From: an uncultured Chloroflexia bacterium
GTDB taxonomy: Bacteria; Chloroflexota; Chloroflexia; QHBQ01; JADMIH01
Length of the DNA: 64,000 bases
Assembly: GCA_963797095.1 (NCBI GenBank)
Contig: CAWCNY010000003.1
Coordinates: 128,001 to 192,000, forward strand
Direction of reading: 5' to 3'
Of this stretch, positions 1 through 64,000 are shown in pieces. Numbering within the stretch: the stretch's first letter is position 1; each line of letters opens with the position of its first letter. The notes below the pieces were generated by a model that had not been told where the DNA came from, searched no databases, and saw only the letters and a program-made list of their open reading frames with translations. The position numbers and the translations under genes are program-made.

Positions 1-460
1 CGACAACCGGATAGACGACATCGCGCACAAGTTCATCGGGGTGCTCAAGCGATACCTCGGCTATCTGATAGAGCAGTCCGGTCTTGCCTGCAACCCGTTT
101 GAAGTCTTCGAGGAGGATCTTGTCTACACGCTGCTCAGCCGTAACACCAATCTTGTGCACGATGCCAATAAGCAAATCAACCAGACTATCCGTAATCTCC
201 TGGCTGCGCAGCAGGCAGAACGCCGAGACCAGGGTAACCCTTACGGGGCGAGAATGACGTCGCACTTCTCGAACCGGCTCGGTTGCTACCCTATCTCGAT
301 AGCGCTGGAGCAGCTTGGGCGACACTCCGGAGAAGAGGTCCGGCGGCAGGGTGGTCGTGACCTGTCGAAGACGCTGAAGCTTAGCAATCTCACGCAGCAT
401 GCTGTCCAAACCGATCCGACCGGGGTCAGCCTTCAAATCCAGAAACGTCACGCGCCCCTG
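1..460 (-). pseudogene. Tn3-family transposase, internal fragment (5'-truncated, runs off window edge)
   Basis: Manual minus-strand translation gives LDLKADPGRIGLDSMLREIAKLQRLRQ..LPPDLFSGVSPKLLQRYRDRVATEP..RSQEITDSLVDLLIGIVHKIG..EDFKRVAGKTGLLYQIAEVSLEHPDELVRDVVYPVV, typical of Tn3 TnpA. An in-frame TAG at 502-500 lies just upstream, so the N-terminal region is missing. Confidence 0.8.
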
Positions 461-528
461 GCATATACAACCTCGCAGAGGACGAAGCATGCCTCGACCC
501 TACAAGGCTTTGCTTTGTTGATGGTGTG

Positions 529-3500
529 CTAAGGGCCGCCGGAGGCGATGGTGACTATCTTGGCTACCTGTCCCCTGGTGGCGTTGGCGGCGGGAAGGAA
601 GTAGGGCCTGTTCCACTGGTCGCAAGGCTCGTCAGCGCTGCCGCACGTGTAGCCGTTGATCATGCCCGCTCCTGAGATGGCCTCGATGTAGGGGGCGAAA
701 GTGTGGTCGGCAGGCACGTCGGCGAAAGTGGGGCGGTCGGGTGTGAGGAGCGCGTAGCCCTGTGACAGAGCGATCACCTTGGCAAGCTGCCCTCGCGTGA
801 TGATGTTGCCGGGACGGAAGTAGGGCCTGCTGTTGGCATCGCAAGGCTCGGAGGGCGCGCCACAGGCATAGCCGCTGATGACGTTGTAGGCGGCAGCGGT
901 CTCCGCGTACAGGTAGAAGGCCGAATCGCGGGGGACATCAGCGAACGTGGCCTCGTCGTGCTTGGGGTTGAGGAGCGCCCAAGCGGAGGCGTTCACCACC
1001 ATCTTAAGGAGTTGGGCACGAGTTACATTGCGCCCTGGGCGGAAGTATGTGCCGGGGCAAGGCTCACCGTCTGTGCCACATTCGTAGCCGGATATGTAGC
1101 CGCGCTCGTCCATCCAGCTTACGTATGGTGCAAAGGGGTCGCCCGCATACACGTCGTTGAAAGCCGCCTGTATGGGTGTAGAGGTAAGCGAGGGCGGAGG
1201 CACGGCAGCGGTGGCGGTCCCTTGCCAGAACCCACCTATCGGGCATGACGGCCCGGCGTAGCTGATCCAGAGACCCCAGGCGTGTAGGGTGCCGGTATCC
1301 CAGGGGCCGCCGTCCTGCACCTCAAGGGTCCAGGTGCCGTTGGACATCTTGCCCACGAACACGTTAAGAGAGCCTTCTTCAGGCAGATATGCACCCTGGC
1401 CCGGCGGGCAGGTCGTGCCAAGCACGGGCGCACCGGAGCGCGCCAGGCTAAAGCCGGTGTTTCCGGGAGTCCATACCTCACTGCCACATACGTGGGTGAA
1501 AAGGGCTGTGCGGGTGCCGTCAGGCCCGGTCAAATAGGCCGACAGGTCGCTGGCGTAGGTGTGTTCGAGGGTGAGGCTCACCACGCGAATGTCGGCTATG
1601 GTGCCTGCATCGCCTACTGTGAGGGTGGAAGTGGTCACCCCCTGGTCGGGTACGGCCTTGGGCACGTCGGCGCTGCTATAGGTCAGCGCGCAAACAGGAG
1701 TTGCCGGTGGCGTGCCCGTAATCCCAACGGACGGTGTAGCGGTGGCAGTTCGGGCCAGTGTCGCCGTGCGAGTGGGTGTACGGGTAACGGTTGGCGTTCG
1801 CGTCAGGGTGGGGGTGCGGCTAGGCGTGCGCGTGCGGGTAGGAGTTTGGGATGGCGCGCCGGTTGGAGTGCGCGTGGGTGTTCGAGAGGGCGTGGAGGAA
1901 TAAGTCGCCGTGGATGCGGGCGGGTGAGTGGGAGTGAAAGTGGAAGAGGGCGGAGGTGTGTTGGTGCGGGTAGCCGAGGGTGGCGGTGATGCAGGGGTAA
2001 GGGTGGCGGTAGGGGTGCCTCCGGTGCAGGGATTCGCGTAGGTGATACGCAGGACCCAGGCGTGCAGAGTGCCGGTGTCGTACTGGCCTCCGTCCTGTAC
2101 CTCTAGCGTCCAGGTGCCGGCGGCCTGCCCACCGGCGAGGGGCGTGAGCGAGCCTTCTTCGGGCAGATAAGTGCCCTGGTTGGGCGGGCAGACGGTGCCC
2201 ATTACCTGCGAAGCCGATTGAGAGATTGCGAAGCCGGTGTTTCCGGTCGTCCATGCGCCGCTGCCGCATACATGGGTGAAAAGGGCTGTGCGAACGCCCT
2301 GCGGGTTGGTCAGGTAGACAAGGAGGTCGCTGGCGTATGTGTGGTCGATGGTGAGGCCGGTCACTTCCACGGAAGCCACAGTGCCGGGCGCGTTTACAGT
2401 GAGAGTGGAGGTGGCGCTGCCCTGGTCGGGGATCGCTTTCGGTACATCGAGGCTTGTGTAGAGCACCGAGCAGGCGGAGCCAGGCGTGGGGGTGGACGTT
2501 GCAGCCATAGTGGGTTGCGGGGTAGAGGTGCGGGTGCGCGTCGGGCTGGACGCTACAGGGGTCCATGTGCGCGTGGGAGATGTGGCAGGGAGGCCCGTGG
2601 CCGTGGGAACCTGCGGCATGGGGGTACGCGTGGGCCGTGGCGGGGTCTTGTAAAAGGTCTGGCCGGTGCAGGGGCGGGGTGTGCCGTCCCATGCGCCGGT
2701 GAAGCGGTCGATAATGTTAGCCATCAGCTGCTGGATGCGCGGGTCGGCGGCCTGCGACTGGTAGGCCGGTTGGAACACCTCGTTGGAGTAGGTGTGGTCC
2801 ATCAGGCCCCACGAGAAGAAGATGCTGCCTGCGGCAAAGACCTGCGCGCCGCTGCTTGCCGTGTAGATGGTGGAGTCATGTGGAAGAGGCATCCCGTGTG
2901 GGTCGGAGAGGGTGCTGTGAGCCAGCCACTGGATGCCTGGCGGCGTGTAAGGGTCGGCTGTGAGACCGTCCCACTCCTCGCCGATGATGTTGTTCACCTG
3001 ATCGCCCGGCTGGAGTCCTGTGCAGTCGAAGTACCAGGAGGAGGCGGGAGCGACCGCCACCCACGGGTAGTTGTATAGCTCCTCGTCGTAATAGGATTGG
3101 TAGTTGGAGCCGATCAGAGAGTTTTCGGGCCTGCCAAGATCGCGGAAGGTGATCGTTTTGGGTGTGGGGGCGGGTGCAGGGTCCAGCACCTCATCTTTGT
3201 AGCCGACCATTACGCGGTTGGGTCCATTGGCGGAGGCTTCGAGGCGGATGTTCCAGAACGACTCGTTGGCGGAGGCGAAGATCATGTTTACGCCGGAGTT
3301 GAGCACGTGCTCGACGTTGGTGCGCTCGTCCCAGGTCCAGTACTCGTCGTGGCCCATCACCATGAAGGCCGAGTGGCCCAGCAGGATGTTGGGGTTGGTG
3401 GCGCGGTCAACGTCGCTGATGTAGGTCACGTCGAAGCCGGATGCTTCGAGCCAGCGCACCATCTCGTGGTCGTGCGAGAAGAAACCGCCGGTGCCCGCAC

Positions 3501-4332
3501 CGCCCAGGTAAGGGCGGTCGAAGGACACCTTGTAAGCGCGGTCGCGGCCCTCGTTGTTGCCTGAGTAGTAGAGGCTCTCGCCTCCATAGCGGTTGTAGGC
3601 CTGGTTGGTTTTGGTCGGTTCCATCACCAGCAAGGGTGACTGGTAGGAGTCGTTGCGCACGATGAAGTAGACGAAGAAGCGGTAGCCGTTGTTTGAGTCG
3701 ATCCGCAACAGGTATATACCAGACAGCCAGTTGGGATCGGTATTGATGGTGAGGGAGGCCGACCAGGGGCAGGAGACGAGTCCGGTAACTCTGTCGCGGG
3801 TGCAGCTCGGCTGCGATGGAGTGGAGAACGGGCCGTAGGAGGCGTAGAAGCGGGCACCGTGGCCCTGGTAGTAGCCGAGGCGGTAGAGGCGCGCGGTGGC
3901 CGACGAGCCGGTAGATTTGATGTGGATGCCAATGGGGCTGCCCGCGTTCACGCTGGCCGCGCCCGCATAGGCAGAGAAGGTGTTGAGGTCGTAGTTGCCT
4001 ATGCTGGCCCACTCGTCGGTGCCCTGTAGGGCGTTTTCGTCGGTGATCCGGCTTGAGCGGGGGCTAAGGGCAGATGGATATTCGCTGAACGGCCCGGCCT
4101 CGGTGTAGGGCTGCGTGGAGTCGTCGGGGTAGGGCGCGAAGGCAGAGTGGGGGTTTGACACATGGCAGACCCCGGAGCCGGAGGCACCCGTAGCGCCTGT
4201 CTGCTCATTCGGAGAGACAGGCTGGAGTATTACGAAGACGAAGGCCGCCAGGGCGACCAACATTGTCGCAAACGAGACAGGCGGGCCCAGGCGTCGAGCC
4301 AGGGAACCACCGGGGAACCGGATCATGCGCAC
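529..4332 (-). CDS. Secreted surface protein: N,N-dimethylformamidase beta-subunit-like domain + 2 proprotein-convertase P domains + Pro/Thr linkers + C-terminal SLH-type repeats
   Basis: N-terminal TM/signal; TNQAYN-YGG-SLY, VSFDRPY, WLEASGFDVTY and GHDEYW motifs; two repeats with HTYASDL..GTWTLEVQD; SLH-like FRPGRNVTRAQLLK and ITRGQLAK. Confidence 0.8.
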   Translation of the reverse strand: MRMIRFPGGSLARRLGPPVSFATMLVALAAFVFVILQPVSPNEQTGATGASGSGVCHVSNPHSAFAPYPDDSTQPYTEAGPFSEYPSALSPRSSRITDENALQGTDEWASIGNYDLNTFSAYAGAASVNAGSPIGIHIKSTGSSATARLYRLGYYQGHGARFYASYGPFSTPSQPSCTRDRVTGLVSCPWSASLTINTDPNWLSGIYLLRIDSNNGYRFFVYFIVRNDSYQSPLLVMEPTKTNQAYNRYGGESLYYSGNNEGRDRAYKVSFDRPYLGGAGTGGFFSHDHEMVRWLEASGFDVTYISDVDRATNPNILLGHSAFMVMGHDEYWTWDERTNVEHVLNSGVNMIFASANESFWNIRLEASANGPNRVMVGYKDEVLDPAPAPTPKTITFRDLGRPENSLIGSNYQSYYDEELYNYPWVAVAPASSWYFDCTGLQPGDQVNNIIGEEWDGLTADPYTPPGIQWLAHSTLSDPHGMPLPHDSTIYTASSGAQVFAAGSIFFSWGLMDHTYSNEVFQPAYQSQAADPRIQQLMANIIDRFTGAWDGTPRPCTGQTFYKTPPRPTRTPMPQVPTATGLPATSPTRTWTPVASSPTRTRTSTPQPTMAATSTPTPGSACSVLYTSLDVPKAIPDQGSATSTLTVNAPGTVASVEVTGLTIDHTYASDLLVYLTNPQGVRTALFTHVCGSGAWTTGNTGFAISQSASQVMGTVCPPNQGTYLPEEGSLTPLAGGQAAGTWTLEVQDGGQYDTGTLHAWVLRITYANPCTGGTPTATLTPASPPPSATRTNTPPPSSTFTPTHPPASTATYSSTPSRTPTRTPTGAPSQTPTRTRTPSRTPTLTRTPTVTRTPTRTATLARTATATPSVGITGTPPATPVCALTYSSADVPKAVPDQGVTTSTLTVGDAGTIADIRVVSLTLEHTYASDLSAYLTGPDGTRTALFTHVCGSEVWTPGNTGFSLARSGAPVLGTTCPPGQGAYLPEEGSLNVFVGKMSNGTWTLEVQDGGPWDTGTLHAWGLWISYAGPSCPIGGFWQGTATAAVPPPSLTSTPIQAAFNDVYAGDPFAPYVSWMDERGYISGYECGTDGEPCPGTYFRPGRNVTRAQLLKMVVNASAWALLNPKHDEATFADVPRDSAFYLYAETAAAYNVISGYACGAPSEPCDANSRPYFRPGNIITRGQLAKVIALSQGYALLTPDRPTFADVPADHTFAPYIEAISGAGMINGYTCGSADEPCDQWNRPYFLPAANATRGQVAKIVTIASGGP

Positions 4333-4382
4333 GAAATCCTTCCCTGAGAAGAGACTGGAGAGCCACTCCCCAAGAGTCTACT

Positions 4383-4451
4383 ATATAAAGGGAAGGGTGT
4401 AATCACCCGATGGGGGTAGATATAAAGGGAAGGGTGTAATCACCCGATGGG
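4383..4451. repeat. Tandem direct repeat of a 32-bp unit (37-bp period) with an internal palindrome
   Basis: ATATAAAGGGAAGGGTGTAATCACCCGATGGG at 4383-4414 and 4420-4451; contains GGGTG-TAAT-CACCC. Confidence 0.9.
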
Positions 4452-4473
4452 AGCAGATCGGTATGATGCGCGC

Positions 4474-5826
4474 TCAGGGAGCAAGCACAAGCCGCCCCTG
4501 GTGGCGCTGAAGATCAACTTCGACGTATCCGTGCGCGAAGTCGCGCCGCCAGAGGCCGGGGGAAACCTCCTGGCACGCGCCAAGGGGAGCGCCCAGTTGG
4601 CGGGCGGTGTCGTACTCAGGGTAGAGCCACATTTCGGAGTAATAGGAGTCGAAGCGGGTGTAGCGGAAGGTGGCCTGGGTGCCCTGTGCCACCAACAGGT
4701 AGGAGACGAGAGTGAAGCGCATGCGCTCGGCGTCGTCTTTCGGACCCTGGCCGACCATTATCAGGCCCTTGCCCATAGAGAGCCAACGCTCGGCGCGCTG
4801 GATCTGCGCCTGCCACTGGTCGGGCGTGCGCCAGCCGTCAAGCCACTGCACCGCGAACGACTCGTCCATCGCGCCGTCGAGGTAGGGCGCGTAGGCGTCC
4901 CAGGCATCGGCGCGCAGGCCCCCGCCTACGAGGTTGGCCCAGATAGGGTAGTCGCCCAGGGTCTCGCGGGCATCCGCCAGCCAGGTCTTGACGGCCTCGC
5001 GCCATGCATCGTCAGTGGCATACTCTTGCAGGCCGCCATCGCTGTTGGTCAGCTCCGACATCACCCGGCTGCGGTCAACGTCCACGTTGTCGAGCCAGAT
5101 GCCGTCGTAGAACCATGTATCTTTTATGTACTTAAGGCGCTCCATCGCGAAGGCGCGCCAGCCGGGGTCGGCGGGGTTCATCATATAGGCGTAGCGACCG
5201 GAGCCGAAGTAGTCGTCCACGATGCGCGCGCCCGAGGCGTTGTGCAGGAACCACGACTCGTTGGGGTGGATGTACTTGCAGAAGTCGCCGCTGTAGAAGG
5301 CAAGCTGGTTGTCGTGAGGCGTGTAGCTCTCGTCGCAGGAGGCAGAGGCGTCGCGGTACGGCCCCGGCCCCTCAACGGCGTTCATGGTGACGTAGGTGAG
5401 GATGGGGCCTTTGTAGCCTGCGCCGCGTAGCTGATTGCGGAAGGGGATATCGGCAGGCCCGGTGAGGTGGATGTAGCTGTGCTGATCGGCCAGTTGCTGG
5501 GCGGTGGTGCCGTCCTGGGGCGGCTTGTGGAACCAGGCGAGGCCGAACGGGGAGGGCTGATCGGTCGGGGCGGCGGTTGGCGGCACGCCTGCCTCGGTGG
5601 TGGAAACCGGCAGGCAAACAGGCATGCCGGGGATCCTGGGGCCGGTCTCAGAGGTCGCGAGAGCCTCCGGCTCCGACACGACAGCAGGCTGTTGGGCGGT
5701 CGCGGAGCTCGACCGGAACCAGCCGAGCCAGAGGGCAGCCACCACGAAGCCGGAGATGAGGAGCACGATGAAGCCCGCTACGGGCAGGATGGTAGGGAGG
5801 TTACGAGGTGGGGAGTTCCTGTCCAT
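4474..5826 (-). CDS. Membrane-anchored putative glycoside hydrolase (GHL15-like TIM barrel)
   Basis: N-terminal TM helix; WFLH..G.RI, YMMNPADPGWR, DGIWLDN and LWRRDFAHGYV motifs. Confidence 0.7.
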   Translation of the reverse strand: MDRNSPPRNLPTILPVAGFIVLLISGFVVAALWLGWFRSSSATAQQPAVVSEPEALATSETGPRIPGMPVCLPVSTTEAGVPPTAAPTDQPSPFGLAWFHKPPQDGTTAQQLADQHSYIHLTGPADIPFRNQLRGAGYKGPILTYVTMNAVEGPGPYRDASASCDESYTPHDNQLAFYSGDFCKYIHPNESWFLHNASGARIVDDYFGSGRYAYMMNPADPGWRAFAMERLKYIKDTWFYDGIWLDNVDVDRSRVMSELTNSDGGLQEYATDDAWREAVKTWLADARETLGDYPIWANLVGGGLRADAWDAYAPYLDGAMDESFAVQWLDGWRTPDQWQAQIQRAERWLSMGKGLIMVGQGPKDDAERMRFTLVSYLLVAQGTQATFRYTRFDSYYSEMWLYPEYDTARQLGAPLGACQEVSPGLWRRDFAHGYVEVDLQRHQGRLVLAP

Positions 5827-5904
5827 AAACCTATCTTAGCGCCTCACACGCCGCGTGGCAATACGCCAATTGGGTGACGGTGGTGGGAGAAATGGTCATA
5901 TCGA

Positions 5905-5953
5905 GTATTGCGCACTGCGTATGGCGTACTGCGTGTTGCATATTGCTTATTGC
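5905..5953. repeat. Degenerate heptamer tandem repeat (GTATTGC-like x7)
   Basis: GTATTGC GCACTGC GTATGGC GTACTGC GTGTTGC ATATTGC TTATTGC. Confidence 0.8.
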
Positions 5954-5983
5954 CTGCGGAGTGAGTTGGTGCGTGGCTTGTGC

Positions 5984-8644
5984 CTATTGCCTGCGTTTGG
6001 TTAGGCGGAAGTCTACGCGGCGGATGGCTACTCCTAACAGTAGCAATATGAGGGCGGGGGCCAGGAACCAGGGCCATAGCGGCTCGCTTTGCGGTGATGC
6101 GCCCTCCAGACCGGAGGCGTCGAGCGTCTGTTCGGGGTCGCGGAGGTAGGCAGCGCCGCCGTTGAGACGTTTAAGGAGGCGGTCGTTGGTGCCAGCGTGG
6201 AGGTATTCGATACCCGTGGGCACGCTCAGGCCAATTGTCTCGGTGGCGGCGGGGATATCGCCGGTGGCATCGCGGCGCACCAGCACTTCGTAGGTGCCTG
6301 GCTCGCCGAGGTTCACGTTCGCTTCGTAGTGGCCGGGAGCGGTTTGCAAGAGGCGGGTGCTCGTGACCACTCGCGAGGGAGAGCGCACGCCTGCGGTCAC
6401 GTCCGCCAGGTCGGCGAAGCTATTGTCGGGGTTGAGGCTTTCAACTTCGATGAGGGCGGGGGTGGTCGCACCGTTACTGCCCGAAAGCGTTTGCCCACCA
6501 TCTATTAATGATGCGTCAGGTTGCAGGAGCTTGCTGGCAGGGCTGCCCATCGTCCAGCGCACCGACTGGTTCCAGAATGTGTCGAAATCGGGCCAATCGT
6601 ACCAGCCCTCGCCCCAGCCCTGCCCTGCCTCCGATGTGAAGGCGAGCACGCGGCCCAGGCCGTATTGCCAGTGGGCTAACAGCGGATCGCCTGCGTCAGA
6701 AGTGAGGGCGGTCACGGCGTCGTCTTTGGCGACCGTGATGTCGTACCCGGATACCTGCGGGATGTCCTGGGGGCGCAGGCCGCGCAGCGCCGGGCTTTGG
6801 GCCGAGAGGTGAGGTTGAATATCGCCCAGGAGGATTGCCTCGCGGGTGGCGAGGTCGATCTCTTTGAACACTATTTTGGGCAGATTCTCAGGCTGCTCGG
6901 TGAAGTAGTATCGACCCATGCCGTCGCGGGCCAGATCGATCAGGAAATCTTTAGACACGTCGCGCCCGATGCCAATAGTCGAAAGATGGATGTTGTCGGC
7001 ACGCAACCCGTCTAGGAGGGAGGTGTAGTCGTGGAAGCCCTGCTCCATGCCGTCGGTCAGCAACACCAGGTGGCGGGTTGGCGCGTTCAATTGGCGCATG
7101 GCGCGGGCGGCTTCCTCCACCGCCGGGTAGATGGCCGTGGTGTTGCCTGTACGAGTGCTGCCGATATCGGCCTTGATCCTCTCCTTATCGGCAGCACTCG
7201 TAATGACCTGGGGCTGCACAACCCATTCCCATCTGTTGTCGAAGGCGATCAGGCCAACGGTATCACCTTCGCGCAGGGAATCGACGGCCAGTTGAGCCGC
7301 AGCCACGGCCATGCTGAACTTATTTACGTTGCTACCGTCGTAGTCGGCGAAATCGCGCATGCTGGACGAACGGTCAAGGACCAGGATGAGCGCGGTGTCG
7401 CCCTCTTGCGGGCGCGGGGCGGGGCGCGACGACACCGGCATCACGTCCTCGAACACGCTGTCAACATAGTCGCCTTTGCCGAAGGCGGTCGGCCCGCCAA
7501 TAGCGACCAGCCCGCCACCGTAGCGGCGCACATACTCCTGTAATGTGCGTTGCTGGTCGAGGGTAAAGCTGGTTGCCGACATATCCACCAGCACCACCGA
7601 GTCGTAGCCCTCCAGCGCCTCGACCTTCGGTGTAATCGCCGACGGGAAGGCGAGATCAACGTCCATGCCCTGGTTGCGCAGCACATCGGCCATCAGTTCG
7701 CCTTCGTTGTCGCGCTCCTCCAGCACCAGCACGCGGGGAGCAGGTTTGACCACCAATCCGGCGTAGAGATTGTTGTTGTCCGGGAAAGTGTCGGCTCCTG
7801 AAGCGGGGCGCAGTTGCACCTCCACGCGGTGGAAGCCCTCGGCTCCCGCCTTTTGTTCAAGCGAAAGGCGATTCTCTCCCTGTTGCAGAATCAGCACTCG
7901 TGAGGAAGCGGGCTGGCCGTCTACCAGGATCTGCAAGGTGGCGGTGGTAGGAGTGGCGCTATACACGCGAAGGTCGCTATCCACGGTGTCGCCCACGCGA
8001 GCATAGCTCTGCATGGAAATGCCTTCGGCCACCACCTCGTGGTCGCCCAGGGCGGTCAGCGCGACGGATTGGAGGTCGATTCCACGGGAGCGAAGGCGCG
8101 CCGCCTCCTCGTCCGCAGAGCCATGCGTCTCCCAACCGTCGCTCACAAGCACGATGCGCCTCCTACCATCGTCGCCTAACAAGCCACCCGCCAGTCGAAG
8201 CCCACTTTCGAGGTCGGTGCTAAGGCTTCCCGCCCGAGCGCCCGTGGCATTTTGATCGGCGTCCGCCCAGGTGCCATCTTCGACCTGCTGGGGTTGGAGC
8301 AAGGTGGCCTCTGCCCCTACAGCGACAAAGTGGAGGGTATCTTCAGGGGTAGCGCTGTGCAGCACATCCCTCGCGTACTCGATGGTGGCGGCCCGGCTGG
8401 CTGGGCTGATGCTCGCGGAGGCGTCGAGTACGAGCACCAGATCGAGGCGCGGGTCGGGGTTGACGAGCACAGGCTGAGCCAGGGCGACCACCATGAGGAC
8501 CGCGCTTGTGCCCTGTAAGGCGGTCGAGAGATTGCGCCGCAATCGTGACAGGGCGCGCAGCCTGAGTGCGGGAAGGAGCACGATTGGCAGCACGACCGCA
8601 AACAAGAGGAGCATTTCGGGACGAAGCAGGGCGAACTCGCTCAT
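5984..8644 (-). CDS. Membrane protein with two vWA domains and a glutamine-amidotransferase-like (DUF1355-type) region
   Basis: MIDAS motifs LDASAS/VSDG and LDRSSS/LTDG; GGGLVAIGGP and WQYGLGRV; TM helices at both ends. Start placed at the ATG overlapping the upstream stop (ATGA). Confidence 0.85.
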   Translation of the reverse strand: MSEFALLRPEMLLLFAVVLPIVLLPALRLRALSRLRRNLSTALQGTSAVLMVVALAQPVLVNPDPRLDLVLVLDASASISPASRAATIEYARDVLHSATPEDTLHFVAVGAEATLLQPQQVEDGTWADADQNATGARAGSLSTDLESGLRLAGGLLGDDGRRRIVLVSDGWETHGSADEEAARLRSRGIDLQSVALTALGDHEVVAEGISMQSYARVGDTVDSDLRVYSATPTTATLQILVDGQPASSRVLILQQGENRLSLEQKAGAEGFHRVEVQLRPASGADTFPDNNNLYAGLVVKPAPRVLVLEERDNEGELMADVLRNQGMDVDLAFPSAITPKVEALEGYDSVVLVDMSATSFTLDQQRTLQEYVRRYGGGLVAIGGPTAFGKGDYVDSVFEDVMPVSSRPAPRPQEGDTALILVLDRSSSMRDFADYDGSNVNKFSMAVAAAQLAVDSLREGDTVGLIAFDNRWEWVVQPQVITSAADKERIKADIGSTRTGNTTAIYPAVEEAARAMRQLNAPTRHLVLLTDGMEQGFHDYTSLLDGLRADNIHLSTIGIGRDVSKDFLIDLARDGMGRYYFTEQPENLPKIVFKEIDLATREAILLGDIQPHLSAQSPALRGLRPQDIPQVSGYDITVAKDDAVTALTSDAGDPLLAHWQYGLGRVLAFTSEAGQGWGEGWYDWPDFDTFWNQSVRWTMGSPASKLLQPDASLIDGGQTLSGSNGATTPALIEVESLNPDNSFADLADVTAGVRSPSRVVTSTRLLQTAPGHYEANVNLGEPGTYEVLVRRDATGDIPAATETIGLSVPTGIEYLHAGTNDRLLKRLNGGAAYLRDPEQTLDASGLEGASPQSEPLWPWFLAPALILLLLGVAIRRVDFRLTKRRQ

Positions 8645-10491
8645 GCGGAACCTCGTTTCCAGCAATAGACAAGCCATTCACCCGCCAGCAGGGCAAGGGC
8701 CACACCGGCCAGCGGCAGCCAGAACTCGACATGCTTAACTTCGCCGCCACTGCCGGAGCGCGGGCTGTTCAACTCAGGGTGGGACCACTCGGCCGGAGCG
8801 GTGTTGCCGGGGTCGTCGGAGAGGTTGACCGCGAACTGTATATCGTGCTGCCCGTCCACGGCTCCGGCTGGGCTGACGCCATAAATACCCGCTTCATCCG
8901 TGTCGAGGAAGAGGCCGGTCGGTCCTGTGTCTACCTTCAACCCGCCGGGGGTATGCACCACAGAGCCTGGAGCAAGCCTCAGCGACTCGCCGGGGGTGAC
9001 TGCCTGCGTGCCCGCCAGCGGATAAAGCCAATCGGTGATGTTCGCCATCAGCAGAGGGAAAGCCGCCAGCTTGGGGAGGTTCGATTCACGCGGGTCGAAC
9101 GTGAGCACGACCACTCGCCTGCCGTCCTGCTCTCCTGCCAGCAATAGCGGGCCGGAAGGCGAATCGACAAGCGTTTCCAGCCAGTCGGGGGCCTCCACGC
9201 TGTGGGCCTCCGACACCAGCAAGGCGCTAAGATCTATACCCTTTAGGAGAGGGTGGTCGCTCTCCAGAACAATGGGACGAACGTCGCCTGCCCTGCCCGT
9301 GAGGTGCAAAGTATAGGCTTCACCCGCCGGAGAGGAGGCTGTGTTCTCAACGGCGGTATTCACCAGCACCAAACCGCCCTGGGGCAGGGGTGCGCCGGGT
9401 GCGCCTTCAACGACCGTGAAGGCAAAACTGCCTGACGTACCCAGCGTGGCGCTCACTGGTGCCACACCATCGATCACGGATAGGGCGCGTATGAAGAGGT
9501 CGGGCCGGGAGGAAACGACCGCTACCTTATGCTCCCCGTCCACCGGCAGGAAGATAACGGCTTGGTCGTCGGCGCTGAGGGCATCGGCGGTTGTAACGCT
9601 GACCGTGAAGCGCACCGTGCGGGCGGGCACCTGCCAGGTGAGGCCAACCGAACCACCGGGCGGTACACTCTGAGTGCGCTCCGGTAGAGGGACAGTGTCG
9701 GCCAGGGCCTTGACGGTGATGTTGGCCTCGGTCTGGGAGGTGCTTTCGATGCGGGCATAGGCGATCCAGCCGGCGCGACCATCGGGCGGCCTGCGCGCAC
9801 TGAGGGCCACCACCGATACGTTGGCGTTGCTGCTCGTCGAGCCGACCCGCACGAAAGTGAGCGACATAGGAGGCAATCCCTCGGTCGAGAGGCTGCCGAA
9901 TTGCCCATCTGAGATCACTGTAACGGGCAAGGCCGAACCATCGGCGGCGCGCCGGGCAAGACCGGCAGCCACGCTCAACATACCCTCCATGTCGGCGCGA
10001 CCTGCCCCCGGCTGCATAGCGTCAACAGCGGCCAGCAGATCGCTATGCGAGCAGTTGGCGCAGGCGGTAGTAACATTGGCCCCCACGCGCAGGAGGGTGG
10101 CGCTGTCCTCGGCGTTCATATCCGCCACGGCGCTCTTCGCCTCGTCCCTGGCGGCATCGAAGCGGGTGCGGTTGGAGGACGAGCCAAGCAGAGTGCGCAT
10201 GCTGCCCGAGGCGTCAATGGCGATCACGCGGTTGCCCCCGGCGGGGGCGGTGAAGGCGGGCTGGGCAAGGGCCAAAGCACCGGCGGCTAGCAGGATGGCT
10301 TGCAGAATGAGCAGGATGGAGAGCGGCGGCCTGCGCAACCGGGAGGTGGAGCGCTCGACGTTGGGCAGGGCGCGCCATAAGCGCAAACTGGGCACGAGCG
10401 TGCGCCTGCGCTTCGGCCTGAGCATGTAGACGAGGACGAGAGCGGGCACCAGCGCAAGCCAAAGCGCGCCCAGCCAGTTGAGAAAGCTCAT
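8641..10491 (-). CDS. BatA-domain + vWA membrane protein
   Basis: MSFLNW..YMLRPKRR..VPSLRLW..ALAQP (BatA-like N-terminus); IDASGSM MIDAS; AAFPLL; C-terminal LLAGEW TM. Confidence 0.85.
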   Translation of the reverse strand: MSFLNWLGALWLALVPALVLVYMLRPKRRRTLVPSLRLWRALPNVERSTSRLRRPPLSILLILQAILLAAGALALAQPAFTAPAGGNRVIAIDASGSMRTLLGSSSNRTRFDAARDEAKSAVADMNAEDSATLLRVGANVTTACANCSHSDLLAAVDAMQPGAGRADMEGMLSVAAGLARRAADGSALPVTVISDGQFGSLSTEGLPPMSLTFVRVGSTSSNANVSVVALSARRPPDGRAGWIAYARIESTSQTEANITVKALADTVPLPERTQSVPPGGSVGLTWQVPARTVRFTVSVTTADALSADDQAVIFLPVDGEHKVAVVSSRPDLFIRALSVIDGVAPVSATLGTSGSFAFTVVEGAPGAPLPQGGLVLVNTAVENTASSPAGEAYTLHLTGRAGDVRPIVLESDHPLLKGIDLSALLVSEAHSVEAPDWLETLVDSPSGPLLLAGEQDGRRVVVLTFDPRESNLPKLAAFPLLMANITDWLYPLAGTQAVTPGESLRLAPGSVVHTPGGLKVDTGPTGLFLDTDEAGIYGVSPAGAVDGQHDIQFAVNLSDDPGNTAPAEWSHPELNSPRSGSGGEVKHVEFWLPLAGVALALLAGEWLVYCWKRGSA

Positions 10492-11573
10492 GCGGTAGTC
10501 ACTCCGCGCCGCCTGAGAGTGTCCAACAAGATGCGCTCTATGTCGGCATCGCTCATCACGCGCAGGTAGCTCGCGCCCTGCGACCGGCAGTAATCGGCGG
10601 TATCAGTCAGCCAACTTTGCACGCGCCTGTCGTACTCGGCCATGCCTTCGCGGCCCAGGTAGATCTCAAGGCGCTCGCCAGTTTCGCTGTCTATCAATTC
10701 GAGATCGCCCGTTTCGACCGGCGCGATCTCCTGTGGGCTTACTATGTGCATTACATTGGTCTGGTAGCCCGCCGTTACCAGGGCGCGCAGGCCATCCCGC
10801 CAGCCGTCCAGCAACAGGTCGCTGATTACGACAACGATACGGCCCTGCCCGCGACCAGGGTTATCTCCCGCCCAACCGACGAGGTAGCCATCGAAGTTCG
10901 ACACGGAACGGGTGCGCAGCCCCTGCAAAAGCCGGAACATCTCTCCCGATTCGGCGCGCCCGCGAAATCGCTGAACAACCGATGGCGGATTGGACGCCGG
11001 AGCCTGGGCCGGTCCCAATCCCTCAATAGAGCCTGGCGTTGCCATGACGACCGAGTCGAGGTGGGCCAGGGCAATATACCCGAAGGAGGCCGCCAGCCTG
11101 CGGGCGGTCATAAACTTGGAAGGCGTGCCAAAGCCCATCGAGGGGCTGGCGTCGAGCAATAGATATAGATTGGTGTCGTGCTCGGCCTGGGCCTGGCGCA
11201 CGTGCAGAGTGCCGAGGCGTGCGTAAGTGTTCCAATCCACGCGGCGCAAATCATCGCCCACGCTGTAAGGGCGGAAGTCGGCGAATTCGATACCAATAGT
11301 GCGCCTGTTGGCCGCGTGCTCGCCCATCAGGCCGCCGATCAGGTCGTGCCCCACGCTGAGCGATATCCGGTCGAGCTTGCGCAGAAGCTCGGTATCTACA
11401 ACCAGGCCCTCGTCCCCGGCGACGGCTTGCGCGCCGCTGCCCGCCCGACTTCCAAGAGAGCGAAACCAGCGGGTTACGGACGGAGGACGGAGGGCGAAGG
11501 ACGGAGGACGATTGCGTTGGGATGGGGCGATTTCGTCTTCCGTCCTCCGTCCTTCGTCCCTCCGCACGCTCAC
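10488..11573 (-). CDS. DUF58 family protein (MoxR partner)
   Basis: EFADFRPYSVGDDLRRVDWN, LDASPSM, VISDLL and LIDSETG motifs. Confidence 0.9.
   Translation of the reverse strand: MSVRRDEGRRTEDEIAPSQRNRPPSFALRPPSVTRWFRSLGSRAGSGAQAVAGDEGLVVDTELLRKLDRISLSVGHDLIGGLMGEHAANRRTIGIEFADFRPYSVGDDLRRVDWNTYARLGTLHVRQAQAEHDTNLYLLLDASPSMGFGTPSKFMTARRLAASFGYIALAHLDSVVMATPGSIEGLGPAQAPASNPPSVVQRFRGRAESGEMFRLLQGLRTRSVSNFDGYLVGWAGDNPGRGQGRIVVVISDLLLDGWRDGLRALVTAGYQTNVMHIVSPQEIAPVETGDLELIDSETGERLEIYLGREGMAEYDRRVQSWLTDTADYCRSQGASYLRVMSDADIERILLDTLRRRGVTTA
11478..11559. repeat. Inverted heptamer arrays, (GGACGGA)n and (TCCGTCC)n, forming a hairpin
   Basis: Five GGACGGA-like units at 11478-11512 and four TCCGTCC-like units at 11532-11559. 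Confidence 0.8.
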
Positions 11574-12559
11574 GCCTTCACCTCTTCCAGGATCATGTTC
11601 AGCACCGTGTCGGCATCCACGTTTTGCAGTTGGGCCTCTACGTTGAGCACGATTCGGTGGCGAAGGGCCGGGAGAGCTACGCGGCGAAGGTCTTCAAATG
11701 AGACGTTGTAGCGCCCGGACATAACGGCGTTGACCTTACCCGCGAGCACAACCGATTGGATGGCGCGCGGGCTTGCTCCATAGCGAACAAGCTTGCGCGA
11801 GCTGGCGACTCCCACATCGCCTTCGGGGTGAGTAGCCATCACAAGGCGGGCGGCGTAGTCGAGTACAGGCTCGGCAATGGGCACATCGCGAATGAGAGCC
11901 TGCAAATCGAGCAATTGCTCGCCGTTCAGGACAACGCGCGCCCGGCGTTCGGCCCTGCCCGTAGTGCGGCGGGCGATCTCTTTCAACTCATCGGGCGACG
12001 GGTAGCCCACTATCAACTTGAAGAAGAAGCGGTCAAGCTGGGCTTCGGGCAGGGGATATGTGCCTTGCAGGTCTATCGGGTTCTGGGTCGCCAGCACGAA
12101 GAAAGGCTGCGGCAGGCGGTGGGTGACCCTCCCTATCGTGACTGAGTACTCCTGCATGGCCTCAAGCATGGCGGATTGGGTGCGCGGGGTGGCCCTGTTG
12201 ATCTCGTCCGCCAGGATAAGATGGGCGAAGATGGGGCCGGGCTGGAACGAGAAGGCCCGCCCATCATTTCCTTCCACGATTACATCGGTACCTACAATGT
12301 CGGCAGGGAGGAGGTCGGGCGTAAACTGGATGCGACTGTAACTGAGGTCGATGCACTCGGAAAGCGTGCGCACCAGCAGGGTCTTGCCCAGGCCGGGCAC
12401 CCCTTCAAGCAGGACATGCCCGCCCGCCAGCAGCGCTGTGAGCACTCCGCGCACTACGTTCCGCTGCCCCACGATGACTCCCGCAAGCTCATCCTCCAGC
12501 GTAGCAACAAGCCTCCGGATGCTCTCACCTATTTCTATCTCCTGTGGTGTGGTGTTCAA
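11570..12559 (-). CDS. moxR: MoxR family AAA+ ATPase
   Basis: LLEGVPGLGKT, RIQFTPDLLPADI, LADEINRA, ATQNP and YPLPEAQLDRF motifs; TTG start with AAGGAG SD. Confidence 0.95.
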   Translation of the reverse strand: MNTTPQEIEIGESIRRLVATLEDELAGVIVGQRNVVRGVLTALLAGGHVLLEGVPGLGKTLLVRTLSECIDLSYSRIQFTPDLLPADIVGTDVIVEGNDGRAFSFQPGPIFAHLILADEINRATPRTQSAMLEAMQEYSVTIGRVTHRLPQPFFVLATQNPIDLQGTYPLPEAQLDRFFFKLIVGYPSPDELKEIARRTTGRAERRARVVLNGEQLLDLQALIRDVPIAEPVLDYAARLVMATHPEGDVGVASSRKLVRYGASPRAIQSVVLAGKVNAVMSGRYNVSFEDLRRVALPALRHRIVLNVEAQLQNVDADTVLNMILEEVKA

Positions 12560-12572
12560 AGATGCTCCTTGT

Positions 12573-14351
12573 CTATCTGCTCTCCGGGCTAAAGTACTTC
12601 TGCACTATGCCCCAGCGCTCCATTGGAGGTGCTGTTGTCTCGCCCGTGGCATCGACGGGGCCGCCCTGCGATGGGCTGGTGGCCCCGCCCGAGTTGCTCG
12701 CATCTCCTTCAAGGGTCATGGCGGGAGGCTCCTGCCCATTTCCTGGGCGAAGGTTATTGGGGTCGGCCTCGTCGCCCTGGAGCGCGAAGGGGTCTCCGTC
12801 CACATCGAGGCCCTGCCCCTTGGGGCCGTCCACCCTGCTCCCCTCGCCGGGCAAGCCGGGATCGCCAGCGCCGCTCCCCTGGCCCTGGTCCGATTGAGGA
12901 CCACCTGGCGCGCCCTGAGAAGGGCTGCCGGAGCCGTCGTCACCTGTGCCGGGCTGGGGTTGCTGGCCGTTATCGGCGGCGTCAGGTTGAGTGATGCCGC
13001 CCTGCCCCTGTTGGCTGCTATCGCCGGGCTGGCTACTCTGGTCCTGGCTTTGCTGGCCGTCGTCGCTCGAATCTTGCTGATTGCTCTGCCCGTTTTGCCC
13101 CGCTGCGGGCGTAGTGCTTGCCGATGGCTGGGTCGGGAAGTTCTTGGCGAGGTCTTGCTGAGGAACCACCTGATCGCCCGTATCTTTTACTGCCTGGCCC
13201 AGGTCGTCCATCGCTTTCTTTATCTCGCCGTAGGTGCCGTTGCGAAGGGCGTCGGCCGCCTTGCGCTCGGCGTCCCGGAGGTCCGGCGTATCGGAGGAAT
13301 CGTCGGCGGCAGAATCGAGGCTCTCGGCCAGTGCCTCTTTGGCGTCCTGCGATAACTGGTCGTTGTTGTCTCCCAGTTGGGAGAGCGCATCGCCGGCGGC
13401 GTTGTAGTCGCCCTGGCGTATGCTGTCGGCGATGCTCTGAGTTACGCCTTGTTCATCGAGCGCACCCGCCAATCGTTGCAGCGATTTCTCGGCCTGGCGC
13501 GACGCCTCGGCTTGCTGCTGTGCCGCGTCGGCTGATATGGAGGGTCCGGACGCTGAGGTGCTGCCCTGCCCACCGTTGCTGTCGGGCACGCCCGGCTGAT
13601 TGGATTGGCCCTGCTGGTCGGAATCGGAACTGGAGGGTGGGGTACCGGCCTGGGTATCGTCGCTGTTGGCGTCCGGAAGGCCGGATAGAGCGGTGGCGGT
13701 GGGCACGGCCGCGCCCGCACCCAGGCCGGGGGGCAGACCTCCCGAAGCAAGCGCGAAATCGTCGTTCGCGCCCTTCAGAAGCCAGATCCCCACAGCGATC
13801 ACCAGCAGACCGCCCGCGATAGTCAGTTGAGCGACTGGCATGCGAGCCGGGTAAAGAGCGCGAGGCTCAACGCCCGCCAGCAGGCGCGCCGTAGAAGAAA
13901 GCTGGGCGCTCGCCATAATCGACGCCTGTGACGCAACCGGACTAACTCCTGCTTGTTTGCCATTCAGCAGTTCAACCGAGGTGAGCACGCGCTGGCGGTC
14001 GTCAAGCAGCGAATCAAGCGTACGCGCGGTATCGAAGGGCGTAGGCTGGCGTATGGCTTCGTAGAGGAGAGCCATACCCGGCATCAAGAGCGAGAGTCCT
14101 ATGCCAAGCGGCAGCGCCAGAGAGAAGCCTGCATTGAAATAGGGGAGGGCAGCCAACACAAGCCACAGAAGTCCAACACCAACGGCAGCAAGGCCAAGAT
14201 AGCGCCTGCGTCGATCTTTGCGCAGCAGTATCCTGTACTCAGCCAGCCTAGAATCCAAACTCGGAGGATCGGATTGCACCGCCTGTGTGGGCGCTTGTTC
14301 GGGCGTGGGTGGGGTTAGACGACCACCCTGCTGGATGTTAGTTATAGCCAA
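12573..14351 (-). CDS. Membrane protein with Gln/Ser/Asp/Gly-rich coiled-coil region (MoxR-operon associated)
   Basis: Three TM segments, low-complexity helical region and C-terminal VQKYF. Probable TTG start at 14351 after AAAGGAG, overlapping the upstream stop. Confidence 0.75.
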   Translation of the reverse strand: MAITNIQQGGRLTPPTPEQAPTQAVQSDPPSLDSRLAEYRILLRKDRRRRYLGLAAVGVGLLWLVLAALPYFNAGFSLALPLGIGLSLLMPGMALLYEAIRQPTPFDTARTLDSLLDDRQRVLTSVELLNGKQAGVSPVASQASIMASAQLSSTARLLAGVEPRALYPARMPVAQLTIAGGLLVIAVGIWLLKGANDDFALASGGLPPGLGAGAAVPTATALSGLPDANSDDTQAGTPPSSSDSDQQGQSNQPGVPDSNGGQGSTSASGPSISADAAQQQAEASRQAEKSLQRLAGALDEQGVTQSIADSIRQGDYNAAGDALSQLGDNNDQLSQDAKEALAESLDSAADDSSDTPDLRDAERKAADALRNGTYGEIKKAMDDLGQAVKDTGDQVVPQQDLAKNFPTQPSASTTPAAGQNGQSNQQDSSDDGQQSQDQSSQPGDSSQQGQGGITQPDAADNGQQPQPGTGDDGSGSPSQGAPGGPQSDQGQGSGAGDPGLPGEGSRVDGPKGQGLDVDGDPFALQGDEADPNNLRPGNGQEPPAMTLEGDASNSGGATSPSQGGPVDATGETTAPPMERWGIVQKYFSPESR

Positions 14352-15853
14352 TCCGCGCTCTCCTTTCGTGTAATCAAGCTCGCTTGCGCGGTCCCCTGTG
14401 CGCTTGCGCGTCCCGTTGAGGGAGCGGTTTGAAGACGCCGGCGCATTGTGATCAAAACACCTGCGGCCACTACCCCCAGACCCGCTATGAGCACAGCCAC
14501 ACCCATAAAGACCGAGTAGCGCGACCACTCGGCTACCATCTCGGCAGCCTGGTTAGCCCGCGCCGTGTCGCCCAGTTGGGCAAATACCTCGCCCGCCGCG
14601 CGGGCATCGGTGCGTGCGCCCGGCAGGTCGAGGGTACCTGCCTTTGCGAGGGCGCTGTCCATCAGTTGCACCGCACCCAGGCCTTTTTGCGCCAGCTGCA
14701 ATGTTTGATCCACCGACTGCGCGTGCGAATCGAGGGCAAGGCTGGAGAAGGTGTTCCAGGCAGATTGCGCGTTACCGTAAGCCGTTCTGTAATCGTATGC
14801 TTCGAGGGCCGTGCGTGCACTGGTTGCCTGGGCCTGCGCCAGGCTTGCGCGTTGCGATTTGTCAAGGTAATCGCCCGCAGTGGCCGCACGATCCGCTCTT
14901 CCAAGCTGGTTATATAGCTGCTGCGAATGCTCGAAATGGTCGGCAGCCTCGTCAAACTTGCCCCCATCGAATAGCGCGATGCCTGGGCTTAGGTCGTAAT
15001 ATGTCAGGAGGTTGGTTTGCCAGCCCCCCGCGAGGAATGTAGGAAGCCAGTTGCGCCACTCCCTATCCAGGCTGCGAGCCGAGTAGCCGTATACTTCGAA
15101 CAGGGCACTTGACCAATCTTCGCCGCCCTTCAGGGTCGCCAGGTATCTGCCAAAATAGTCCATCCCATACCTGTCGGCAAAGAAGGCCATCATGCTGTAA
15201 GCTTCCGGATAGGCAAGTTCGGGGACCTGGGTGAACCTCCACCGGTCGTTTAGCTCGGTAAGTGAGAGGAAGGTCACGCCATGATCCTGAGCATTGCGCA
15301 GGTATTGAGCCGAGGCCTGGGCGCGGCTGGTGGAAAGCTCGTTGTACTGGGCAAGCCCTTCCTGGAAGCCAATGGGAAGGTTTTGATCGGAGAGCTCGCC
15401 AGCCACCATGTGAGTCATCTCGTGGCGAAAGCTTGCGCGGGCGACCTCCGGTTCGACCTGTCGCAAACGCTCCACCGCTACCCCTATTTCCAGTTTGCCG
15501 GGTATGGCGTGTGCCATGATCCCGGCGTGCTCGCCCGCAATGGGGTTGGCGATTATATAGTCAGCTTCGGTTGAGTATATATGAAGGGTCAGCCAGGTAA
15601 GAGGGTCACTGCCTAGCATCTCGGATACCGCGTCGTCCACGTCATCTATAAAGCCCGCATACCAATCCGCCGATGCCTCTTCACCTTCCGGGTAAATAAT
15701 GGTGAAGTAGCGAGTCTGCTCCGTCTTTTCCTGGGTAGATTGCGCCAGGGCACGCGAGGCCAGGGCCGGCGAGATGAGGGTCGCCAGCGCGGCCAGCAGA
15801 AGGAGGAGAGGTTGGAAGAGACGCCACAAGGACCGTGGTGGTTCGGCTTTCAT
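14342..15853 (-). CDS. Exported gluzincin metallopeptidase (peptidase MA-like) with TPR-like helices and C-terminal TM anchor
   Basis: Signal peptide ending ALA; HEMTH plus downstream FQEGLAQY. Confidence 0.8.
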   Translation of the reverse strand: MKAEPPRSLWRLFQPLLLLLAALATLISPALASRALAQSTQEKTEQTRYFTIIYPEGEEASADWYAGFIDDVDDAVSEMLGSDPLTWLTLHIYSTEADYIIANPIAGEHAGIMAHAIPGKLEIGVAVERLRQVEPEVARASFRHEMTHMVAGELSDQNLPIGFQEGLAQYNELSTSRAQASAQYLRNAQDHGVTFLSLTELNDRWRFTQVPELAYPEAYSMMAFFADRYGMDYFGRYLATLKGGEDWSSALFEVYGYSARSLDREWRNWLPTFLAGGWQTNLLTYYDLSPGIALFDGGKFDEAADHFEHSQQLYNQLGRADRAATAGDYLDKSQRASLAQAQATSARTALEAYDYRTAYGNAQSAWNTFSSLALDSHAQSVDQTLQLAQKGLGAVQLMDSALAKAGTLDLPGARTDARAAGEVFAQLGDTARANQAAEMVAEWSRYSVFMGVAVLIAGLGVVAAGVLITMRRRLQTAPSTGRASAQGTAQASLITRKESADWL

Positions 15854-15950
15854 AGGGCTAACACTCTAGGGGGAACGGTCTGCTGAGGGCTGGAAGGAGA
15901 CGGAGCGCTCCTGTAGGCGGGCAACCGAGGACACTTGGGGCCGCGATTCG

Positions 15951-15959
15951 ATTATACCA
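15951..15959 (-). promoter_or_regulatory. Extended -10 promoter element for the peptidase-MoxR operon
   Basis: TGGTATAAT on the minus strand about 100 bp upstream of the first gene; -35 is weak. Confidence 0.5.
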
Positions 15960-16084
15960 GAGCGGCGGGGGCGAGCGCCACAAAACTAACTGATATTGGT
16001 ACACCATTAATACGAACGGGGTTTCACACCCGGTTGCCGGTTCCGGTAGCGTTCCGGTGGCGTTCGGTGAGGAACCCGATCACT

Positions 16085-16113
16085 TTGACTCGCGCCTGCG
16101 CTTCGGGTATAAT
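16085..16113 (+). promoter_or_regulatory. Sigma70 promoter of the stable-RNA operon
   Basis: TTGACT-17 bp-TATAAT. Confidence 0.85.
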
Positions 16114-16129
16114 TGTTAAGCGCCGGCGA

Positions 16130-16154
16130 TCCGGGGTCGTCTAACGGTAGGACA
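16130..16154 (+). pseudogene. Orphan 5' fragment of a tRNA (probably a Gln isoacceptor): acceptor 5' strand + D arm only
   Basis: TCCGGGG-TC-GTCT-AACGGTA-GGAC-A, with a D loop identical to the downstream tRNA-Gln; no anticodon arm, T arm or complementary CCCCGGA follows. Confidence 0.65.
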
Positions 16155-16390
16155 ATGAGACTACCTCTAACGCGAAGAGGCTGAAGAGACGCTTGATAGA
16201 AGTAGGATTATTGCAGGATACATGCGCAGAATGTGGACAGAGAGCCGAGTGGCAAGGTAAACCGTTGGTGCTGGTATTGGATCACATCAATGGAAACAGC
16301 CAGGACCACCGCCTTGAAAACCTGAGGTTGCTCTGCCCCAACTGTAACAGTCAAACAGCAACATTCTGCGGCAGAAACGTTCGGCAGTAG
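16151..16390 (+). pseudogene. HNH endonuclease, probably N-terminally truncated
   Basis: RLKRRLIEVGLL-CAECG-WQGKPLVLVLDHINGNSQDHRLENLRLLCPNCNSQT. The open frame extends to 16151 without a good start or SD; the stop codon lies inside tRNA-Gln. Confidence 0.75.
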
Positions 16391-16451
16391 TTTAACGGTA
16401 GAACATCGCACTTTGGATGCGAGGGTTGAGGTTCGAGTCCTTGCTGCCGAG
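16381..16451 (+). tRNA. tRNA-Gln: tRNA-Gln (anticodon TTG)
   Basis: Acceptor TCGGCAG/CTGCCGA with T1-A72; D arm GTTT/GAAC; anticodon arm TCGCA-CTTTGGA-TGCGA; T loop TTCGAGT; discriminator G; CCA not encoded. Confidence 0.95.
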
Positions 16452-16525
16452 CCTGTGGTAGGAGGTCCGAGCTTCTTACCACATGACGACATTAACAAGA
16501 TAATAGGCGACAAAGGGTTGGGCAA

Positions 16526-16902
16526 GGTTGGCAAACGCAGGACGGCCGCTGCCGCAAGGTAGAGGAAAGTCCGAGCTACATCGAGCAGGGTGCCACGTGA
16601 AAGCGTGGGAAGGGCCGGTCGCAGGTCCTGACAGTCCAGATTGGCGTCCCCGCGAGGGGGCGAGAGCAACAGAGACTACTGCCACCCAGGCGGCTATGCC
16701 GCCCAAGTGGACTGAAAAGGGCAATCCTCCCTGTAGCAATCTCCGAATCGACCGCAGCCTGTGGGCAACCACGGGCGACAGGTGGCTCGCCGAGCCGGTC
16801 GAAAGTCGAGAGCACCTGCCGAGGTGACGAAGCAGGCGGCCCGCAAGGGTCGAGATAGATGGCCGTTTAGAACAGAACTCGGCTTACTCGCGAGAGCTAG
16901 CC
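16526..16902 (+). ncRNA. rnpB: RNase P RNA
   Basis: GAGGAAAGTCC (16562), GCAACAGAGA, TGAAA and AACAGAACTCGGCTTA conserved regions; P2 GGACGGCCG/TGGCCGTTT. Ends approximate. Confidence 0.93.
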
Positions 16903-16922
16903 CCTACCAATCCAATCAATAT

Positions 16923-16998
16923 GGTGACCGTAGTTCAATGGCAGAGCGCTTCACTGTGGATGAAGATGTTGCGGGTTCGAATCCCGTCGGTCACCCCA
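16923..16998 (+). tRNA. tRNA-His: tRNA-His (anticodon GTG)
   Basis: G-1 plus GTGACCG/CGGTCAC, C73 and encoded CCA; anticodon arm CTTCA-CTGTGGA-TGAAG; GGTTCGAATCC. Confidence 0.97.
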
Positions 16999-17021
16999 CT
17001 AGCCTCCCCAAATCGCGGGGC

Positions 17022-17056
17022 AATCAGAAACAGACCAATTTGGTCTGTTTTTGATT
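17022..17056 (+). terminator. Intrinsic terminator of the stable-RNA operon
   Basis: AATCAGAAACAGACCA-ATT-TGGTCTGTTTTTGATT. Confidence 0.75.
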
Positions 17057-17280
17057 CAATTTCTCGAAAGTGCGAACCTGCACTTTCAATTCGATATCTC
17101 TCCCGGTTTTTGACGGCTGAGATAAACGAATAGTCATTGTAATATCAGGGCATCATCCTATATACTTGGTCAATTCAGTAACCCCATAATCTGCCAAACC
17201 GGCACAAAACCAGCACTACTACACAACCACATATTCAATACCGATTGCATACCGAGCGACATCAATGAGGAGGGAGAGGT

Positions 17281-20200
17281 ATGAAAAAGGTTAGAACGCG
17301 GCTGCTGGCCTGTCTTACGCTTCTGGGTCTGCTTGTGCAGACTCTGGCGGTATCAGGCCCTGCCACCAGTATCGCGGGCACGCTTACGCCCGACCCCACG
17401 TCTGTGACAATCGCAGGCAGCCTTCAAAGTGAGCTTGGCTGCGCGGGCGATTGGGATCCCACGTGCGCCACCACTCACCTGACCTATGACGCTGCCGACG
17501 ATGTGTGGCAAGGTTCGTGGCCCGTGCCTGCGGGCAGCTACGAATACAAGGCAGCGCTCAACGATGGTTGGGACGAGAACTACGGCCTGCATGGCGTAGC
17601 GGGCGGCGATAATATCCCGCTCAATCTCTCAGCAGAGACCACGGTCAACTTCTATTACGACCACAAGAGCCATTGGATCACCGACAACCATAACTCTGTG
17701 ATCGCGACTGTACCGGGCAGCTTCCAGGCCGCGCTTGGTTGCCCAGGCGATTGGCAGCCCGACTGCCTGCGCTCGTGGCTCCAGGACCTGGACGGCGATG
17801 GCACCTACACCTTCGAGACCACCGATATCCCGGCGGGCAGCTATGAAGCCAAGGTAACCATCAACGAAAGCTGGGATGAGAACTACGGCCAGGGTGGAGT
17901 GCCCGGCGGCGCGAACATCCCCTTTACCGTGCCCAACAACGGCGCGCAGGTGCGCTTCACCTATAACTCCACTACCCACGTACTGACCATTTCCGCAGGC
18001 CACGGGCACGATAACAACGTCGAATACGATGGGTTGGGACACAACTCCCAGGATCTGATCTACCGCCAGCCCTTCGGCGCGATCAATCCCGGCACGCCCG
18101 TTACCCTGCGCTTCCGCACCTTCGCCAACGACGTGACGGGTGTAACCGCACGCCTGTATGACACCTCTACAAGCCAGCAGACACTCGCAAGTATGCAGTT
18201 GGTCGCGAACGCGATCACGTGCTACTCAGCCGACCTGTCAGACCAAAGCTGCGATTACTGGGAGACTGTGGTCACCCCAACACAGAAAACCACCCTTTAC
18301 TACAGGTTCATAGTCACCGACGGCACCGCCACCGCCTATTACGCCGACGATAACTTCAAGGACGGTGGGTGGGGAACGGCTACGCCAAACCTGATCGATA
18401 ACAGCTACGCTATCACGGTTTACGATCCCGCCTTCCAGCCAATATCGTGGATGGAGGACGCGGTCATTTACCAGATATTCCCGGACCGCTTCCGCAACGG
18501 CAAGCCCTCCAACGACCCACATGGCAACGAGCCGCGCTACAGCTACCCCAGCAATCCACTCGACCAGATATTGATCAAGGCGTGGAACGCCCTCCCTGAG
18601 GGTTACTGCCGAGACTACGTCAATCCAGGCCAACCATGCACCGAAACCCCCATGGGCCGCGACTACTTCGGCGGCGACCTGAAAGGCGTGGACGAAGAAC
18701 TTGCGTATCTCAGGCTGCTGGGGGTCAACACGCTTTACTTCAACCCGATATTCGACTCGGCCTCCGATCACGGCTATGACACCCAGAACTACTACGCTAT
18801 AGATCCCTTCTTCGGCACGCAGCAGGACTGGGACAAGCTGGAGCGGGATGCCTCGCGGTTGGGCATACGGGTCATCCTGGACGGTGTGTTCAACCACGTA
18901 TCCTCAGACAGCAAGTACTTCGACAGGTACCACCACTTCTCCGACACCGGAGCGTGTGAAAGCGTCAACTCGCCTTACCGGTCGTGGTTCTACTTCCAGG
19001 ACCAGGCGGGCGGGCCGTGCGCAGGCCCGAACGGCCCCAACACGATGACTTACAGTGCCTGGTTCGGCTTCGACAGCCTGCCAGTGCTCAACAAGGATGT
19101 GCAGGCGGTACGCGACCTCTTCTATGCGCAACCGGGCAGCGTCAGCCGATACTGGTTGAACCAGGGAGCCGACGGCTGGCGTCTCGACGTGATGGGCGAC
19201 GGCTCGTTCCCCGATAGCTACTGGCAGGGGTTCCGCACCGCCGTCAAGAACACCAAGAGCACGGCCCCCATCATCGGCGAGCTTTGGAAGAAGGACGAGA
19301 TACTCCCCAAGATCCACGGCGACATGGCCGATACCACCATGAACTACAGGTTCCGCAACGCGATCCTCGGCTTCTTCGGGAAGGTTGACAACAAGGGTTT
19401 CCCCGACGACGGCCAGAGCGACGAGCCGCCTAGCCTATTCGCCAGCAAGCTCAACTCGTTGCGCGAGGACTATCCTGACGCCACCTACTACACGCTGATG
19501 AACCTGATGGACAGCCACGACACGCAGCGCATCCTCTGGAGCCTAACGCCCGGCGAGAACAACCGCGAAGACAAGGAGTTCAATGCGGCTAACGTGGCGA
19601 ACGGCAAGGACAAATTGCGCCTTGCCTCGCTGGTGCAGTTCACCATACCAGGCGCGCCCACGATCTACTACGGCGATGAGATCGGGATGACCGGCTCCGA
19701 CGACCCCGACGACCGCCGCACCTTCCCCTGGCTGGGCATCCTGCCGCACGGCGACCTGACCCTGGGACTCTACTACGCTCGCCTGGCGCAGATCCGCGAC
19801 AACAACCCGGTACTGCGAGATGGCACACTCAAGTTCCTACTCACAGACGATACCGATCGCACGCTGGCATACGGCATGAGGCAGGGCAACCAGGCGGCCA
19901 TCATTACCATCAACCGTGACGAGACCTCAAGCAAGACCCTTACTATACCTGTCGGCGGGTACCTGCCCAATGGTGTACAGTTCAGGAACGCGCTGGGTGG
20001 CGGCTCGGCTTCAACCTCCGGCGGCAATCTGGTAGTGACCCTTCCGCCACTCGGCGGCGCGATCTGGATGGCTCGCATCGGGCAGGACCTCACCCCTCCC
20101 AACCCACCTTATAACCTCGCGGCTAACGCCGGCAACGGGCAGGTGAGCCTTACCTGGCACTCGGTACCGAGCGCTACGGGCTACAACGTCTATCGCAGCC

Positions 20201-21366
20201 CGTTGAGCGGTGGCGGCTTCGAGATGGTTGGCACTTCTACCACCACCAGCTTCCTTAACACGGGTGTTACCAATAGCACTCGCTACTACTATGTAGTGAC
20301 CGCCCGCGACAGCGCAGGCAACGAAAGCCGCTGGAGTAACCAGGCATCGGCCATACCGTCGGCCCCGATAGGTTGGGCGGGTCACCTGTGGCCGCCTACG
20401 TTGACGATCACCATCAATGCCCTGCAAACGCAGACTGTGTATGCGCAGGTATGGGTGGACGGCGTTACCAATCTGCCTGGACAGGGAGCGGGTGTGCTGG
20501 CGCAGTTCGCCTATGGCGATACGGGCAGCAATCCGGCCACGTGGACCTGGATGCCTATGGCCTACAATACCGACGTGGGCAACAACGACGAATACAAAGT
20601 GGACTTCACGCCGGAGCAGGTCGGCACGTTTGACTACCTCGCAAGGTTTTCCACTAACCTGGGCGGGACCTGGACCTACGCGTACACCGACGACCTCCAG
20701 CGCGGCGTGCTGACAGTCAATGCGTCGTCCGATACGACGCCTCCTGCCGCCCCCACCAACCCGCACGTTACCGGCTCGTCGGCTAGCTCGATCAGCCTGG
20801 CATGGGACGCCAACAGCGAGCCCGACCTCTACAGGTACGAGGTGTGGCGCAGCACCACGAGCGGCGGGCCATACGGCAAGATCGCCAACGTGCCCGGCGG
20901 AACAACAGAGTATGACGATACCGGCGTTACGTCCAACGGCACCTATTACTACGTGATCACGGCGCAGGACACCTCGTTCAACCGCTCGACCAACTCGGCG
21001 CAGGTGACGGGGACGGCCACGCCGCAAACGGTGTCGGTGACGTTCACGACGACTCTACCCGCTAACACGCCTGCGGGCGATACCGTGCATATAGCGGGCA
21101 GCTTCCCGGCCCCATATCCTCAGTGGGACCCCGGCGCGCTGCCCATGACGCGGCTCGATGCCACGCACGCGCAGATCACGCTCAACATGCTGGAAGGCAC
21201 GCAGGTGGAGTACAAATACACACGGGGGACCTGGGACAGCGTCGAGAAAGGGCCTGCCTGCGAGGAGATACCAAACAGGCAACTCAGCGTGGAGCACAGC
21301 GCAAACGGCACCCAGCAGGTGGGCGATACGGTCGCCAAGTGGCGAGACATAGATGCCTGTCCGTGA
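17281..21366 (+). CDS. apu: Secreted amylopullulanase (two X25-like modules, GH13 catalytic domain, FN3 repeats, C-terminal CBM20-like module)
   Basis: Signal peptide; GSLQSELGCAGDWDP-type repeat; YQIFPDRF, GGDLKG, LDGVFNH, DGWRLDV, GELW, SHDT and PTIYYGDE motifs; EYKYTRG tail. Confidence 0.92.
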   Translation: MKKVRTRLLACLTLLGLLVQTLAVSGPATSIAGTLTPDPTSVTIAGSLQSELGCAGDWDPTCATTHLTYDAADDVWQGSWPVPAGSYEYKAALNDGWDENYGLHGVAGGDNIPLNLSAETTVNFYYDHKSHWITDNHNSVIATVPGSFQAALGCPGDWQPDCLRSWLQDLDGDGTYTFETTDIPAGSYEAKVTINESWDENYGQGGVPGGANIPFTVPNNGAQVRFTYNSTTHVLTISAGHGHDNNVEYDGLGHNSQDLIYRQPFGAINPGTPVTLRFRTFANDVTGVTARLYDTSTSQQTLASMQLVANAITCYSADLSDQSCDYWETVVTPTQKTTLYYRFIVTDGTATAYYADDNFKDGGWGTATPNLIDNSYAITVYDPAFQPISWMEDAVIYQIFPDRFRNGKPSNDPHGNEPRYSYPSNPLDQILIKAWNALPEGYCRDYVNPGQPCTETPMGRDYFGGDLKGVDEELAYLRLLGVNTLYFNPIFDSASDHGYDTQNYYAIDPFFGTQQDWDKLERDASRLGIRVILDGVFNHVSSDSKYFDRYHHFSDTGACESVNSPYRSWFYFQDQAGGPCAGPNGPNTMTYSAWFGFDSLPVLNKDVQAVRDLFYAQPGSVSRYWLNQGADGWRLDVMGDGSFPDSYWQGFRTAVKNTKSTAPIIGELWKKDEILPKIHGDMADTTMNYRFRNAILGFFGKVDNKGFPDDGQSDEPPSLFASKLNSLREDYPDATYYTLMNLMDSHDTQRILWSLTPGENNREDKEFNAANVANGKDKLRLASLVQFTIPGAPTIYYGDEIGMTGSDDPDDRRTFPWLGILPHGDLTLGLYYARLAQIRDNNPVLRDGTLKFLLTDDTDRTLAYGMRQGNQAAIITINRDETSSKTLTIPVGGYLPNGVQFRNALGGGSASTSGGNLVVTLPPLGGAIWMARIGQDLTPPNPPYNLAANAGNGQVSLTWHSVPSATGYNVYRSPLSGGGFEMVGTSTTTSFLNTGVTNSTRYYYVVTARDSAGNESRWSNQASAIPSAPIGWAGHLWPPTLTITINALQTQTVYAQVWVDGVTNLPGQGAGVLAQFAYGDTGSNPATWTWMPMAYNTDVGNNDEYKVDFTPEQVGTFDYLARFSTNLGGTWTYAYTDDLQRGVLTVNASSDTTPPAAPTNPHVTGSSASSISLAWDANSEPDLYRYEVWRSTTSGGPYGKIANVPGGTTEYDDTGVTSNGTYYYVITAQDTSFNRSTNSAQVTGTATPQTVSVTFTTTLPANTPAGDTVHIAGSFPAPYPQWDPGALPMTRLDATHAQITLNMLEGTQVEYKYTRGTWDSVEKGPACEEIPNRQLSVEHSANGTQQVGDTVAKWRDIDACP

Positions 21367-21388
21367 CCTCTCCCTGAGAGGTGGGCAA

Positions 21389-21441
21389 TTCCAAGATAAA
21401 GAAAATGGGCGGCGAAGCCGCCCATTTTCTTTATCTTGGAA
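21389..21441. terminator. Long perfect hairpin (25-bp stem), probable terminator
   Basis: TTCCAAGATAAAGAAAATGGGCGGC-GAA-GCCGCCCATTTTCTTTATCTTGGAA. Confidence 0.8.
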
Positions 21442-21595
21442 CCGGTGTTACTGCTCCAAACGAGCCACAGAGAGTTAGCCGTGCGAATTGTGTTGCCAAT
21501 CGTGGCCCGATTCGGTTAGACTTGGGATCTCTGCGAAGCATTTTCAGACGTGTGCGGCTGCAACACTGGAGCTGCAACACTGGATTGGAAAAACC

Positions 21596-23704
21596 ATGCG
21601 AAAACTTCTCATCTTCATCGGCCTACTTTCGCTTGCCATAGCCATCGGCGCGATTGCAAACCCCAACTCCTACGCACAAGACAAAGGTGACTCCGATCAT
21701 GGAGGCCGGCCCCCGATGTTTACCCCTGGGCCAATCGAAGGCCCCCTGGTGGAAGAAACAGCCATCCCCGCTCAACCTCTACCGCCCGATCTCCCTGAGG
21801 TTTTCCCCACGGTGTCGATGTTCGGCATGAACCTCTACCTGACAGGGCTTGAGCGAAGCGTCGGCCAGTCGAACCGGATCGGCCAGCTTGCGGCGGCTGA
21901 CGGCGTCAAATGGTCGCGGGAGGAGCTTTCGTGGGCCAACATCGAGCCGAACACCAAGGGCACATACAACTGGTCCCCCTACGATCAAAGGCTCGCCACC
22001 GACACCAACAACGGCATCCAGGTGATCGGGATGTTGCTCACCACCCCACGCTGGGCCAGCACCAACCCCCCCGCCTCCAACTGGTACTGGTACGAGCCTG
22101 CTAACTACAACGACTATTTCGATTTCGTGCGGGCGGCGGTAACACGGTGGAAAGGCACCATTCATACCTGGGAGATATGGAACGAGCCGAACCACGAGGG
22201 CACCTGGACCTGCCTGAATAGCTGCGACCGCGCGGCCCACTACGCGCAGCTTTTGCAGGGCGCTTACGTGGCGGTCAAGTCGGTTGACCCCTCGGCGCGC
22301 GTGCTTATCGGCGGGTTGTATGTCCACGATACCAACAACGAGGGGATGGCGTTCCTCAACAGCGTGGTGGCCGCTTCGGGAGGCGCGATCAACTTCGACG
22401 CTATGTCGATCCACACCTACATGCCCGACCGCGTGCCGGAGAGCACCGACCCCAACACCGTAGTCCAGAACTTCCAGTACAGGCTGAATATGGTCAACGA
22501 CTGGATCAACGCTCACGGCGGCCACCCAGCCGAGGTCTGGATTACCGAGGAGGGCAAGAGCACGTGCATACCGTCGGCGGCGTGCCCCTCCAACATGACC
22601 TGGAGCGAGGACGCCCAGGCATCGATGCTGGCGCGTATGTACGGGATCGCGGCGGCATCCCCCAGGGTAGTTCAGTACGACTACTTCCAGGCCGAGGACA
22701 AATTCAACAATCCCGCCGATCTATACGGCGGCATGTCTGTGATCCGCGACAACCTCACCACCAAGCCCGCCTACGATGCCTACCGCACCGTCGCAAGCCA
22801 GCTTGATGGGGCAACCTACGTGGGCATGGGGCCGCAGATGATACCGGGCAACAACCCCCGCCAGCCCGATACTTCCGACTTCATAGGCTTTGACTACAAG
22901 TTCGCGAAAGGGAGCCAGGTAGTCAACATGGTATGGCGGGTGAGCGGAAGCGCCAGCGTGGCGTACCCCGTGCAGGGCACCTCGGTGGACGTTGTGGACA
23001 GGGATGGCGGGGTCACACACATGACGTCGAGCGGCGGCACCATACCGCTCACCATAAGCTCGCGGCCCCAGTACGTGGTGACGCTTGCATGCACTGCCCG
23101 TTTCAACGACGTTTGCCCCGACTTCTGGGCCTATTCCTATATCGAGTGCCTGGCATCACGCGGGATCATATCGGGGTACACCGATGGCAGCTTCCGCCCC
23201 AACAACCTGATCACGCGCGGGCAGCTTGCCAAGATCGTGTCGAACTCGGCAGGCTTCAGCGAGAGCCACAACACCCAGACCTTCGCCGACATCGTGGTGG
23301 GCAGCACGTTCTACCAGTATGTTGAGAGATTGGCGTCGCGCAGCATAATCAGCGGGTACCCTTGCGGCGGCCCTGGCGAGCCTTGCGGCCCAGGCAATCG
23401 CCCTTACTTCCGGCCCAACGCCAACACCACGCGTGGACAGACGGCCAAGATCGTGTCGAACGCCAAAGGGTATAGCGATACGCCGACCGGCCAGACCTTC
23501 CAGGATGTCGCGCCCGGCAGCACCTTCTACCTGTGGGTACAAAGGCTTGCCTCTCGCAACATCATGAGCGGCTATGCGTGCGGCGGCCCTGGCGAGCCTT
23601 GCGGCTCAGGCAATCTCCCCTATTTCAGGCCGTCCAACAATGGAACGAGAGCGCAGGTGTCGAAGATCGTGGCAAACACCTTCTTCCCTTCGTGCACCCC
23701 GTAA
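21596..23704 (+). CDS. Secreted clan GH-A glycoside hydrolase (GH39/GH5-like) with C-terminal SLH repeats
   Basis: MRKLLIF signal peptide; WEIWNEPN acid/base and VWITEEG nucleophile motifs; ISGYTDGSFRPNNLITRGQLAK SLH repeats. Confidence 0.85.
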   Translation: MRKLLIFIGLLSLAIAIGAIANPNSYAQDKGDSDHGGRPPMFTPGPIEGPLVEETAIPAQPLPPDLPEVFPTVSMFGMNLYLTGLERSVGQSNRIGQLAAADGVKWSREELSWANIEPNTKGTYNWSPYDQRLATDTNNGIQVIGMLLTTPRWASTNPPASNWYWYEPANYNDYFDFVRAAVTRWKGTIHTWEIWNEPNHEGTWTCLNSCDRAAHYAQLLQGAYVAVKSVDPSARVLIGGLYVHDTNNEGMAFLNSVVAASGGAINFDAMSIHTYMPDRVPESTDPNTVVQNFQYRLNMVNDWINAHGGHPAEVWITEEGKSTCIPSAACPSNMTWSEDAQASMLARMYGIAAASPRVVQYDYFQAEDKFNNPADLYGGMSVIRDNLTTKPAYDAYRTVASQLDGATYVGMGPQMIPGNNPRQPDTSDFIGFDYKFAKGSQVVNMVWRVSGSASVAYPVQGTSVDVVDRDGGVTHMTSSGGTIPLTISSRPQYVVTLACTARFNDVCPDFWAYSYIECLASRGIISGYTDGSFRPNNLITRGQLAKIVSNSAGFSESHNTQTFADIVVGSTFYQYVERLASRSIISGYPCGGPGEPCGPGNRPYFRPNANTTRGQTAKIVSNAKGYSDTPTGQTFQDVAPGSTFYLWVQRLASRNIMSGYACGGPGEPCGSGNLPYFRPSNNGTRAQVSKIVANTFFPSCTP

Positions 23705-23716
23705 ACGGAGCCAGCA

Positions 23717-24229
23717 ATGACACAGGTCCTCCCGGCGCACGCTTACCTTGACGAGAGGGGCATCCCTTACAGGCGGTTGTCCTTTCCTACCGATACCGAA
23801 AAAGGCGCGGCCAACGTGGCGCGGGCGCTCGGCTACCGGGAGCGGCAGATGGTCAAGACCCTCGTCTTCGAGACCGACCAAGGCGAGTGTGCGCTGGTTA
23901 TGCTAGGCGGCGATCAGAACGCCATCTCCGGCCACCTGAAGAAGGCCCTCGGCTCGCGCAACATCCGCCTGGCCGACCCTGACAGGGTGCTCTCAACAAC
24001 GGGATATGTGATCGGCTCTATTCCGCCGTTTCACTGGCAGCCCGATGGGACCCGCTCGTTCATCGAGGAGAGCCTGATGTCGGAACCTTTACTGGGCGTG
24101 GGTGCAGGCCAATGGGGGGAGGAGATCATGATCACGCCCCAGTATCTTGTGGAGGCAAGCAGCGCGCAAGTCGTGAACCTCACCGACAGGGAGCGCCCCG
24201 CGATCACCGGGGAGGTGTCCGGGCAATAA
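23717..24229 (+). CDS. ybaK: YbaK/EbsC family aminoacyl-tRNA deacylase
   Basis: QMVKTLV, TGYVIGSIPPF and VGAG motifs. Confidence 0.85.
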   Translation: MTQVLPAHAYLDERGIPYRRLSFPTDTEKGAANVARALGYRERQMVKTLVFETDQGECALVMLGGDQNAISGHLKKALGSRNIRLADPDRVLSTTGYVIGSIPPFHWQPDGTRSFIEESLMSEPLLGVGAGQWGEEIMITPQYLVEASSAQVVNLTDRERPAITGEVSGQ

Positions 24230-24269
24230 GAAAGCAGGGGGCGCGGGCCGAAACCTACCCCTGAAAGCC

Positions 24270-25880
24270 TCACACGAGCAAGGAGAGGATGCCCTTCAGC
24301 GGGATCATTACCCAGCCTGGGCGGTTATTCAACTCGTAAATCAGCTCGTAAACCGCCTTTTCGAGCAGGTGAGCGTCGAGCACAACCTGCAAATCCTTGC
24401 GGTTTTGGGGTAGGAAGCTGGCACCACCCGCCGTTTGCAGGTACTCGCGCAAGTAGGACACGCTCACCCACTGCTGCCACGCATCGGCGAGAGGTTCCAG
24501 GGACGCCAGGTTTTTCACCTCCGCGGCCTGCTGGTAGCTGAACATCCCCGAATAGGCCGCGTAGTGGAACGACCGGAGCATACCCGCCACATCCTTGAGC
24601 GGCGAGTGCTTCAATCTGCGCTCGGCAAGTGAGCGCACAGGCTCTCCCTCGAAGTCGATGATCATAAAGTCTCGGCCCGTATAGAGCACCTGGCCCAGGT
24701 GGTAATCGCCGTGGCAGCGTGTCCTGGTGGCGGCGAGTGGACGCTCAAGCAGCACGCCAAACTTGCTTTGCACCTCCGCTTGGCGCGCCAGGAGGGCGTT
24801 CCCCTCCTCTTGCACTTGAGCATGCAGGTAGCTCAGTCGCGACCGCAAGAGGCCAAAGGCATGCTCGGTGAGGGCGTTCATTGAGTTGTACATAGCGCGC
24901 TGGTATTCCGGAGTATAAGGTTCCGGCGCGAAGGCAGGGTCAGTCGGGTCGGACGCCAGGGCTATATGCATCTCAGCCGTTCGTCGCCCAAGGAGGCGCG
25001 ACCATCGCATGTAGTCACCGATGGCGCTTGTTTCTTCCGGGATACTCATATTGGCAAGGCGCAGCGGATGCCCCTGTGCAAGCGGGGGAGCCTCCGCGCT
25101 GTCGTAGGAATCAGAGGCGGTGCGACGGTAGTAGTCTCTCAATTCACCGAGAGTGAGGCTCCAGGCATCGCCGAAGTTCCGCACGAAACCCTGTAGGATC
25201 GCGAGCGTTACCGGCTCGCCTTCTGAGAGGTATTCCAGGGCGCCCGCCAGCGCGGGCGTGTGGGTGAAGCCTTGCTTGCCCAGGAAGCGGCCTACCTCAA
25301 GATCGGGGCTGGTGCCTTCTTCCAGGCGGCGGAACAGCTTGAGGATGAATCTGTTGCCGTACTTGATCGATGTGTTGCTCTGCTCAGCGCCCATGAGCGA
25401 AGGTTCAAGGTTGAACGTATCGCCAACCACATCGTCGAAGGCGTGGGTGCGCCAGGCGGTAATCTCGCCCGAGGGACTCGAGAAGTGATCCTGCCTCTCT
25501 ATCGCGTCCAGCAAGCTAAGTGTAAAGCTCGTGTTGAAAGTCGCGTCGTACAGCACCATCTCACGATGAGCATCCGCCTGGCCGTCAACGATGCGCGTCA
25601 CGATGGCCTGGTGCGCGTTGCCCGTCAGTTGCGCGTCGCTATTCGTGACACTGAGGGGCAGCACGTAGTGCTGGTACCCGCCATCCGCGTAATTCACGCG
25701 CAAAATGGTCATATAGGAACGCTCCTCATCGTGTGCCAGAGGCATCACGTCCACCAGCGCCACCGATGCGATAGTGCGCGCTTTGCCCCCGAACCAGCGG
25801 CGAGCAGCTAGATAGTCGGGCAGGACTGCCTCAAGTTTAGTTTTGTTCTCTCCCTCGAACAAGCTAAGGTCATCAGCCAT
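24270..25880 (-). CDS. mak: Maltokinase (Mak/Pep2 type)
   Basis: RWFGGKAR, AEQSNTS, LKLFRR, HGDYHLGQVL and IDFEGEP motifs. Confidence 0.88.
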   Translation of the reverse strand: MADDLSLFEGENKTKLEAVLPDYLAARRWFGGKARTIASVALVDVMPLAHDEERSYMTILRVNYADGGYQHYVLPLSVTNSDAQLTGNAHQAIVTRIVDGQADAHREMVLYDATFNTSFTLSLLDAIERQDHFSSPSGEITAWRTHAFDDVVGDTFNLEPSLMGAEQSNTSIKYGNRFILKLFRRLEEGTSPDLEVGRFLGKQGFTHTPALAGALEYLSEGEPVTLAILQGFVRNFGDAWSLTLGELRDYYRRTASDSYDSAEAPPLAQGHPLRLANMSIPEETSAIGDYMRWSRLLGRRTAEMHIALASDPTDPAFAPEPYTPEYQRAMYNSMNALTEHAFGLLRSRLSYLHAQVQEEGNALLARQAEVQSKFGVLLERPLAATRTRCHGDYHLGQVLYTGRDFMIIDFEGEPVRSLAERRLKHSPLKDVAGMLRSFHYAAYSGMFSYQQAAEVKNLASLEPLADAWQQWVSVSYLREYLQTAGGASFLPQNRKDLQVVLDAHLLEKAVYELIYELNNRPGWVMIPLKGILSLLV

Positions 25881-25959
25881 CTTTTCTCCTAGAAGTTACA
25901 GTTAGGGTACAGGTAAACACCCAAGCAAAACCCATGTGTCACTGGTCACCCGTCACTCA

Positions 25960-27942
25960 CTACAGATAATAGTCGAAATCATGCTCTGTGCGCACCCGCC
26001 TTCTGAGACTGAAGATATGGGCGGGGCGCGTCTTGGGGTCAAGCTCCACGTAGTTTTGGCTGCCCGACCACATATAGCGCTCATCCGTCAGCAAATCGTG
26101 TACCTCGTAAGGCTGGTGCGGGTCGATCTCGAACTCCTCCAGGGGCAATTCCACAAGCCCATTTTGCGTCCAGGCCGGGTCGAGGTTGACCACCATAAGG
26201 AGGAGGTCGCTCATACTGTCGTTGGATTTGGTATATGCGATGACCCTGTCGTTGGTAGTGGGATGGAAGAGCAGGTTATCATTGCTCTGCAATGCCGGAT
26301 GATCGCGCCTGATCTTGTTTACACGGGCGATGAGAGGGGCCAGACTCTGAGGGTCTTTGACATTCCAGTGCTTGATCTCGTATTTCTCGGAATAGAGGTA
26401 CTCCTCTTTGCCGTGGGCGATGGGAGTATTCACCGCCAACTCATAGGCCGGCCCATAGATACCGTAGCTCGCGCCAAGGGTGGCGGCCAGCACGAAGCGC
26501 GAAATGAAGGCAGGTCTCCCCCCGATCTGCAATATCTCGGTCAGGATGTCGGGGGTATTGGGCCACAGATTGGGGCGGAAAAACTCTTTCACGTCGGTGG
26601 TGGTAAGCTCGGTGAGGTATTCGGTCAGTTCGTACCGCGTATTTCGCCACGCGTAGTAATTGTAAGATTGTGTAAATCCGATCTTGGCTAAGAAGTACAT
26701 TACTTTAGGCCGGGTGAAGGCTTCGGCCAGGAAGATCAGTTCAGGGTACTCCTCCTTCAGGCTGTTTATACACCAATCCCAGAAGCGCAGTGATTTGGTG
26801 TGGGGGTTGTCCACGCGGAAGATCTTGACCCCCTGCTTCACCCAGAACTCGAAGATGCTCCGAAGCTCGGTCCATAGTTCGCGCCACTGGGGCGTTTCGA
26901 AATCGAAGGGGTAGATATCCTCGTATTTCTTGGGCGGGTTCTCGGAGTATTGAATGGAACCGTCGGGGCGCTTCTTGAACCACTCAGGATGCTCCCGCAC
27001 GTAGGGATGGTCGGGCGAGCAATTGAAGGCTATATCGAGGGCCACATCAATGCCGTATTCACTTGCTTTCCTGACAAAGCTACGGAAATCTTCCAAAGTG
27101 CCGAGGTCCGGGTGGATCGCTTTCTGCCCGCCTGCCTCGGAGCCGATGGCCCACGGGCTGCCAACATCGTCCGGCTGGGCCTCCACGCTGTTGTTCTTGC
27201 CTTTGCGCTTTGTGGTGCCTATCGGGTGGATGGGAGGGAGGTAAACCACGTTGAAGCCGAGGTCAGAGACGTAAGCAAGGCGCTTTTCGCAATCGGCGAA
27301 GGTGCCGTGGGTGCAATCTTCATCCCAGCAAGAGCGGGGGAAGAACTCGTACCAAGCGCCATAGCGGGCCCGCACAGGGTCAACGGTGACGCGCAGTATC
27401 CGGTCGTAGGTGGTGCCATGTTCGCGATCAGTGTAGGTGTACATCAGGTCGGCCAGGTCGTCCGAAAGGGCCGCTGCGATGCCTGTGTCGCCTCCTGCCC
27501 GCACGGTTTCAAGATAGGATTGCAGTTCTTTCTTGTCAGTGGATGTGGCCCGAGTAATGGCGTCTTCGATGTATTCGGAGCCGATCATCAGATCGACACT
27601 GACATCCTGGCGGGCCTCGAGCCTCTTCACCAGGTCGCGCGACCAGTGCTTAAAGTGATCGAGCCAGCCGCGAATTGTGTACTCATAGGTGCCCAGTTGC
27701 GGCACATCGAAATGGGCGCGCCAGCGGTCATTCACCATGGCTTCCATCGGCACATCGATCCACCGGCCACCCGCTTGCCTGTAACGTAGCTCGCAAGACA
27801 CTGCTTCGTGACCATCCGTGAAAACATCGGCTTCTACTGTTACGCGCTCGCCCACGACACGTTTTATCGGGTAACGCCCATCGTCCACCTCAGGCTTCAC
27901 CCCTTCTACAATCACACGTTTGTTCAACATCTCAACAATCAT
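25960..27942 (-). CDS. glgE: Alpha-1,4-glucan:maltose-1-phosphate maltosyltransferase
   Basis: WYEFFPRS, YLPPIHPIG, ENPPKKYEDIY, FRVDNPHTK, FLAEAF and NTPDIL motifs. Confidence 0.96.
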   Translation of the reverse strand: MIVEMLNKRVIVEGVKPEVDDGRYPIKRVVGERVTVEADVFTDGHEAVSCELRYRQAGGRWIDVPMEAMVNDRWRAHFDVPQLGTYEYTIRGWLDHFKHWSRDLVKRLEARQDVSVDLMIGSEYIEDAITRATSTDKKELQSYLETVRAGGDTGIAAALSDDLADLMYTYTDREHGTTYDRILRVTVDPVRARYGAWYEFFPRSCWDEDCTHGTFADCEKRLAYVSDLGFNVVYLPPIHPIGTTKRKGKNNSVEAQPDDVGSPWAIGSEAGGQKAIHPDLGTLEDFRSFVRKASEYGIDVALDIAFNCSPDHPYVREHPEWFKKRPDGSIQYSENPPKKYEDIYPFDFETPQWRELWTELRSIFEFWVKQGVKIFRVDNPHTKSLRFWDWCINSLKEEYPELIFLAEAFTRPKVMYFLAKIGFTQSYNYYAWRNTRYELTEYLTELTTTDVKEFFRPNLWPNTPDILTEILQIGGRPAFISRFVLAATLGASYGIYGPAYELAVNTPIAHGKEEYLYSEKYEIKHWNVKDPQSLAPLIARVNKIRRDHPALQSNDNLLFHPTTNDRVIAYTKSNDSMSDLLLMVVNLDPAWTQNGLVELPLEEFEIDPHQPYEVHDLLTDERYMWSGSQNYVELDPKTRPAHIFSLRRRVRTEHDFDYYL

Positions 27943-28100
27943 GTCGTGGGTCCTCCGTATTTGTATGTGTCTATTCCTTGCCTCAGAGCATAAAGGAGAG
28001 TGGGTTTTGCGTCAACCGTACCCTGGGCGTGCAATAATCATAGCATCTCGCGTGCCTGCGAGTAGCATTATATGGTAATATCAGCCAGGAAATCGGCAAG

Positions 28101-29261
28101 ATGAACAAGAGAATCCTGCTACAAGCCACCGCCCGCGCCGGGGGTGACCTGAATCCTATGGTTGCTCTCGCGCTCGGTCTGCGCGACGAAGGGTACACAC
28201 TTACAGTGCTTTGCGATCCCTTTTCACAAGCGGTATTCGCGCGTTTGGACATGCCCGTCATAGTATCCGGCCCGGAGTATGAGGTGGGCGAAACGGTGAA
28301 GGCAGCGCTCAAGGTGAATGGTGGGCTGCCGGAGGCCGAACGGGCAGGGGTTGAAGACGCGGCCATCAGCGAATGGCGGACGAAGTTGGCCCCATCGGCG
28401 GTGGAAGTGCTGAGGACGGTGCAACCCGACCTGATTATCACGTCGCTGTTCGGCACCTGCATCGGCTCGCAGATGGCGCGAATGTCGGGCAAGCCATGGG
28501 TGGCGCTCAATTCAACTTATTATATAGGCCCGAACCCGCCAAGGCCGATGGAGCGCGACTTCTCGCAGAGGGCCGCCGACATATTCCGCTATTCGGTGAT
28601 ACCGTATTTGCCCGAAGCGGAGCTGGTGATGCACGCCACCGATGCGTGGTTCGACTATGACAACTTTGGCATCCCGCCCAACCACCGCTACGTCGGCCCC
28701 CTTTTCTGGGAAGCGCCGGGTGAAGTGCCAGGGTATATTGAGGAGCCGGGTGAGCAGTGGATGTTGTGCACCCTCTCATCGCACAGGCAGGACGACACGC
28801 CAATCGCGGAGAAGGCTATGCACGCGCTGGCCCACACGCACCACAGGCTGGCTGTGACGGTCGGCATGGGGCACACGCCCGGCGAAGTAGAGCCGATCCC
28901 GGCCAACGCTCACGTCGAGCAATACATTCCCCATTCGGCTATCCTCCGGAACACCCAGTTGTTCGTAAGCCATGCGGGGCACGGTTCGGTGATGAAGTCG
29001 CTGTGGTACGGGGTGCCGATGGTGCTCGTACCCTGGTCGCGCGACCAGTTCGGGGTGGCGGCGCGCGCCGGGACTATGCAGGCGGCTGTGGTGATCCCGA
29101 AAGAGAGCCTGACCGTGCACGCGATGGCGGAAGCGATCGGTACCGCGCTACACGAACCGAAGTACAGGTGGGCAGCCCAGGAAGCATCCGCACGCCTGCG
29201 CCACGAGCGTACCACCGAAATCGCCGTTGAAATGGTGGCCGAGGTGTTGGCAGACAGTTAG
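28101..29261 (+). CDS. GT-B glycosyltransferase, GT1/MGT-like
   Basis: GGDLNPMVALA; HVEQYIPH..FVSHAGHGS..GVPMV..DQ signature. Confidence 0.85.
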   Translation: MNKRILLQATARAGGDLNPMVALALGLRDEGYTLTVLCDPFSQAVFARLDMPVIVSGPEYEVGETVKAALKVNGGLPEAERAGVEDAAISEWRTKLAPSAVEVLRTVQPDLIITSLFGTCIGSQMARMSGKPWVALNSTYYIGPNPPRPMERDFSQRAADIFRYSVIPYLPEAELVMHATDAWFDYDNFGIPPNHRYVGPLFWEAPGEVPGYIEEPGEQWMLCTLSSHRQDDTPIAEKAMHALAHTHHRLAVTVGMGHTPGEVEPIPANAHVEQYIPHSAILRNTQLFVSHAGHGSVMKSLWYGVPMVLVPWSRDQFGVAARAGTMQAAVVIPKESLTVHAMAEAIGTALHEPKYRWAAQEASARLRHERTTEIAVEMVAEVLADS

Positions 29262-29263
29262 AT

Positions 29264-29406
29264 GAGGCATGGTCACAATTCATTTTTCGTGCGTGGAGAA
29301 GCAGCAACTTCACGTGGAAACAGCCCATTTCGGCTGCATTGGGCGGGCATGTGGCATATCTCCAGGCGTGCGACAAAAGCCCGATTCTGAATTATGACCA
29401 CGCCTC
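29264..29406. mobile_element. MITE (143 bp) with 19-bp terminal inverted repeats and 8-bp target-site duplication
   Basis: Left IR GAGGCATGGTCACAATTCA; right IR TGAATTATGACCACGCCTC (17/19 match); flanked by AGTTAGAT at 29256-29263 and 29407-29414. Confidence 0.88.
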
Positions 29407-29628
29407 AGTTAGATCACATAGAAATGCCCGGTCGAGGTGAGTTGCAACGAACAGTTCTATTCGAAGGAACCCGCTCCAAGAGCGCACCGGCGCTCGGCTC
29501 GGGGCGACCGGGTGGCTAGATCGGGGGTGGCGGGACGAAGTGGATGCCGAAGGAGTGGCCGGGCCGTGGGCGGATCGTCGTGTGCGACCGCGACAAGGCG
29601 TGGCGTGACCATTGCCAATATGGTCGGG

Positions 29629-30261
29629 CTACGGCCCCGACTCCCGCGTCGTTTCGAAGTTGATGCCCTTCAGCGCTTCGATTCGATCGAAAGCTCGCTT
29701 GCAAAATAGATATATAAGGTACGCAGTTACACTGCCCGCTATCAATGTTAGTGGCGGCACATAGTAGACGAGCACGAGCGCCAACGCGAGGATTACAACG
29801 CAGGGTATGGTTGTGCCCGGCTGGCTGACCGCTATCAGGAAGGAATTTCTGACCACGCTGCGCCACCCTCCTTCGTAGTTGACCATCACCGGAAAGAGGT
29901 ATACAGAAGTGAGAGTAAGGCACAGGGAGACCAGGGCAAGGAGAAGGAACAAAGGCACCTTCAGCCACGCCTCCATGCCGCCGATCAGTAGGTAGTCAAC
30001 GAGCCACAGGCAGCCAATCGCCAGCCACAAAAGACCAAGCCAAAAAGCCTGGCCGAAATTGGCTCTCAGGTGGCGGACGAACGGCATGACCACGCCGCTA
30101 TCGGTGCCTTTGATCCAGTCTCTCACCACGCCGAACATGGCGGCAGTAGCGGGGAACGCCGTTATCAGAGGGAGGGAGGCAAACAGCCATATGAGGTTGA
30201 GCAGAAAGAAATCGACAAGAAGCTCGACTACCCTATAGATTTTGCTATTCAGAAAATCCAA
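29629..30261 (-). CDS. DUF624/YesL family membrane protein
   Basis: LNLIWLFASLPLITAFPATAAMF signature; lies beside a sugar ABC locus. Confidence 0.85.
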   Translation of the reverse strand: MDFLNSKIYRVVELLVDFFLLNLIWLFASLPLITAFPATAAMFGVVRDWIKGTDSGVVMPFVRHLRANFGQAFWLGLLWLAIGCLWLVDYLLIGGMEAWLKVPLFLLLALVSLCLTLTSVYLFPVMVNYEGGWRSVVRNSFLIAVSQPGTTIPCVVILALALVLVYYVPPLTLIAGSVTAYLIYLFCKRAFDRIEALKGINFETTRESGP

Positions 30262-30425
30262 GCTTTGCTTTTCCAGGTGTCTTTCTACCTCTGATCCCTC
30301 TGTCCGAGGGCTGGGTGCAAAGGGCTACGTGTCGCTGGGCGCTTCACACGGCGCGATGCGCTGTGGCGCGACGAGCTAACTCCGGAATTTTACCACCTTC
30401 GCAAGGGTGCTACCAATGCAGGATG

Positions 30426-32615
30426 TCATGCAGGCGCGACCTTTTCGATCGATAGCAGCACCGAGCGGAAGGGCGCATCCGCTCTCACCTCAATCCCCTT
30501 CCCAAGCTCCTCCCCGCCGAGGGTGGCGCTCCAACCGTCGGGCGAGCGCAGGCTGTAGACGGCTTGGGCGTCGATGCCTGGCAGCGCGAAGGCTCGTCCG
30601 GACAGGCCATGTGCCAGCCGGAACGCGAACAGCACGCCGCCCAAGCCGTCCTGCCGAACGTACCATACGGCCGCCCAATCGCCCTGGCCGTCCAGCGGCG
30701 GAGCATCCGTAAGCAGATATTGACGGCCCGATTGGATGATGGGCCTAACGACCCGTTTGTACCACGCCACGTGGTCCCTGACGATCGCGGCTTCCTCGTC
30801 GCTCCATCGCTCGACCGGCGCGCTGATGCCGAAGCTGCCGAGCATCGCTACCCTCGTGCGGAAAGGGAGGTCGCCAAGCTCTCCTCCCGCGGCTCGCAGC
30901 GGGTCGTGCTGGGCCTCGTGTGGAGGCCACTCCACGAGCCAGTCGTTGCACTCCTCGGGAGGGTGGGCAAGCTGGCTTCCGAAATGGATTGCCAGCTTCA
31001 TAAGTGGGTGGGTCTGGTCGCTGATCCAGTTGGTATGCGCGTGCGACAGGACGCCCGCGTCGAAACGCCCGCCCCCGCTGGAGCACATCTCAAGCACCAT
31101 GCCTGGGTGCCCCGCGAGCAGCTCGTCCTGAAGGAGGTAGAGCCCCCGGTAGTGCGCCACGAGAGGGTCTTGCCGCGTCAAATCCTCGGGGAGGCCGGGG
31201 GCCCAGCCTCCCTGGTACAGGTCCGCGTTAAAGTCCCATTTCAGCCAGCGTGCCCCCGTTGACCTCAGCAGAGAGAGAGTGAGGTCGCGGATCCAGGCGC
31301 GCGCTTGCGGCACGCCCAGGTTGAGGATGGCCCTCTCCTGCGGGTGTGCCACTCTTCCACCTACGGCGTGCAGCCATTCGGGGTGGCCGCGCCGTATCGC
31401 CGCGCTCGGACCCACAGCCTCAGGCTCGAGCCAGATTCCGAAATCGATGCCAAGCGCCCGGCAGTGCGCGCTCAATTCTTGCAGGCCGGCAGGGAAGAGC
31501 ATGCGATTGGCGATCCAATCGCCCGTGCGAAGCCACCAGCCCTCGGAAGGGTCCTCCCGCTCGGTGGTGTACCAGCCCGCGTCCAGCACAAATACCTCGC
31601 AGCCGAGATCGCGCGCCCGCGTAGCATAAGCTTTCATCACTTCCACAGGCGGCTCACCTTGATAGGGGAACCAGCTGTTGAATTGTACCGGGATCGGGCG
31701 CTCATCCGGCTGGGAGCCGGTCACGGCTCGACCCCCAGGCTCCTCACCCCCGGCCTGTGGTCTTCCCCGCCGCCTTTGACGACGGAGATAGCTATGCAAC
31801 TGCTGCGTGGCTTGGTTGAGCCCGCCCGCCATGCAGCCGAGGAGCACATCCGGCAGCGCCAGGGAGTCGCCCTCCGCCAGCCGGTGCCTGAAACCCCAGA
31901 GATTCAGCCCGCCCGCCAGCAAGACGCGGCCACTTGAGTGCCTGCGCACGTAGTACTGCCAGTTCCCCGACCAGAATAGCTGGGTGACGTAGGTGTGGTG
32001 CGGAGCGAGCAGCGCCAGGTACGGCGCGAACTCGAAGCCGCTCTTGCCCGACCGGCTCTCCAGCAGCAGAGCCGTCTGCGCCAGCGGCACGCGCTGCACC
32101 TGCGCCTCGGCACCCCACCGCCCCGCCAGGTGGACCACCTCGCGCACGCCCGCCGGCAAGACGGCGGTCAGGCTTCCGGCGTGGCTGATCTCAACCGGGG
32201 GTCCGTCGCCGGTGTGCTGCAACAGCGTTTGGCGGAGCAGCATGCCCCTCTCCTCGTCAAGCGTGAAGCGCAACGCCGCCTGCAATGGGAGGTCGGTCGC
32301 CTGTAATTCGATGGCGAGGGTTGCCCGGTCGGGGCACGTCCAGCCACGGCAGACCCACGATACCTGCCGGGCATCCGGCGAGAGCTGGACGGCAGTGTCG
32401 GTCCGCGAGCGGGCCAGGGCGTCGAATATCTCGGGGCCGGGAAGATCCGGAGGCTCCTCCTGCGACACAGGGCCGAAGTAGTCGCAGAGTAGCGCTCCAT
32501 CCAGCAGGCGCAGATGGAGCATCATGCCTCCCCACCTGAGCGACCACCCCTCGGTTTCCGCCTCGTCCTCGTATACCATCTGCATTACTTTTGCTGCTCC
32601 ACCATTGCCATCCAT
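30426..32615 (-). CDS. Alpha-galactosidase, GH36
   Basis: FNSW, FVLDAGW, GDW, FGIWLEPE, LKWDFN, EMCSSGGGR and WISD motifs. Start uncertain; the ORF-track extension runs into a 9-mer repeat. Confidence 0.88.
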   Translation of the reverse strand: MDGNGGAAKVMQMVYEDEAETEGWSLRWGGMMLHLRLLDGALLCDYFGPVSQEEPPDLPGPEIFDALARSRTDTAVQLSPDARQVSWVCRGWTCPDRATLAIELQATDLPLQAALRFTLDEERGMLLRQTLLQHTGDGPPVEISHAGSLTAVLPAGVREVVHLAGRWGAEAQVQRVPLAQTALLLESRSGKSGFEFAPYLALLAPHHTYVTQLFWSGNWQYYVRRHSSGRVLLAGGLNLWGFRHRLAEGDSLALPDVLLGCMAGGLNQATQQLHSYLRRQRRRGRPQAGGEEPGGRAVTGSQPDERPIPVQFNSWFPYQGEPPVEVMKAYATRARDLGCEVFVLDAGWYTTEREDPSEGWWLRTGDWIANRMLFPAGLQELSAHCRALGIDFGIWLEPEAVGPSAAIRRGHPEWLHAVGGRVAHPQERAILNLGVPQARAWIRDLTLSLLRSTGARWLKWDFNADLYQGGWAPGLPEDLTRQDPLVAHYRGLYLLQDELLAGHPGMVLEMCSSGGGRFDAGVLSHAHTNWISDQTHPLMKLAIHFGSQLAHPPEECNDWLVEWPPHEAQHDPLRAAGGELGDLPFRTRVAMLGSFGISAPVERWSDEEAAIVRDHVAWYKRVVRPIIQSGRQYLLTDAPPLDGQGDWAAVWYVRQDGLGGVLFAFRLAHGLSGRAFALPGIDAQAVYSLRSPDGWSATLGGEELGKGIEVRADAPFRSVLLSIEKVAPA

Positions 32616-32683
32616 GACGCGCCCGGTTCGAGAGTAATATACAGCAAATGATAGCCCCGGAGCTACGACGCGGAGACATGGAG

Positions 32684-32719
32684 TGGGCACGATGGGCACG
32701 ATGGGCACGATGGGCACGA
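32684..32719. repeat. 9-bp tandem repeat (TGGGCACGA)x4
   Basis: Four perfect units. Confidence 0.9.
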
Positions 32720-32735
32720 AGAAACAATTCCGATA

Positions 32736-32788
32736 TTGACAACCGGTAGAATCTCTGCTATCATCTGTCCGAGTATCAAAACGTTTTG
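32736..32788 (+). promoter_or_regulatory. Sigma70 promoter plus LacI-type operator upstream of the ABC operon
   Basis: TTGACA-17 bp-TATCAT (32736-32764) followed by the palindrome CAAAACGTTTTG (32777-32788). Confidence 0.7.
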
Positions 32789-33262
32789 GTCATCCCTTGC
32801 TACTCGCGGCGCGGCGATACGCAAGACCTGGCAGAATCGACCAGCCTGAAGCTTGAAGTAGAGCAACTTACTAAGCGGGTTGGCTCATCATAGCCAGGAT
32901 TGCATGTATAGTTCGTGTCCAAAAGACGCGCTTCCCTCCGGCCAAGACGATCCAGCAAATACAGGTACAGCACGTAAAACAGGTACAACAGGCACAGAGC
33001 TGATGGCATAAGTGCGCCAGGCGAGACGGCGCTCGCATAGTAGTCAGGAGGCAGCCTATGGCACAGGAAGCGGAAGAACGATCCCTTGCGTGGCGGCCGC
33101 CACGCGATTTCTGCAAGTGATTACTGTAGTAACCGTAATAAAGGGTGTAACAGGCAGCAACAGACAATTGAAGGGACGGAGAGGGCGTAGCTTTCTCCGG
33201 TATTCGTCTTTCTGTTGCACAAGCAATGCATGCAACACCAGGAGATGAAGGAGGAAACCTAA

Positions 33263-35134
33263 ATGTCGAAAAGCACAAAGCGGTGGTTTTCAATGATGGC
33301 GACGCTCACCTTAGCGCTGTCGCTGCTTTCGCTCGTACCTCTGGCCCCCAGCGCTTATGCGCAGGGTGATTCTCGCACATTCACCGAGACGGGCCATACC
33401 GTCAGCGGCAAGTTCCTGGACTATTGGAACGCGCACGGCGGGCTGGCCCAGCAGGGCCTCCCCCTCACCGAGGCCCAGAATGAGGTATCCGCCGTCGACG
33501 GCAAGACTTATATGACACAGTACTTCGAGCGCGCCGTGTTCGAGATGCACCCTGAGAACACCGCTCCTTACGATGTGCTCCTCTCCCTGCTCGGTGCGAT
33601 CCGATACGGGCAGAAGTACCCCGACGGCGCCCCCGACCAGAAGGCCAGCACCGAAGCCAACGCCCAGAAGTTCTCCGAGACGGGCTACACGGTGGGCGGC
33701 AAGTTCCTCGATTACTGGAACAGCCACGGCGGGCTGGCCCAGCAGGGCTACCCTGTCTCCAACGAATTCCAGGAAGTATCCGACGTTGACGGCAAGACCT
33801 ACACTGTCCAGTACTTCGAGCGCGCCGTGTTCGAGATGCACCCCGAGAACACCGCTCCCAACGATGTGCTCCTCTCCCTGCTCGGCACCTTCGCCTATAA
33901 CCAGAAGTCGGACATCGTGGTGAGCAATGTGCCCGCCGCCACCATCCGGGTGGGCACCTGGGAGAGCGGCGACGCCCTCAACCTGTGGAACGACCTGATC
34001 ACCAACTTCAAGGGAATGTACCCGCAGATCGACATCAGCTTCGAGCCGGTGCCCGACAACTACGGCACCAAGCTCCTCACCCAGATCGCCGCCAACGACG
34101 CGCCGGATGTCTTCCAGGTGGGCGACGGCGACGTGCGGATGTTCGTGGAGCGGGGCGGGGCGGCGGACCTCACCAACTACGTCAAAGGCCAAAACGGCCT
34201 GCCCGGACTTGATACCGTCGTCTACTACCCGGCGCTCTTCCAGACGGGAGTGGTGGACGGCAAATCGTCCTTCTTGACCAAAGACTACAGCCCGCTGGCC
34301 ATCTACTACAACAAGGACCTCTTCGACAAGGCCGGCGTGCCCTACCCGAAAGACGGCTGGACCTGGTCTGACTTCCAGGAAACGGCCATCAAGCTCACCA
34401 CGGGCAGCGGCCCCGACGCCCAGTACGGCATCGTTCTGCCGGGCAATTGGACCCGCGCCGTCGAGCCGTTCGTCTTCCAGAACGGGGGCGACGTGTCGAG
34501 CCCCGACGGCACCAAGACCAGCGGCTACCTGGACAGCCCCGCGACCGTGCAAGCTATCCAGTTCTACGTCGACCTCTACAACAAGTACCACGTCTCGCCC
34601 AGCCCGGCCGACATGAGCACCACCTTCAACGGCGTGGACCTCTTCCAGACCGGCAAAGCGGCCATGAACCTGACCGGCATCTGGCCCGAGTCGGGCTACG
34701 CGCAGGCCCCCGACTTCCACTTCGGCGTGGTCGGCCTGCCTCAGAACAAGCAGCGGGCGAACGCGGTCTGCTGGGCGGGCCTCGGCCTCTACAAGGGGAG
34801 CAAGAACCCCGACCAGGCCTGGCTCTTCCTGCGATATATCGGCGGGCAGGCGGGCCAGACCGAGTTCGCCTCCAACGGCTTGCCGTCGATGCCCTCTGTG
34901 GCCGACAGCCTGAAGATTGCCCAGGACCCCAACAAGTCGGCCTTCCTGAACGAAAACCAGTACCTCGTGCCCCTGCCCGATCTGCGCACCCGATATTGGA
35001 ACGACACGACCAACAAATACTGGGGCGAAGCGCTGGACAACCTGCTGGCCGACGGCGGCGACGTCCAGGCGGCTTTGACCGATGCGGCACAAAAGGCCGA
35101 CGCCGATTATGCCAAGTTGAGCAAGCAGCCTTAG
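33263..35134 (+). CDS. Sugar ABC transporter solute-binding protein with two N-terminal Chloroflexi-type surface repeats
   Basis: Signal peptide ending AYA; two FxETG..GKFLDYWN.HGGL.QQG.P..YFERAVFEMHPEN repeats; then APDVF, IYYNKDLFDKAG and FQTGKAAM. Confidence 0.9.
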   Translation: MSKSTKRWFSMMATLTLALSLLSLVPLAPSAYAQGDSRTFTETGHTVSGKFLDYWNAHGGLAQQGLPLTEAQNEVSAVDGKTYMTQYFERAVFEMHPENTAPYDVLLSLLGAIRYGQKYPDGAPDQKASTEANAQKFSETGYTVGGKFLDYWNSHGGLAQQGYPVSNEFQEVSDVDGKTYTVQYFERAVFEMHPENTAPNDVLLSLLGTFAYNQKSDIVVSNVPAATIRVGTWESGDALNLWNDLITNFKGMYPQIDISFEPVPDNYGTKLLTQIAANDAPDVFQVGDGDVRMFVERGGAADLTNYVKGQNGLPGLDTVVYYPALFQTGVVDGKSSFLTKDYSPLAIYYNKDLFDKAGVPYPKDGWTWSDFQETAIKLTTGSGPDAQYGIVLPGNWTRAVEPFVFQNGGDVSSPDGTKTSGYLDSPATVQAIQFYVDLYNKYHVSPSPADMSTTFNGVDLFQTGKAAMNLTGIWPESGYAQAPDFHFGVVGLPQNKQRANAVCWAGLGLYKGSKNPDQAWLFLRYIGGQAGQTEFASNGLPSMPSVADSLKIAQDPNKSAFLNENQYLVPLPDLRTRYWNDTTNKYWGEALDNLLADGGDVQAALTDAAQKADADYAKLSKQP

Positions 35135-35174
35135 CTCCATAGCTCAGGCGGGGCACCGCCTATCAAAGTAGTTA

Positions 35175-35206
35175 CTCCTCCCGCAAGGTGTGCCTTGCGG
35201 GAGGAG
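35175..35206 (+). other. Intercistronic hairpin after the binding-protein gene (mRNA stabiliser or attenuator)
   Basis: CTCCTCCCGCAAGG-TGTG-CCTTGCGGGAGGAG. Confidence 0.6.
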
Positions 35207-35227
35207 CGTTAACACCGGAGGCCACGC

Positions 35228-36172
35228 ATGGCTACGATGCCAAGGCCCATGTCCAGGCCGAGCGCGACGCGAAAGGGGTGGCTCAGTCGCTGGAAGCGAA
35301 GAGAAACCTGGCTTTTCTATCTCTGTATCTCCCCCTGGCTGATAGGCTTCTTGATCTGGACCGCCGGCCCGATGATCTACTCTTTCTATCTCAGCCTCAC
35401 CAGTTGGGACCTTTTCACCCCACCGCAGTGGGTCGGCCTCGACAATTACAAAGATCTCCTCACCGACAACCCCGATTTCTGGCAGTCTCTCAAGGTAACG
35501 GCGGTATATTCTTTCGTTTCGGTGCCGCTCAGCCTGGTGGGCGCGCTCGCCCTGGCCCTCCTTTTGAACTCGAAGGTGCGCGGGATCGCTTTCTTTAGAA
35601 CCATTTTTTACCTCCCATCGGTGCTGCCGGCCATCGCCGTGGCCGTGCTCTGGATATGGGTGTTCAACCCCCAGTATGGCATCCTGAACCTCCTCCTCAA
35701 CCTGGTAGGCATAGAGGGGCCCAAGTGGCTTGGCGACCCGAACTGGGCTTTGCCCGCCCTCATCTTGATGAGCCTCTGGAGCCTGGGCGGGAGCATGATC
35801 ATCTTCCTGGCGGGCCTGCAAGGGATCTCCCAGACCCTCTACGAAGCAGCCGAGTTGGACGGGGCCAACAAAGTGCAGCAGCTGTTCAACATAACCATCC
35901 CCCAGCTGACGCCCACCATCTTTTTCAACCTCGTCATGAGTATTATCGGCTCGTTCCAGGTGTTCACCCAGGCCTACGCCATGACCGAAGGCGGCCCGCG
36001 CAAAGCAACCCTCTTCTATATGTACTATCTATGGGACATGGCCTTCGTGAAGTTCCGCATGGGCTACGCCTCGGCGCTCGCCTGGATCCTGTTCATAGTC
36101 ATCCTCATCTTTACTCTGCTCGTGATCAGGTCTTCGACCCTGTGGGTCTATTACGAATCGGAGACGAAATAG
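35228..36172 (+). CDS. Carbohydrate ABC transporter permease
   Basis: LYEAAELDGA EAA motif; six TM segments. Confidence 0.95.
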   Translation: MATMPRPMSRPSATRKGWLSRWKRRETWLFYLCISPWLIGFLIWTAGPMIYSFYLSLTSWDLFTPPQWVGLDNYKDLLTDNPDFWQSLKVTAVYSFVSVPLSLVGALALALLLNSKVRGIAFFRTIFYLPSVLPAIAVAVLWIWVFNPQYGILNLLLNLVGIEGPKWLGDPNWALPALILMSLWSLGGSMIIFLAGLQGISQTLYEAAELDGANKVQQLFNITIPQLTPTIFFNLVMSIIGSFQVFTQAYAMTEGGPRKATLFYMYYLWDMAFVKFRMGYASALAWILFIVILIFTLLVIRSSTLWVYYESETK

Positions 36173-36236
36173 ACGGTCGGCGGCTGAGGAAGCTGAAGTT
36201 GCTTTCGTTGGACCCTCAACCCCACAGGAGGCAGTC

Positions 36237-37136
36237 ATGGCCACGCAGGACTCCATAGAACCAAAAGCTGTCGTTTCTCCTCGCCGGGGATCGCTGATAC
36301 AATCCAGGAGCGCTCTCGACCTGATCGGCAAGATAGTCGTCTATATATTGCTCATCGGGGGGTCGATACTGATAATGATCCCGGTCTTCTGGATGGTGTC
36401 GAGCGCCCTCAAGCCGAACTATGAGATTTTCGTCTTTCCGCCGAAATGGATACCGGAGCCCATCCAGTGGGATAACTTCGTCAAAGCGATGACTACCCTT
36501 CCGTTCGGCACCTATTTCCAGAACACCCTCATCATCGAAGTTGGTACCATCGTGGGCACGGTGCTTTCCTGCTCGATCGTGGCGTACGGGTTTGCCCGGC
36601 TGGACGCTCCAGGGCGCAACTTCTGGTTCGTCGTGCTGCTGTCAACGATGATGCTGCCGGGCGTGGTGACGATGATTCCCGTCTACCTGATCTTCAGGCA
36701 GCTAGGCTGGGTGAACACTTTCCTGCCTCTGATCGTGCCGAACTGGTTCGGCAGCGCATTCTTCATATTCCTGCTCAGGCAGTTCTTCATGACGATACCG
36801 CGCGACTTCGAGGACGCCGCGCGCATCGACGGCGCAAACACCTGGCAGATCCTGACGCGCATCGTGCTCCCACTGTCCAAACCGGCCCTGGCAACCGTCA
36901 CCATTTTCACTTTCATGGGCGTCTGGAACGACTTCATGGGCCCGCTGATCTATCTCAACAAGCCTGAGACGTATACCCTGGCCCTCGGGTTGAACTTCTT
37001 CAAGGGGCAGTACACGTCCGATTGGAACATGCTGATGGCGGCGTCGCTGGTGATGATGCTGCCGCTGGTCATTCTCTTCTTCGTGGCGCAGAAGGCGTTC
37101 ATCGAAGGCATCACCCTCACAGGTGTCAAGGGCTAG
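36237..37136 (+). CDS. Carbohydrate ABC transporter permease
   Basis: FEDAARIDGA and WNDFMGPL motifs. Confidence 0.95.
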   Translation: MATQDSIEPKAVVSPRRGSLIQSRSALDLIGKIVVYILLIGGSILIMIPVFWMVSSALKPNYEIFVFPPKWIPEPIQWDNFVKAMTTLPFGTYFQNTLIIEVGTIVGTVLSCSIVAYGFARLDAPGRNFWFVVLLSTMMLPGVVTMIPVYLIFRQLGWVNTFLPLIVPNWFGSAFFIFLLRQFFMTIPRDFEDAARIDGANTWQILTRIVLPLSKPALATVTIFTFMGVWNDFMGPLIYLNKPETYTLALGLNFFKGQYTSDWNMLMAASLVMMLPLVILFFVAQKAFIEGITLTGVKG

Positions 37137-37315
37137 GATAGGTGTTACAATGTGAGGGTCCAGGGGGCAGGTATGCGGCAGGGCGGGGGAGTGCACCCTG
37201 CGCTCATCCGGCAGTGGAGTTTGGGTTGCCATCCACCTCCACCCTTTACGGCCAATATCGCTCGTGCGTGTACGCCGGCCCCGATAATATAGCTTGAGCA
37301 GAAGGGCAGCCTATA

Positions 37316-39673
37316 TTGGAGTCGGCGGCAACATCATCCCGGGCATCACGAGCGCAGCGTGTATCTGAGAGAGCAGATGCGCTCGATAGGGCAGGAGCTA
37401 TCCGCTTGCCTCTTGCTGCCGTCGCGATATCGGTCGCCTCGGCGGTGTCGCTGGCTTACGAAGTGCTGCTGACCAGGCTCTTTTCCATCCTCTTCGAATA
37501 CCACTTCGTGTTCGTGGCCACATCGCTCGCCATCTGCGGCCTCGGTTTGGGGGCCGCCTGGGGCGCGTGGCTGCTGGCGCGCAGGCGCCGCGATATAACG
37601 CTATTGCACCCTGCTCGCCTGACTATCGGGCTGGCCGCGACGCTTGTGCTCGACAGCCTGATCTTCTCGCTGCTGCCCTGGGCGGGCGCGGTGTACCTGC
37701 AGGCCGCCCTCGCCCTGCCCCCCTTCGTGCTGATCGGCCTCCTCATCGCCACCATTTTCGCGGCGCGCCCGGCCGAGAGCGCCCGGCTTTACGCGTCCGA
37801 CTTGCTCGGTGCGGCGGTGGGCAGCGTGGCGGTGTTGCTGTTGATCGTGTGGAGCGGCGTTTTCACCGCGATCATGTGGCTCGGTCTGCTCGCTTGTGTG
37901 CTGGGGCTGCTGCTCGCTTCCGCAACCGCCGACAGGGAGGCCGCGCGGGTGGCGCTACCAGCCGCGGCGATCGTCGCTTTGTTGGTGCTCGCGGGACAGC
38001 TTTTCGACCTGCCGCGCTTCGACGCAGCGGCCATCGGCGGCGCTCCACCCGACAAAACGATGTTGCGCGTGCTTCAAGACCCCACGCAGCAGGGGCGCAT
38101 CGCCGAGACGGTGTGGGGGCCTTTCGCCCGCCTCGACCTGGTGGAGACTTCAGACCCCGACACCAAGCTCTTATTCACCGACGGTGGCGCAGGGAGCTAC
38201 ATGATTCGCTTCGACGGCGACCTCGGCAAGGTCTCGGACCTGAAGGCCGACCCCGATTACCTCCCATTCACGCTGGGCGTGCCCACCGATACGCTGGTGC
38301 TCGGAGCGGGGGCCGGCAAAGACGTGGTCCTGTCTTTGCTCGCGGGCAGCGAGCACATCACCGCCGTCGAGTTGAACCAGGAAGTAGTAGATCTCACCCG
38401 CCGCTACGCGTCGTTCAACGGCAACATCCTGGACCGTCCCGGCGTGCAGACGGCGGTGGCGGACGGGCGCTCGTACGTCGAGCAGACCGACCACAACTAC
38501 GACCTGATTTACATGAACCTCGTCTACAGCCAGGCTGCGGGACACGAGAATTCGCCCCTGGCCGAGAGCTACGTCTTCACCGAGCAGGCGATGCGCTCCT
38601 ACTGGCGGCACCTCAATCCGGGAGGGAGCATAGGCATCGTAACCCACAACGGCTTCGAGGGGAGCCGCGTCCTCCTCACCGCGATAGCCGCTCTGGAGGA
38701 CGAGGGGTTGGAAACGCGTCAGGCGCTGGACCGCGTGCTCCTCTACCAGGCCTATTCCGACGACCCCAACACCGCCACAAGCGTATTGCTGGTGACTCGC
38801 AGGTCCATGGACGAGAACCAACTGTCGGACAACACCAGGCAAGCCGACGCCCTGGGGTTGCGGACGATGTACGTGCCAGTGCTCTTTGAGCTACCTCTGA
38901 AAGACCTTGTAAAAGGCAACGCGGGCATCTACGATTTCGCTCGCAACGGCGACTACGATCTCGTGCCCACCACCGACGACCAGCCTTATTTTTACCAGAT
39001 CGAGTGGGGGTTGCCCGACACGGTGACTTTGCTGCTGGTGCTGACCGGGGTGGTCGTGCTCGTCTACTTCGCGGTGACGGCCAGGGCGTACCGGCGCTCC
39101 GGACGGATGCGGGTAGGCGCGCTGGCAGCATACTTCGCCGTGCTGGGAGCCGCATACATGCTGGTGATGGTGCCACTTGTGCAGCGCTTCTACCTGCTGA
39201 TGGGCAACCCCACGCTGGCGCTGGTGGTCACGCTCGAAGGGCTGCTGTTCGGGGCGGGGTTGGGCAGCCTGATAGGCTCCCGGCTGCACGGCAAGCTGTT
39301 GAGACCTGTTACCTCCGCCATCGCCGCGCTGGTGGCGTTGCTCGTGGCGCAGGCTCTCCTCTACCCGATGTTCCGCGACAGCCTGCTCCAGGCTCCCCTC
39401 TTCGTGCGCATTGCTGCCGTGCTCCTCCTCACGCTGCCCCTCGGCCTCCTCATCGGCCTCCCTTTCCCCAGCGGCCTGCGCATCGCGGGGGGCTGGCTGG
39501 CTCGCTCGGTGCCCGCCCTGTGGGGCCTGAACGCGATCTCAGCGGTGTTCGGCTCGGCGGTGGCCTCGGCGATAGCCATGACCCTTGGCTTCCAGGCCGT
39601 ACTCCTTACAGCGGCTGTACTCTATACTCTCGCCGCCGTATTGCTCGTGGTAGTCAAGCCGAGCGAAGCGTGA
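37316..39673 (+). CDS. Polytopic membrane protein with central spermidine-synthase-like SAM-binding domain
   Basis: LAYEVLLTRLFS and LYASDLLGA in the N-terminal TM region; LVLGAGAGKD, AVELN, ADGRSY and PTTDDQPYF; C-terminal PFPSG/WGLN TM region. Confidence 0.8.
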   Translation: MESAATSSRASRAQRVSERADALDRAGAIRLPLAAVAISVASAVSLAYEVLLTRLFSILFEYHFVFVATSLAICGLGLGAAWGAWLLARRRRDITLLHPARLTIGLAATLVLDSLIFSLLPWAGAVYLQAALALPPFVLIGLLIATIFAARPAESARLYASDLLGAAVGSVAVLLLIVWSGVFTAIMWLGLLACVLGLLLASATADREAARVALPAAAIVALLVLAGQLFDLPRFDAAAIGGAPPDKTMLRVLQDPTQQGRIAETVWGPFARLDLVETSDPDTKLLFTDGGAGSYMIRFDGDLGKVSDLKADPDYLPFTLGVPTDTLVLGAGAGKDVVLSLLAGSEHITAVELNQEVVDLTRRYASFNGNILDRPGVQTAVADGRSYVEQTDHNYDLIYMNLVYSQAAGHENSPLAESYVFTEQAMRSYWRHLNPGGSIGIVTHNGFEGSRVLLTAIAALEDEGLETRQALDRVLLYQAYSDDPNTATSVLLVTRRSMDENQLSDNTRQADALGLRTMYVPVLFELPLKDLVKGNAGIYDFARNGDYDLVPTTDDQPYFYQIEWGLPDTVTLLLVLTGVVVLVYFAVTARAYRRSGRMRVGALAAYFAVLGAAYMLVMVPLVQRFYLLMGNPTLALVVTLEGLLFGAGLGSLIGSRLHGKLLRPVTSAIAALVALLVAQALLYPMFRDSLLQAPLFVRIAAVLLLTLPLGLLIGLPFPSGLRIAGGWLARSVPALWGLNAISAVFGSAVASAIAMTLGFQAVLLTAAVLYTLAAVLLVVVKPSEA

Positions 39674-39760
39674 AACACCAGGCTCCCCTGAAACCCCTCT
39701 ACCCAACGAATCGTCCGCGACAAACCACTACCCCACTAATCCTTCGTTCCTCGCCGGTGG

Positions 39761-41983
39761 TCAGACGAAGGCCACAGGTACATCGGGAGTGGGCTCCAGC
39801 TGGAAGGGGGGGTCGCTGTGGCCGCTGTGGCCGCTGTGGCCGCTGTGGCCGCTGTGGCCGCTACCCCCACCGAGGGGCGCTACGTCGAGTCGAATTTCGT
39901 CACCGCTCCGTTGCAGCGACAAGTCGTAGCGCTCACCCCACACTTGCAGGTTCTTCACCCGCGCGCCTTGCCAGCCGGAGGGGAGTTGGGGCCTCACCAG
40001 CACCACACCGCGGTCGGGGTCGGGCAGGAGCCGGAACCATCCCTGCACAGCGAGCCAGTTATACGCCGCACTGGACCAAAGCTGCAGGAAGCAGGGCCTG
40101 TAAACGCCTCGCGTCACCTCAAACTCCGGAATGGCCCAGGGCATGCCCCGGTCGCACAGTTCGGCGATTCGCTGCAAGTACCACAGGCCCCGGTCCGGCC
40201 TCCCGTACTGGAACTCCGCCAGCGCCACAATCGCATTCCCCACAGGCATCACGAAGTCGCTCGTGCCGGGGTGGATTATCCCATTGGGGCCGGTGTGCTC
40301 AGACCCTTCAACTTTCGCGAACAGAGAAGCGATGCGTACAGCGTCCCGTGGGTTCGAGCCGTCGAGCACGCCCATCTCCATCATCACGTAGCTCTCCGCC
40401 GGTTCTTCGGGCCACACCGAAAGGTCCCGCTCGATCCTCCAGACGTATTCGCCGCGGTCTGCCACCCAGAAGTGCTCGTCTATGCTCTCGCGCACCTTCA
40501 CACGCACTTGCTCGCACATGGCTGCCGTGCCGGGATCGCCCGCCGAGCAGGCCAGGTAAGCCAGCGACCGCAGCCCCTGGTGCAGCGCAGCCGCCACGTC
40601 CAGCTTCCTGCCGCGTCCCGCGCTCCTCAATTCGAGCAGCCCAGGGCCGTCCGGGAGGAGGGTGTGCTCAGGATCGCACTCGCCAAGCAGGTAATCGAAT
40701 ATGCCCTCTTTGCACAAGCCGTACATCTCCTGGAGAAAGGCCCTGTCGCCCGTCCACCTGTAGGCGCGCTCAACCGACGTGACGAATTGGGCGGTCTCGA
40801 TCGTGTTGCCCGGATTGAAGAGCCTTCCCGTCTGCGTGATTTCGTGCGGTATGCGCCCTCCCTGCCGGCGGGCCATGTTGGCGAGCAGCCTCAAGTTCGA
40901 CAAAACGGCGTCGGTCTGCCCAGCCATCAGCAGACCACTGACGCTGTAGTAGGTGTCGCAACCGAAGTACCATGCGAAGCTCGGGAGTCCCGCCACCGCG
41001 CCACGCGCCACGCCAGGCATCTCCAGGGTCAGCATGTCCATGCAGACGTTCTGAAGGGCGTAGGCTCGGTCGATGCCCGGCTCGGGCGTGTCGACCCTCG
41101 GTGCGCCGCCTATCAGCATTTCCTGTCGGGCCACTTTGGCGCTCAGGAGGGGGTCGTACTCCGCAAGCAGGCCGGTTGCCTTCCGGCGGGCGCATGCCAC
41201 CCCGTCCATCCCACCCACCAGCGCGAAGCGCAGCGTGCGGCTCTCTCCAGGCGCGAGCGCTACATCATAATCGAGGCGGCCGGTTACGCCGGCGCCTTGC
41301 AGGGCGGAGGGATCGGGCAGGATGCCGCCGTGCTTCACCCCCTCTTCGCCGCGCAAGGAGCTTGTGCGCTCAGGCCCCCACAGGTCGGGGCCGGTGCTGT
41401 GCCTGCAAGGGGCGTGGTCGCAGAGCATCGCGCCGCTCCACGCGTGGTGCCCGCCGTCCCATGCCACGATACCGCCCCACTCGTCCACGAACTGCGCCTC
41501 GTCTGCCCTGTCGGGCCAGTAGCTCCACCAGGCCCCCTGTATATCCCACCGCACGAGCCAACTGACTGTCAGCCGGAGGGGCCCTTCTGCTCTATTGTGC
41601 AAGGTGAGGTCGAGCAGCACGCCAGGCTCGTGGTCGGGCACGAAGGTTCGCTGGACGGCCTCGACCGCAGCGCCGCCGACCTGCAGGAGGAACTCGCGCT
41701 CCGCCCTGCCGGGCTGCATCCTGAAGCTCGTGCAGGCGGGCCCCCACAGCCAGCTGGTCTCGCTATGCTCGTCACCTGCCGGCGAGAGGCCGAACCAGAA
41801 GCCGTCGGCCAGCTTGACCGGCGGAGTCCATATTCCGCCCATCTCGCCCGGCAGGTGGTGGCCCAGGTCGGGGAACCCGCCGTGTAGCGAGCCTATGAGG
41901 TAGCATCGCCTGCCCGTCGCGGCGAACAGTCTGTTCAGGTCGTTTGTTACCGGTTCGTCGAAAAGAGACACAGAGACAAGCAA
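39761..41983 (-). CDS. (alpha/alpha)6 glycoside hydrolase, glycogen-debranching-enzyme-like
   Basis: GFPDLGHH.PGEMGGIW, AGLPSFAWYFGCD, GRIPHE and QLWSSA motifs. Confidence 0.8.
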   Translation of the reverse strand: MLVSVSLFDEPVTNDLNRLFAATGRRCYLIGSLHGGFPDLGHHLPGEMGGIWTPPVKLADGFWFGLSPAGDEHSETSWLWGPACTSFRMQPGRAEREFLLQVGGAAVEAVQRTFVPDHEPGVLLDLTLHNRAEGPLRLTVSWLVRWDIQGAWWSYWPDRADEAQFVDEWGGIVAWDGGHHAWSGAMLCDHAPCRHSTGPDLWGPERTSSLRGEEGVKHGGILPDPSALQGAGVTGRLDYDVALAPGESRTLRFALVGGMDGVACARRKATGLLAEYDPLLSAKVARQEMLIGGAPRVDTPEPGIDRAYALQNVCMDMLTLEMPGVARGAVAGLPSFAWYFGCDTYYSVSGLLMAGQTDAVLSNLRLLANMARRQGGRIPHEITQTGRLFNPGNTIETAQFVTSVERAYRWTGDRAFLQEMYGLCKEGIFDYLLGECDPEHTLLPDGPGLLELRSAGRGRKLDVAAALHQGLRSLAYLACSAGDPGTAAMCEQVRVKVRESIDEHFWVADRGEYVWRIERDLSVWPEEPAESYVMMEMGVLDGSNPRDAVRIASLFAKVEGSEHTGPNGIIHPGTSDFVMPVGNAIVALAEFQYGRPDRGLWYLQRIAELCDRGMPWAIPEFEVTRGVYRPCFLQLWSSAAYNWLAVQGWFRLLPDPDRGVVLVRPQLPSGWQGARVKNLQVWGERYDLSLQRSGDEIRLDVAPLGGGSGHSGHSGHSGHSGHSDPPFQLEPTPDVPVAFV
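39815..39859. repeat. In-frame 9-bp repeat (GCTGTGGCC)x5 encoding (GHS)5
   Basis: Five perfect units near the 3' end of the hydrolase gene. Confidence 0.9.
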
Positions 41984-42024
41984 TCCTATCTATCGTGTGG
42001 CACAGCGAGCGGGCTGATGCCCAA

Positions 42025-44361
42025 TTATGGAGCGAGTCCCGGGCGACCTGAGGCGAGCGGCAGCGGCCTCGCTTCGGCGGCCATCGGTTGGTGGTCCTCA
42101 GTGGAGAAGACCAGGTTGAGCGATTCGTCGCGCATTCTCATGCCCCTCACTTCGACCCGCCCCACGCCGGCGGGCAGGACGGCTCTGGAGGGGTCGAAGT
42201 GCCCTTCGGCGCTCACCTCTATGCCCAGGAGCGTCTGAAGCAGGAGGAGCGGAGCGCCAGCTGCCCAGGCCTGGGGGCTGCAGCTGACAGGATAGGCGGC
42301 GGGTGCGCTCTCCTCTTGCGCACCCTTTCCCCTCGCGAAGCCGCAGTAGAGCTCTGGCAGGCGATAGTCCGGGAAGGTGGCCGCGGCGTCCAGGATCTGG
42401 CGGGCTATTTGTTGCATCTCTGCTTCGAAGCCGTACCGCCGCAGCCCGGCCACCAGGATGGCGTTGTCGTGGGGCCACACCGAGCCGTTGTGGTAGCTCA
42501 TAGGGTTGTACGTGGGGTCTTCCGCGCTGATAGTGCGCACCCCCCACCCGGATAACATGTCGTGGCGCATCAGCCGGGCCACCACCCGCGCAGCCCGCGA
42601 TTCCTCGACGATGCCTGTCCACAAGCAGTGCCCAACGTTGGAAGTTACCGCCCTCACCTGGGCCTTGGATCGATCCAGCGCATGCACGTAGAATCCCTCT
42701 TCTTCCCACCAGAAGTCGCGGTTGAACTCCTCTTTGAGGCGGGCAGCCTGGTGTTCGAGCCTGGCGGACAGGCCGCCCTGTGCTTGCTCATGCACCGCGC
42801 CGCCGTAGCGCTTCAGCGTTTCGGCCACGCCCAGCAGAGCGGCGTAATAGTAACCCTGTACCTCGACAAGGGCGACCGGAGGTTCCGGCCAGGGCCCGAA
42901 GGGGCCGCCCAGCGACTCGTCGGTGTCCTTCCACCCCTGGTTGCGTATGCCGCGCCCGGAGCGAGATTTGTACTCGATATAGCCGTCGCCGTCCAGGTCT
43001 CCCCAGCGCCAAGCCCAATCGAGCGCTCGCCGCACGCTCCCCCATAGCTCGTCGAAGAGGGGCTGGCCGCCGGTCCATTTGACCGTTTCGGAGAATAAGA
43101 TCATGTAAAGGAGGGTGCTGTCCACCGTGCCATAGTATGGGCTGTGCGGCACCTCGCGCGCCAGGGCCATATCGCCCCGCCGAAGCTCGTGTAATATCTT
43201 GCCCGGCTCGCCGTCGCGCCAGTCGTCCACAGCAGTAGCCTGGTACGAGGAGAGGACGCGCAGAGTATCTACGGCTATCTGGGGATTGAGGACCAGAGTT
43301 TCGAGGGCGGTAATCAGGCTGTCGCGCCCGAAGAGAGTGAAGTACCAGGGGAGGCCCGCCGTCACCACGAGGCCGTGCGGCTCCCACTGCAACAGCGAAC
43401 GCAGGTCGAGGACGCTCGTTTCGAGTATGCGGTTGAGGGCGTAACTATCTGTGTCGATGCGGGTACAGGCTCTTTGCCACTCGGTGAAGACGCCTCGCGC
43501 CCTCGCCACCTGCTCCTTGAAGGTCAGCGCCTGTGCTAACTCCCCGGACTGTGGTCTCAGGCCCCCGGCCGGCAGCTCCGGGCTGTCAGGTTCCGGCACA
43601 AGGCGCAGGTGCATGGTGACAGGTTGTCGAGGTGCAAGGGCCAGTTTGTAATGCAAAGCGACCTCTCGCATCTCCCTGCCGGTCGGGGCATCAAGGGTGG
43701 TCACCTCCTCCCAGGTCACCGGCGCTGCATCGCACGTAAAGAGGAGCACCCTGGCGGCGAGCGGATTCGGACCGGGAGCCGCCTGGCGAGTTGAAACGGC
43801 CGGCTGCGCGCGAACCAGCACGGTAGTGCCTTTAGTGCTGTTCGTGGCTCCAACCGGCCACGCACCTTCGCCAACTCGATGGAAGCCATCGTGCACCCGG
43901 ATGCTCACCGTGGGGACAGGAGTGGAGCGCGTGAGGCCACGTAACTCAAATATATCCGCAAAGTCCGCTCCCACCAGCAGCGTGATTTCGACTTCCAACC
44001 CGGTGGGGTTATAGTTGGTGAACTCAATGCTCTCGACAAGCCCGCGCTCGATATATCGACGGCGCGTGATGCCCAGCGCGTGACCGAGCTGCCCGGGGAC
44101 GGAAGAGCCACTACGCTCCTTCAAGCCGAAGTGTATCGCGCTGAGCCGGAAGGTGGCAGCTATGTTGTAGTCGGTGGTGTAGCTCAGCGAGAGAGGTCTC
44201 TCGCCGCCCACAAGGAGTTGCAGCTTGTTGAGATAGCGGGTGTCGTGCAGGTACAGCCCGTAACCGTCGTTGCCGTCCGGGCCGTTCGCTACATCTCCCG
44301 AATGGTCGCTTATCAGGAGTGTGAAGTCGTCTTTTAGCGTAACTGCAGTCGCACCGGTCAT
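42025..44361 (-). CDS. Amylo-alpha-1,6-glucosidase / glycogen debranching family protein
   Basis: GLYLHDTRYL, ADFADIFELRG, AGLPWYFTLFGRDS, EPGKILHE, NQGWKD, YHNGSVWPHDN and CSPQAWA motifs; start at the ATG after GGAGGAG. Confidence 0.9.
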   Translation of the reverse strand: MTGATAVTLKDDFTLLISDHSGDVANGPDGNDGYGLYLHDTRYLNKLQLLVGGERPLSLSYTTDYNIAATFRLSAIHFGLKERSGSSVPGQLGHALGITRRRYIERGLVESIEFTNYNPTGLEVEITLLVGADFADIFELRGLTRSTPVPTVSIRVHDGFHRVGEGAWPVGATNSTKGTTVLVRAQPAVSTRQAAPGPNPLAARVLLFTCDAAPVTWEEVTTLDAPTGREMREVALHYKLALAPRQPVTMHLRLVPEPDSPELPAGGLRPQSGELAQALTFKEQVARARGVFTEWQRACTRIDTDSYALNRILETSVLDLRSLLQWEPHGLVVTAGLPWYFTLFGRDSLITALETLVLNPQIAVDTLRVLSSYQATAVDDWRDGEPGKILHELRRGDMALAREVPHSPYYGTVDSTLLYMILFSETVKWTGGQPLFDELWGSVRRALDWAWRWGDLDGDGYIEYKSRSGRGIRNQGWKDTDESLGGPFGPWPEPPVALVEVQGYYYAALLGVAETLKRYGGAVHEQAQGGLSARLEHQAARLKEEFNRDFWWEEEGFYVHALDRSKAQVRAVTSNVGHCLWTGIVEESRAARVVARLMRHDMLSGWGVRTISAEDPTYNPMSYHNGSVWPHDNAILVAGLRRYGFEAEMQQIARQILDAAATFPDYRLPELYCGFARGKGAQEESAPAAYPVSCSPQAWAAGAPLLLLQTLLGIEVSAEGHFDPSRAVLPAGVGRVEVRGMRMRDESLNLVFSTEDHQPMAAEARPLPLASGRPGLAP

Positions 44362-44426
44362 TTCCAGCCTGCTCCTCCCTACTCTTCTTCGATCCTCCAG
44401 GCATCTCTGCCCACTGCCCACTAACC

Positions 44427-45611
44427 TTATGCGGAGGCTCTCACGATCAGTTCCGGCTCCACAAGCACCTGCATAGGGCCGATCCATTTGACGGTCACGC
44501 TCGCCTCTCCCGGGCTTTCCGCGCTGAATTGCCTGCGTTGCTCCGCCGTAATCGTATCGGCCACCAGACCCACCTTCTTCTTGCGCCGTGCTTGGTTGTC
44601 TATGATCGACACAAGGAGACCGAGCAGGATTTCCGCGATTGAGCCAAGCGGCTGCCGAACTGTAGTGAGCGGAGTCCGAAGATATGCTGCGAATGGAAGA
44701 TCGTCGAAGCCTGTGACCGCTATTGCTCCTGAGCCTGAGCCGGGACCCAAAGTCGGCTCCGCCCCGACCGCTATCCCGCGATCCTGCAAGTCTTGAATCA
44801 CCTGCATGGCAAGGCGGTCGTTGGCGGCCAGGATGGCTGTAGGCCGCGCGTCGTGTGTGACGTTGCCGGTGCTATCAGTGCCAGCGGTGTCAAGCGAGAG
44901 AAGGTGGGCAATCGCTTCCCTGGTGTTTGCCTGTTCCTGCAAGTCTACGATCACCAGGCGCTCGTCAAGAGGCAAGCCATGATTTTTCAAGCCTTCAACG
45001 TAGCCATCATAGCGGTACAGCGAGTAAGATGTGTTGAGAGGTCCGCTCAAATAGGCAATCGTCCGGTGGCCCTTGCCGACCAGGTAATCGATGACCGCAC
45101 GGATGCCTGCCCTGCTGTCCAGGTCCACCAGCGGGTAGTAGAGCCCCTCATAATCTGCGGTACGCCCGAAAGCAACGAATGGAATGTCAAGCGACTGGAG
45201 CAGATCGATCCGCTCGTCCTGGGGTTTGATGTCGGCAATGATAATACCATCCACCCGCCCGCTTCCGGCCAGCTCGCGATATATTTGGCTCGTATGGCTT
45301 GGAGTATCGGCAATGGTTGCCAGCAAGCTCAGGTTGTGGCGAAATGCGGAGAGGGTCAGCAAACCCAGGAACTCTTTGAAGAAGGGCTCCGACTCGATAT
45401 GCCCGCGAATCAGCGGAGCAAAAGCCACGGTGTCGGTGCGCCGCCTTTGTAAGCTGCGTGCCGCGGCGCTCGGGTAATAATTTAGAGACCGGGCGATTTC
45501 GATGACCCGCTGGCGCGTCTGTTCATTCACGTCGCTGAAGCCGTTGAGCGCGTGCGAAACCGTGGTGATAGATACGCCAGCTTCTCTGGCAACATCGAAG
45601 ATGGTACTCAT
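44427..45611 (-). CDS. LacI family transcriptional regulator
   Basis: TIFDVAREAGVSITTVSHALN HTH; GFDD and LTTVRQP motifs. Confidence 0.95.
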   Translation of the reverse strand: MSTIFDVAREAGVSITTVSHALNGFSDVNEQTRQRVIEIARSLNYYPSAAARSLQRRRTDTVAFAPLIRGHIESEPFFKEFLGLLTLSAFRHNLSLLATIADTPSHTSQIYRELAGSGRVDGIIIADIKPQDERIDLLQSLDIPFVAFGRTADYEGLYYPLVDLDSRAGIRAVIDYLVGKGHRTIAYLSGPLNTSYSLYRYDGYVEGLKNHGLPLDERLVIVDLQEQANTREAIAHLLSLDTAGTDSTGNVTHDARPTAILAANDRLAMQVIQDLQDRGIAVGAEPTLGPGSGSGAIAVTGFDDLPFAAYLRTPLTTVRQPLGSIAEILLGLLVSIIDNQARRKKKVGLVADTITAEQRRQFSAESPGEASVTVKWIGPMQVLVEPELIVRASA

Positions 45612-45742
45612 ATCGAGCCCTTCGCTGAGCTAGCGAATCAGCAGCCAGCTATCACTTTCCGGCCGGTCGCTGCGTGCAGGAGACTGGCCCTGACTATAGA
45701 ATCAACCTCAGGCGGTACGATCTTCTCGCGTTAATTTGGTCA

Positions 45743-45794
45743 CCAAAACATTTTGGACCAGCAGTATTATTGACGAAAATGTAGCCCCTGTCAA
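45743..45794 (-). promoter_or_regulatory. Promoter and second LacI-type operator for the lacI-hydrolase operon
   Basis: Minus-strand TTGACA (45794-45789)-17 bp-AATAAT; near-palindrome CCAAAACATTTTGG at 45743-45756. Confidence 0.6.
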
Positions 45795-45846
45795 GACCTG
45801 AGGATGAGCCTGTAGTGTGCAAACTCTGGTCCATGTGTGGGCAGCC

Positions 45847-46110
45847 TTATGCAGCTTGGCTATCGCTGTCATTATCCATGATCAGGAACCTGGGTGCCTC
45901 TCTCCATGCTGTTGCCTCCCTCGGCTGCTGGGCCGTCCATGCGTCTGTTGGAGAGCGGGTGACGCCGAAGTGGACCACACGCCGGGAGCCAAGTTCTATC
46001 GTGAAGAAGCTGAACAAGTGCCTGAAGAACAGGTCATACGTTGGCAAGTACGTCTAGCGCCGAGACCCGAGCCATCAATAGTCCACACGTTTTCTGCATG
46101 CGCTAACGAA
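45847..46110 (-). pseudogene. Integrase-core (rve/DDE) transposase fragment
   Basis: LPTYDLFFRHLFSFFTIELGSRRVVHFGVTRSPTDAWTAQQ.REA..PRFLIMDND; frameshifted and truncated at both ends. Confidence 0.7.
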
Positions 46111-46289
46111 GTGCTGTCTCTGGCAGTCGAATTGTTGCAGTAGAGGCTCTTCGTATCCCGATGCCCCCGACTATTCAACGCTCTCCATTACTGACGAAGA
46201 GTGTTGGTAAGCCCTACTCTAGCGAACTTGTTCAATTGTTGCAACACTGCCCCAACAACCAACCAACGGCTGATCGGGGCACGTCGGTC

Positions 46290-46660
46290 CCCGTCTCGCG
46301 GGCGGCTTCGGCCGCGGCACGCACTGTCTGCCAGGCCCGCTGTACCTCCGGCCCCAGCTGCAGCGCCCACTGCTCGACCTCCGACCAGGCAACCTGTGGC
46401 GTGGTGCGGCGCAGATCCGAGAGCACCAGGTTCAGGCAGTCGCGGAAGTGGCGTTCGCTCTCGCCCAACGCGTACCCTCCTCCAGCCACTTGCCTACCCC
46501 TGTGCCTTTGGCCAATGCTGGGAATCGAGCAGCGAGTACTGAAAGAACGCACTTCTCCCATTTGGAGACGCGGCGTGATCGAGGGACTTTGCGCTGCTGG
46601 AGCCGTGGGATTGCGCTTCGCTCCATTTAGCGCAGCAGGAGTATTTCGATATCCATCTGT
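46290..46660 (-). pseudogene. Possible decayed nucleotidyltransferase-like gene
   Basis: YALGESERHFRDCLNLVL..VAWSEVEQWALQLG resembles C-termini of a nucleotidyltransferase-like family; upstream frames are broken. Confidence 0.3.
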
Positions 46661-46818
46661 CGGTCAGACAGGCGGCGGGCAGCGAGCACGCCAACAACCA
46701 ACTCGAGGATGTAAACCAGCACCTAGATACAGACGCGCATGGGACAAGCATAAGCCGACTTCCGCGCCTATACAAGGCTCTATGTCCGCCGGATGCATAT
46801 TTGCACGACTACAACGTC

Positions 46819-46847
46819 TTGACAGATGCCCATTGAGGTGATAATAT
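46819..46847 (+). promoter_or_regulatory. Sigma70 promoter of the nrtR-led operon
   Basis: TTGACA-17 bp-TAATAT with TGn extension, followed by an AT-rich tract (candidate operator). Confidence 0.7.
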
Positions 46848-46888
46848 AACTATAGATAATTCAAATTAGCTTCAGTGGAAGAATCAAC

Positions 46889-47656
46889 ATGAAAGTAGAC
46901 GGCGACCACAACATCAATAGGAATGAGGAAGAGGCATTACAGGCGAACGCCGTGCTGGCGGTCGATGTGGTGCTTTTCACGGTGCGGGAAGCCGAGGACC
47001 TTGAGGACGCCTGGCAGGTGCTGCTGGTCAAGAGCGGCAAGCGAGTGTTCGAGGGAAGGCGCGCTCTGCCCGGTGTCATAGTGCGCCCGAAGGAGAGATT
47101 TGAAGAGGCCGCGCGGCGGGCGCTGCGCACAAAGACCGGGTTGGATGCCACCGACTGGTATCTTGAGCAGTTGGGGACCTGGGGCGAGCCTGAGAGGGAC
47201 ACGCGCGGAAGGGTGGCTTCAGTGGCATACTTCGCGCTGGTGCGCTCTGACCACCTGGTGCTGGCGGCGGGGGATATGATGCTCGATGCCGAGTGGGTGC
47301 CCGTTCGGCGCGCGCTTCGGGAGGAGTTGGCGTTCGATCACTCGGAGATGTTGAGGGCGGCGGTGGCGCGGGTCAGGTCGAAACTGCGGTATTCGTGGGT
47401 GGCGTTCCAACTATTGCCCGACCGCTTCACCTTGCCGGAGATGAGGGCGGTGTATGCCGCGATCCTCGATCCTTCGGTGGCGCGGCTCAACAGCAGCAAC
47501 TTCAAGCGCGCTTTCGGTGAGTTGTTCGAGTCGGGTGCGCTTGTGCCTACAGGGGAACGCGCCGATATCCAGGGTCGTGGCAGGCCGGGCGACCTCTACC
47601 GCTTTTCGGGCCCGCTGGCGGGAACGCGGGAGCGCGAGTTGCCCTGGCACAGTTAG
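46889..47656 (+). CDS. nrtR: NrtR-family regulator (Nudix + winged HTH)
   Basis: AVDVVLF, YLEQLGTWGEPERDTRGRVASVAY, LAFDH, FTLPE, NFKR and GRPGDLY motifs; Nudix box degenerate (RALRTKTGL). Confidence 0.88.
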   Translation: MKVDGDHNINRNEEEALQANAVLAVDVVLFTVREAEDLEDAWQVLLVKSGKRVFEGRRALPGVIVRPKERFEEAARRALRTKTGLDATDWYLEQLGTWGEPERDTRGRVASVAYFALVRSDHLVLAAGDMMLDAEWVPVRRALREELAFDHSEMLRAAVARVRSKLRYSWVAFQLLPDRFTLPEMRAVYAAILDPSVARLNSSNFKRAFGELFESGALVPTGERADIQGRGRPGDLYRFSGPLAGTRERELPWHS

Positions 47657-47729
47657 GATTTCGGATTGCGGATTTGATTATGGAGGGGTGGATTTTGACT
47701 AGGTCATATTCTAATTCGTGAGGTGTGAG

Positions 47730-48563
47730 ATGGTAGAGTTTCAGGTGGTTGGAGGGACGGTGATGGGGCGGGAGCACTACCGGATGCGGGCTAACAGGCA
47801 GGATGCGTTCCGTATCGAGAGGCTGGATGGAATTGCCGTGGCGGTGGTGTGCGACGGGTGCGGCGACCCTGCAAGCCCACATTCGGAGGTAGGTGCCGTG
47901 CTGGGGGCGCGCACCATCGCGCACAGGCTGTCTGCACTGCTGGCCGCCGATGAGATGCTTCTATCCACACAGGATGGGATGGAAAAAGTGTTGGAGAGAG
48001 TGCGGAGAGACACGCTCGTTAGCCTGAGAAAGTTAGCCAGGACGATGGGCGAGGACCCTGAGGAGGCGATATGCGATTGCTTCCTGTTCACTGTAGTGGG
48101 GTGCGCTATCGGTGAAACGCACGCGGCGTTCTTCGCGCTGGGCGATGGGGCAATCATCGCCAATGGGGTGGCTATTGTGCTTGGCCCCTATGAGAACAAT
48201 GCGCCGCCCTATCTAGCCTACGGGCTGCTGGGAAAAGGCATAGAGCAACATGATCTGGGCTTCAAGGTGCATCGCCATTTGCGCACCTCTGAGCTTGACA
48301 ATTTTCTAATTGGCACGGATGGAGTTTGCGACCTGATTAAGGACGATGGGCAAACACTACCCGGCACTACGGAGCCTATCGGGGGCGTGGAGATGTTCTG
48401 GCACGAAGCGATACACTTCTCCAATCCGCATGCGCTCGGCAATCGCCTGCGCCTGATCAACACCGATCAGGTCAGGATAGATTGGCAGAGCCACAGGAAA
48501 ACGACTGATTGGGGCAGGCTGGCGGACGATACTACCCTGGTGGTGGGGAGGCGGAGTGGATAG
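47730..48563 (+). CDS. PP2C-like Ser/Thr phosphatase
   Basis: GREH..NRQDA, VVCDGCG, LGDG, IGTDG and DDTT motifs. Confidence 0.88.
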   Translation: MVEFQVVGGTVMGREHYRMRANRQDAFRIERLDGIAVAVVCDGCGDPASPHSEVGAVLGARTIAHRLSALLAADEMLLSTQDGMEKVLERVRRDTLVSLRKLARTMGEDPEEAICDCFLFTVVGCAIGETHAAFFALGDGAIIANGVAIVLGPYENNAPPYLAYGLLGKGIEQHDLGFKVHRHLRTSELDNFLIGTDGVCDLIKDDGQTLPGTTEPIGGVEMFWHEAIHFSNPHALGNRLRLINTDQVRIDWQSHRKTTDWGRLADDTTLVVGRRSG

Positions 48564-48583
48564 TGCGTGCTGCTTACTTTTTT

Positions 48584-48639
48584 GCGTATTGCGTATTGCG
48601 TATTGCGTATTGCGTATTGCGTATTGCGTATTGCGTATT
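48584..48639. repeat. Perfect heptamer microsatellite (GCGTATT)x8
   Basis: Eight exact units between the phosphatase and kinase genes. Confidence 0.95.
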
Positions 48640-48666
48640 GCGTCTCCGTATCGGTAGGGTGAGGCT

Positions 48667-50592
48667 ATGAAGAGTGTTTATGTGGGTCGGCGTGAGATCG
48701 GATTGTCGAGCAGGAACGCCATCGGGAAGGGCGGCGAGGCTGACGTGTATAGCATTGGAGGCGGGCTGGCTCTGAAAGTGTTCAAGACGCCTGACCACCC
48801 CGACTTGCAGGTGCTCGATCCCGCTGAGAGGCAGGCGTTGGCCTGCGCGGCGCAAATGCGCATCGAATTGCACCAGCACAAGTTGCCCGCCTTCCCTCAT
48901 GGTCTGCCCGCACCAGTGCTTGCCCCGGTAGAGTTGGCTTACGACCGCAGGGGAAGTGGGGCGCGCATCGTCGGGTATACGATGCCGTTCATCAAGGGAG
49001 CAGACCTGCTGTTCCAGTACGGCAAGCGGGGGTGGAGGGAGTCGGCGTTAGGGGCGGGCATCAATGAAGATAGAGTGCGCGATCTGCTGCTGGAGCTTCA
49101 CGCGGCAGTGACAGGCATCCACGCGGCTGGGGTGGTGATCGGCGACTTCAACGACCTCAATGTGCTGGTGAAGGATGGCCGGGTGTATATGGTAGACGCC
49201 GACTCGTTCCAGTACGGCGGTTTCCTGTGCAACACATTTCAGTACCGCTTCCTGGACCCACTCCTTTGCGAGGCGGTAGGCACGCACCCTGAGATGGTCA
49301 GGCCGCACAATATCGGGTCGGATTGGTATGCATACTCGGCGATGGCGATGCAGTGCCTGTTGTACGTCGATCCGTATGGCGGGCTGTACAGGCCTGCCGA
49401 CCCTTCACACAAAGTGGCGGAGGCGCTGCGCCCGCTCCAGAGGATCACGGTGTTCAACCCTGAGGTGCAGTACCCCAGGGCGGCGCTGCCGATCTGCATG
49501 CTGCCCGACGACCTGCTTCAGCACCTGTACGCGACGTTCGAGCGCGACGTGCGTGTCGAGTTCCCGGCGGCGCTTCTGGACGGAATGAGGTGGACCAAAT
49601 GCTTGCAGTGCGGCCAGCGGCACGCCCGGCAGGTATGCCCGTTCTGCACCGGACAGACGGGGGCGGTGCTCGCGGACGCGGCGCGCATACAGTCGCAGGA
49701 GGTGCGCGGGCAGGTGATCGCAACCCTTGTGTTCAGGACCGAAGGGCTGGTGGTGGCCGCATCGGCGCAGGGTGGTCGCTTGCTGTGGCTGTATGAAGAA
49801 GGAGGTGAGTTGAGGCGTGAGGATGGATCACCTGTAACTCAGGGAAGCGCCCGGCCCGGCATGCGGGTCAGCTTGAGCGGCACTAGCACGCATCTGGCTA
49901 TGGGAGGCGTGGGAGTCACGCTCAGTCCGGACGAGGGGCCTCAGCGGCGGCTGGCCGAGAACTTGGGTGGCGAGACGATGCTGGCCGCAAACTCGCGCCA
50001 CGCCTACTGGATCGAGGGTGGGTACCTGTATCGGGAGGGCGCGCTTGGGCTTGGGCCGTTCCTGATCGGTGAAGTGCTGGCGAACGCTACCCATCTGTGG
50101 GTTGGCGAAACGTTCGGCTTCGGGTTCTACAGGGCCGGAGGCATTTCGGGCGCGCTGGTGTTCGATGCCGAACGGGCCGGGATCAACGACCGGGTGGGGG
50201 TGCAGATCCCACGCGGGCAGATAGTTGACGACGAATGTGTGCTCGGCGATGACAGGTGCTGGTTCATGGTCAGCGCCCAGGAAGGAGGTAGTATAATCAA
50301 CTATTGCACGGTAATTATGCGCGCTGGCAGGGTGATTGCTGCACACAAAGCGAAGGATGGCGACGGGTCGTGGCTGGGGTCGATACATGGGCACTGCGCG
50401 GCAGGCCCGGCCCTGCTGGCCCCCACCGACGCGGGGATTGTGCGCCTGGAAGCGCACGGCGCCTCCATCCAGGAGACGAAAACTTTCCCCGATACAGCAT
50501 CCTTTGTACAAGGTGGAAGCAGGCTCTTTGGAGCACCCAATGGAGTATATGTGATTAGCTCGAACGAGATAAGACTGTTGCGGATGGCATGA
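48667..50592 (+). CDS. YegI-like Ser/Thr protein kinase with Zn ribbon and beta-rich C-terminal domain
   Basis: GKGGEADVY, ALKVF, VIGDFNDLNVLV, VDADSF and SDWYA motifs; CLQC..CPFC. Confidence 0.85.
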   Translation: MKSVYVGRREIGLSSRNAIGKGGEADVYSIGGGLALKVFKTPDHPDLQVLDPAERQALACAAQMRIELHQHKLPAFPHGLPAPVLAPVELAYDRRGSGARIVGYTMPFIKGADLLFQYGKRGWRESALGAGINEDRVRDLLLELHAAVTGIHAAGVVIGDFNDLNVLVKDGRVYMVDADSFQYGGFLCNTFQYRFLDPLLCEAVGTHPEMVRPHNIGSDWYAYSAMAMQCLLYVDPYGGLYRPADPSHKVAEALRPLQRITVFNPEVQYPRAALPICMLPDDLLQHLYATFERDVRVEFPAALLDGMRWTKCLQCGQRHARQVCPFCTGQTGAVLADAARIQSQEVRGQVIATLVFRTEGLVVAASAQGGRLLWLYEEGGELRREDGSPVTQGSARPGMRVSLSGTSTHLAMGGVGVTLSPDEGPQRRLAENLGGETMLAANSRHAYWIEGGYLYREGALGLGPFLIGEVLANATHLWVGETFGFGFYRAGGISGALVFDAERAGINDRVGVQIPRGQIVDDECVLGDDRCWFMVSAQEGGSIINYCTVIMRAGRVIAAHKAKDGDGSWLGSIHGHCAAGPALLAPTDAGIVRLEAHGASIQETKTFPDTASFVQGGSRLFGAPNGVYVISSNEIRLLRMA

Positions 50593-50665
50593 GGTCAAAC
50601 GCGACCACAAGATAACCGGCATTTGAACGACCATGCGTGAAGCATGGCGAAAAGGAGAGAATGAA

Positions 50666-51790
50666 GTGACAACCAATGTAAAGCACGTCGCCGTGAACAA
50701 CGGGATCGCGGCACCCACAGTGCAACACGCCTCATGGCTCCCAGTCCCGCCGCACTTCGACCCCTCGAACACGGACAAGGTGTGGGCGGTCGATTACCTG
50801 GCGCTGGAGCGCACCGGGGAGGCCTGGGCGAAGTCGCACGACATCGCGCCAGCAGCCTCGGATGCTATCAAGACTGCACTGATACTGATCGACGTGCAGA
50901 TCACTTTCTGCACACCGGGATTCGAGTTGTTCGTGGGAGGCAGGTCGGGACGAGGGGCGGTCGAGGACAACGTGCGGCTGTGCGAGTTCATCTACCGCAA
51001 CATGAAGCAGATCACACGCATCTTCCCGACGATGGATACGCACACACAGTTCCAGATATTCCACCCCCTGTTCTGGGTGAACGACGCGGGCGAGCACCCT
51101 GCACCCTACACGGTGATCACACATGCCGATGTAGAGGGCGGAGTGTGGAAGGTGAACCCACGGGCCACCTACTCGCTCGGCGGCAACTACCTGGCGCTGC
51201 AAAAGCATGTTGAGTACTACACCGAGCAGCTTGAGCGGACTGGCAAGTATGCCCTGATCGTGTGGCCACCACACGCGATGCTTGGTGGGATCGGGCATGC
51301 CCTGGTGCCGTCGGTGCACGAGGCGGTGGAGTTCTTCAACGCGGCGCGGGCCTCGCAAACCGGGTTCGAGATCAAGGGCGGGCACCCGCTGACCGAGAAC
51401 TACTCGGTGCTGTCGCCTGAGGTAATCACTACATCAGGTGGTGCGCCTCTGCCGAACGCGGGCAAGAACTACAGGTTCATCGAGAAACTGCTAGATAGCG
51501 CATCGGGCTTCGATGTGATCGGGATCACGGGGCAGGCGCTTAGCCACTGCGTGGCGTGGACAATCGACGACCTTCTGAAAGACATCTTGCAGAAGGACCC
51601 GGCAGCGGCCAAGAAGGTGCACATCATCCGCGATTGCTCGTCGCCCGTTGTTACCCCAGGGTACGACTTCACGGACGATGCTGAGGCCGCCCTCAAGCGG
51701 TTCGAGGAGGCAGGCATGCGCATCGTGCGCTCCACCGACCCCATCACCGAGTGGCCTGGATATACTGAGGCTTTGCAGAAGAACGGTTGA
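50666..51790 (+). CDS. Nicotinamidase-like cysteine hydrolase (isochorismatase fold, long variant)
   Basis: LIDVQITFC, TMDTH, WPPH, IKG..TENYS and GQALSHCV give an Asp-Lys-Cys triad plus metal ligands; GTG start after AAGGAG. Confidence 0.82.
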   Translation: MTTNVKHVAVNNGIAAPTVQHASWLPVPPHFDPSNTDKVWAVDYLALERTGEAWAKSHDIAPAASDAIKTALILIDVQITFCTPGFELFVGGRSGRGAVEDNVRLCEFIYRNMKQITRIFPTMDTHTQFQIFHPLFWVNDAGEHPAPYTVITHADVEGGVWKVNPRATYSLGGNYLALQKHVEYYTEQLERTGKYALIVWPPHAMLGGIGHALVPSVHEAVEFFNAARASQTGFEIKGGHPLTENYSVLSPEVITTSGGAPLPNAGKNYRFIEKLLDSASGFDVIGITGQALSHCVAWTIDDLLKDILQKDPAAAKKVHIIRDCSSPVVTPGYDFTDDAEAALKRFEEAGMRIVRSTDPITEWPGYTEALQKNG

Positions 51791-51794
51791 TTTC

Positions 51795-51939
51795 TTGTAC
51801 ACGAAGAGGCGAAGGAAGGCGAAGGGCACGAAGGTTCTTAAGGATATGAGGCAGTGCCGAGCATGTGTGTGAGCGAATAAGAATAATCTTTAATAAAACT
51901 TCGGGATCTTCGCGTTCTTCTTCGCTTCTTCGTATTCAA
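51795..51939. repeat. Imperfect ~40-bp inverted repeat built from CGAAG/CTTCG units
   Basis: TTGTACACGAAGAGGCGAAGGAAGGCGAAGGGCACGAAG ... CTTCGGGATCTTCGCGTTCTTCTTCGCTTCTTCGTATTCAA. Confidence 0.7.
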
Positions 51940-51979
51940 ATGAAACCCGCTGAGGGCAAGATAATAAGGAGATAAGGAA

Positions 51980-52786
51980 ATGAATAATAACGGAACACCG
52001 GATGTTAGCAGCCTGTTTGCACAGGCGCACGGATACGGCGAGCTTTCGGACGAGGCTTACCAGGCGCTTTCGGTGGCCGACCTGGGGGCGCAGATACAGG
52101 CGGCGATGGGTGTGCCCGCGCTGAACGTGCCCACCAGCCGGGGCGTGCTCCTCACGATGCTGATAGACGATTCAGGCTCGATACGGTTCAAGGGGAACGA
52201 GCAGGCGGTGCGGGACGGCTACAACGAGATCGTGAAGGCGATGAGGGAATCGAAGCAGGCCGACGAGATGCTGGCGACCACGCGCTACTTGAACGGGCGA
52301 GTGCTCTACCCGTACCAGTTCCTGGCGCACGTGCCCCTGCTGGACAAGGGGAATTACCAGGCCACGGGCGGCACCCCCCTTTACGACCAGGCGATAGCCA
52401 CCCTTGGGACGGTGCTTGCCAAGACGCTGGAGTTCGGGCGGAACGGCACTCCTGTCAACACGGTGACGCTGATTGTTACGGACGGCAACGACGAAGGCTC
52501 GACCAGTACGGCCCGGCAGGTCTACCCCATCGTGACCGACATGCTTGCTCAGGAGTGCCACATCGTGGCGGGCATGGGCATAGACGATGGATCCACCGAT
52601 TTCCGAAGGGTGTTTCGAGAGATGGGCATCCCCGACCGGTGGGTGCTGACGCCGCGCAACGACCCCAAAGAGATCAGGCGGGCCTTCCAACTCTTCTCCC
52701 AATCGGCGATGAGGGCGTCATCCAGCGGGGTGCACTTCAGCGCAACAGCCCAGTCGGGGATGTCGATGGGTGGGTTTGGTGGCTAG
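51980..52786 (+). CDS. Stand-alone vWA domain protein (TerY-like)
   Basis: IDDSGS MIDAS, GGTPLYD and IVTDG motifs; strong AAGGAG SD. Confidence 0.85.
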   Translation: MNNNGTPDVSSLFAQAHGYGELSDEAYQALSVADLGAQIQAAMGVPALNVPTSRGVLLTMLIDDSGSIRFKGNEQAVRDGYNEIVKAMRESKQADEMLATTRYLNGRVLYPYQFLAHVPLLDKGNYQATGGTPLYDQAIATLGTVLAKTLEFGRNGTPVNTVTLIVTDGNDEGSTSTARQVYPIVTDMLAQECHIVAGMGIDDGSTDFRRVFREMGIPDRWVLTPRNDPKEIRRAFQLFSQSAMRASSSGVHFSATAQSGMSMGGFGG

Positions 52787-52846
52787 TAGTCGGTAGTCGG
52801 TAGTCGGAGAGAAGCAGGAACCGAAAACTTCTGACTACCGACTACC
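52786..52846. repeat. Heptamer hairpin element (GTAGTCG)3 ... GACTACCGACTACC
   Basis: Inverted arms; a related copy lies at 61108-61193. Confidence 0.8.
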
Positions 52847-52864
52847 ATGTGATATATTGCCTCT

Positions 52865-53365
52865 ATGGCACGATTGACTATCGCACGGGACGGTATAGCG
52901 GAATATCTAAGGCTCATCGAAGAGACGCCGGGACGCGTCCCGGCGTCTACTTCGTGGTTGGATGATGCTCTACTGGCGCAGGCTCCGGGCGGGCGCGGGT
53001 GGTCGGCGGCGCAGGTGCTGGCACACATCAGGGGCTGCGACGAGGTTTGGTCGTACAGCATTTACGCCATGCTGGTGGAGAAAGAGCCTGTGCTGGCGGC
53101 GGTCGATGCGCGCAGGTGGGCAGAGGTCGCCGGATATGAAACGATGGGTTTTCATGAAGCGTTGCAAACGTTTGCGCTCAAGCGAGCGGAGTTGGTAAGG
53201 GTGCTGCGCGGCCTGCCGCAGGAGGCGTGGGGAAGGACCGCCAATATAGGTGGGCGAGCGCACAGCGTGTTCAGCCAGCTCAGAAGGATGGGCAAGCACG
53301 AAGTCGAGCATTGCGGGCAGATTGAGGAATTAACAAAATGGCCCGGATCTAGTGATGAACCTTGA
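52865..53365 (+). CDS. DinB/YfiT family protein
   Basis: WSAAQVLAH ... HEVEH. Confidence 0.85.
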   Translation: MARLTIARDGIAEYLRLIEETPGRVPASTSWLDDALLAQAPGGRGWSAAQVLAHIRGCDEVWSYSIYAMLVEKEPVLAAVDARRWAEVAGYETMGFHEALQTFALKRAELVRVLRGLPQEAWGRTANIGGRAHSVFSQLRRMGKHEVEHCGQIEELTKWPGSSDEP

Positions 53366-53390
53366 CAACGGTACTATCAACGTGTAAAAT
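53362..53390 (+). promoter_or_regulatory. Sigma70 promoter of the hrcA operon
   Basis: TTGACA-17 bp-TAAAAT. Confidence 0.85.
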
Positions 53391-53400
53391 TATTTTGTGG

Positions 53401-53427
53401 TTAGCACTCCATCAAGAAGAGTGCTAG
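53401..53427 (+). promoter_or_regulatory. CIRCE element (HrcA operator)
   Basis: TTAGCACTC-N9-GAGTGCTAG. Confidence 0.95.
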
Positions 53428-53485
53428 CATGCACAAATCTCGCAAGGCTCAGGCGTGAAACGCCAAATCTATAGTGCAAACAAAC

Positions 53486-54559
53486 ATGGACCAGACCGGC
53501 GATATTCGAATTAGCGACAGGCAGCGCATCATCCTCAGCATTGTGGTCGAGGAGTATGTCACAACCGCGCGGCCTGTGGCGTCCGAGCAGATTGTGAATA
53601 ACTACAATCTGGCGGTATCGTCGGCCACGGTACGCAACGACTTGGCCGAGCTTGAGCGGCTGGGCCTTATTGTGCAGCCGCATACCAGCGCTGGGCGCAT
53701 ACCCACCGACAGGGGTTACAGGTATTTCGTGACCAACCTGATGCACCCGGCGTCGCTGTCGCAGGACGAGCAGCGAAAGATCAGGCACCAGTTCCACCAG
53801 GTGGAGTTGGACGCCGAGGAATGGGTGCGGCTGGCCGCGTCGGTGCTGGCACGCACCGTCCATAGCGCGGCAGTGGCGACCGCTCCACGCAGCATCGAAG
53901 TGCGGTTAAAGCACTTTGAACTGCTGGCTATTTCGGAGTCGCGCTTGCTGCTGGTGCTGGTGGGCGATGAAGGCTCGGTCACACAGCAGATGCTGACGGT
54001 CAATGAGGCCGCCGACCAGGGCGAGTTGAGCACGCTATCGAATATGCTGAATACTTCCCTGGCGGGCATGGGCGGCAGTGAGATCGGAGCCTGGACCGCC
54101 AAGGATGAGAATGTCGCGCCCCTGGGCGACCTCGCCCCAACAGTATTGAAAACGCTGGCATCGATGTTGCAGAAGCTGGAACGACCAGAGTCGTCGAACG
54201 TGTACCACGAAGGACTTAGCCACATTTTGGAGCAACCGGAGTTCCGCCAGCCTGAGAGGATGCAGCGAGTGCTTGAGATGTTCGAGCAGGGCGACGTATG
54301 GTCTACCCTGATTACTTCGATGGCGGGCCGCGAAGGCGTGCAAGTGATCATCGGAGAAGAAGCGGCTGCCGAAGGGATCGCCAGTTGCAGCGTAGTGCTG
54401 GCGCGCTACGGACTGGAAGACCGCATGACCGGCATTCTGGGCGTGGTCGGCCCCATGAGGATGCCCTACAGCAGGTCGGTTTCGACCGTGAGCTATATGT
54501 CGCAGTTGCTGAGCGACCTTTTGTTGCGGGCATACAACCCCTATCGGGGTAGCGAGTGA
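53486..54559 (+). CDS. hrcA: Heat-inducible transcription repressor HrcA
   Basis: SSATVRNDL, QPHTSAGRIPTDRGYRYFV and GVVGPMRMPY motifs; alternative GTG start at 53474. Confidence 0.97.
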   Translation: MDQTGDIRISDRQRIILSIVVEEYVTTARPVASEQIVNNYNLAVSSATVRNDLAELERLGLIVQPHTSAGRIPTDRGYRYFVTNLMHPASLSQDEQRKIRHQFHQVELDAEEWVRLAASVLARTVHSAAVATAPRSIEVRLKHFELLAISESRLLLVLVGDEGSVTQQMLTVNEAADQGELSTLSNMLNTSLAGMGGSEIGAWTAKDENVAPLGDLAPTVLKTLASMLQKLERPESSNVYHEGLSHILEQPEFRQPERMQRVLEMFEQGDVWSTLITSMAGREGVQVIIGEEAAAEGIASCSVVLARYGLEDRMTGILGVVGPMRMPYSRSVSTVSYMSQLLSDLLLRAYNPYRGSE

Positions 54560-54609
54560 CGAGTGACGAGTGACGGAGTAAGCAGTTCGCAGTTCGCAGT
54601 TCGCAGTAC
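54556..54609. repeat. Heptamer arrays (GTGACGA-like)3 and (GCAGTTC-like)4
   Basis: Begins at the hrcA stop codon. Confidence 0.8.
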
Positions 54610-54672
54610 ATCAGACCACAAAGGCAAGAGAATTAAGAACTCAGGGGGTGAGTGTAAAGAGTGAGGGACAAC

Positions 54673-55188
54673 ATGGAACAGGAAGCAAATATAGAAGAAA
54701 CGCCAAACGGCATCGAGGAAGCCCAGGAGCAAACCGGACAGGTAGCGCCTGAGCGCGACATGGCGGCGGAGTACCTCGAAGCCTTGCAGAGAGAGCGCGC
54801 CAACTTCATCAATTACAGGCGGCGCGTAGACCAGGAGAAGACAGAAAGCGCCCAGTACGCAGCAGCCAACCTCATAAAGAAACTGCTCCCGGTGGTGGAC
54901 GATTTCGACCGGGCGCTGGCGGCGGTGCCGGAGGCCGACCGCAAGCACAACAAGTGGCTACAAGGGATCGAGTTGATCGCCCGTAAGCTGCACGCTGTGC
55001 TTGAAGGAGAAGGCGTAGAGCCGATCGAGGCGTTGGGCCAGCCATTCGATCCGAATCTGCATGAGGCTGTCGCATTCGACGACAACGGGAACGGCGGCCC
55101 GGATACAGTGAGCGAGGTGTTCGCCAAAGGCTACAAGCTAAAGGACCGCGTGATCAGGCCGGCAATGGTCAAGGTATCGCGGGGATAA
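54673..55188 (+). CDS. grpE: Nucleotide exchange factor GrpE
   Basis: RERANFINYRRR, FDPNLHEAV and GYKLKDRVIRPAMVKV motifs. Confidence 0.97.
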   Translation: MEQEANIEETPNGIEEAQEQTGQVAPERDMAAEYLEALQRERANFINYRRRVDQEKTESAQYAAANLIKKLLPVVDDFDRALAAVPEADRKHNKWLQGIELIARKLHAVLEGEGVEPIEALGQPFDPNLHEAVAFDDNGNGGPDTVSEVFAKGYKLKDRVIRPAMVKVSRG

Positions 55189-55304
55189 GCGGAGTGCGGA
55201 GGGAAGCCCTTTGCCGGGGTTTCAGGGGTGTCCCCTGCTTCTCACCCTTCCCATTCTAATAAGACAATTCAGAAATCAAAATTCATATTTGGAGGAAACA
55301 TAAA

Positions 55305-57227
55305 ATGGCACACGTATTAGGCATAGACCTCGGCACCACCAACTCGGTCATGTCAGTGATCGAGGGTGGCGAGCCGACCGTCATACCAAACGCTGAGGGA
55401 GCGCGCCTGACGCCCTCTGTGGTGGCAATCTCGAAGTCGGGCGAGAGGCTGGTGGGGCAGGTCGCCAAGCGGCAGGCCATCACCAACCCTGAGAACACGA
55501 TCTTCTCGATCAAGCGCTTCATGGGACGCAAGTTCAACGACCCTGAGGTGCAGCGCGATACCAAGCTTGTTCCATACCGGGTGTCAGAGGCCGCCAACGG
55601 CGACCTGCAGGTGTGGATGGGCGGCAAGGCGTTCTCGCCACCGGAGGTATCGGCGATGATCCTTCAGAAGCTGAAGACAGACGCCGAGGCTTACCTGGGC
55701 GAGAGGATCACACAGGCAGTGATCACAGTCCCTGCCTACTTCAACGACACCCAGAGGCAGGCCACCAAGGATGCGGGCAAGATCGCGGGCCTTGAGGTGC
55801 TCCGTATCATCAACGAGCCTACCGCATCGGCGCTCGCCTATGGCCTCGACAAGAAGACCGAGGAAGAGATTGCAGTGTATGACCTGGGCGGCGGCACATA
55901 CGATATCTCTGTGCTGTCTCTGTCCGAGGGAGTGTTCGAGGTGAACGCCACCAACGGCGATACCCACCTGGGCGGCGACGACTTCGACCAGAGGATCATC
56001 GACTGGCTGGCCGACGAGTTCAAGCGCGACCAGGGGATCGACCTCAGAGGCGACCGCATGGCCCTCCAGAGGCTCAAGGAGGCGGCTGAGAAGGCCAAGA
56101 TCGAGCTTTCAACCACCCAGAGCACCGAGGTCAACCTGCCGTTCATCACCGCCGACGCCGAGGGGCCGAAGCACATGAACATCACCCTCACCCGCTCCAA
56201 GCTGGAGCAGTTGGTGGGCGATCTGATCGACAAGACCATCCCGCCGATGAAGAGCGCCCTTTCCGATGCCAAGATGACCCCGTCGAACATCGACGAGGTG
56301 CTGCTGGTGGGCGGCCAGACGAGAATGCCCGCCGTGCAGAAGAAGGTACAGGACTTCTTCGGGAAGGAGCCTCACAAGGGCATCAACCCCGACGAGGTGG
56401 TGGCGGTGGGAGCCGCGATCCAGGCAGGCGTGTTGCAGGGCTCTGTGAAGGACGTGCTGCTCCTCGACGTGACCCCTCTGACGCTCGGTTTGGAGACTCT
56501 GGGCGGGGTGGCGACACCGCTGATCCAGCGCAACACCACCATCCCGACCAAGAAGAGCCAGGTCTTCTCCACCGCATCGGACAACCAGCCGAGTGTTGAG
56601 ATCCATGTGCTCCAGGGCGAGCGCCCTATGGCAAACGAGAACAAGAGCCTCGGACGCTTCATCCTCGATGGTATCCCGCCCGCACCGCGTGGCGTGCCCC
56701 AGGTTGAGGTGACGTTCGATATCGACGCCAACGGCATCCTCTCTGTGAGCGCCAAGGATATGGCGACCCAGAAGGAGCAGAAGATCACCATCACCGCATC
56801 GTCGGGCCTGTCTAAGGACGAGGTCGAGCGGATGGTGAGGGAGGCCGAGTCGCACGCGGAAGAGGACAAGAAGCGCCGCGACCTGATCGAGTCGCGCAAC
56901 ATCGCCGACAGCATGGCATACCAGGCTGAGAAGACGCTGCGCGAGCTTGGCGAGCAGGTGCCCGCCGACATCAAGACCGAGGTCGAGGGGAAGGTGAGCG
57001 AGGTGCGCGAGGCTCTGAACACCGAGGACGTGGACCGAATCAAGCGCTCTAGCGAAGAGTTGAGTGCATCGCTCCAGAAGATCGGGCAGGCCATGTACGC
57101 ACAGCAGCAGGCCAACGCAGGCACGCGAGGACCCGACACCGAGGGCGCGACCGGCAACGGCGCATCGGAGCCGGGCGCCGATAAGGCCGAGGAAGGCACC
57201 GTCGAGGGCGAGTTCCGCGAGGTGTAA
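55305..57227 (+). CDS. dnaK: Chaperone DnaK
   Basis: [17 protein letters not shown] and DLGGGT motifs. Confidence 0.99.
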
Positions 57228-57249
57228 TCGGACCTGAAGTGAAAATCGA

Positions 57250-57284
57250 AGACTGAGGATCGGGATTGGCTCGGTCCTCAGTCT
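57250..57284. terminator. Hairpin between convergent dnaK and peptidase genes
   Basis: AGACTGAGGATCGGG-ATTGG-CTCGGTCCTCAGTCT. Confidence 0.6.
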
Positions 57285-57290
57285 CGCATT

Positions 57291-58808
57291 TCAGGAGGTA
57301 GTTGGACGCGAGGGCGTGCTGGCTCTGTAGTGGGCAAAGAGGCGATGCAACCCGGCCACAAGTGAGAGCGTGGACAGCAAGAACAATCCCGTAGCCAGGT
57401 CTTTGCGGTCGATGGTCGCCATCGAGGCGGAAGGGTTCACATGAACTGATTGCGAAGCGTTGAGGGCCATTTCTTCGGCCTTGTAAAACGCAATTGCGCT
57501 TTCGGATTCGGGGGTAGATGTAGGAATGGGCTGGCCACCTGCGGAGTTGGCACCAATAGAACCTTCTGTTGGAGTTGTAGGGGTAAAAGTGGCGGGCACC
57601 GTGGCCGTAACTGTGGATACGGACGTGGCGGTTGTGAGCGGAGTATTCGTCGAGGTGGCTGTAGGCTCGGCGGTGAACGTGGGTGTTGCCGGCGGCGGGT
57701 AGGTGCCTATCACTTCGAGGGCCGTGTGGGCGCGCATGCACCGCCATGGATAACTGACCGCCTTGCCGCTCGTCGAGCCGTAGCCGTAGGCGAAGCGGTT
57801 GCCGTAGGGATCGTTGACGATTAGCTGATTGTTGGCGGTGTAGCCGATGGCGACCAGGATGTGGCCTTCCGCAGTGAGGTCGTTGCCGATCAGGACAGGG
57901 TGAGCGCGTTTGAGGGCTGCCACTATAGATTGGAAGCTGAGCGGTAGAGATTGGCTGGAGAGGCCATGCCATTCCAGCACTCGCCTGATCAGGCCCCAAT
58001 CAGCGAGACCGGTGGGGCAGATAGTACCGTATAAGCCCGCGACCTTCTTGCCCAGGGGGTCGTTGGCGGTAGCGCTGTAGGTGTGTTCGTTGTTGGTGTA
58101 AGCCTGGGTGACATAAGGAGCGTACTCGGAGCCGTCAGTGGGGCTATTGCCCTGGTTGGCTGTCGCGCCGGGCCAGGGCTGTAGCTTGCCGTAATAGCCG
58201 AGGATCATAGCAACGCTGGTAGGGCCGCAAGCCCAGTTGCCGTCCGCATTGTCGATGTCGTTGACCTGGTGGATGTAGGGCACGTCAAGGGTAAGCACAG
58301 GCTTGCCAGGCTTGACATAGCAGTCGGCGGACGGGGGCTGCCAGGCAGGGGTTTGGGTAAGCGTGGCAGTTGCGCTAGGGGTCGAAGTAGGACTCGTCGT
58401 GTAAGTTGGTATAGAGGTTGATGTGGGGGTAGGAGTTGATGTGACCGTCGAAGTAGAAGCTGCTGGAAGAGGCGTTGAGGCCACGGAAGGCAGTTGCGGC
58501 GTAGGAGTTTCAGTGTCGGTAGGGGCCGGAGGCTGCGTGGGGGGAATGGCAGCGTCATAGGTTGGCTCGGCTGGCGGCTGAGAGGGGGCAGCCGGAGTCG
58601 GGGAAGGCACGCCTGGCACGATCGAGGGGATTGAGATCCAACTGGTGGTGGGCTCGGCGGGAACAACAGACGTGGAATCGGCTTCCGGTTCACCGGCAAA
58701 GGCCGGAGAAGCAAACACACACGTAATAAAGATCAGAGCGCAAAGAGCTACCAGAGAATAGAGCAGGCGCACCCTGATGAGAGCGGTGGAGGAATGGCGA
58801 GGGTACAT
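57291..58808 (-). CDS. Exported C39-like cysteine peptidase with Pro/Thr-rich linkers and C-terminal TM
   Basis: Signal peptide ending PAFA; LDVPYIHQ, ACGPTSVAM (Cys), GHILV (His) and VNDPYG (Asp). Start uncertain. Confidence 0.82.
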   Translation of the reverse strand: MYPRHSSTALIRVRLLYSLVALCALIFITCVFASPAFAGEPEADSTSVVPAEPTTSWISIPSIVPGVPSPTPAAPSQPPAEPTYDAAIPPTQPPAPTDTETPTPQLPSVASTPLPAASTSTVTSTPTPTSTSIPTYTTSPTSTPSATATLTQTPAWQPPSADCYVKPGKPVLTLDVPYIHQVNDIDNADGNWACGPTSVAMILGYYGKLQPWPGATANQGNSPTDGSEYAPYVTQAYTNNEHTYSATANDPLGKKVAGLYGTICPTGLADWGLIRRVLEWHGLSSQSLPLSFQSIVAALKRAHPVLIGNDLTAEGHILVAIGYTANNQLIVNDPYGNRFAYGYGSTSGKAVSYPWRCMRAHTALEVIGTYPPPATPTFTAEPTATSTNTPLTTATSVSTVTATVPATFTPTTPTEGSIGANSAGGQPIPTSTPESESAIAFYKAEEMALNASQSVHVNPSASMATIDRKDLATGLFLLSTLSLVAGLHRLFAHYRASTPSRPTTS

Positions 58809-58934
58809 TATAGGCTGATTATGAAGGGGAAAGAGGCAGAGCGGTATCACATAAAGAGGGGGTAGGGCGTAGCCAGATGGTCATAGGACCGGCGAGGGAG
58901 AATAGTAGTATCTTTGTTGTGGGTGAAGGATGTC

Positions 58935-58963
58935 TCGAAAAGCCGTCTTCAAACGTATATAAT
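58935..58963 (+). promoter_or_regulatory. Candidate promoter for uma2-dnaJ
   Basis: TCGAAA-17 bp-TATAAT. Confidence 0.45.
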
Positions 58964-58982
58964 GGTCAAGAGCGAAAGGCAA

Positions 58983-59543
58983 ATGGTTATGGAGGTGCGC
59001 ACGCCTGCTACAATTGAAGACCTCTACCGAGTCGAGGGGAAAGCCGAGCTTGTTGATGCGGAGATCAAATCTTTGTCGCCTACCGGATATTGGCCCGCTC
59101 GTGCGGGAGCACGCGTCCTCGTGAGCCTGCTCCAATACGAAGAGGTCAGCCGGTACGGTCGAGCTTTGCCGGACAATACAGGCTTCGTGGTCAACCTCCC
59201 ACGGCGCAAATCTTTGAGTCCGGATGTGGCCTTCTTTACTGGCAAGGTTCCAGAGGACTCAAACCTCAAGTTCCTGGAAGGCGCACCCATTTTTGCCGTG
59301 GAAGTACGAAGTGAAAGTGATTATGGCTCAAAGGCAGAGCGCGAAATCGCCGCCAGGCGGGCCGATTATTTCGCGGCAGGCCCACAGGTGGTGTGGGACG
59401 TGGACCTGTTGGGCGAAGATGTTGTACGAGTGTACAGCGCCGCCAACCCTGATAGGCCGAGGATCTACCGCAAAGGCGAGATGGCGGAGGCCGAGCCTGC
59501 GCTGCCGGGCTGGACGATGCCGGTTGACGATTTGTTTCGATAA
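58983..59543 (+). CDS. Uma2 (DUF820) family endonuclease
   Basis: KAELVD, SPDVAF, AVEVRS, YFAAG and LPGW motifs. Confidence 0.88.
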   Translation: MVMEVRTPATIEDLYRVEGKAELVDAEIKSLSPTGYWPARAGARVLVSLLQYEEVSRYGRALPDNTGFVVNLPRRKSLSPDVAFFTGKVPEDSNLKFLEGAPIFAVEVRSESDYGSKAEREIAARRADYFAAGPQVVWDVDLLGEDVVRVYSAANPDRPRIYRKGEMAEAEPALPGWTMPVDDLFR

Positions 59544-59576
59544 TACGTGAATACATAGAGGAAGTATAAAAGAGAG

Positions 59577-60725
59577 ATGGCAACAGCAAAACGCGATTAT
59601 TATGAGGTGCTAGGGCTTAACCGGAGCGCCACCACAGACGATATCAAGAGGGCGTTCAGGCAGAAGGCCCGCCAGTTCCACCCGGACGTGAATAAAGAGG
59701 ACGGGGCCGAAGCTCAGTTCAAGGAGATCAGCGAGGCTTACGAGGTGCTGATCGACGACGACAAACGGGCGGCTTACGACAGGTTCGGGCACGCGGCGGT
59801 GTCGGGTGCCGGCGCGGGAGGGGCCGGGTTCGATCCCTTCCAGGGGTTCGGTTCGTTCTCCGACATCTTCGAGACCTTCTTTACGGCTGCGGCATCGGGG
59901 GGGACAACAGGAACGAGGCCGCGCAGGCCCCAGAGGGGTTCGCACCTGGCCTACCGCCTGACGATAGACTTCGAGGAGGCGATATTCGGCGCTGAGAAGG
60001 AGATCGAGGTGCCGAGGTTGGCGACCTGTCCCAAGTGCCATGGGAGTGGCGCGGAGCCAGGCACTGATACGACGGTGTGCCCTCAGTGCAACGGGCGTGG
60101 AGAGCTCAGGCGCGCCCAGCAGAGCATATTCGGGCAGTTCGTGTCGGTGGTGCCGTGCGATAGATGCGGCGGCGAAGGTAAGATCGTAGCCACACCATGC
60201 ACCGAGTGCAAGGGAGAGGGACGTATCAAAGAGACGCGCAAGCTGGCGGTGAAGATCCCGGCGGGCGTTGACGACGGCGCGCAGATACGGCTATCGGGCG
60301 AAGGAGAGGCGGGGCCACGCGGTGCCGCTCCCGGAGACCTCTATATCGAGATCAATGTGAAGCCGCACAGGCTGTTCAGGCGCGATGGCAACGACCTGCT
60401 GCTCGACCTGAACGTGAATATGGCGCAGGCGGCGCTTGGAGCTGAGATCCAGGTGCCTACTGTGGACGGCGATACGGCCACCGTGAAGGTAGTGGCAGGC
60501 ACGCAGAGCGGCAAGACAGTGCGCGTGAAGGGTTTCGGCGTGCCTTACCTGCGCGGGTCGGGGCGCGGCGATATGATGGTGAAGGTGAACGTGCAGATAC
60601 CGACAAACCTGAACGAAGAGCAAAAGCGCTTGTTGCGAGAGCTAGGCAAAACGTTCGGAGAAGCAACGCCTGAGCCTCAGGAGAAGGGTTTCCTGGGCAA
60701 GATTCGTGACGCATTAGGTGGATAA
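59577..60725 (+). CDS. dnaJ: Chaperone DnaJ
   Basis: J domain with HPD, G/F region and four CxxCxGxG repeats. Confidence 0.99.
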   Translation: MATAKRDYYEVLGLNRSATTDDIKRAFRQKARQFHPDVNKEDGAEAQFKEISEAYEVLIDDDKRAAYDRFGHAAVSGAGAGGAGFDPFQGFGSFSDIFETFFTAAASGGTTGTRPRRPQRGSHLAYRLTIDFEEAIFGAEKEIEVPRLATCPKCHGSGAEPGTDTTVCPQCNGRGELRRAQQSIFGQFVSVVPCDRCGGEGKIVATPCTECKGEGRIKETRKLAVKIPAGVDDGAQIRLSGEGEAGPRGAAPGDLYIEINVKPHRLFRRDGNDLLLDLNVNMAQAALGAEIQVPTVDGDTATVKVVAGTQSGKTVRVKGFGVPYLRGSGRGDMMVKVNVQIPTNLNEEQKRLLRELGKTFGEATPEPQEKGFLGKIRDALGG

Positions 60726-60730
60726 AAAGG

Positions 60731-61111
60731 ATGAGAACATTCATCTTACGTTGGGCTGTGATAGTAATTGCCGTCTTCCTGGTGGCCTGGGGCCTGCCGC
60801 AGACCGGCATCTTCGGCGACACGCAATTCGTGAACTACGGCGATGATTGGGTAACCCTCGCCATCTTTTCGGGAGTGCTGGCGCTACTTAATACGTTCGT
60901 GAAGCCGATCCTGGTCATCCTGTCCATACCGTTTACTTGCCTGACAGCGGGACTGTTCCTGATCGTGATCAACGCGGCACTTTTCGGGCTAGCCGCCTGG
61001 CTGGTCCCAACCGTTTCTGTGTCGGGTTTCTGGGGCGCGGTAGTAGGAGCGATAGCGGTCAGCCTTGTAGGCATCGCGGTAAACGTGCTTACGGGAGAGA
61101 AGTTAGCGTAG
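60731..61111 (+). CDS. YvlD-like 4-TM membrane protein (phage holin family 4)
   Basis: LLNTFVKPIL..P..LTAGLF..INA..SGFWGA. Confidence 0.85.
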   Translation: MRTFILRWAVIVIAVFLVAWGLPQTGIFGDTQFVNYGDDWVTLAIFSGVLALLNTFVKPILVILSIPFTCLTAGLFLIVINAALFGLAAWLVPTVSVSGFWGAVVGAIAVSLVGIAVNVLTGEKLA

Positions 61112-61193
61112 CCGGTAGCCGGTAGCCGGTAGCCGGTAGCCGGTAGCCGGTAGTCAGAAACCAGGAACCAGGAACTTTCGACTACCGGCTACC
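61108..61193. repeat. Heptamer hairpin element (GTAGCCG)6 ... GACTACCGGCTACC
   Basis: Six perfect units starting in the stop codon, a CCAGGAA spacer and an inverted arm. Confidence 0.88.
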
Positions 61194-61207
61194 AGGAACA
61201 AACAACT

Positions 61208-61429
61208 ATGGATAACACCATTGAGCCTATAAAGGTGGACTCGATCCCAGAGGAATACGACTACATCGCGTCGCTGCCGTGTGACAGGTGCGGAGGGCGG
61301 TACCGGGCTATCAAGCAGGCTCTGCTGATAAAGGGGGAGTCTGCTTCGGATGCTATTGATATCGTTTGCCAGACCTGCGGGCAGGAAAAGCAAGTCCTGT
61401 TCGACATTTCCTCTTTCTACTGGAAGTAG
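61208..61429 (+). CDS. Small Zn-ribbon-like protein
   Basis: CDRC and CQTC; fills the gap in a co-oriented gene run. Confidence 0.65.
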   Translation: MDNTIEPIKVDSIPEEYDYIASLPCDRCGGRYRAIKQALLIKGESASDAIDIVCQTCGQEKQVLFDISSFYWK

Positions 61430-61436
61430 ACGGGAT

Positions 61437-62006
61437 ATGTCTAGCCCCTTTGACCGTGACCGGCAAGATCCCCACGCGCTGATCCCTTTCGATGAGGCGC
61501 TGCTTGATATGGCGGCGGAGATGGGGCGCAAGTCGGAGCGGCACAGGCACATAATCCGGTTGCATGAGCTGAACGAGCCGTTCCAGAGGATGCTCAACGC
61601 CATCGAGCCGGAGAGCTATGCACGTCCTCATCGCCACCTTGACCCAGACAAGCCTGAGGTATTCATCGCTCTCAGGGGCAGCGCCCTTATAGTGCGGTTC
61701 GGTGATGCCGGCGAGCCTCTTGAGGGGGTTGTAGTGGAGGCCGGCGGGCCGGTTCGTGGGATAGAGATCCCGCCGGGGGCATGGCATTGCCTGGTGTCGC
61801 TGGAAAGCGGTACGGTGTTGTTCGAGGCGAAAGAGGGTCCCTATGTACAGGCCACCGACAAAGATTTCGCAGCCTGGGCACCACCTGAGAGCGACTCTGA
61901 GGGGGGCCAGCACTTTATCGCAAACTTGCGCGACCACTTCGCATCGATATTTCCACAGGTCGCCGCTCGTGAGATCATCGAAGCGGAAGAGGACGAGATA
62001 TTGTGA
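61437..62006 (+). CDS. WbuC-like cupin fold metalloprotein
   Basis: QRMLNAIEPESYARPHRH, IPPGAWH and FEAKEGPY motifs. Confidence 0.85.
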   Translation: MSSPFDRDRQDPHALIPFDEALLDMAAEMGRKSERHRHIIRLHELNEPFQRMLNAIEPESYARPHRHLDPDKPEVFIALRGSALIVRFGDAGEPLEGVVVEAGGPVRGIEIPPGAWHCLVSLESGTVLFEAKEGPYVQATDKDFAAWAPPESDSEGGQHFIANLRDHFASIFPQVAAREIIEAEEDEIL

Positions 62007-62066
62007 TGGCTGTACGGTGGTGGCTGTGTAGTAGCGGGCGATCTGTTACAAACTTCGAGGTATCGC

Positions 62067-62594
62067 ATGAAAGAGCCAAATTGGTTTGAGAGGATTTTCG
62101 ATTTCAGCTTCCCGGGGGAGTATTTCCCTTATGTGGTGGAGCGGGTGCGGGGCACTCCTGCCCGTTTGGAGGAGCTGGTGGCGGGGATCGACCCTGCTGT
62201 CCTGACCGTCAGACCCGACGGTGAAGAGTGGTCCATACAGGAGCATGCAGGCCACCTGCTCGACCTGGAAGAACTGCACGTGGGGAGGCTGGACGACTTC
62301 GCAGCCGAATCTGACACTTTACGCGCCGCCGATGTGACCAACCGCAAGACCTACGAGGCGAACCACAACGCAGGCTCAATAAAGGACATATTGCAGGCGT
62401 TCAGGGCCACCCGCAAAGAGTTCGTAGCCAGGATCGAGGAGCTAGACGAAGCAGCCGTACAGAAGTCGGCGCTCCACCCCAGATTGAATGTGCCGATGCG
62501 CATGGCGGACCTCGTCTATTTCACGGCGGAGCACGATGATCACCACCTGGCAAGCATCACGATCGTGGCACGCGAATTGAAGGGAAGGAAATAG
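62067..62594 (+). CDS. DinB/YfiT family protein
   Basis: WSIQEHAGHL, ALHPRL and EHDDHH motifs. Confidence 0.88.
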   Translation: MKEPNWFERIFDFSFPGEYFPYVVERVRGTPARLEELVAGIDPAVLTVRPDGEEWSIQEHAGHLLDLEELHVGRLDDFAAESDTLRAADVTNRKTYEANHNAGSIKDILQAFRATRKEFVARIEELDEAAVQKSALHPRLNVPMRMADLVYFTAEHDDHHLASITIVARELKGRK

Positions 62595-62599
62595 CTCGG

Positions 62600-63394
62600 C
62601 TATTGGCCGAATATCAGCAGCGAGCGATTCCGATCAAGAGCATCGATATCGCGTCTATAGAGGGCAAGATGGCCCTCATCGATCATCCTCTGGAAGGCGG
62701 TGTCACCCCCATTGGCCCGGTCTTCCATGAGCGCGCAGTGATATTCCAGCCTGGACAGGACGGTGTCAATCAGAGCCGCGCGGTCGTGCTTATCCAGGCC
62801 GTAGCCGTCGCCCAAGACGCGCAGGCGCATACTACGCACCGCAGGCTCGGCAAGGCGCGGGCGGTTTGCCACGATGTCAGGCTCCCAAGAGAGCGGAATG
62901 AAGCGGTAGGCGGCGTAAGCCACGTCCCAGATGCGCGGGCCAGGCCCGGCAAAATCCCAATCAATGAGCGCCTTCGGCTTTTCCCTGCGGAAAACGACAT
63001 TATAGGGCGCGAAGTCGTTGTGGCAAATTACCTCGTGGCGCTTGGGATCGGGATAGACAGACTGCCAGACGGCATCCGGCGGTGGAACATAATCTATAGT
63101 GGTGTCGTGGAAGCGGCGCAAGAAGCGCGCTGCTCCTACCAGGGTTGGGCCTGACCACATGTAGTCGGCAAGCGGGTAGTGACCTACCTCACCATCAATA
63201 TAGGCGAGGACCTCGCGGCCTTGCTCGTCAAAGCCGAGCGGACGGGGCACACCGAGGAAGCGATGGGAGCGAAGATAGCGCAAGAGGTGATGGATCGTTG
63301 GGGTCCACGGACCTGGCATGCGGCGCACGGTATCGCCCACGCGAACCACGGTGGAGACATTGCCCCCTGAGAGCGGGATCTCCTGATCTGACAT
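62600..63394 (-). CDS. Aminoglycoside phosphotransferase family protein
   Basis: VVRVGDTVRR, CHNDFAPYN and LIDWD motifs. Confidence 0.85.
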   Translation of the reverse strand: MSDQEIPLSGGNVSTVVRVGDTVRRMPGPWTPTIHHLLRYLRSHRFLGVPRPLGFDEQGREVLAYIDGEVGHYPLADYMWSGPTLVGAARFLRRFHDTTIDYVPPPDAVWQSVYPDPKRHEVICHNDFAPYNVVFRREKPKALIDWDFAGPGPRIWDVAYAAYRFIPLSWEPDIVANRPRLAEPAVRSMRLRVLGDGYGLDKHDRAALIDTVLSRLEYHCALMEDRANGGDTAFQRMIDEGHLALYRRDIDALDRNRSLLIFGQ

Positions 63395-63395
63395 G

Positions 63396-64000
63396 CTAAT
63401 CTTCGTCGCCGACGATGGTGCTGTAAATTCGGCCCAATTCCTCGTCGGAGTAGAAGTAGATCACGAGCTTGCCGCCGCGACTGCTCTTCGATAGCTGGAC
63501 CCTCGTGCCAAGCGCGTTGCGAAAACGGTCTTCGAGGACGCGCTGCTCACTGTAGAGATCCTCAGCAGGTTGAGGGGCGCTATCTTTCCCATCATCGGGT
63601 TTGGCCTCGGCCAGACGACGGGCCAGGGCTTCCACCTGCCGCACATTGAGGCCGTCGGCAACGGTGCGCTCAAGAAGGCGAAGCATACGACCTTCATCGG
63701 ACACCTGCAAGAGAGCGCGGGCATGGCCCTCCTCAATCAGGCCAAGTGAGAGCGATTCCAGCACCTGGGGAGGCAGCTTCAGGAGGCGGAGCGAGTTGGT
63801 GACTGCCGTGCGGCTCTTGCCGACCGCGTCGGCCACCTCCTCCTGGGTGAGGCCGAAATCGTCAATGAGAGAGCGGTAGGCGAACGCCGCTTCCAGGGGG
63901 TTGAGGTCGGCACGCTGGAGGTTTTCGACGAGTGCGAGTTGAAGTTGCTCGCCGGAGGTGGCTTCTTTGACCACCACAGGCACGGTTTCAAGCTCGGCCA
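63396..64000 (-). CDS. parB: ParB/Spo0J partition protein (5' part outside window)
   Basis: ALVENLQRADLNPLE, VGKSR..N.LRLL and GHARALL motifs. Confidence 0.95.
   Translation of the reverse strand, partial: AELETVPVVVKEATSGEQLQLALVENLQRADLNPLEAAFAYRSLIDDFGLTQEEVADAVGKSRTAVTNSLRLLKLPPQVLESLSLGLIEEGHARALLQVSDEGRMLRLLERTVADGLNVRQVEALARRLAEAKPDDGKDSAPQPAEDLYSEQRVLEDRFRNALGTRVQLSKSSRGGKLVIYFYSDEELGRIYSTIVGDED

Follow-up and report, generated by a model that had tools for sequence, protein, structure and literature searches.

The locus analysed here raises the question of why genes for an NrtR-family regulator and a nicotinamidase-like enzyme should stand in one row with genes for a phosphatase, a kinase and a vWA protein. 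It lies in a 64,000-nucleotide stretch of DNA from an uncultured Chloroflexia bacterium (the window), in which the five co-oriented + strand ORFs of a preliminary description were confirmed, together with the following features.

45847..46047, - strand: decayed transposase (rve-type integrase core) fragment, 66-aa ORF, recognized by identity to longer ORFs of the genome
46819..46847, + strand: sigma-70-type promoter, TTGACA-17 nt-TAATAT with a TG extended -10, 10/12 positions matched
46842..46869, + strand: AT-rich element, candidate operator, that overlaps the -10 box and the start region
46889..47656, + strand: NrtR-family regulator (degenerate Nudix sensor plus winged helix), 255 aa
47718..48563, + strand: PP2C-type Ser/Thr phosphatase, 281 aa, GTG start
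48667..50592, + strand: YegI-like Ser/Thr kinase, 641 aa
50633..51790, + strand: long-form PncA-like nicotinamidase (isochorismatase-like hydrolase), 385 aa
51980..52786, + strand: vWA protein, MIDAS intact, C-terminal tail with conserved Gly-Phe-Gly, 268 aa

The ORFs are separated, in order, by 61, 103, 40 and 189 nt, and no terminator-like sites were found on the + strand within the cluster. The number of promoter-like sites between 45500 and 53600 is by itself not above chance (5, against 3.1 +/- 1.7 in shuffles). An identical -35/-10 pair is found upstream of nrtR in 5/5 aligned Chloroflexia promoters (the window, L018, L012, L019 and L021). The five genes stand behind one consensus promoter, as first described.

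The catalytic motifs of the four downstream products had been reported as intact, and this holds, either in the translation or as invariant positions of family alignments. The phosphatase has the CDG, GDG, TDG and DD motifs and matches Pfam PP2C_2 (61 bits). In the kinase, which carries GDFNDLN and DADS, residues G159, D160, F161, N162, N165, D177, D179 and S180 were invariant among 22 sequences. Its kinase domain (residues ~1-305) is followed by a Cys4 zinc ribbon (312-327), a disordered linker and a beta-propeller (~350-641); the AlphaFold2 model (pLDDT 85.7) was matched by Foldseek to a kinase plus WD40 protein (LRRK2), to kinases and to the Ycf48 propeller. That the kinase is YegI-like was upheld by alignment with E. 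coli YegI using hhalign (probability 98.2%, E 3.4e-14, 296 columns), and the two proteins share an unusual Asp-x-Asp-Ser loop, the Ser of which is autophosphorylated and essential in YegI according to a passage of a preprint (10.1101/819920). The vWA protein has no match in Pfam. Its AlphaFold2 model (pLDDT 88.2) gave 316 Foldseek matches at E <= 0.001, with vWA and integrin I domains on top, and the MIDAS residues D63, S65, S67, T132 and D168 were invariant among 27 sequences. Together, vWA, PP2C and a zinc-ribbon kinase make up the TerY-P architecture as a passage of PMC11090510 defines it, in agreement with the earlier assignment of the triad.

The nicotinamidase-like protein required closer comparison. 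D87, K248 and C306, together with the metal ligands D135, H137 and H214, were invariant among 23 sequences, so that every catalytic and metal residue of PncA is kept, WPxH included; the conserved core starts around residue 36. Alignment with E. coli PncA by hhalign gave a probability of 96% (E 4e-9) across just 137 columns, and no family match was found in Pfam, including the isochorismatase model PF00857, or in NCBIfam. Because the Pfam isochorismatase model fails and the sequence matches to solved PncA structures are weak, nicotinamide is a predicted substrate. We consider it quite improbable that the protein instead cleaves another amide (NMN or nicotinamide riboside, for example, or else a modified side chain of a protein, held in place by the vWA protein), in which case the cassette would handle an ADP-ribosylation-related product. 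The missing family assignment, the ~150 residues by which the protein exceeds E. coli PncA, the short alignment, a conserved 240-aa N-terminal domain of unassigned family on some relatives and the ADP-ribosylglycohydrolases co-encoded by cyanobacterial versions would suit such a substrate; the invariance of the PncA residues argues against it, as does the identity of the commonest extra neighbour of the cassette, nicotinate phosphoribosyltransferase (NAPRTase), the direct consumer of nicotinate.

Are the five genes one unit? Linkage was assessed at 80 kinase-anchored metagenome loci with enough flank, corresponding to 67 clusters at 90% identity, with evaluable denominators that vary from gene to gene. 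The PP2C gene was found upstream of the kinase gene in 49/49 loci (45/45 clusters), the nicotinamidase gene in 56/59 loci by a position-filtered script (51/53 clusters) and the vWA gene in 44/46 loci (40/42 clusters). A looser script also counted the nicotinamidase match of L090, which falls outside the position filter, leaving L072 and L073 as the sole misses; among the IMG/VR loci, L152 likewise has no nicotinamidase gene downstream of the kinase gene. Linkage of the cassette genes is not due to chance, and that of PP2C, kinase, nicotinamidase and vWA is near-obligate. The regulator is an optional part: nrtR adjoins the cassette in 15/34 metagenome clusters and is missing there in 19/34. The preliminary description had named in advance, as an observation that would count against a conserved functional unit, failure of the nicotinamidase and NrtR to occur with the triad elsewhere; both do occur with it, which supports a single conserved unit.

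The same gene order is present, at 32-58% identity, in Phormidium tenue FACHB-1050 and two Obscuribacterales. The cassette also occurs on 16 IMG/VR contigs, several of them clearly huge phages; the order is kept in 13/16 of these loci, with kinase identity as low as 22-25%, and a distant version is carried by the deposited 485-kb phage LR745208.1. A search of the literature yielded no published account of the combination of kinase, PP2C, nicotinamidase and vWA. We conclude that this is a widespread, so far unnamed cassette of bacteria and giant phages.

The spread of the cassette is accessory-like: within the genus the kinase was found in 4/24 other genomes, in a sample of the phylum in 2/301 (G000 included), and relatives carry the cassette at differing genomic sites. 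Beside the window copy lies the 66-aa ORF, which corresponds to a section of each of three longer ORFs at other sites of the genome (73-77% identity; DNA matches of 73-78% across ~175 nt). The 66-aa ORF itself has no match in Pfam; one of the three, a full-length copy (L133:871-2046), has an rve_3 integrase core. Of the "decayed mobile-element fragments" first described, this one piece therefore stands, while the other four upstream fragments tested gave no match in Pfam.

This patchy distribution, the varying sites and the IS fragment are features that an antiphage system might show. In such a system, NAD+ breakdown products would induce the operon, and the kinase, PP2C and vWA proteins would phosphorylate host or phage targets, resulting in dormancy or abortive infection; the nicotinamidase would clear nicotinamide, so that NADases stay uninhibited or phage NadV-type salvage is blocked. 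Moreover, TerY-P-like modules have been validated as stand-alone antiphage systems, according to the same passage of PMC11090510, and in one locus (L061) an STK-TIR-AAA_35 gene lies immediately 3' of the vWA gene. We nevertheless regard this function as unlikely. Toxic effectors such as a nuclease or a pore are missing from the conserved core; PADLOC assigned no defence family to the five proteins beyond a 13-bit MkoA match of the kinase; and the window flanks hold sugar metabolism genes and hrcA-grpE-dnaK rather than a defence island.

The recurring neighbours, by contrast, are NAD-building enzymes. NAPRTase is encoded near the cassette in 14/47 loci, an NMNAT/NAD-kinase-like fusion in 10/47 and NadE in 5/47; at least one of them is found in 19/47 loci (16/39 clusters) and none nearby in 28/47. 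The IMG/VR loci L140, L147, L150 and L153 have NAPRTase, NadE or NMNAT genes adjoining the cassette, and L140, L147 and L150 have phage-like neighbours as well. That huge phages carry the cassette beside genes for NAD synthesis fits a need of the phage for sustained NAD+ and not suicide of the host. The same nicotinamidase family occurs without the triad in 11/20 genome loci. An NAPRTase gene directly follows the nicotinamidase gene in L028 and L033, and in L031 the next gene is a 447-aa ORF that matches only QRPTase_N and may encode a divergent NAPRTase, giving 3/11 triad-less loci in all. These triad-less relatives appear to nest among the cassette-linked nicotinamidases (FastTree, midpoint-rooted). 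As for the window, none of pncB, nadD, nadE or the ter genes is adjacent, as had been noted, and the pncB of this genome is a lone gene ~270 kb from the cassette. The statement that this is not a plain salvage operon is accordingly true of the window, but elsewhere the cassette sits inside Preiss-Handler clusters with pncB, the NMNAT fusion or nadE.

The regulator ties the cassette to the same theme. Window NrtR matches Pfam NrtR_WHD (50.6 bits) and NUDIX (41.8 bits), each exceeding its cut-off, and NCBIfam NF050029 at 116 bits, below the equivalog cut-off of 400 bits. Its Nudix box reads RRALRT, other residues having taken the place of the glutamates of REUxEE. A second NrtR in the same genome heads nadB-nadC-nadA. 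At eight divergent loci (L022, L095, L112, L091, L085, L066, L075 and L056) the interval from nrtR to the PP2C gene contains a 21-bp palindrome built around GT-N7-AC; this palindrome matches the NrtR motif given in a part of PMC2330246. ADP-ribosylglycohydrolase genes are found within the cassette in L022, L061, L095, L111 and L112, and cyanobacterial versions have added both such glycohydrolases and a canonical NrtR box, which reinforces the NAD/ADP-ribose theme of the preliminary description. The GT-N7-AC profile finds no match in the window promoter (best score 2.6 bits, against a mean maximum of 5.3 in shuffles), and the AT-rich candidate operator does not fit it. In the promoter alignment, TAATATAACTATAGATAATTCAAAT(T)AG is almost identical in the window, L018 and L012, whereas the flanking bases vary, and L019 and L021 have TACTA-N5-TAGTA palindromes at the position of the AT-rich element, which may serve as an operator. 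The proposed control by NrtR and ADP-ribose agrees with the NrtR-headed arrangement and the boxes of related loci, but no operator of the known GT-N7-AC type was found at the window promoter; a response of window NrtR to ADP-ribose is predicted.

On balance, we put at about even the chance that the window holds a pared-down copy, headed by nrtR, of a mobile and widespread cassette in which a TerY-P-like phospho-switch is coupled to the first enzyme of nicotinamide (Preiss-Handler) salvage and is induced through NrtR. Cleavage of cellular NAD+ would yield ADP-ribose and nicotinamide; ADP-ribose would free NrtR from the promoter, allowing transcription of the operon; and the nicotinamidase would convert nicotinamide to nicotinate, which PncB would return towards NAD+. 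The kinase, sensing via its propeller, counteracted by PP2C and joined by the MIDAS vWA protein, could then set the timing of nicotinamidase activity or assembly. Phosphorylation among the cassette proteins and ligand binding by the propeller are inferred. NAD+ recovery rather than abortive defence seems the best reading of the role of the cassette: of the two outcomes first suggested for the switch, gating of NAD+ recovery fits better, and dormancy or abortive defence fits poorly with the PADLOC result, the missing effector and the carriage by huge phages.

It also seems possible, though we think it rather unlikely and somewhat more so than antiphage defence, that the triad is a maturation factor and not a signal switch, with the MIDAS vWA protein as a chaperone that loads or holds the metal-dependent nicotinamidase under control of the kinase and PP2C. 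The nicotinamidase gene lies next to the vWA gene, often at a distance of only 4 nt (L041 9968/9972, L069 5504/5508, L099 9344/9348), and the metal ligands of the one and the MIDAS of the other are invariant. Furthermore, section 3.8 of PMC9503650 describes vWA as a chaperone of NrtR-regulated ADP-ribose systems that binds peptides in a Mg2+-dependent manner, and a passage of PMC11090510 proposes a metal-sensing switch role for TerY-P. However, the nicotinamidase does without the triad in the many genomes mentioned above, and a sensor-like propeller on the kinase exceeds the needs of a chaperone.

How does the switch on NAD+ salvage that we favour relate to known systems? TerY-P and E. coli yegL-pphC-yegI have the same three protein types, including a MIDAS vWA protein and a PP2C_2 phosphatase, and the homology with YegI extends across the kinase domain and zinc ribbon, with the Asp-x-Asp-Ser loop in common. 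They differ in that almost every copy of the cassette has a nicotinamidase gene between kinase and vWA, in gene order (PP2C-kinase-nicotinamidase-vWA against vWA-PP2C-kinase) and in the C-terminus of the kinase, a beta-propeller instead of the C-terminal region of YegI or an OB fold. Between the cassette vWA protein and YegL the resemblance is only weak (hhalign probability 13%), and BLAST finds none between the PP2C and PphC.

In NAD metabolism, known NrtR regulons also have nrtR heading an operon with a nicotinamidase gene; the second NrtR of this genome and the 21-bp boxes of related cassettes belong to the same picture. The cassette operon differs by its kinase, phosphatase and vWA genes, by the long, Pfam-negative form of its nicotinamidase and, in the window, by the promoter lacking the box. 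In the main text of PMC2330246 the words "phosphatase" and "hypothetical" are absent, and the kinases named in its passages on kinases that were consulted are metabolic (nicotinamide riboside kinase, ribose-phosphate pyrophosphokinase). Canonical PncA (E. coli b1768; M. tuberculosis, PDB 3pl1) has in common with the cassette enzyme the catalytic triad (Asp, Lys, Cys) and the metal ligands (Asp and two His, WPxH included). At ~350-385 aa, against 186-213 aa, the cassette enzyme is extended N-terminally, carries a large insertion and, unlike canonical PncA, lies below detection by PF00857; its identity between phyla is ~60%.

Phage NAD+ synthesis clusters (NadV with NadM/NadR; pncB-nadD-nadE of jumbo phages) contain metabolic enzymes only, as described in passages of PMC7824862, PMC9503650 and PMC11662467, and "kinase" and "vWA" are absent from the main text of the last; huge-phage-like contigs carry the cassette beside NAPRTase, NadE and NMNAT genes. 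Related in theme are the ARG-centred systems, NrtR- or WYL-regulated and with phosphatases and vWA chaperones, of section 3.8 of PMC9503650, the main text of which, supplements aside, does not mention PP2C, PncA, isochorismatase or TerY. As that section presents them, they resemble the cassette in a Nudix-HTH repressor predicted to sense ADP-ribose, a vWA component, an accessory and variable spread and, for the cyanobacterial versions, the ADP-ribosylglycohydrolase. They have the glycohydrolase at their centre, with rhodanese, calcineurin, HD or HAD phosphatases, whereas the cassette has an invariant core of kinase, PP2C, nicotinamidase and vWA, to which the glycohydrolase is an optional addition.

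In the window, five co-oriented ORFs follow a promoter-like site, with intergenic gaps of 61, 103, 40 and 189 nt in order:

46819-46847, + strand, promoter-like site (TTGACA-17-TAATAT with a TG extension)
46889-47656, + strand, NrtR ORF (gene 1)
47718-48563, + strand, PP2C ORF (gene 2)
48667-50592, + strand, kinase ORF (gene 3)
50633-51790, + strand, nicotinamidase ORF (gene 4), 385 aa
51980-52786, + strand, vWA ORF (gene 5)

No terminator-like site was found on the + strand inside the five-gene cluster, and an Rfam search of window positions 45500-53500 gave no match at E ≤ 0.1. The preliminary description had placed the five genes behind one consensus promoter. A site of this kind does precede nrtR, and its hexamer pair is also found before nrtR in all five aligned Chloroflexia promoters; taken alone, promoter-like sites occur at chance level (5 per 8.1 kb against 3.1 ± 1.7 in shuffled sequences). 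Downstream of the pair, an AT-rich 28-nt element (window 46842-46869) is nearly unchanged in three of the five promoters, and TACTA-N5-TAGTA palindromes occupy this place in the remaining two. A DinB_2 gene directly after the vWA gene (52865-53365; another lies at 62067-62594) has a weak promoter-like site of its own (52831-52858) and is not conserved beside these genes elsewhere.

Gene 1 matched the Pfam families NUDIX (N-terminal, 41.8 bits) and NrtR_WHD (C-terminal, 50.6 bits), both over the cut-off, and scored 116 bits with the NCBIfam NrtR equivalog NF050029, the cut-off of which is 400. As read from the translation, the catalytic glutamates of the Nudix box are gone; replacements of this type are found in most NrtR members (PMC2330246). 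With a Nudix-like domain and a winged helix, the predicted protein has the domains that define the NrtR family. In eight loci with a divergent nrtR (the genome locus L022 and the metagenome loci L095, L112, L091, L085, L066, L075 and L056), the nrtR-PP2C intergenic region contains a 21-bp palindrome of the type ATAGTGTAAAAATAACACTAT; its GT-N7-AC core is that given for NrtR boxes in PMC2330246, which also describes operator motifs that differ from lineage to lineage. The profile of the eight boxes reached at best 2.6 bits on the window promoter, with no match to a GT-N7-AC operator; this cyanobacterial-type profile gave nothing above shuffled background on the window, nor upstream of the second nrtR and of pncB in this genome.

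Gene 2 codes for a PP2C_2 phosphatase (Pfam, 61 bits), and the products of genes 3 to 5 matched no Pfam family. The kinase aligned with E. coli YegI (hhalign, probability 98.2%, E 3.4e-14, 296 columns) over the kinase domain and a Cys4 ribbon with CPxC. The ribbon cysteines C312, C315, C324 and C327 hardly vary, and both the GDFNDLN catalytic loop and the DADS loop are invariant. YegI is reported to have a DSD loop instead of DFG, and its Ser to be autophosphorylated and essential (preprint 10.1101/819920). In an AlphaFold2 model of the kinase (pLDDT 85.7), a disordered linker leads from the kinase domain and ribbon to an all-beta C-terminal domain. The best Foldseek matches of the model were kinase-plus-WD40 proteins (LRRK2), plain kinases and the Ycf48 propeller, and the model predicts a beta-propeller C-terminal of the zinc ribbon. 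About 2500 'hypothetical' proteins make up the family of gene 5, in which the MIDAS (DxSxS, Thr, Asp) is invariant. The AlphaFold2 model of gene 5 (pLDDT 88.2) gave 316 Foldseek matches at E ≤ 0.001, with vWA and integrin I domains at the top; compared with E. coli YegL by hhalign, the family alignment reached a probability of 13% over 53 columns. The window contains a second vWA system, unrelated to the five genes, in a MoxR (AAA_3)-DUF58-BatA/vWA-vWA/GATase1-like operon of the Bat aerotolerance type (5984-12559, − strand).

The family of gene 4 has over 8000 members with a length of about 347 aa, which their sources call 'isochorismatase' or 'nicotinamidase-related amidase'; identity between Chloroflexia and cyanobacteria is about 60%. 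Neither PF00857 nor any other Pfam family matched the window protein and six relatives, and searches of solved structures were marginal (PncA at E 0.086 with the family profile against PDB, E 0.019 with the single sequence). In a direct hhalign comparison with E. coli PncA, the probability was 96% and the WPxH, KG and C motifs were aligned. All 23 sequences compared share the PncA-type catalytic residues D87, K248 and C306 and the metal-site residues D135, H137 and H214, and by this catalytic triad and metal site gene 4 is predicted to code for a nicotinamidase. An additional conserved domain of about 240 aa stands at the N-terminus of some relatives (L037:8905-10647, P0017, P0031, P0038 and P0046; L113, L083 and L145); it is 62% identical between L037 and P0017 and has no Pfam family. 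A 198-aa protein encoded before the cyanobacterial nicotinamidase was considered as the same domain and rejected as unrelated.

Genes 2 to 5 form a recurrent cassette, in which the kinase, PP2C and vWA genes (the triad) accompany the nicotinamidase. Among the other genomes of the genus, the kinase was found in 4/24, the nicotinamidase in 5/24 and the vWA protein in 4/24, and the five-gene order is the same in G004, G022, G017 and G015 as far as the contigs reach (the row for G022 rests on an unpublished genome record). In a phylum sample of 301 genomes, the kinase was detected at E ≤ 1e-30 only in the genome of the window (G000) and, in part, in one other genome. A scan of public genomes anchored on the nicotinamidase gave 20 loci and located the cassette in the Chloroflexia loci L016-L019 and L021, which we did not add to the genus set because the two may overlap. 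In L021, a Chloroflexia MAG, nrtR and the PP2C, kinase and nicotinamidase genes each appear as two to three tblastn pieces in different frames, which suggests frameshifts or assembly errors in this record. The Obscuribacterales loci L034 and L035 have the order PP2C-kinase-nicotinamidase-vWA at 32-41% identity, without NrtR.

The nicotinamidase occurred without the triad in 11 of the 20 genome loci. In a midpoint-rooted FastTree of 84 nicotinamidases, of which the topology was taken without branch supports, stand-alone and pncB-linked members are scattered at several points among the cassette-linked ones. This topology suggests a single enzyme function, around which the triad may have been gained or lost repeatedly. 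The sister of the window protein in the tree comes from L020, a locus of a genus relative; it is 79% identical, stands alone without triad or NrtR, and adjoins a divergent TrmB-type regulator and an SLH protein.

To count linkage we used a metagenome sample anchored on the kinase and thus unbiased toward the nicotinamidase, namely the best 80 of 391 confirmed relatives (67 clusters at 90% kinase identity), with counts restricted to loci with enough flank. In this sample, PP2C lay upstream of the kinase in 49/49 loci (45/45 clusters), the nicotinamidase downstream in 56/59 loci and the vWA gene was present in 44/46 loci (40/42 clusters). The true nicotinamidase misses are L072 and L073; the match in L090 falls outside the position filter of the 56/59 count and is included under the looser cluster criterion. 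The vWA misses are L072 and L094, the latter cut by the contig end. An nrtR gene was present within 5 kb upstream in 16/37 loci, eight divergent and eight co-oriented. At the level of clusters of these best 80 of 391 relatives, the nicotinamidase lay downstream of the kinase in 51 of 53 and NrtR upstream in 15 of 34; both do co-occur with the triad outside the window, as the preliminary description required, NrtR as an optional part.

A scan of IMG/VR added 16 cassette loci on contigs of 42-545 kb. The usual four-gene order was kept in 13 of them, even where kinase identity falls to 22-25%; in two others the genes run vWA-PP2C-kinase-nicotinamidase, and one (L152) is missing the nicotinamidase. 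Pfam analysis of neighbours covered 13 of the 16 loci, three near-duplicates being excluded. Several neighbourhoods resemble those of phages and contain HNH and NUMOD3 endonucleases, a PHA02142-type RNA ligase, Prim-Pol, PIF1 helicase and RNase H; two contigs (L139, L154) are cellular in appearance. Among deposited phages, the 485-kb LR745208.1 groups genes for a short nicotinamidase, a vWA protein, a PP2C and a kinase in a 7-kb stretch, and LR756511.1 has PP2C and kinase only, within the stretch examined. Plasmids gave just three weak kinase-domain matches, at 24% identity. The bacterial hosts, as named at the source, are cyanobacteria, Chloroflexota, Patescibacteria, Elusimicrobia, Planctomycetota, Acidobacteria, Myxococcota and Obscuribacterales, to which huge phages are added. 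Public records list three of the four core proteins as 'hypothetical', and these three lack a Pfam family. The linkage counts in metagenomes and IMG/VR led us to reject both a chance adjacency of unrelated genes and a plain salvage operon with unrelated neighbours. From the co-linkage counts and the patchy distribution, we conclude that the cassette is an accessory, horizontally spread unit, the four core genes of which almost never separate.

In the window, the cassette is flanked by sugar metabolism genes and LacI upstream and by DinB and hrcA-grpE-dnaK-dnaJ downstream; with such flanks, it does not lie in a defence island. Decayed mobile-element fragments had been noted beside it: one upstream piece is indeed a decayed rve-type transposase fragment, and five ORF fragments (45817-46841) had no Pfam match at E ≤ 0.1. 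In three cassette-free genomes of the genus (G005, G012 and G009), synteny with the window is limited to hrcA-grpE, and none of LacI, the debranching-type enzyme and DinB lies upstream. Between the heat-shock cluster hrcA-grpE-dnaK and dnaJ (53474-60725) stand an opposite-strand Peptidase_C39-like gene (57291-58850) and a Uma2 restriction-endonuclease-like gene (58914-59543). Genes of alpha-glucan metabolism are also present, maltokinase-like and GlgE genes (24270-27942, − strand) and a large pullulanase/alpha-amylase gene with CBM20 (17281-21366, + strand).

When the remaining ORFs of the metagenome loci (best 80 of 391) were clustered de novo and then searched with Pfam, genes of NAD synthesis emerged as companions. 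Of the 47 loci with enough flank, 14 had nicotinate phosphoribosyltransferase (NAPRTase, pncB), 10 a cytidylyltransferase-like/NAD-kinase-N fusion of the NMNAT type and 5 NadE; at least one of the three was present in 19/47 loci and 16/39 clusters. NAPRTase, NadE or NMNAT also adjoins the cassette in the IMG/VR loci L140, L147, L150 and L153, NAPRTase being found in L140, L150 and L153. In the triad-less loci L028 and L033, the NAPRTase gene overlaps or directly adjoins the nicotinamidase gene, downstream; in L031, also triad-less, the 447-aa ORF after the nicotinamidase is at best a divergent NAPRTase, as it matches only QRPTase_N. The genome of the window, 93% complete, codes for a 518-aa NAPRTase in which both the N and the C domain are present. 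This enzyme, encoded about 270 kb away from the cassette and not beside an NrtR, would give the product of the cassette nicotinamidase a route back to NAD+. It also has two ordinary short isochorismatases, and its second NrtR heads nadB-nadC-nadA (contig C2, L122:6162-10436) behind a TTGACA-17-TAGAAT promoter, an arrangement listed for Chloroflexi in PMC2330246.

Genes for ADP-ribosylglycohydrolases lie inside the cassette in four metagenome loci (L061, L095, L111 and L112; best 80 of 391). Cyanobacterial-type cassettes (L022, L095, L111 and L112) have one or two of them between PP2C and kinase, and a 198-aa unknown before the nicotinamidase. In Phormidium tenue FACHB-1050 (L022), the order is divergent nrtR, PP2C, two ADP-ribosylglycohydrolase genes, kinase, 198-aa unknown, nicotinamidase, 171-aa unknown and vWA (added genes at 3943-5492, 7398-7994 and 9325-9840). 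Directly after the vWA gene of L061 lies a gene for an 885-aa STK-TIR-AAA_35 protein (10938-13592), a candidate NADase neighbour; relatives are encoded on the opposite strand in L068 and L098.

Two roles had been proposed for the five genes, a switch to dormancy or abortive defence and the gating of NAD+ recovery. The defence reading lost ground, as no toxic effector was found and no cassette protein matched the PADLOC-DB 2.0 models at E ≤ 0.01, save for a 13-bit match of the kinase to MkoA. The steady company of NAD-building genes and NrtR, the lack of a toxic effector and the presence of the cassette in huge phages favour NAD+ recovery over abortive defence. The triad might act on the enzyme by phosphorylation, by vWA-mediated assembly or through sensing by the propeller. 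Among the central weapons of bacterial immunity is the depletion of NAD+, which phages are known to counter by rebuilding NAD+. Tentatively, and with more doubt than confidence, we propose that the cassette is an unrecognised signalling module for 'NAD+ rescue', employed by both parties to the phage-host conflict. The propeller would detect a product or a victim of NAD+ cleavage or ADP-ribosylation; in response, the kinase and PP2C would toggle the vWA protein, which would switch the long nicotinamidase on, so that nicotinamide would be cleared and NAD+ rebuilt via PncB. This would let bacteria recover after NADase alarms of their own and let huge phages defeat NAD+-depleting immunity. We know of no post-translational control of bacterial nicotinamide salvage; if the proposal is true, eukaryote-like Ser/Thr phosphorylation would for the first time be seen to govern NAD+ salvage in bacteria directly. 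Should the triad control the nicotinamidase, TerY-P-type triads would have a concrete output that can be assayed, the orphan E. coli YegI family could be approached through a tractable relative, and the recovery of NAD+ after immune activation could be tested directly.

We found no description of nicotinamidase, vWA, PP2C and kinase together in the full-text literature, although supplements and the 2012 TerY-P paper may mention it, nor of the pairs NrtR and PP2C or nicotinamidase and vWA; no paper among the matches listed (10 of 20) joined nicotinamidase or isochorismatase with vWA or TerY. The nearest published system is an NrtR/WYL-regulated ADP-ribosylglycohydrolase system with vWA chaperones (PMC9503650), in the main text of which the words PP2C, PncA, isochorismatase and TerY are absent. 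A TerY-P system is defined by a vWA protein, a PP2C and a Ser/Thr kinase with a C-terminal zinc ribbon (PMC11090510). The cassette has all three, the vWA protein with its MIDAS included, and its description as a TerY-P-like triad holds. It differs from TerY-P in that it adds an embedded nicotinamidase and a propeller on the kinase, and in its gene order.
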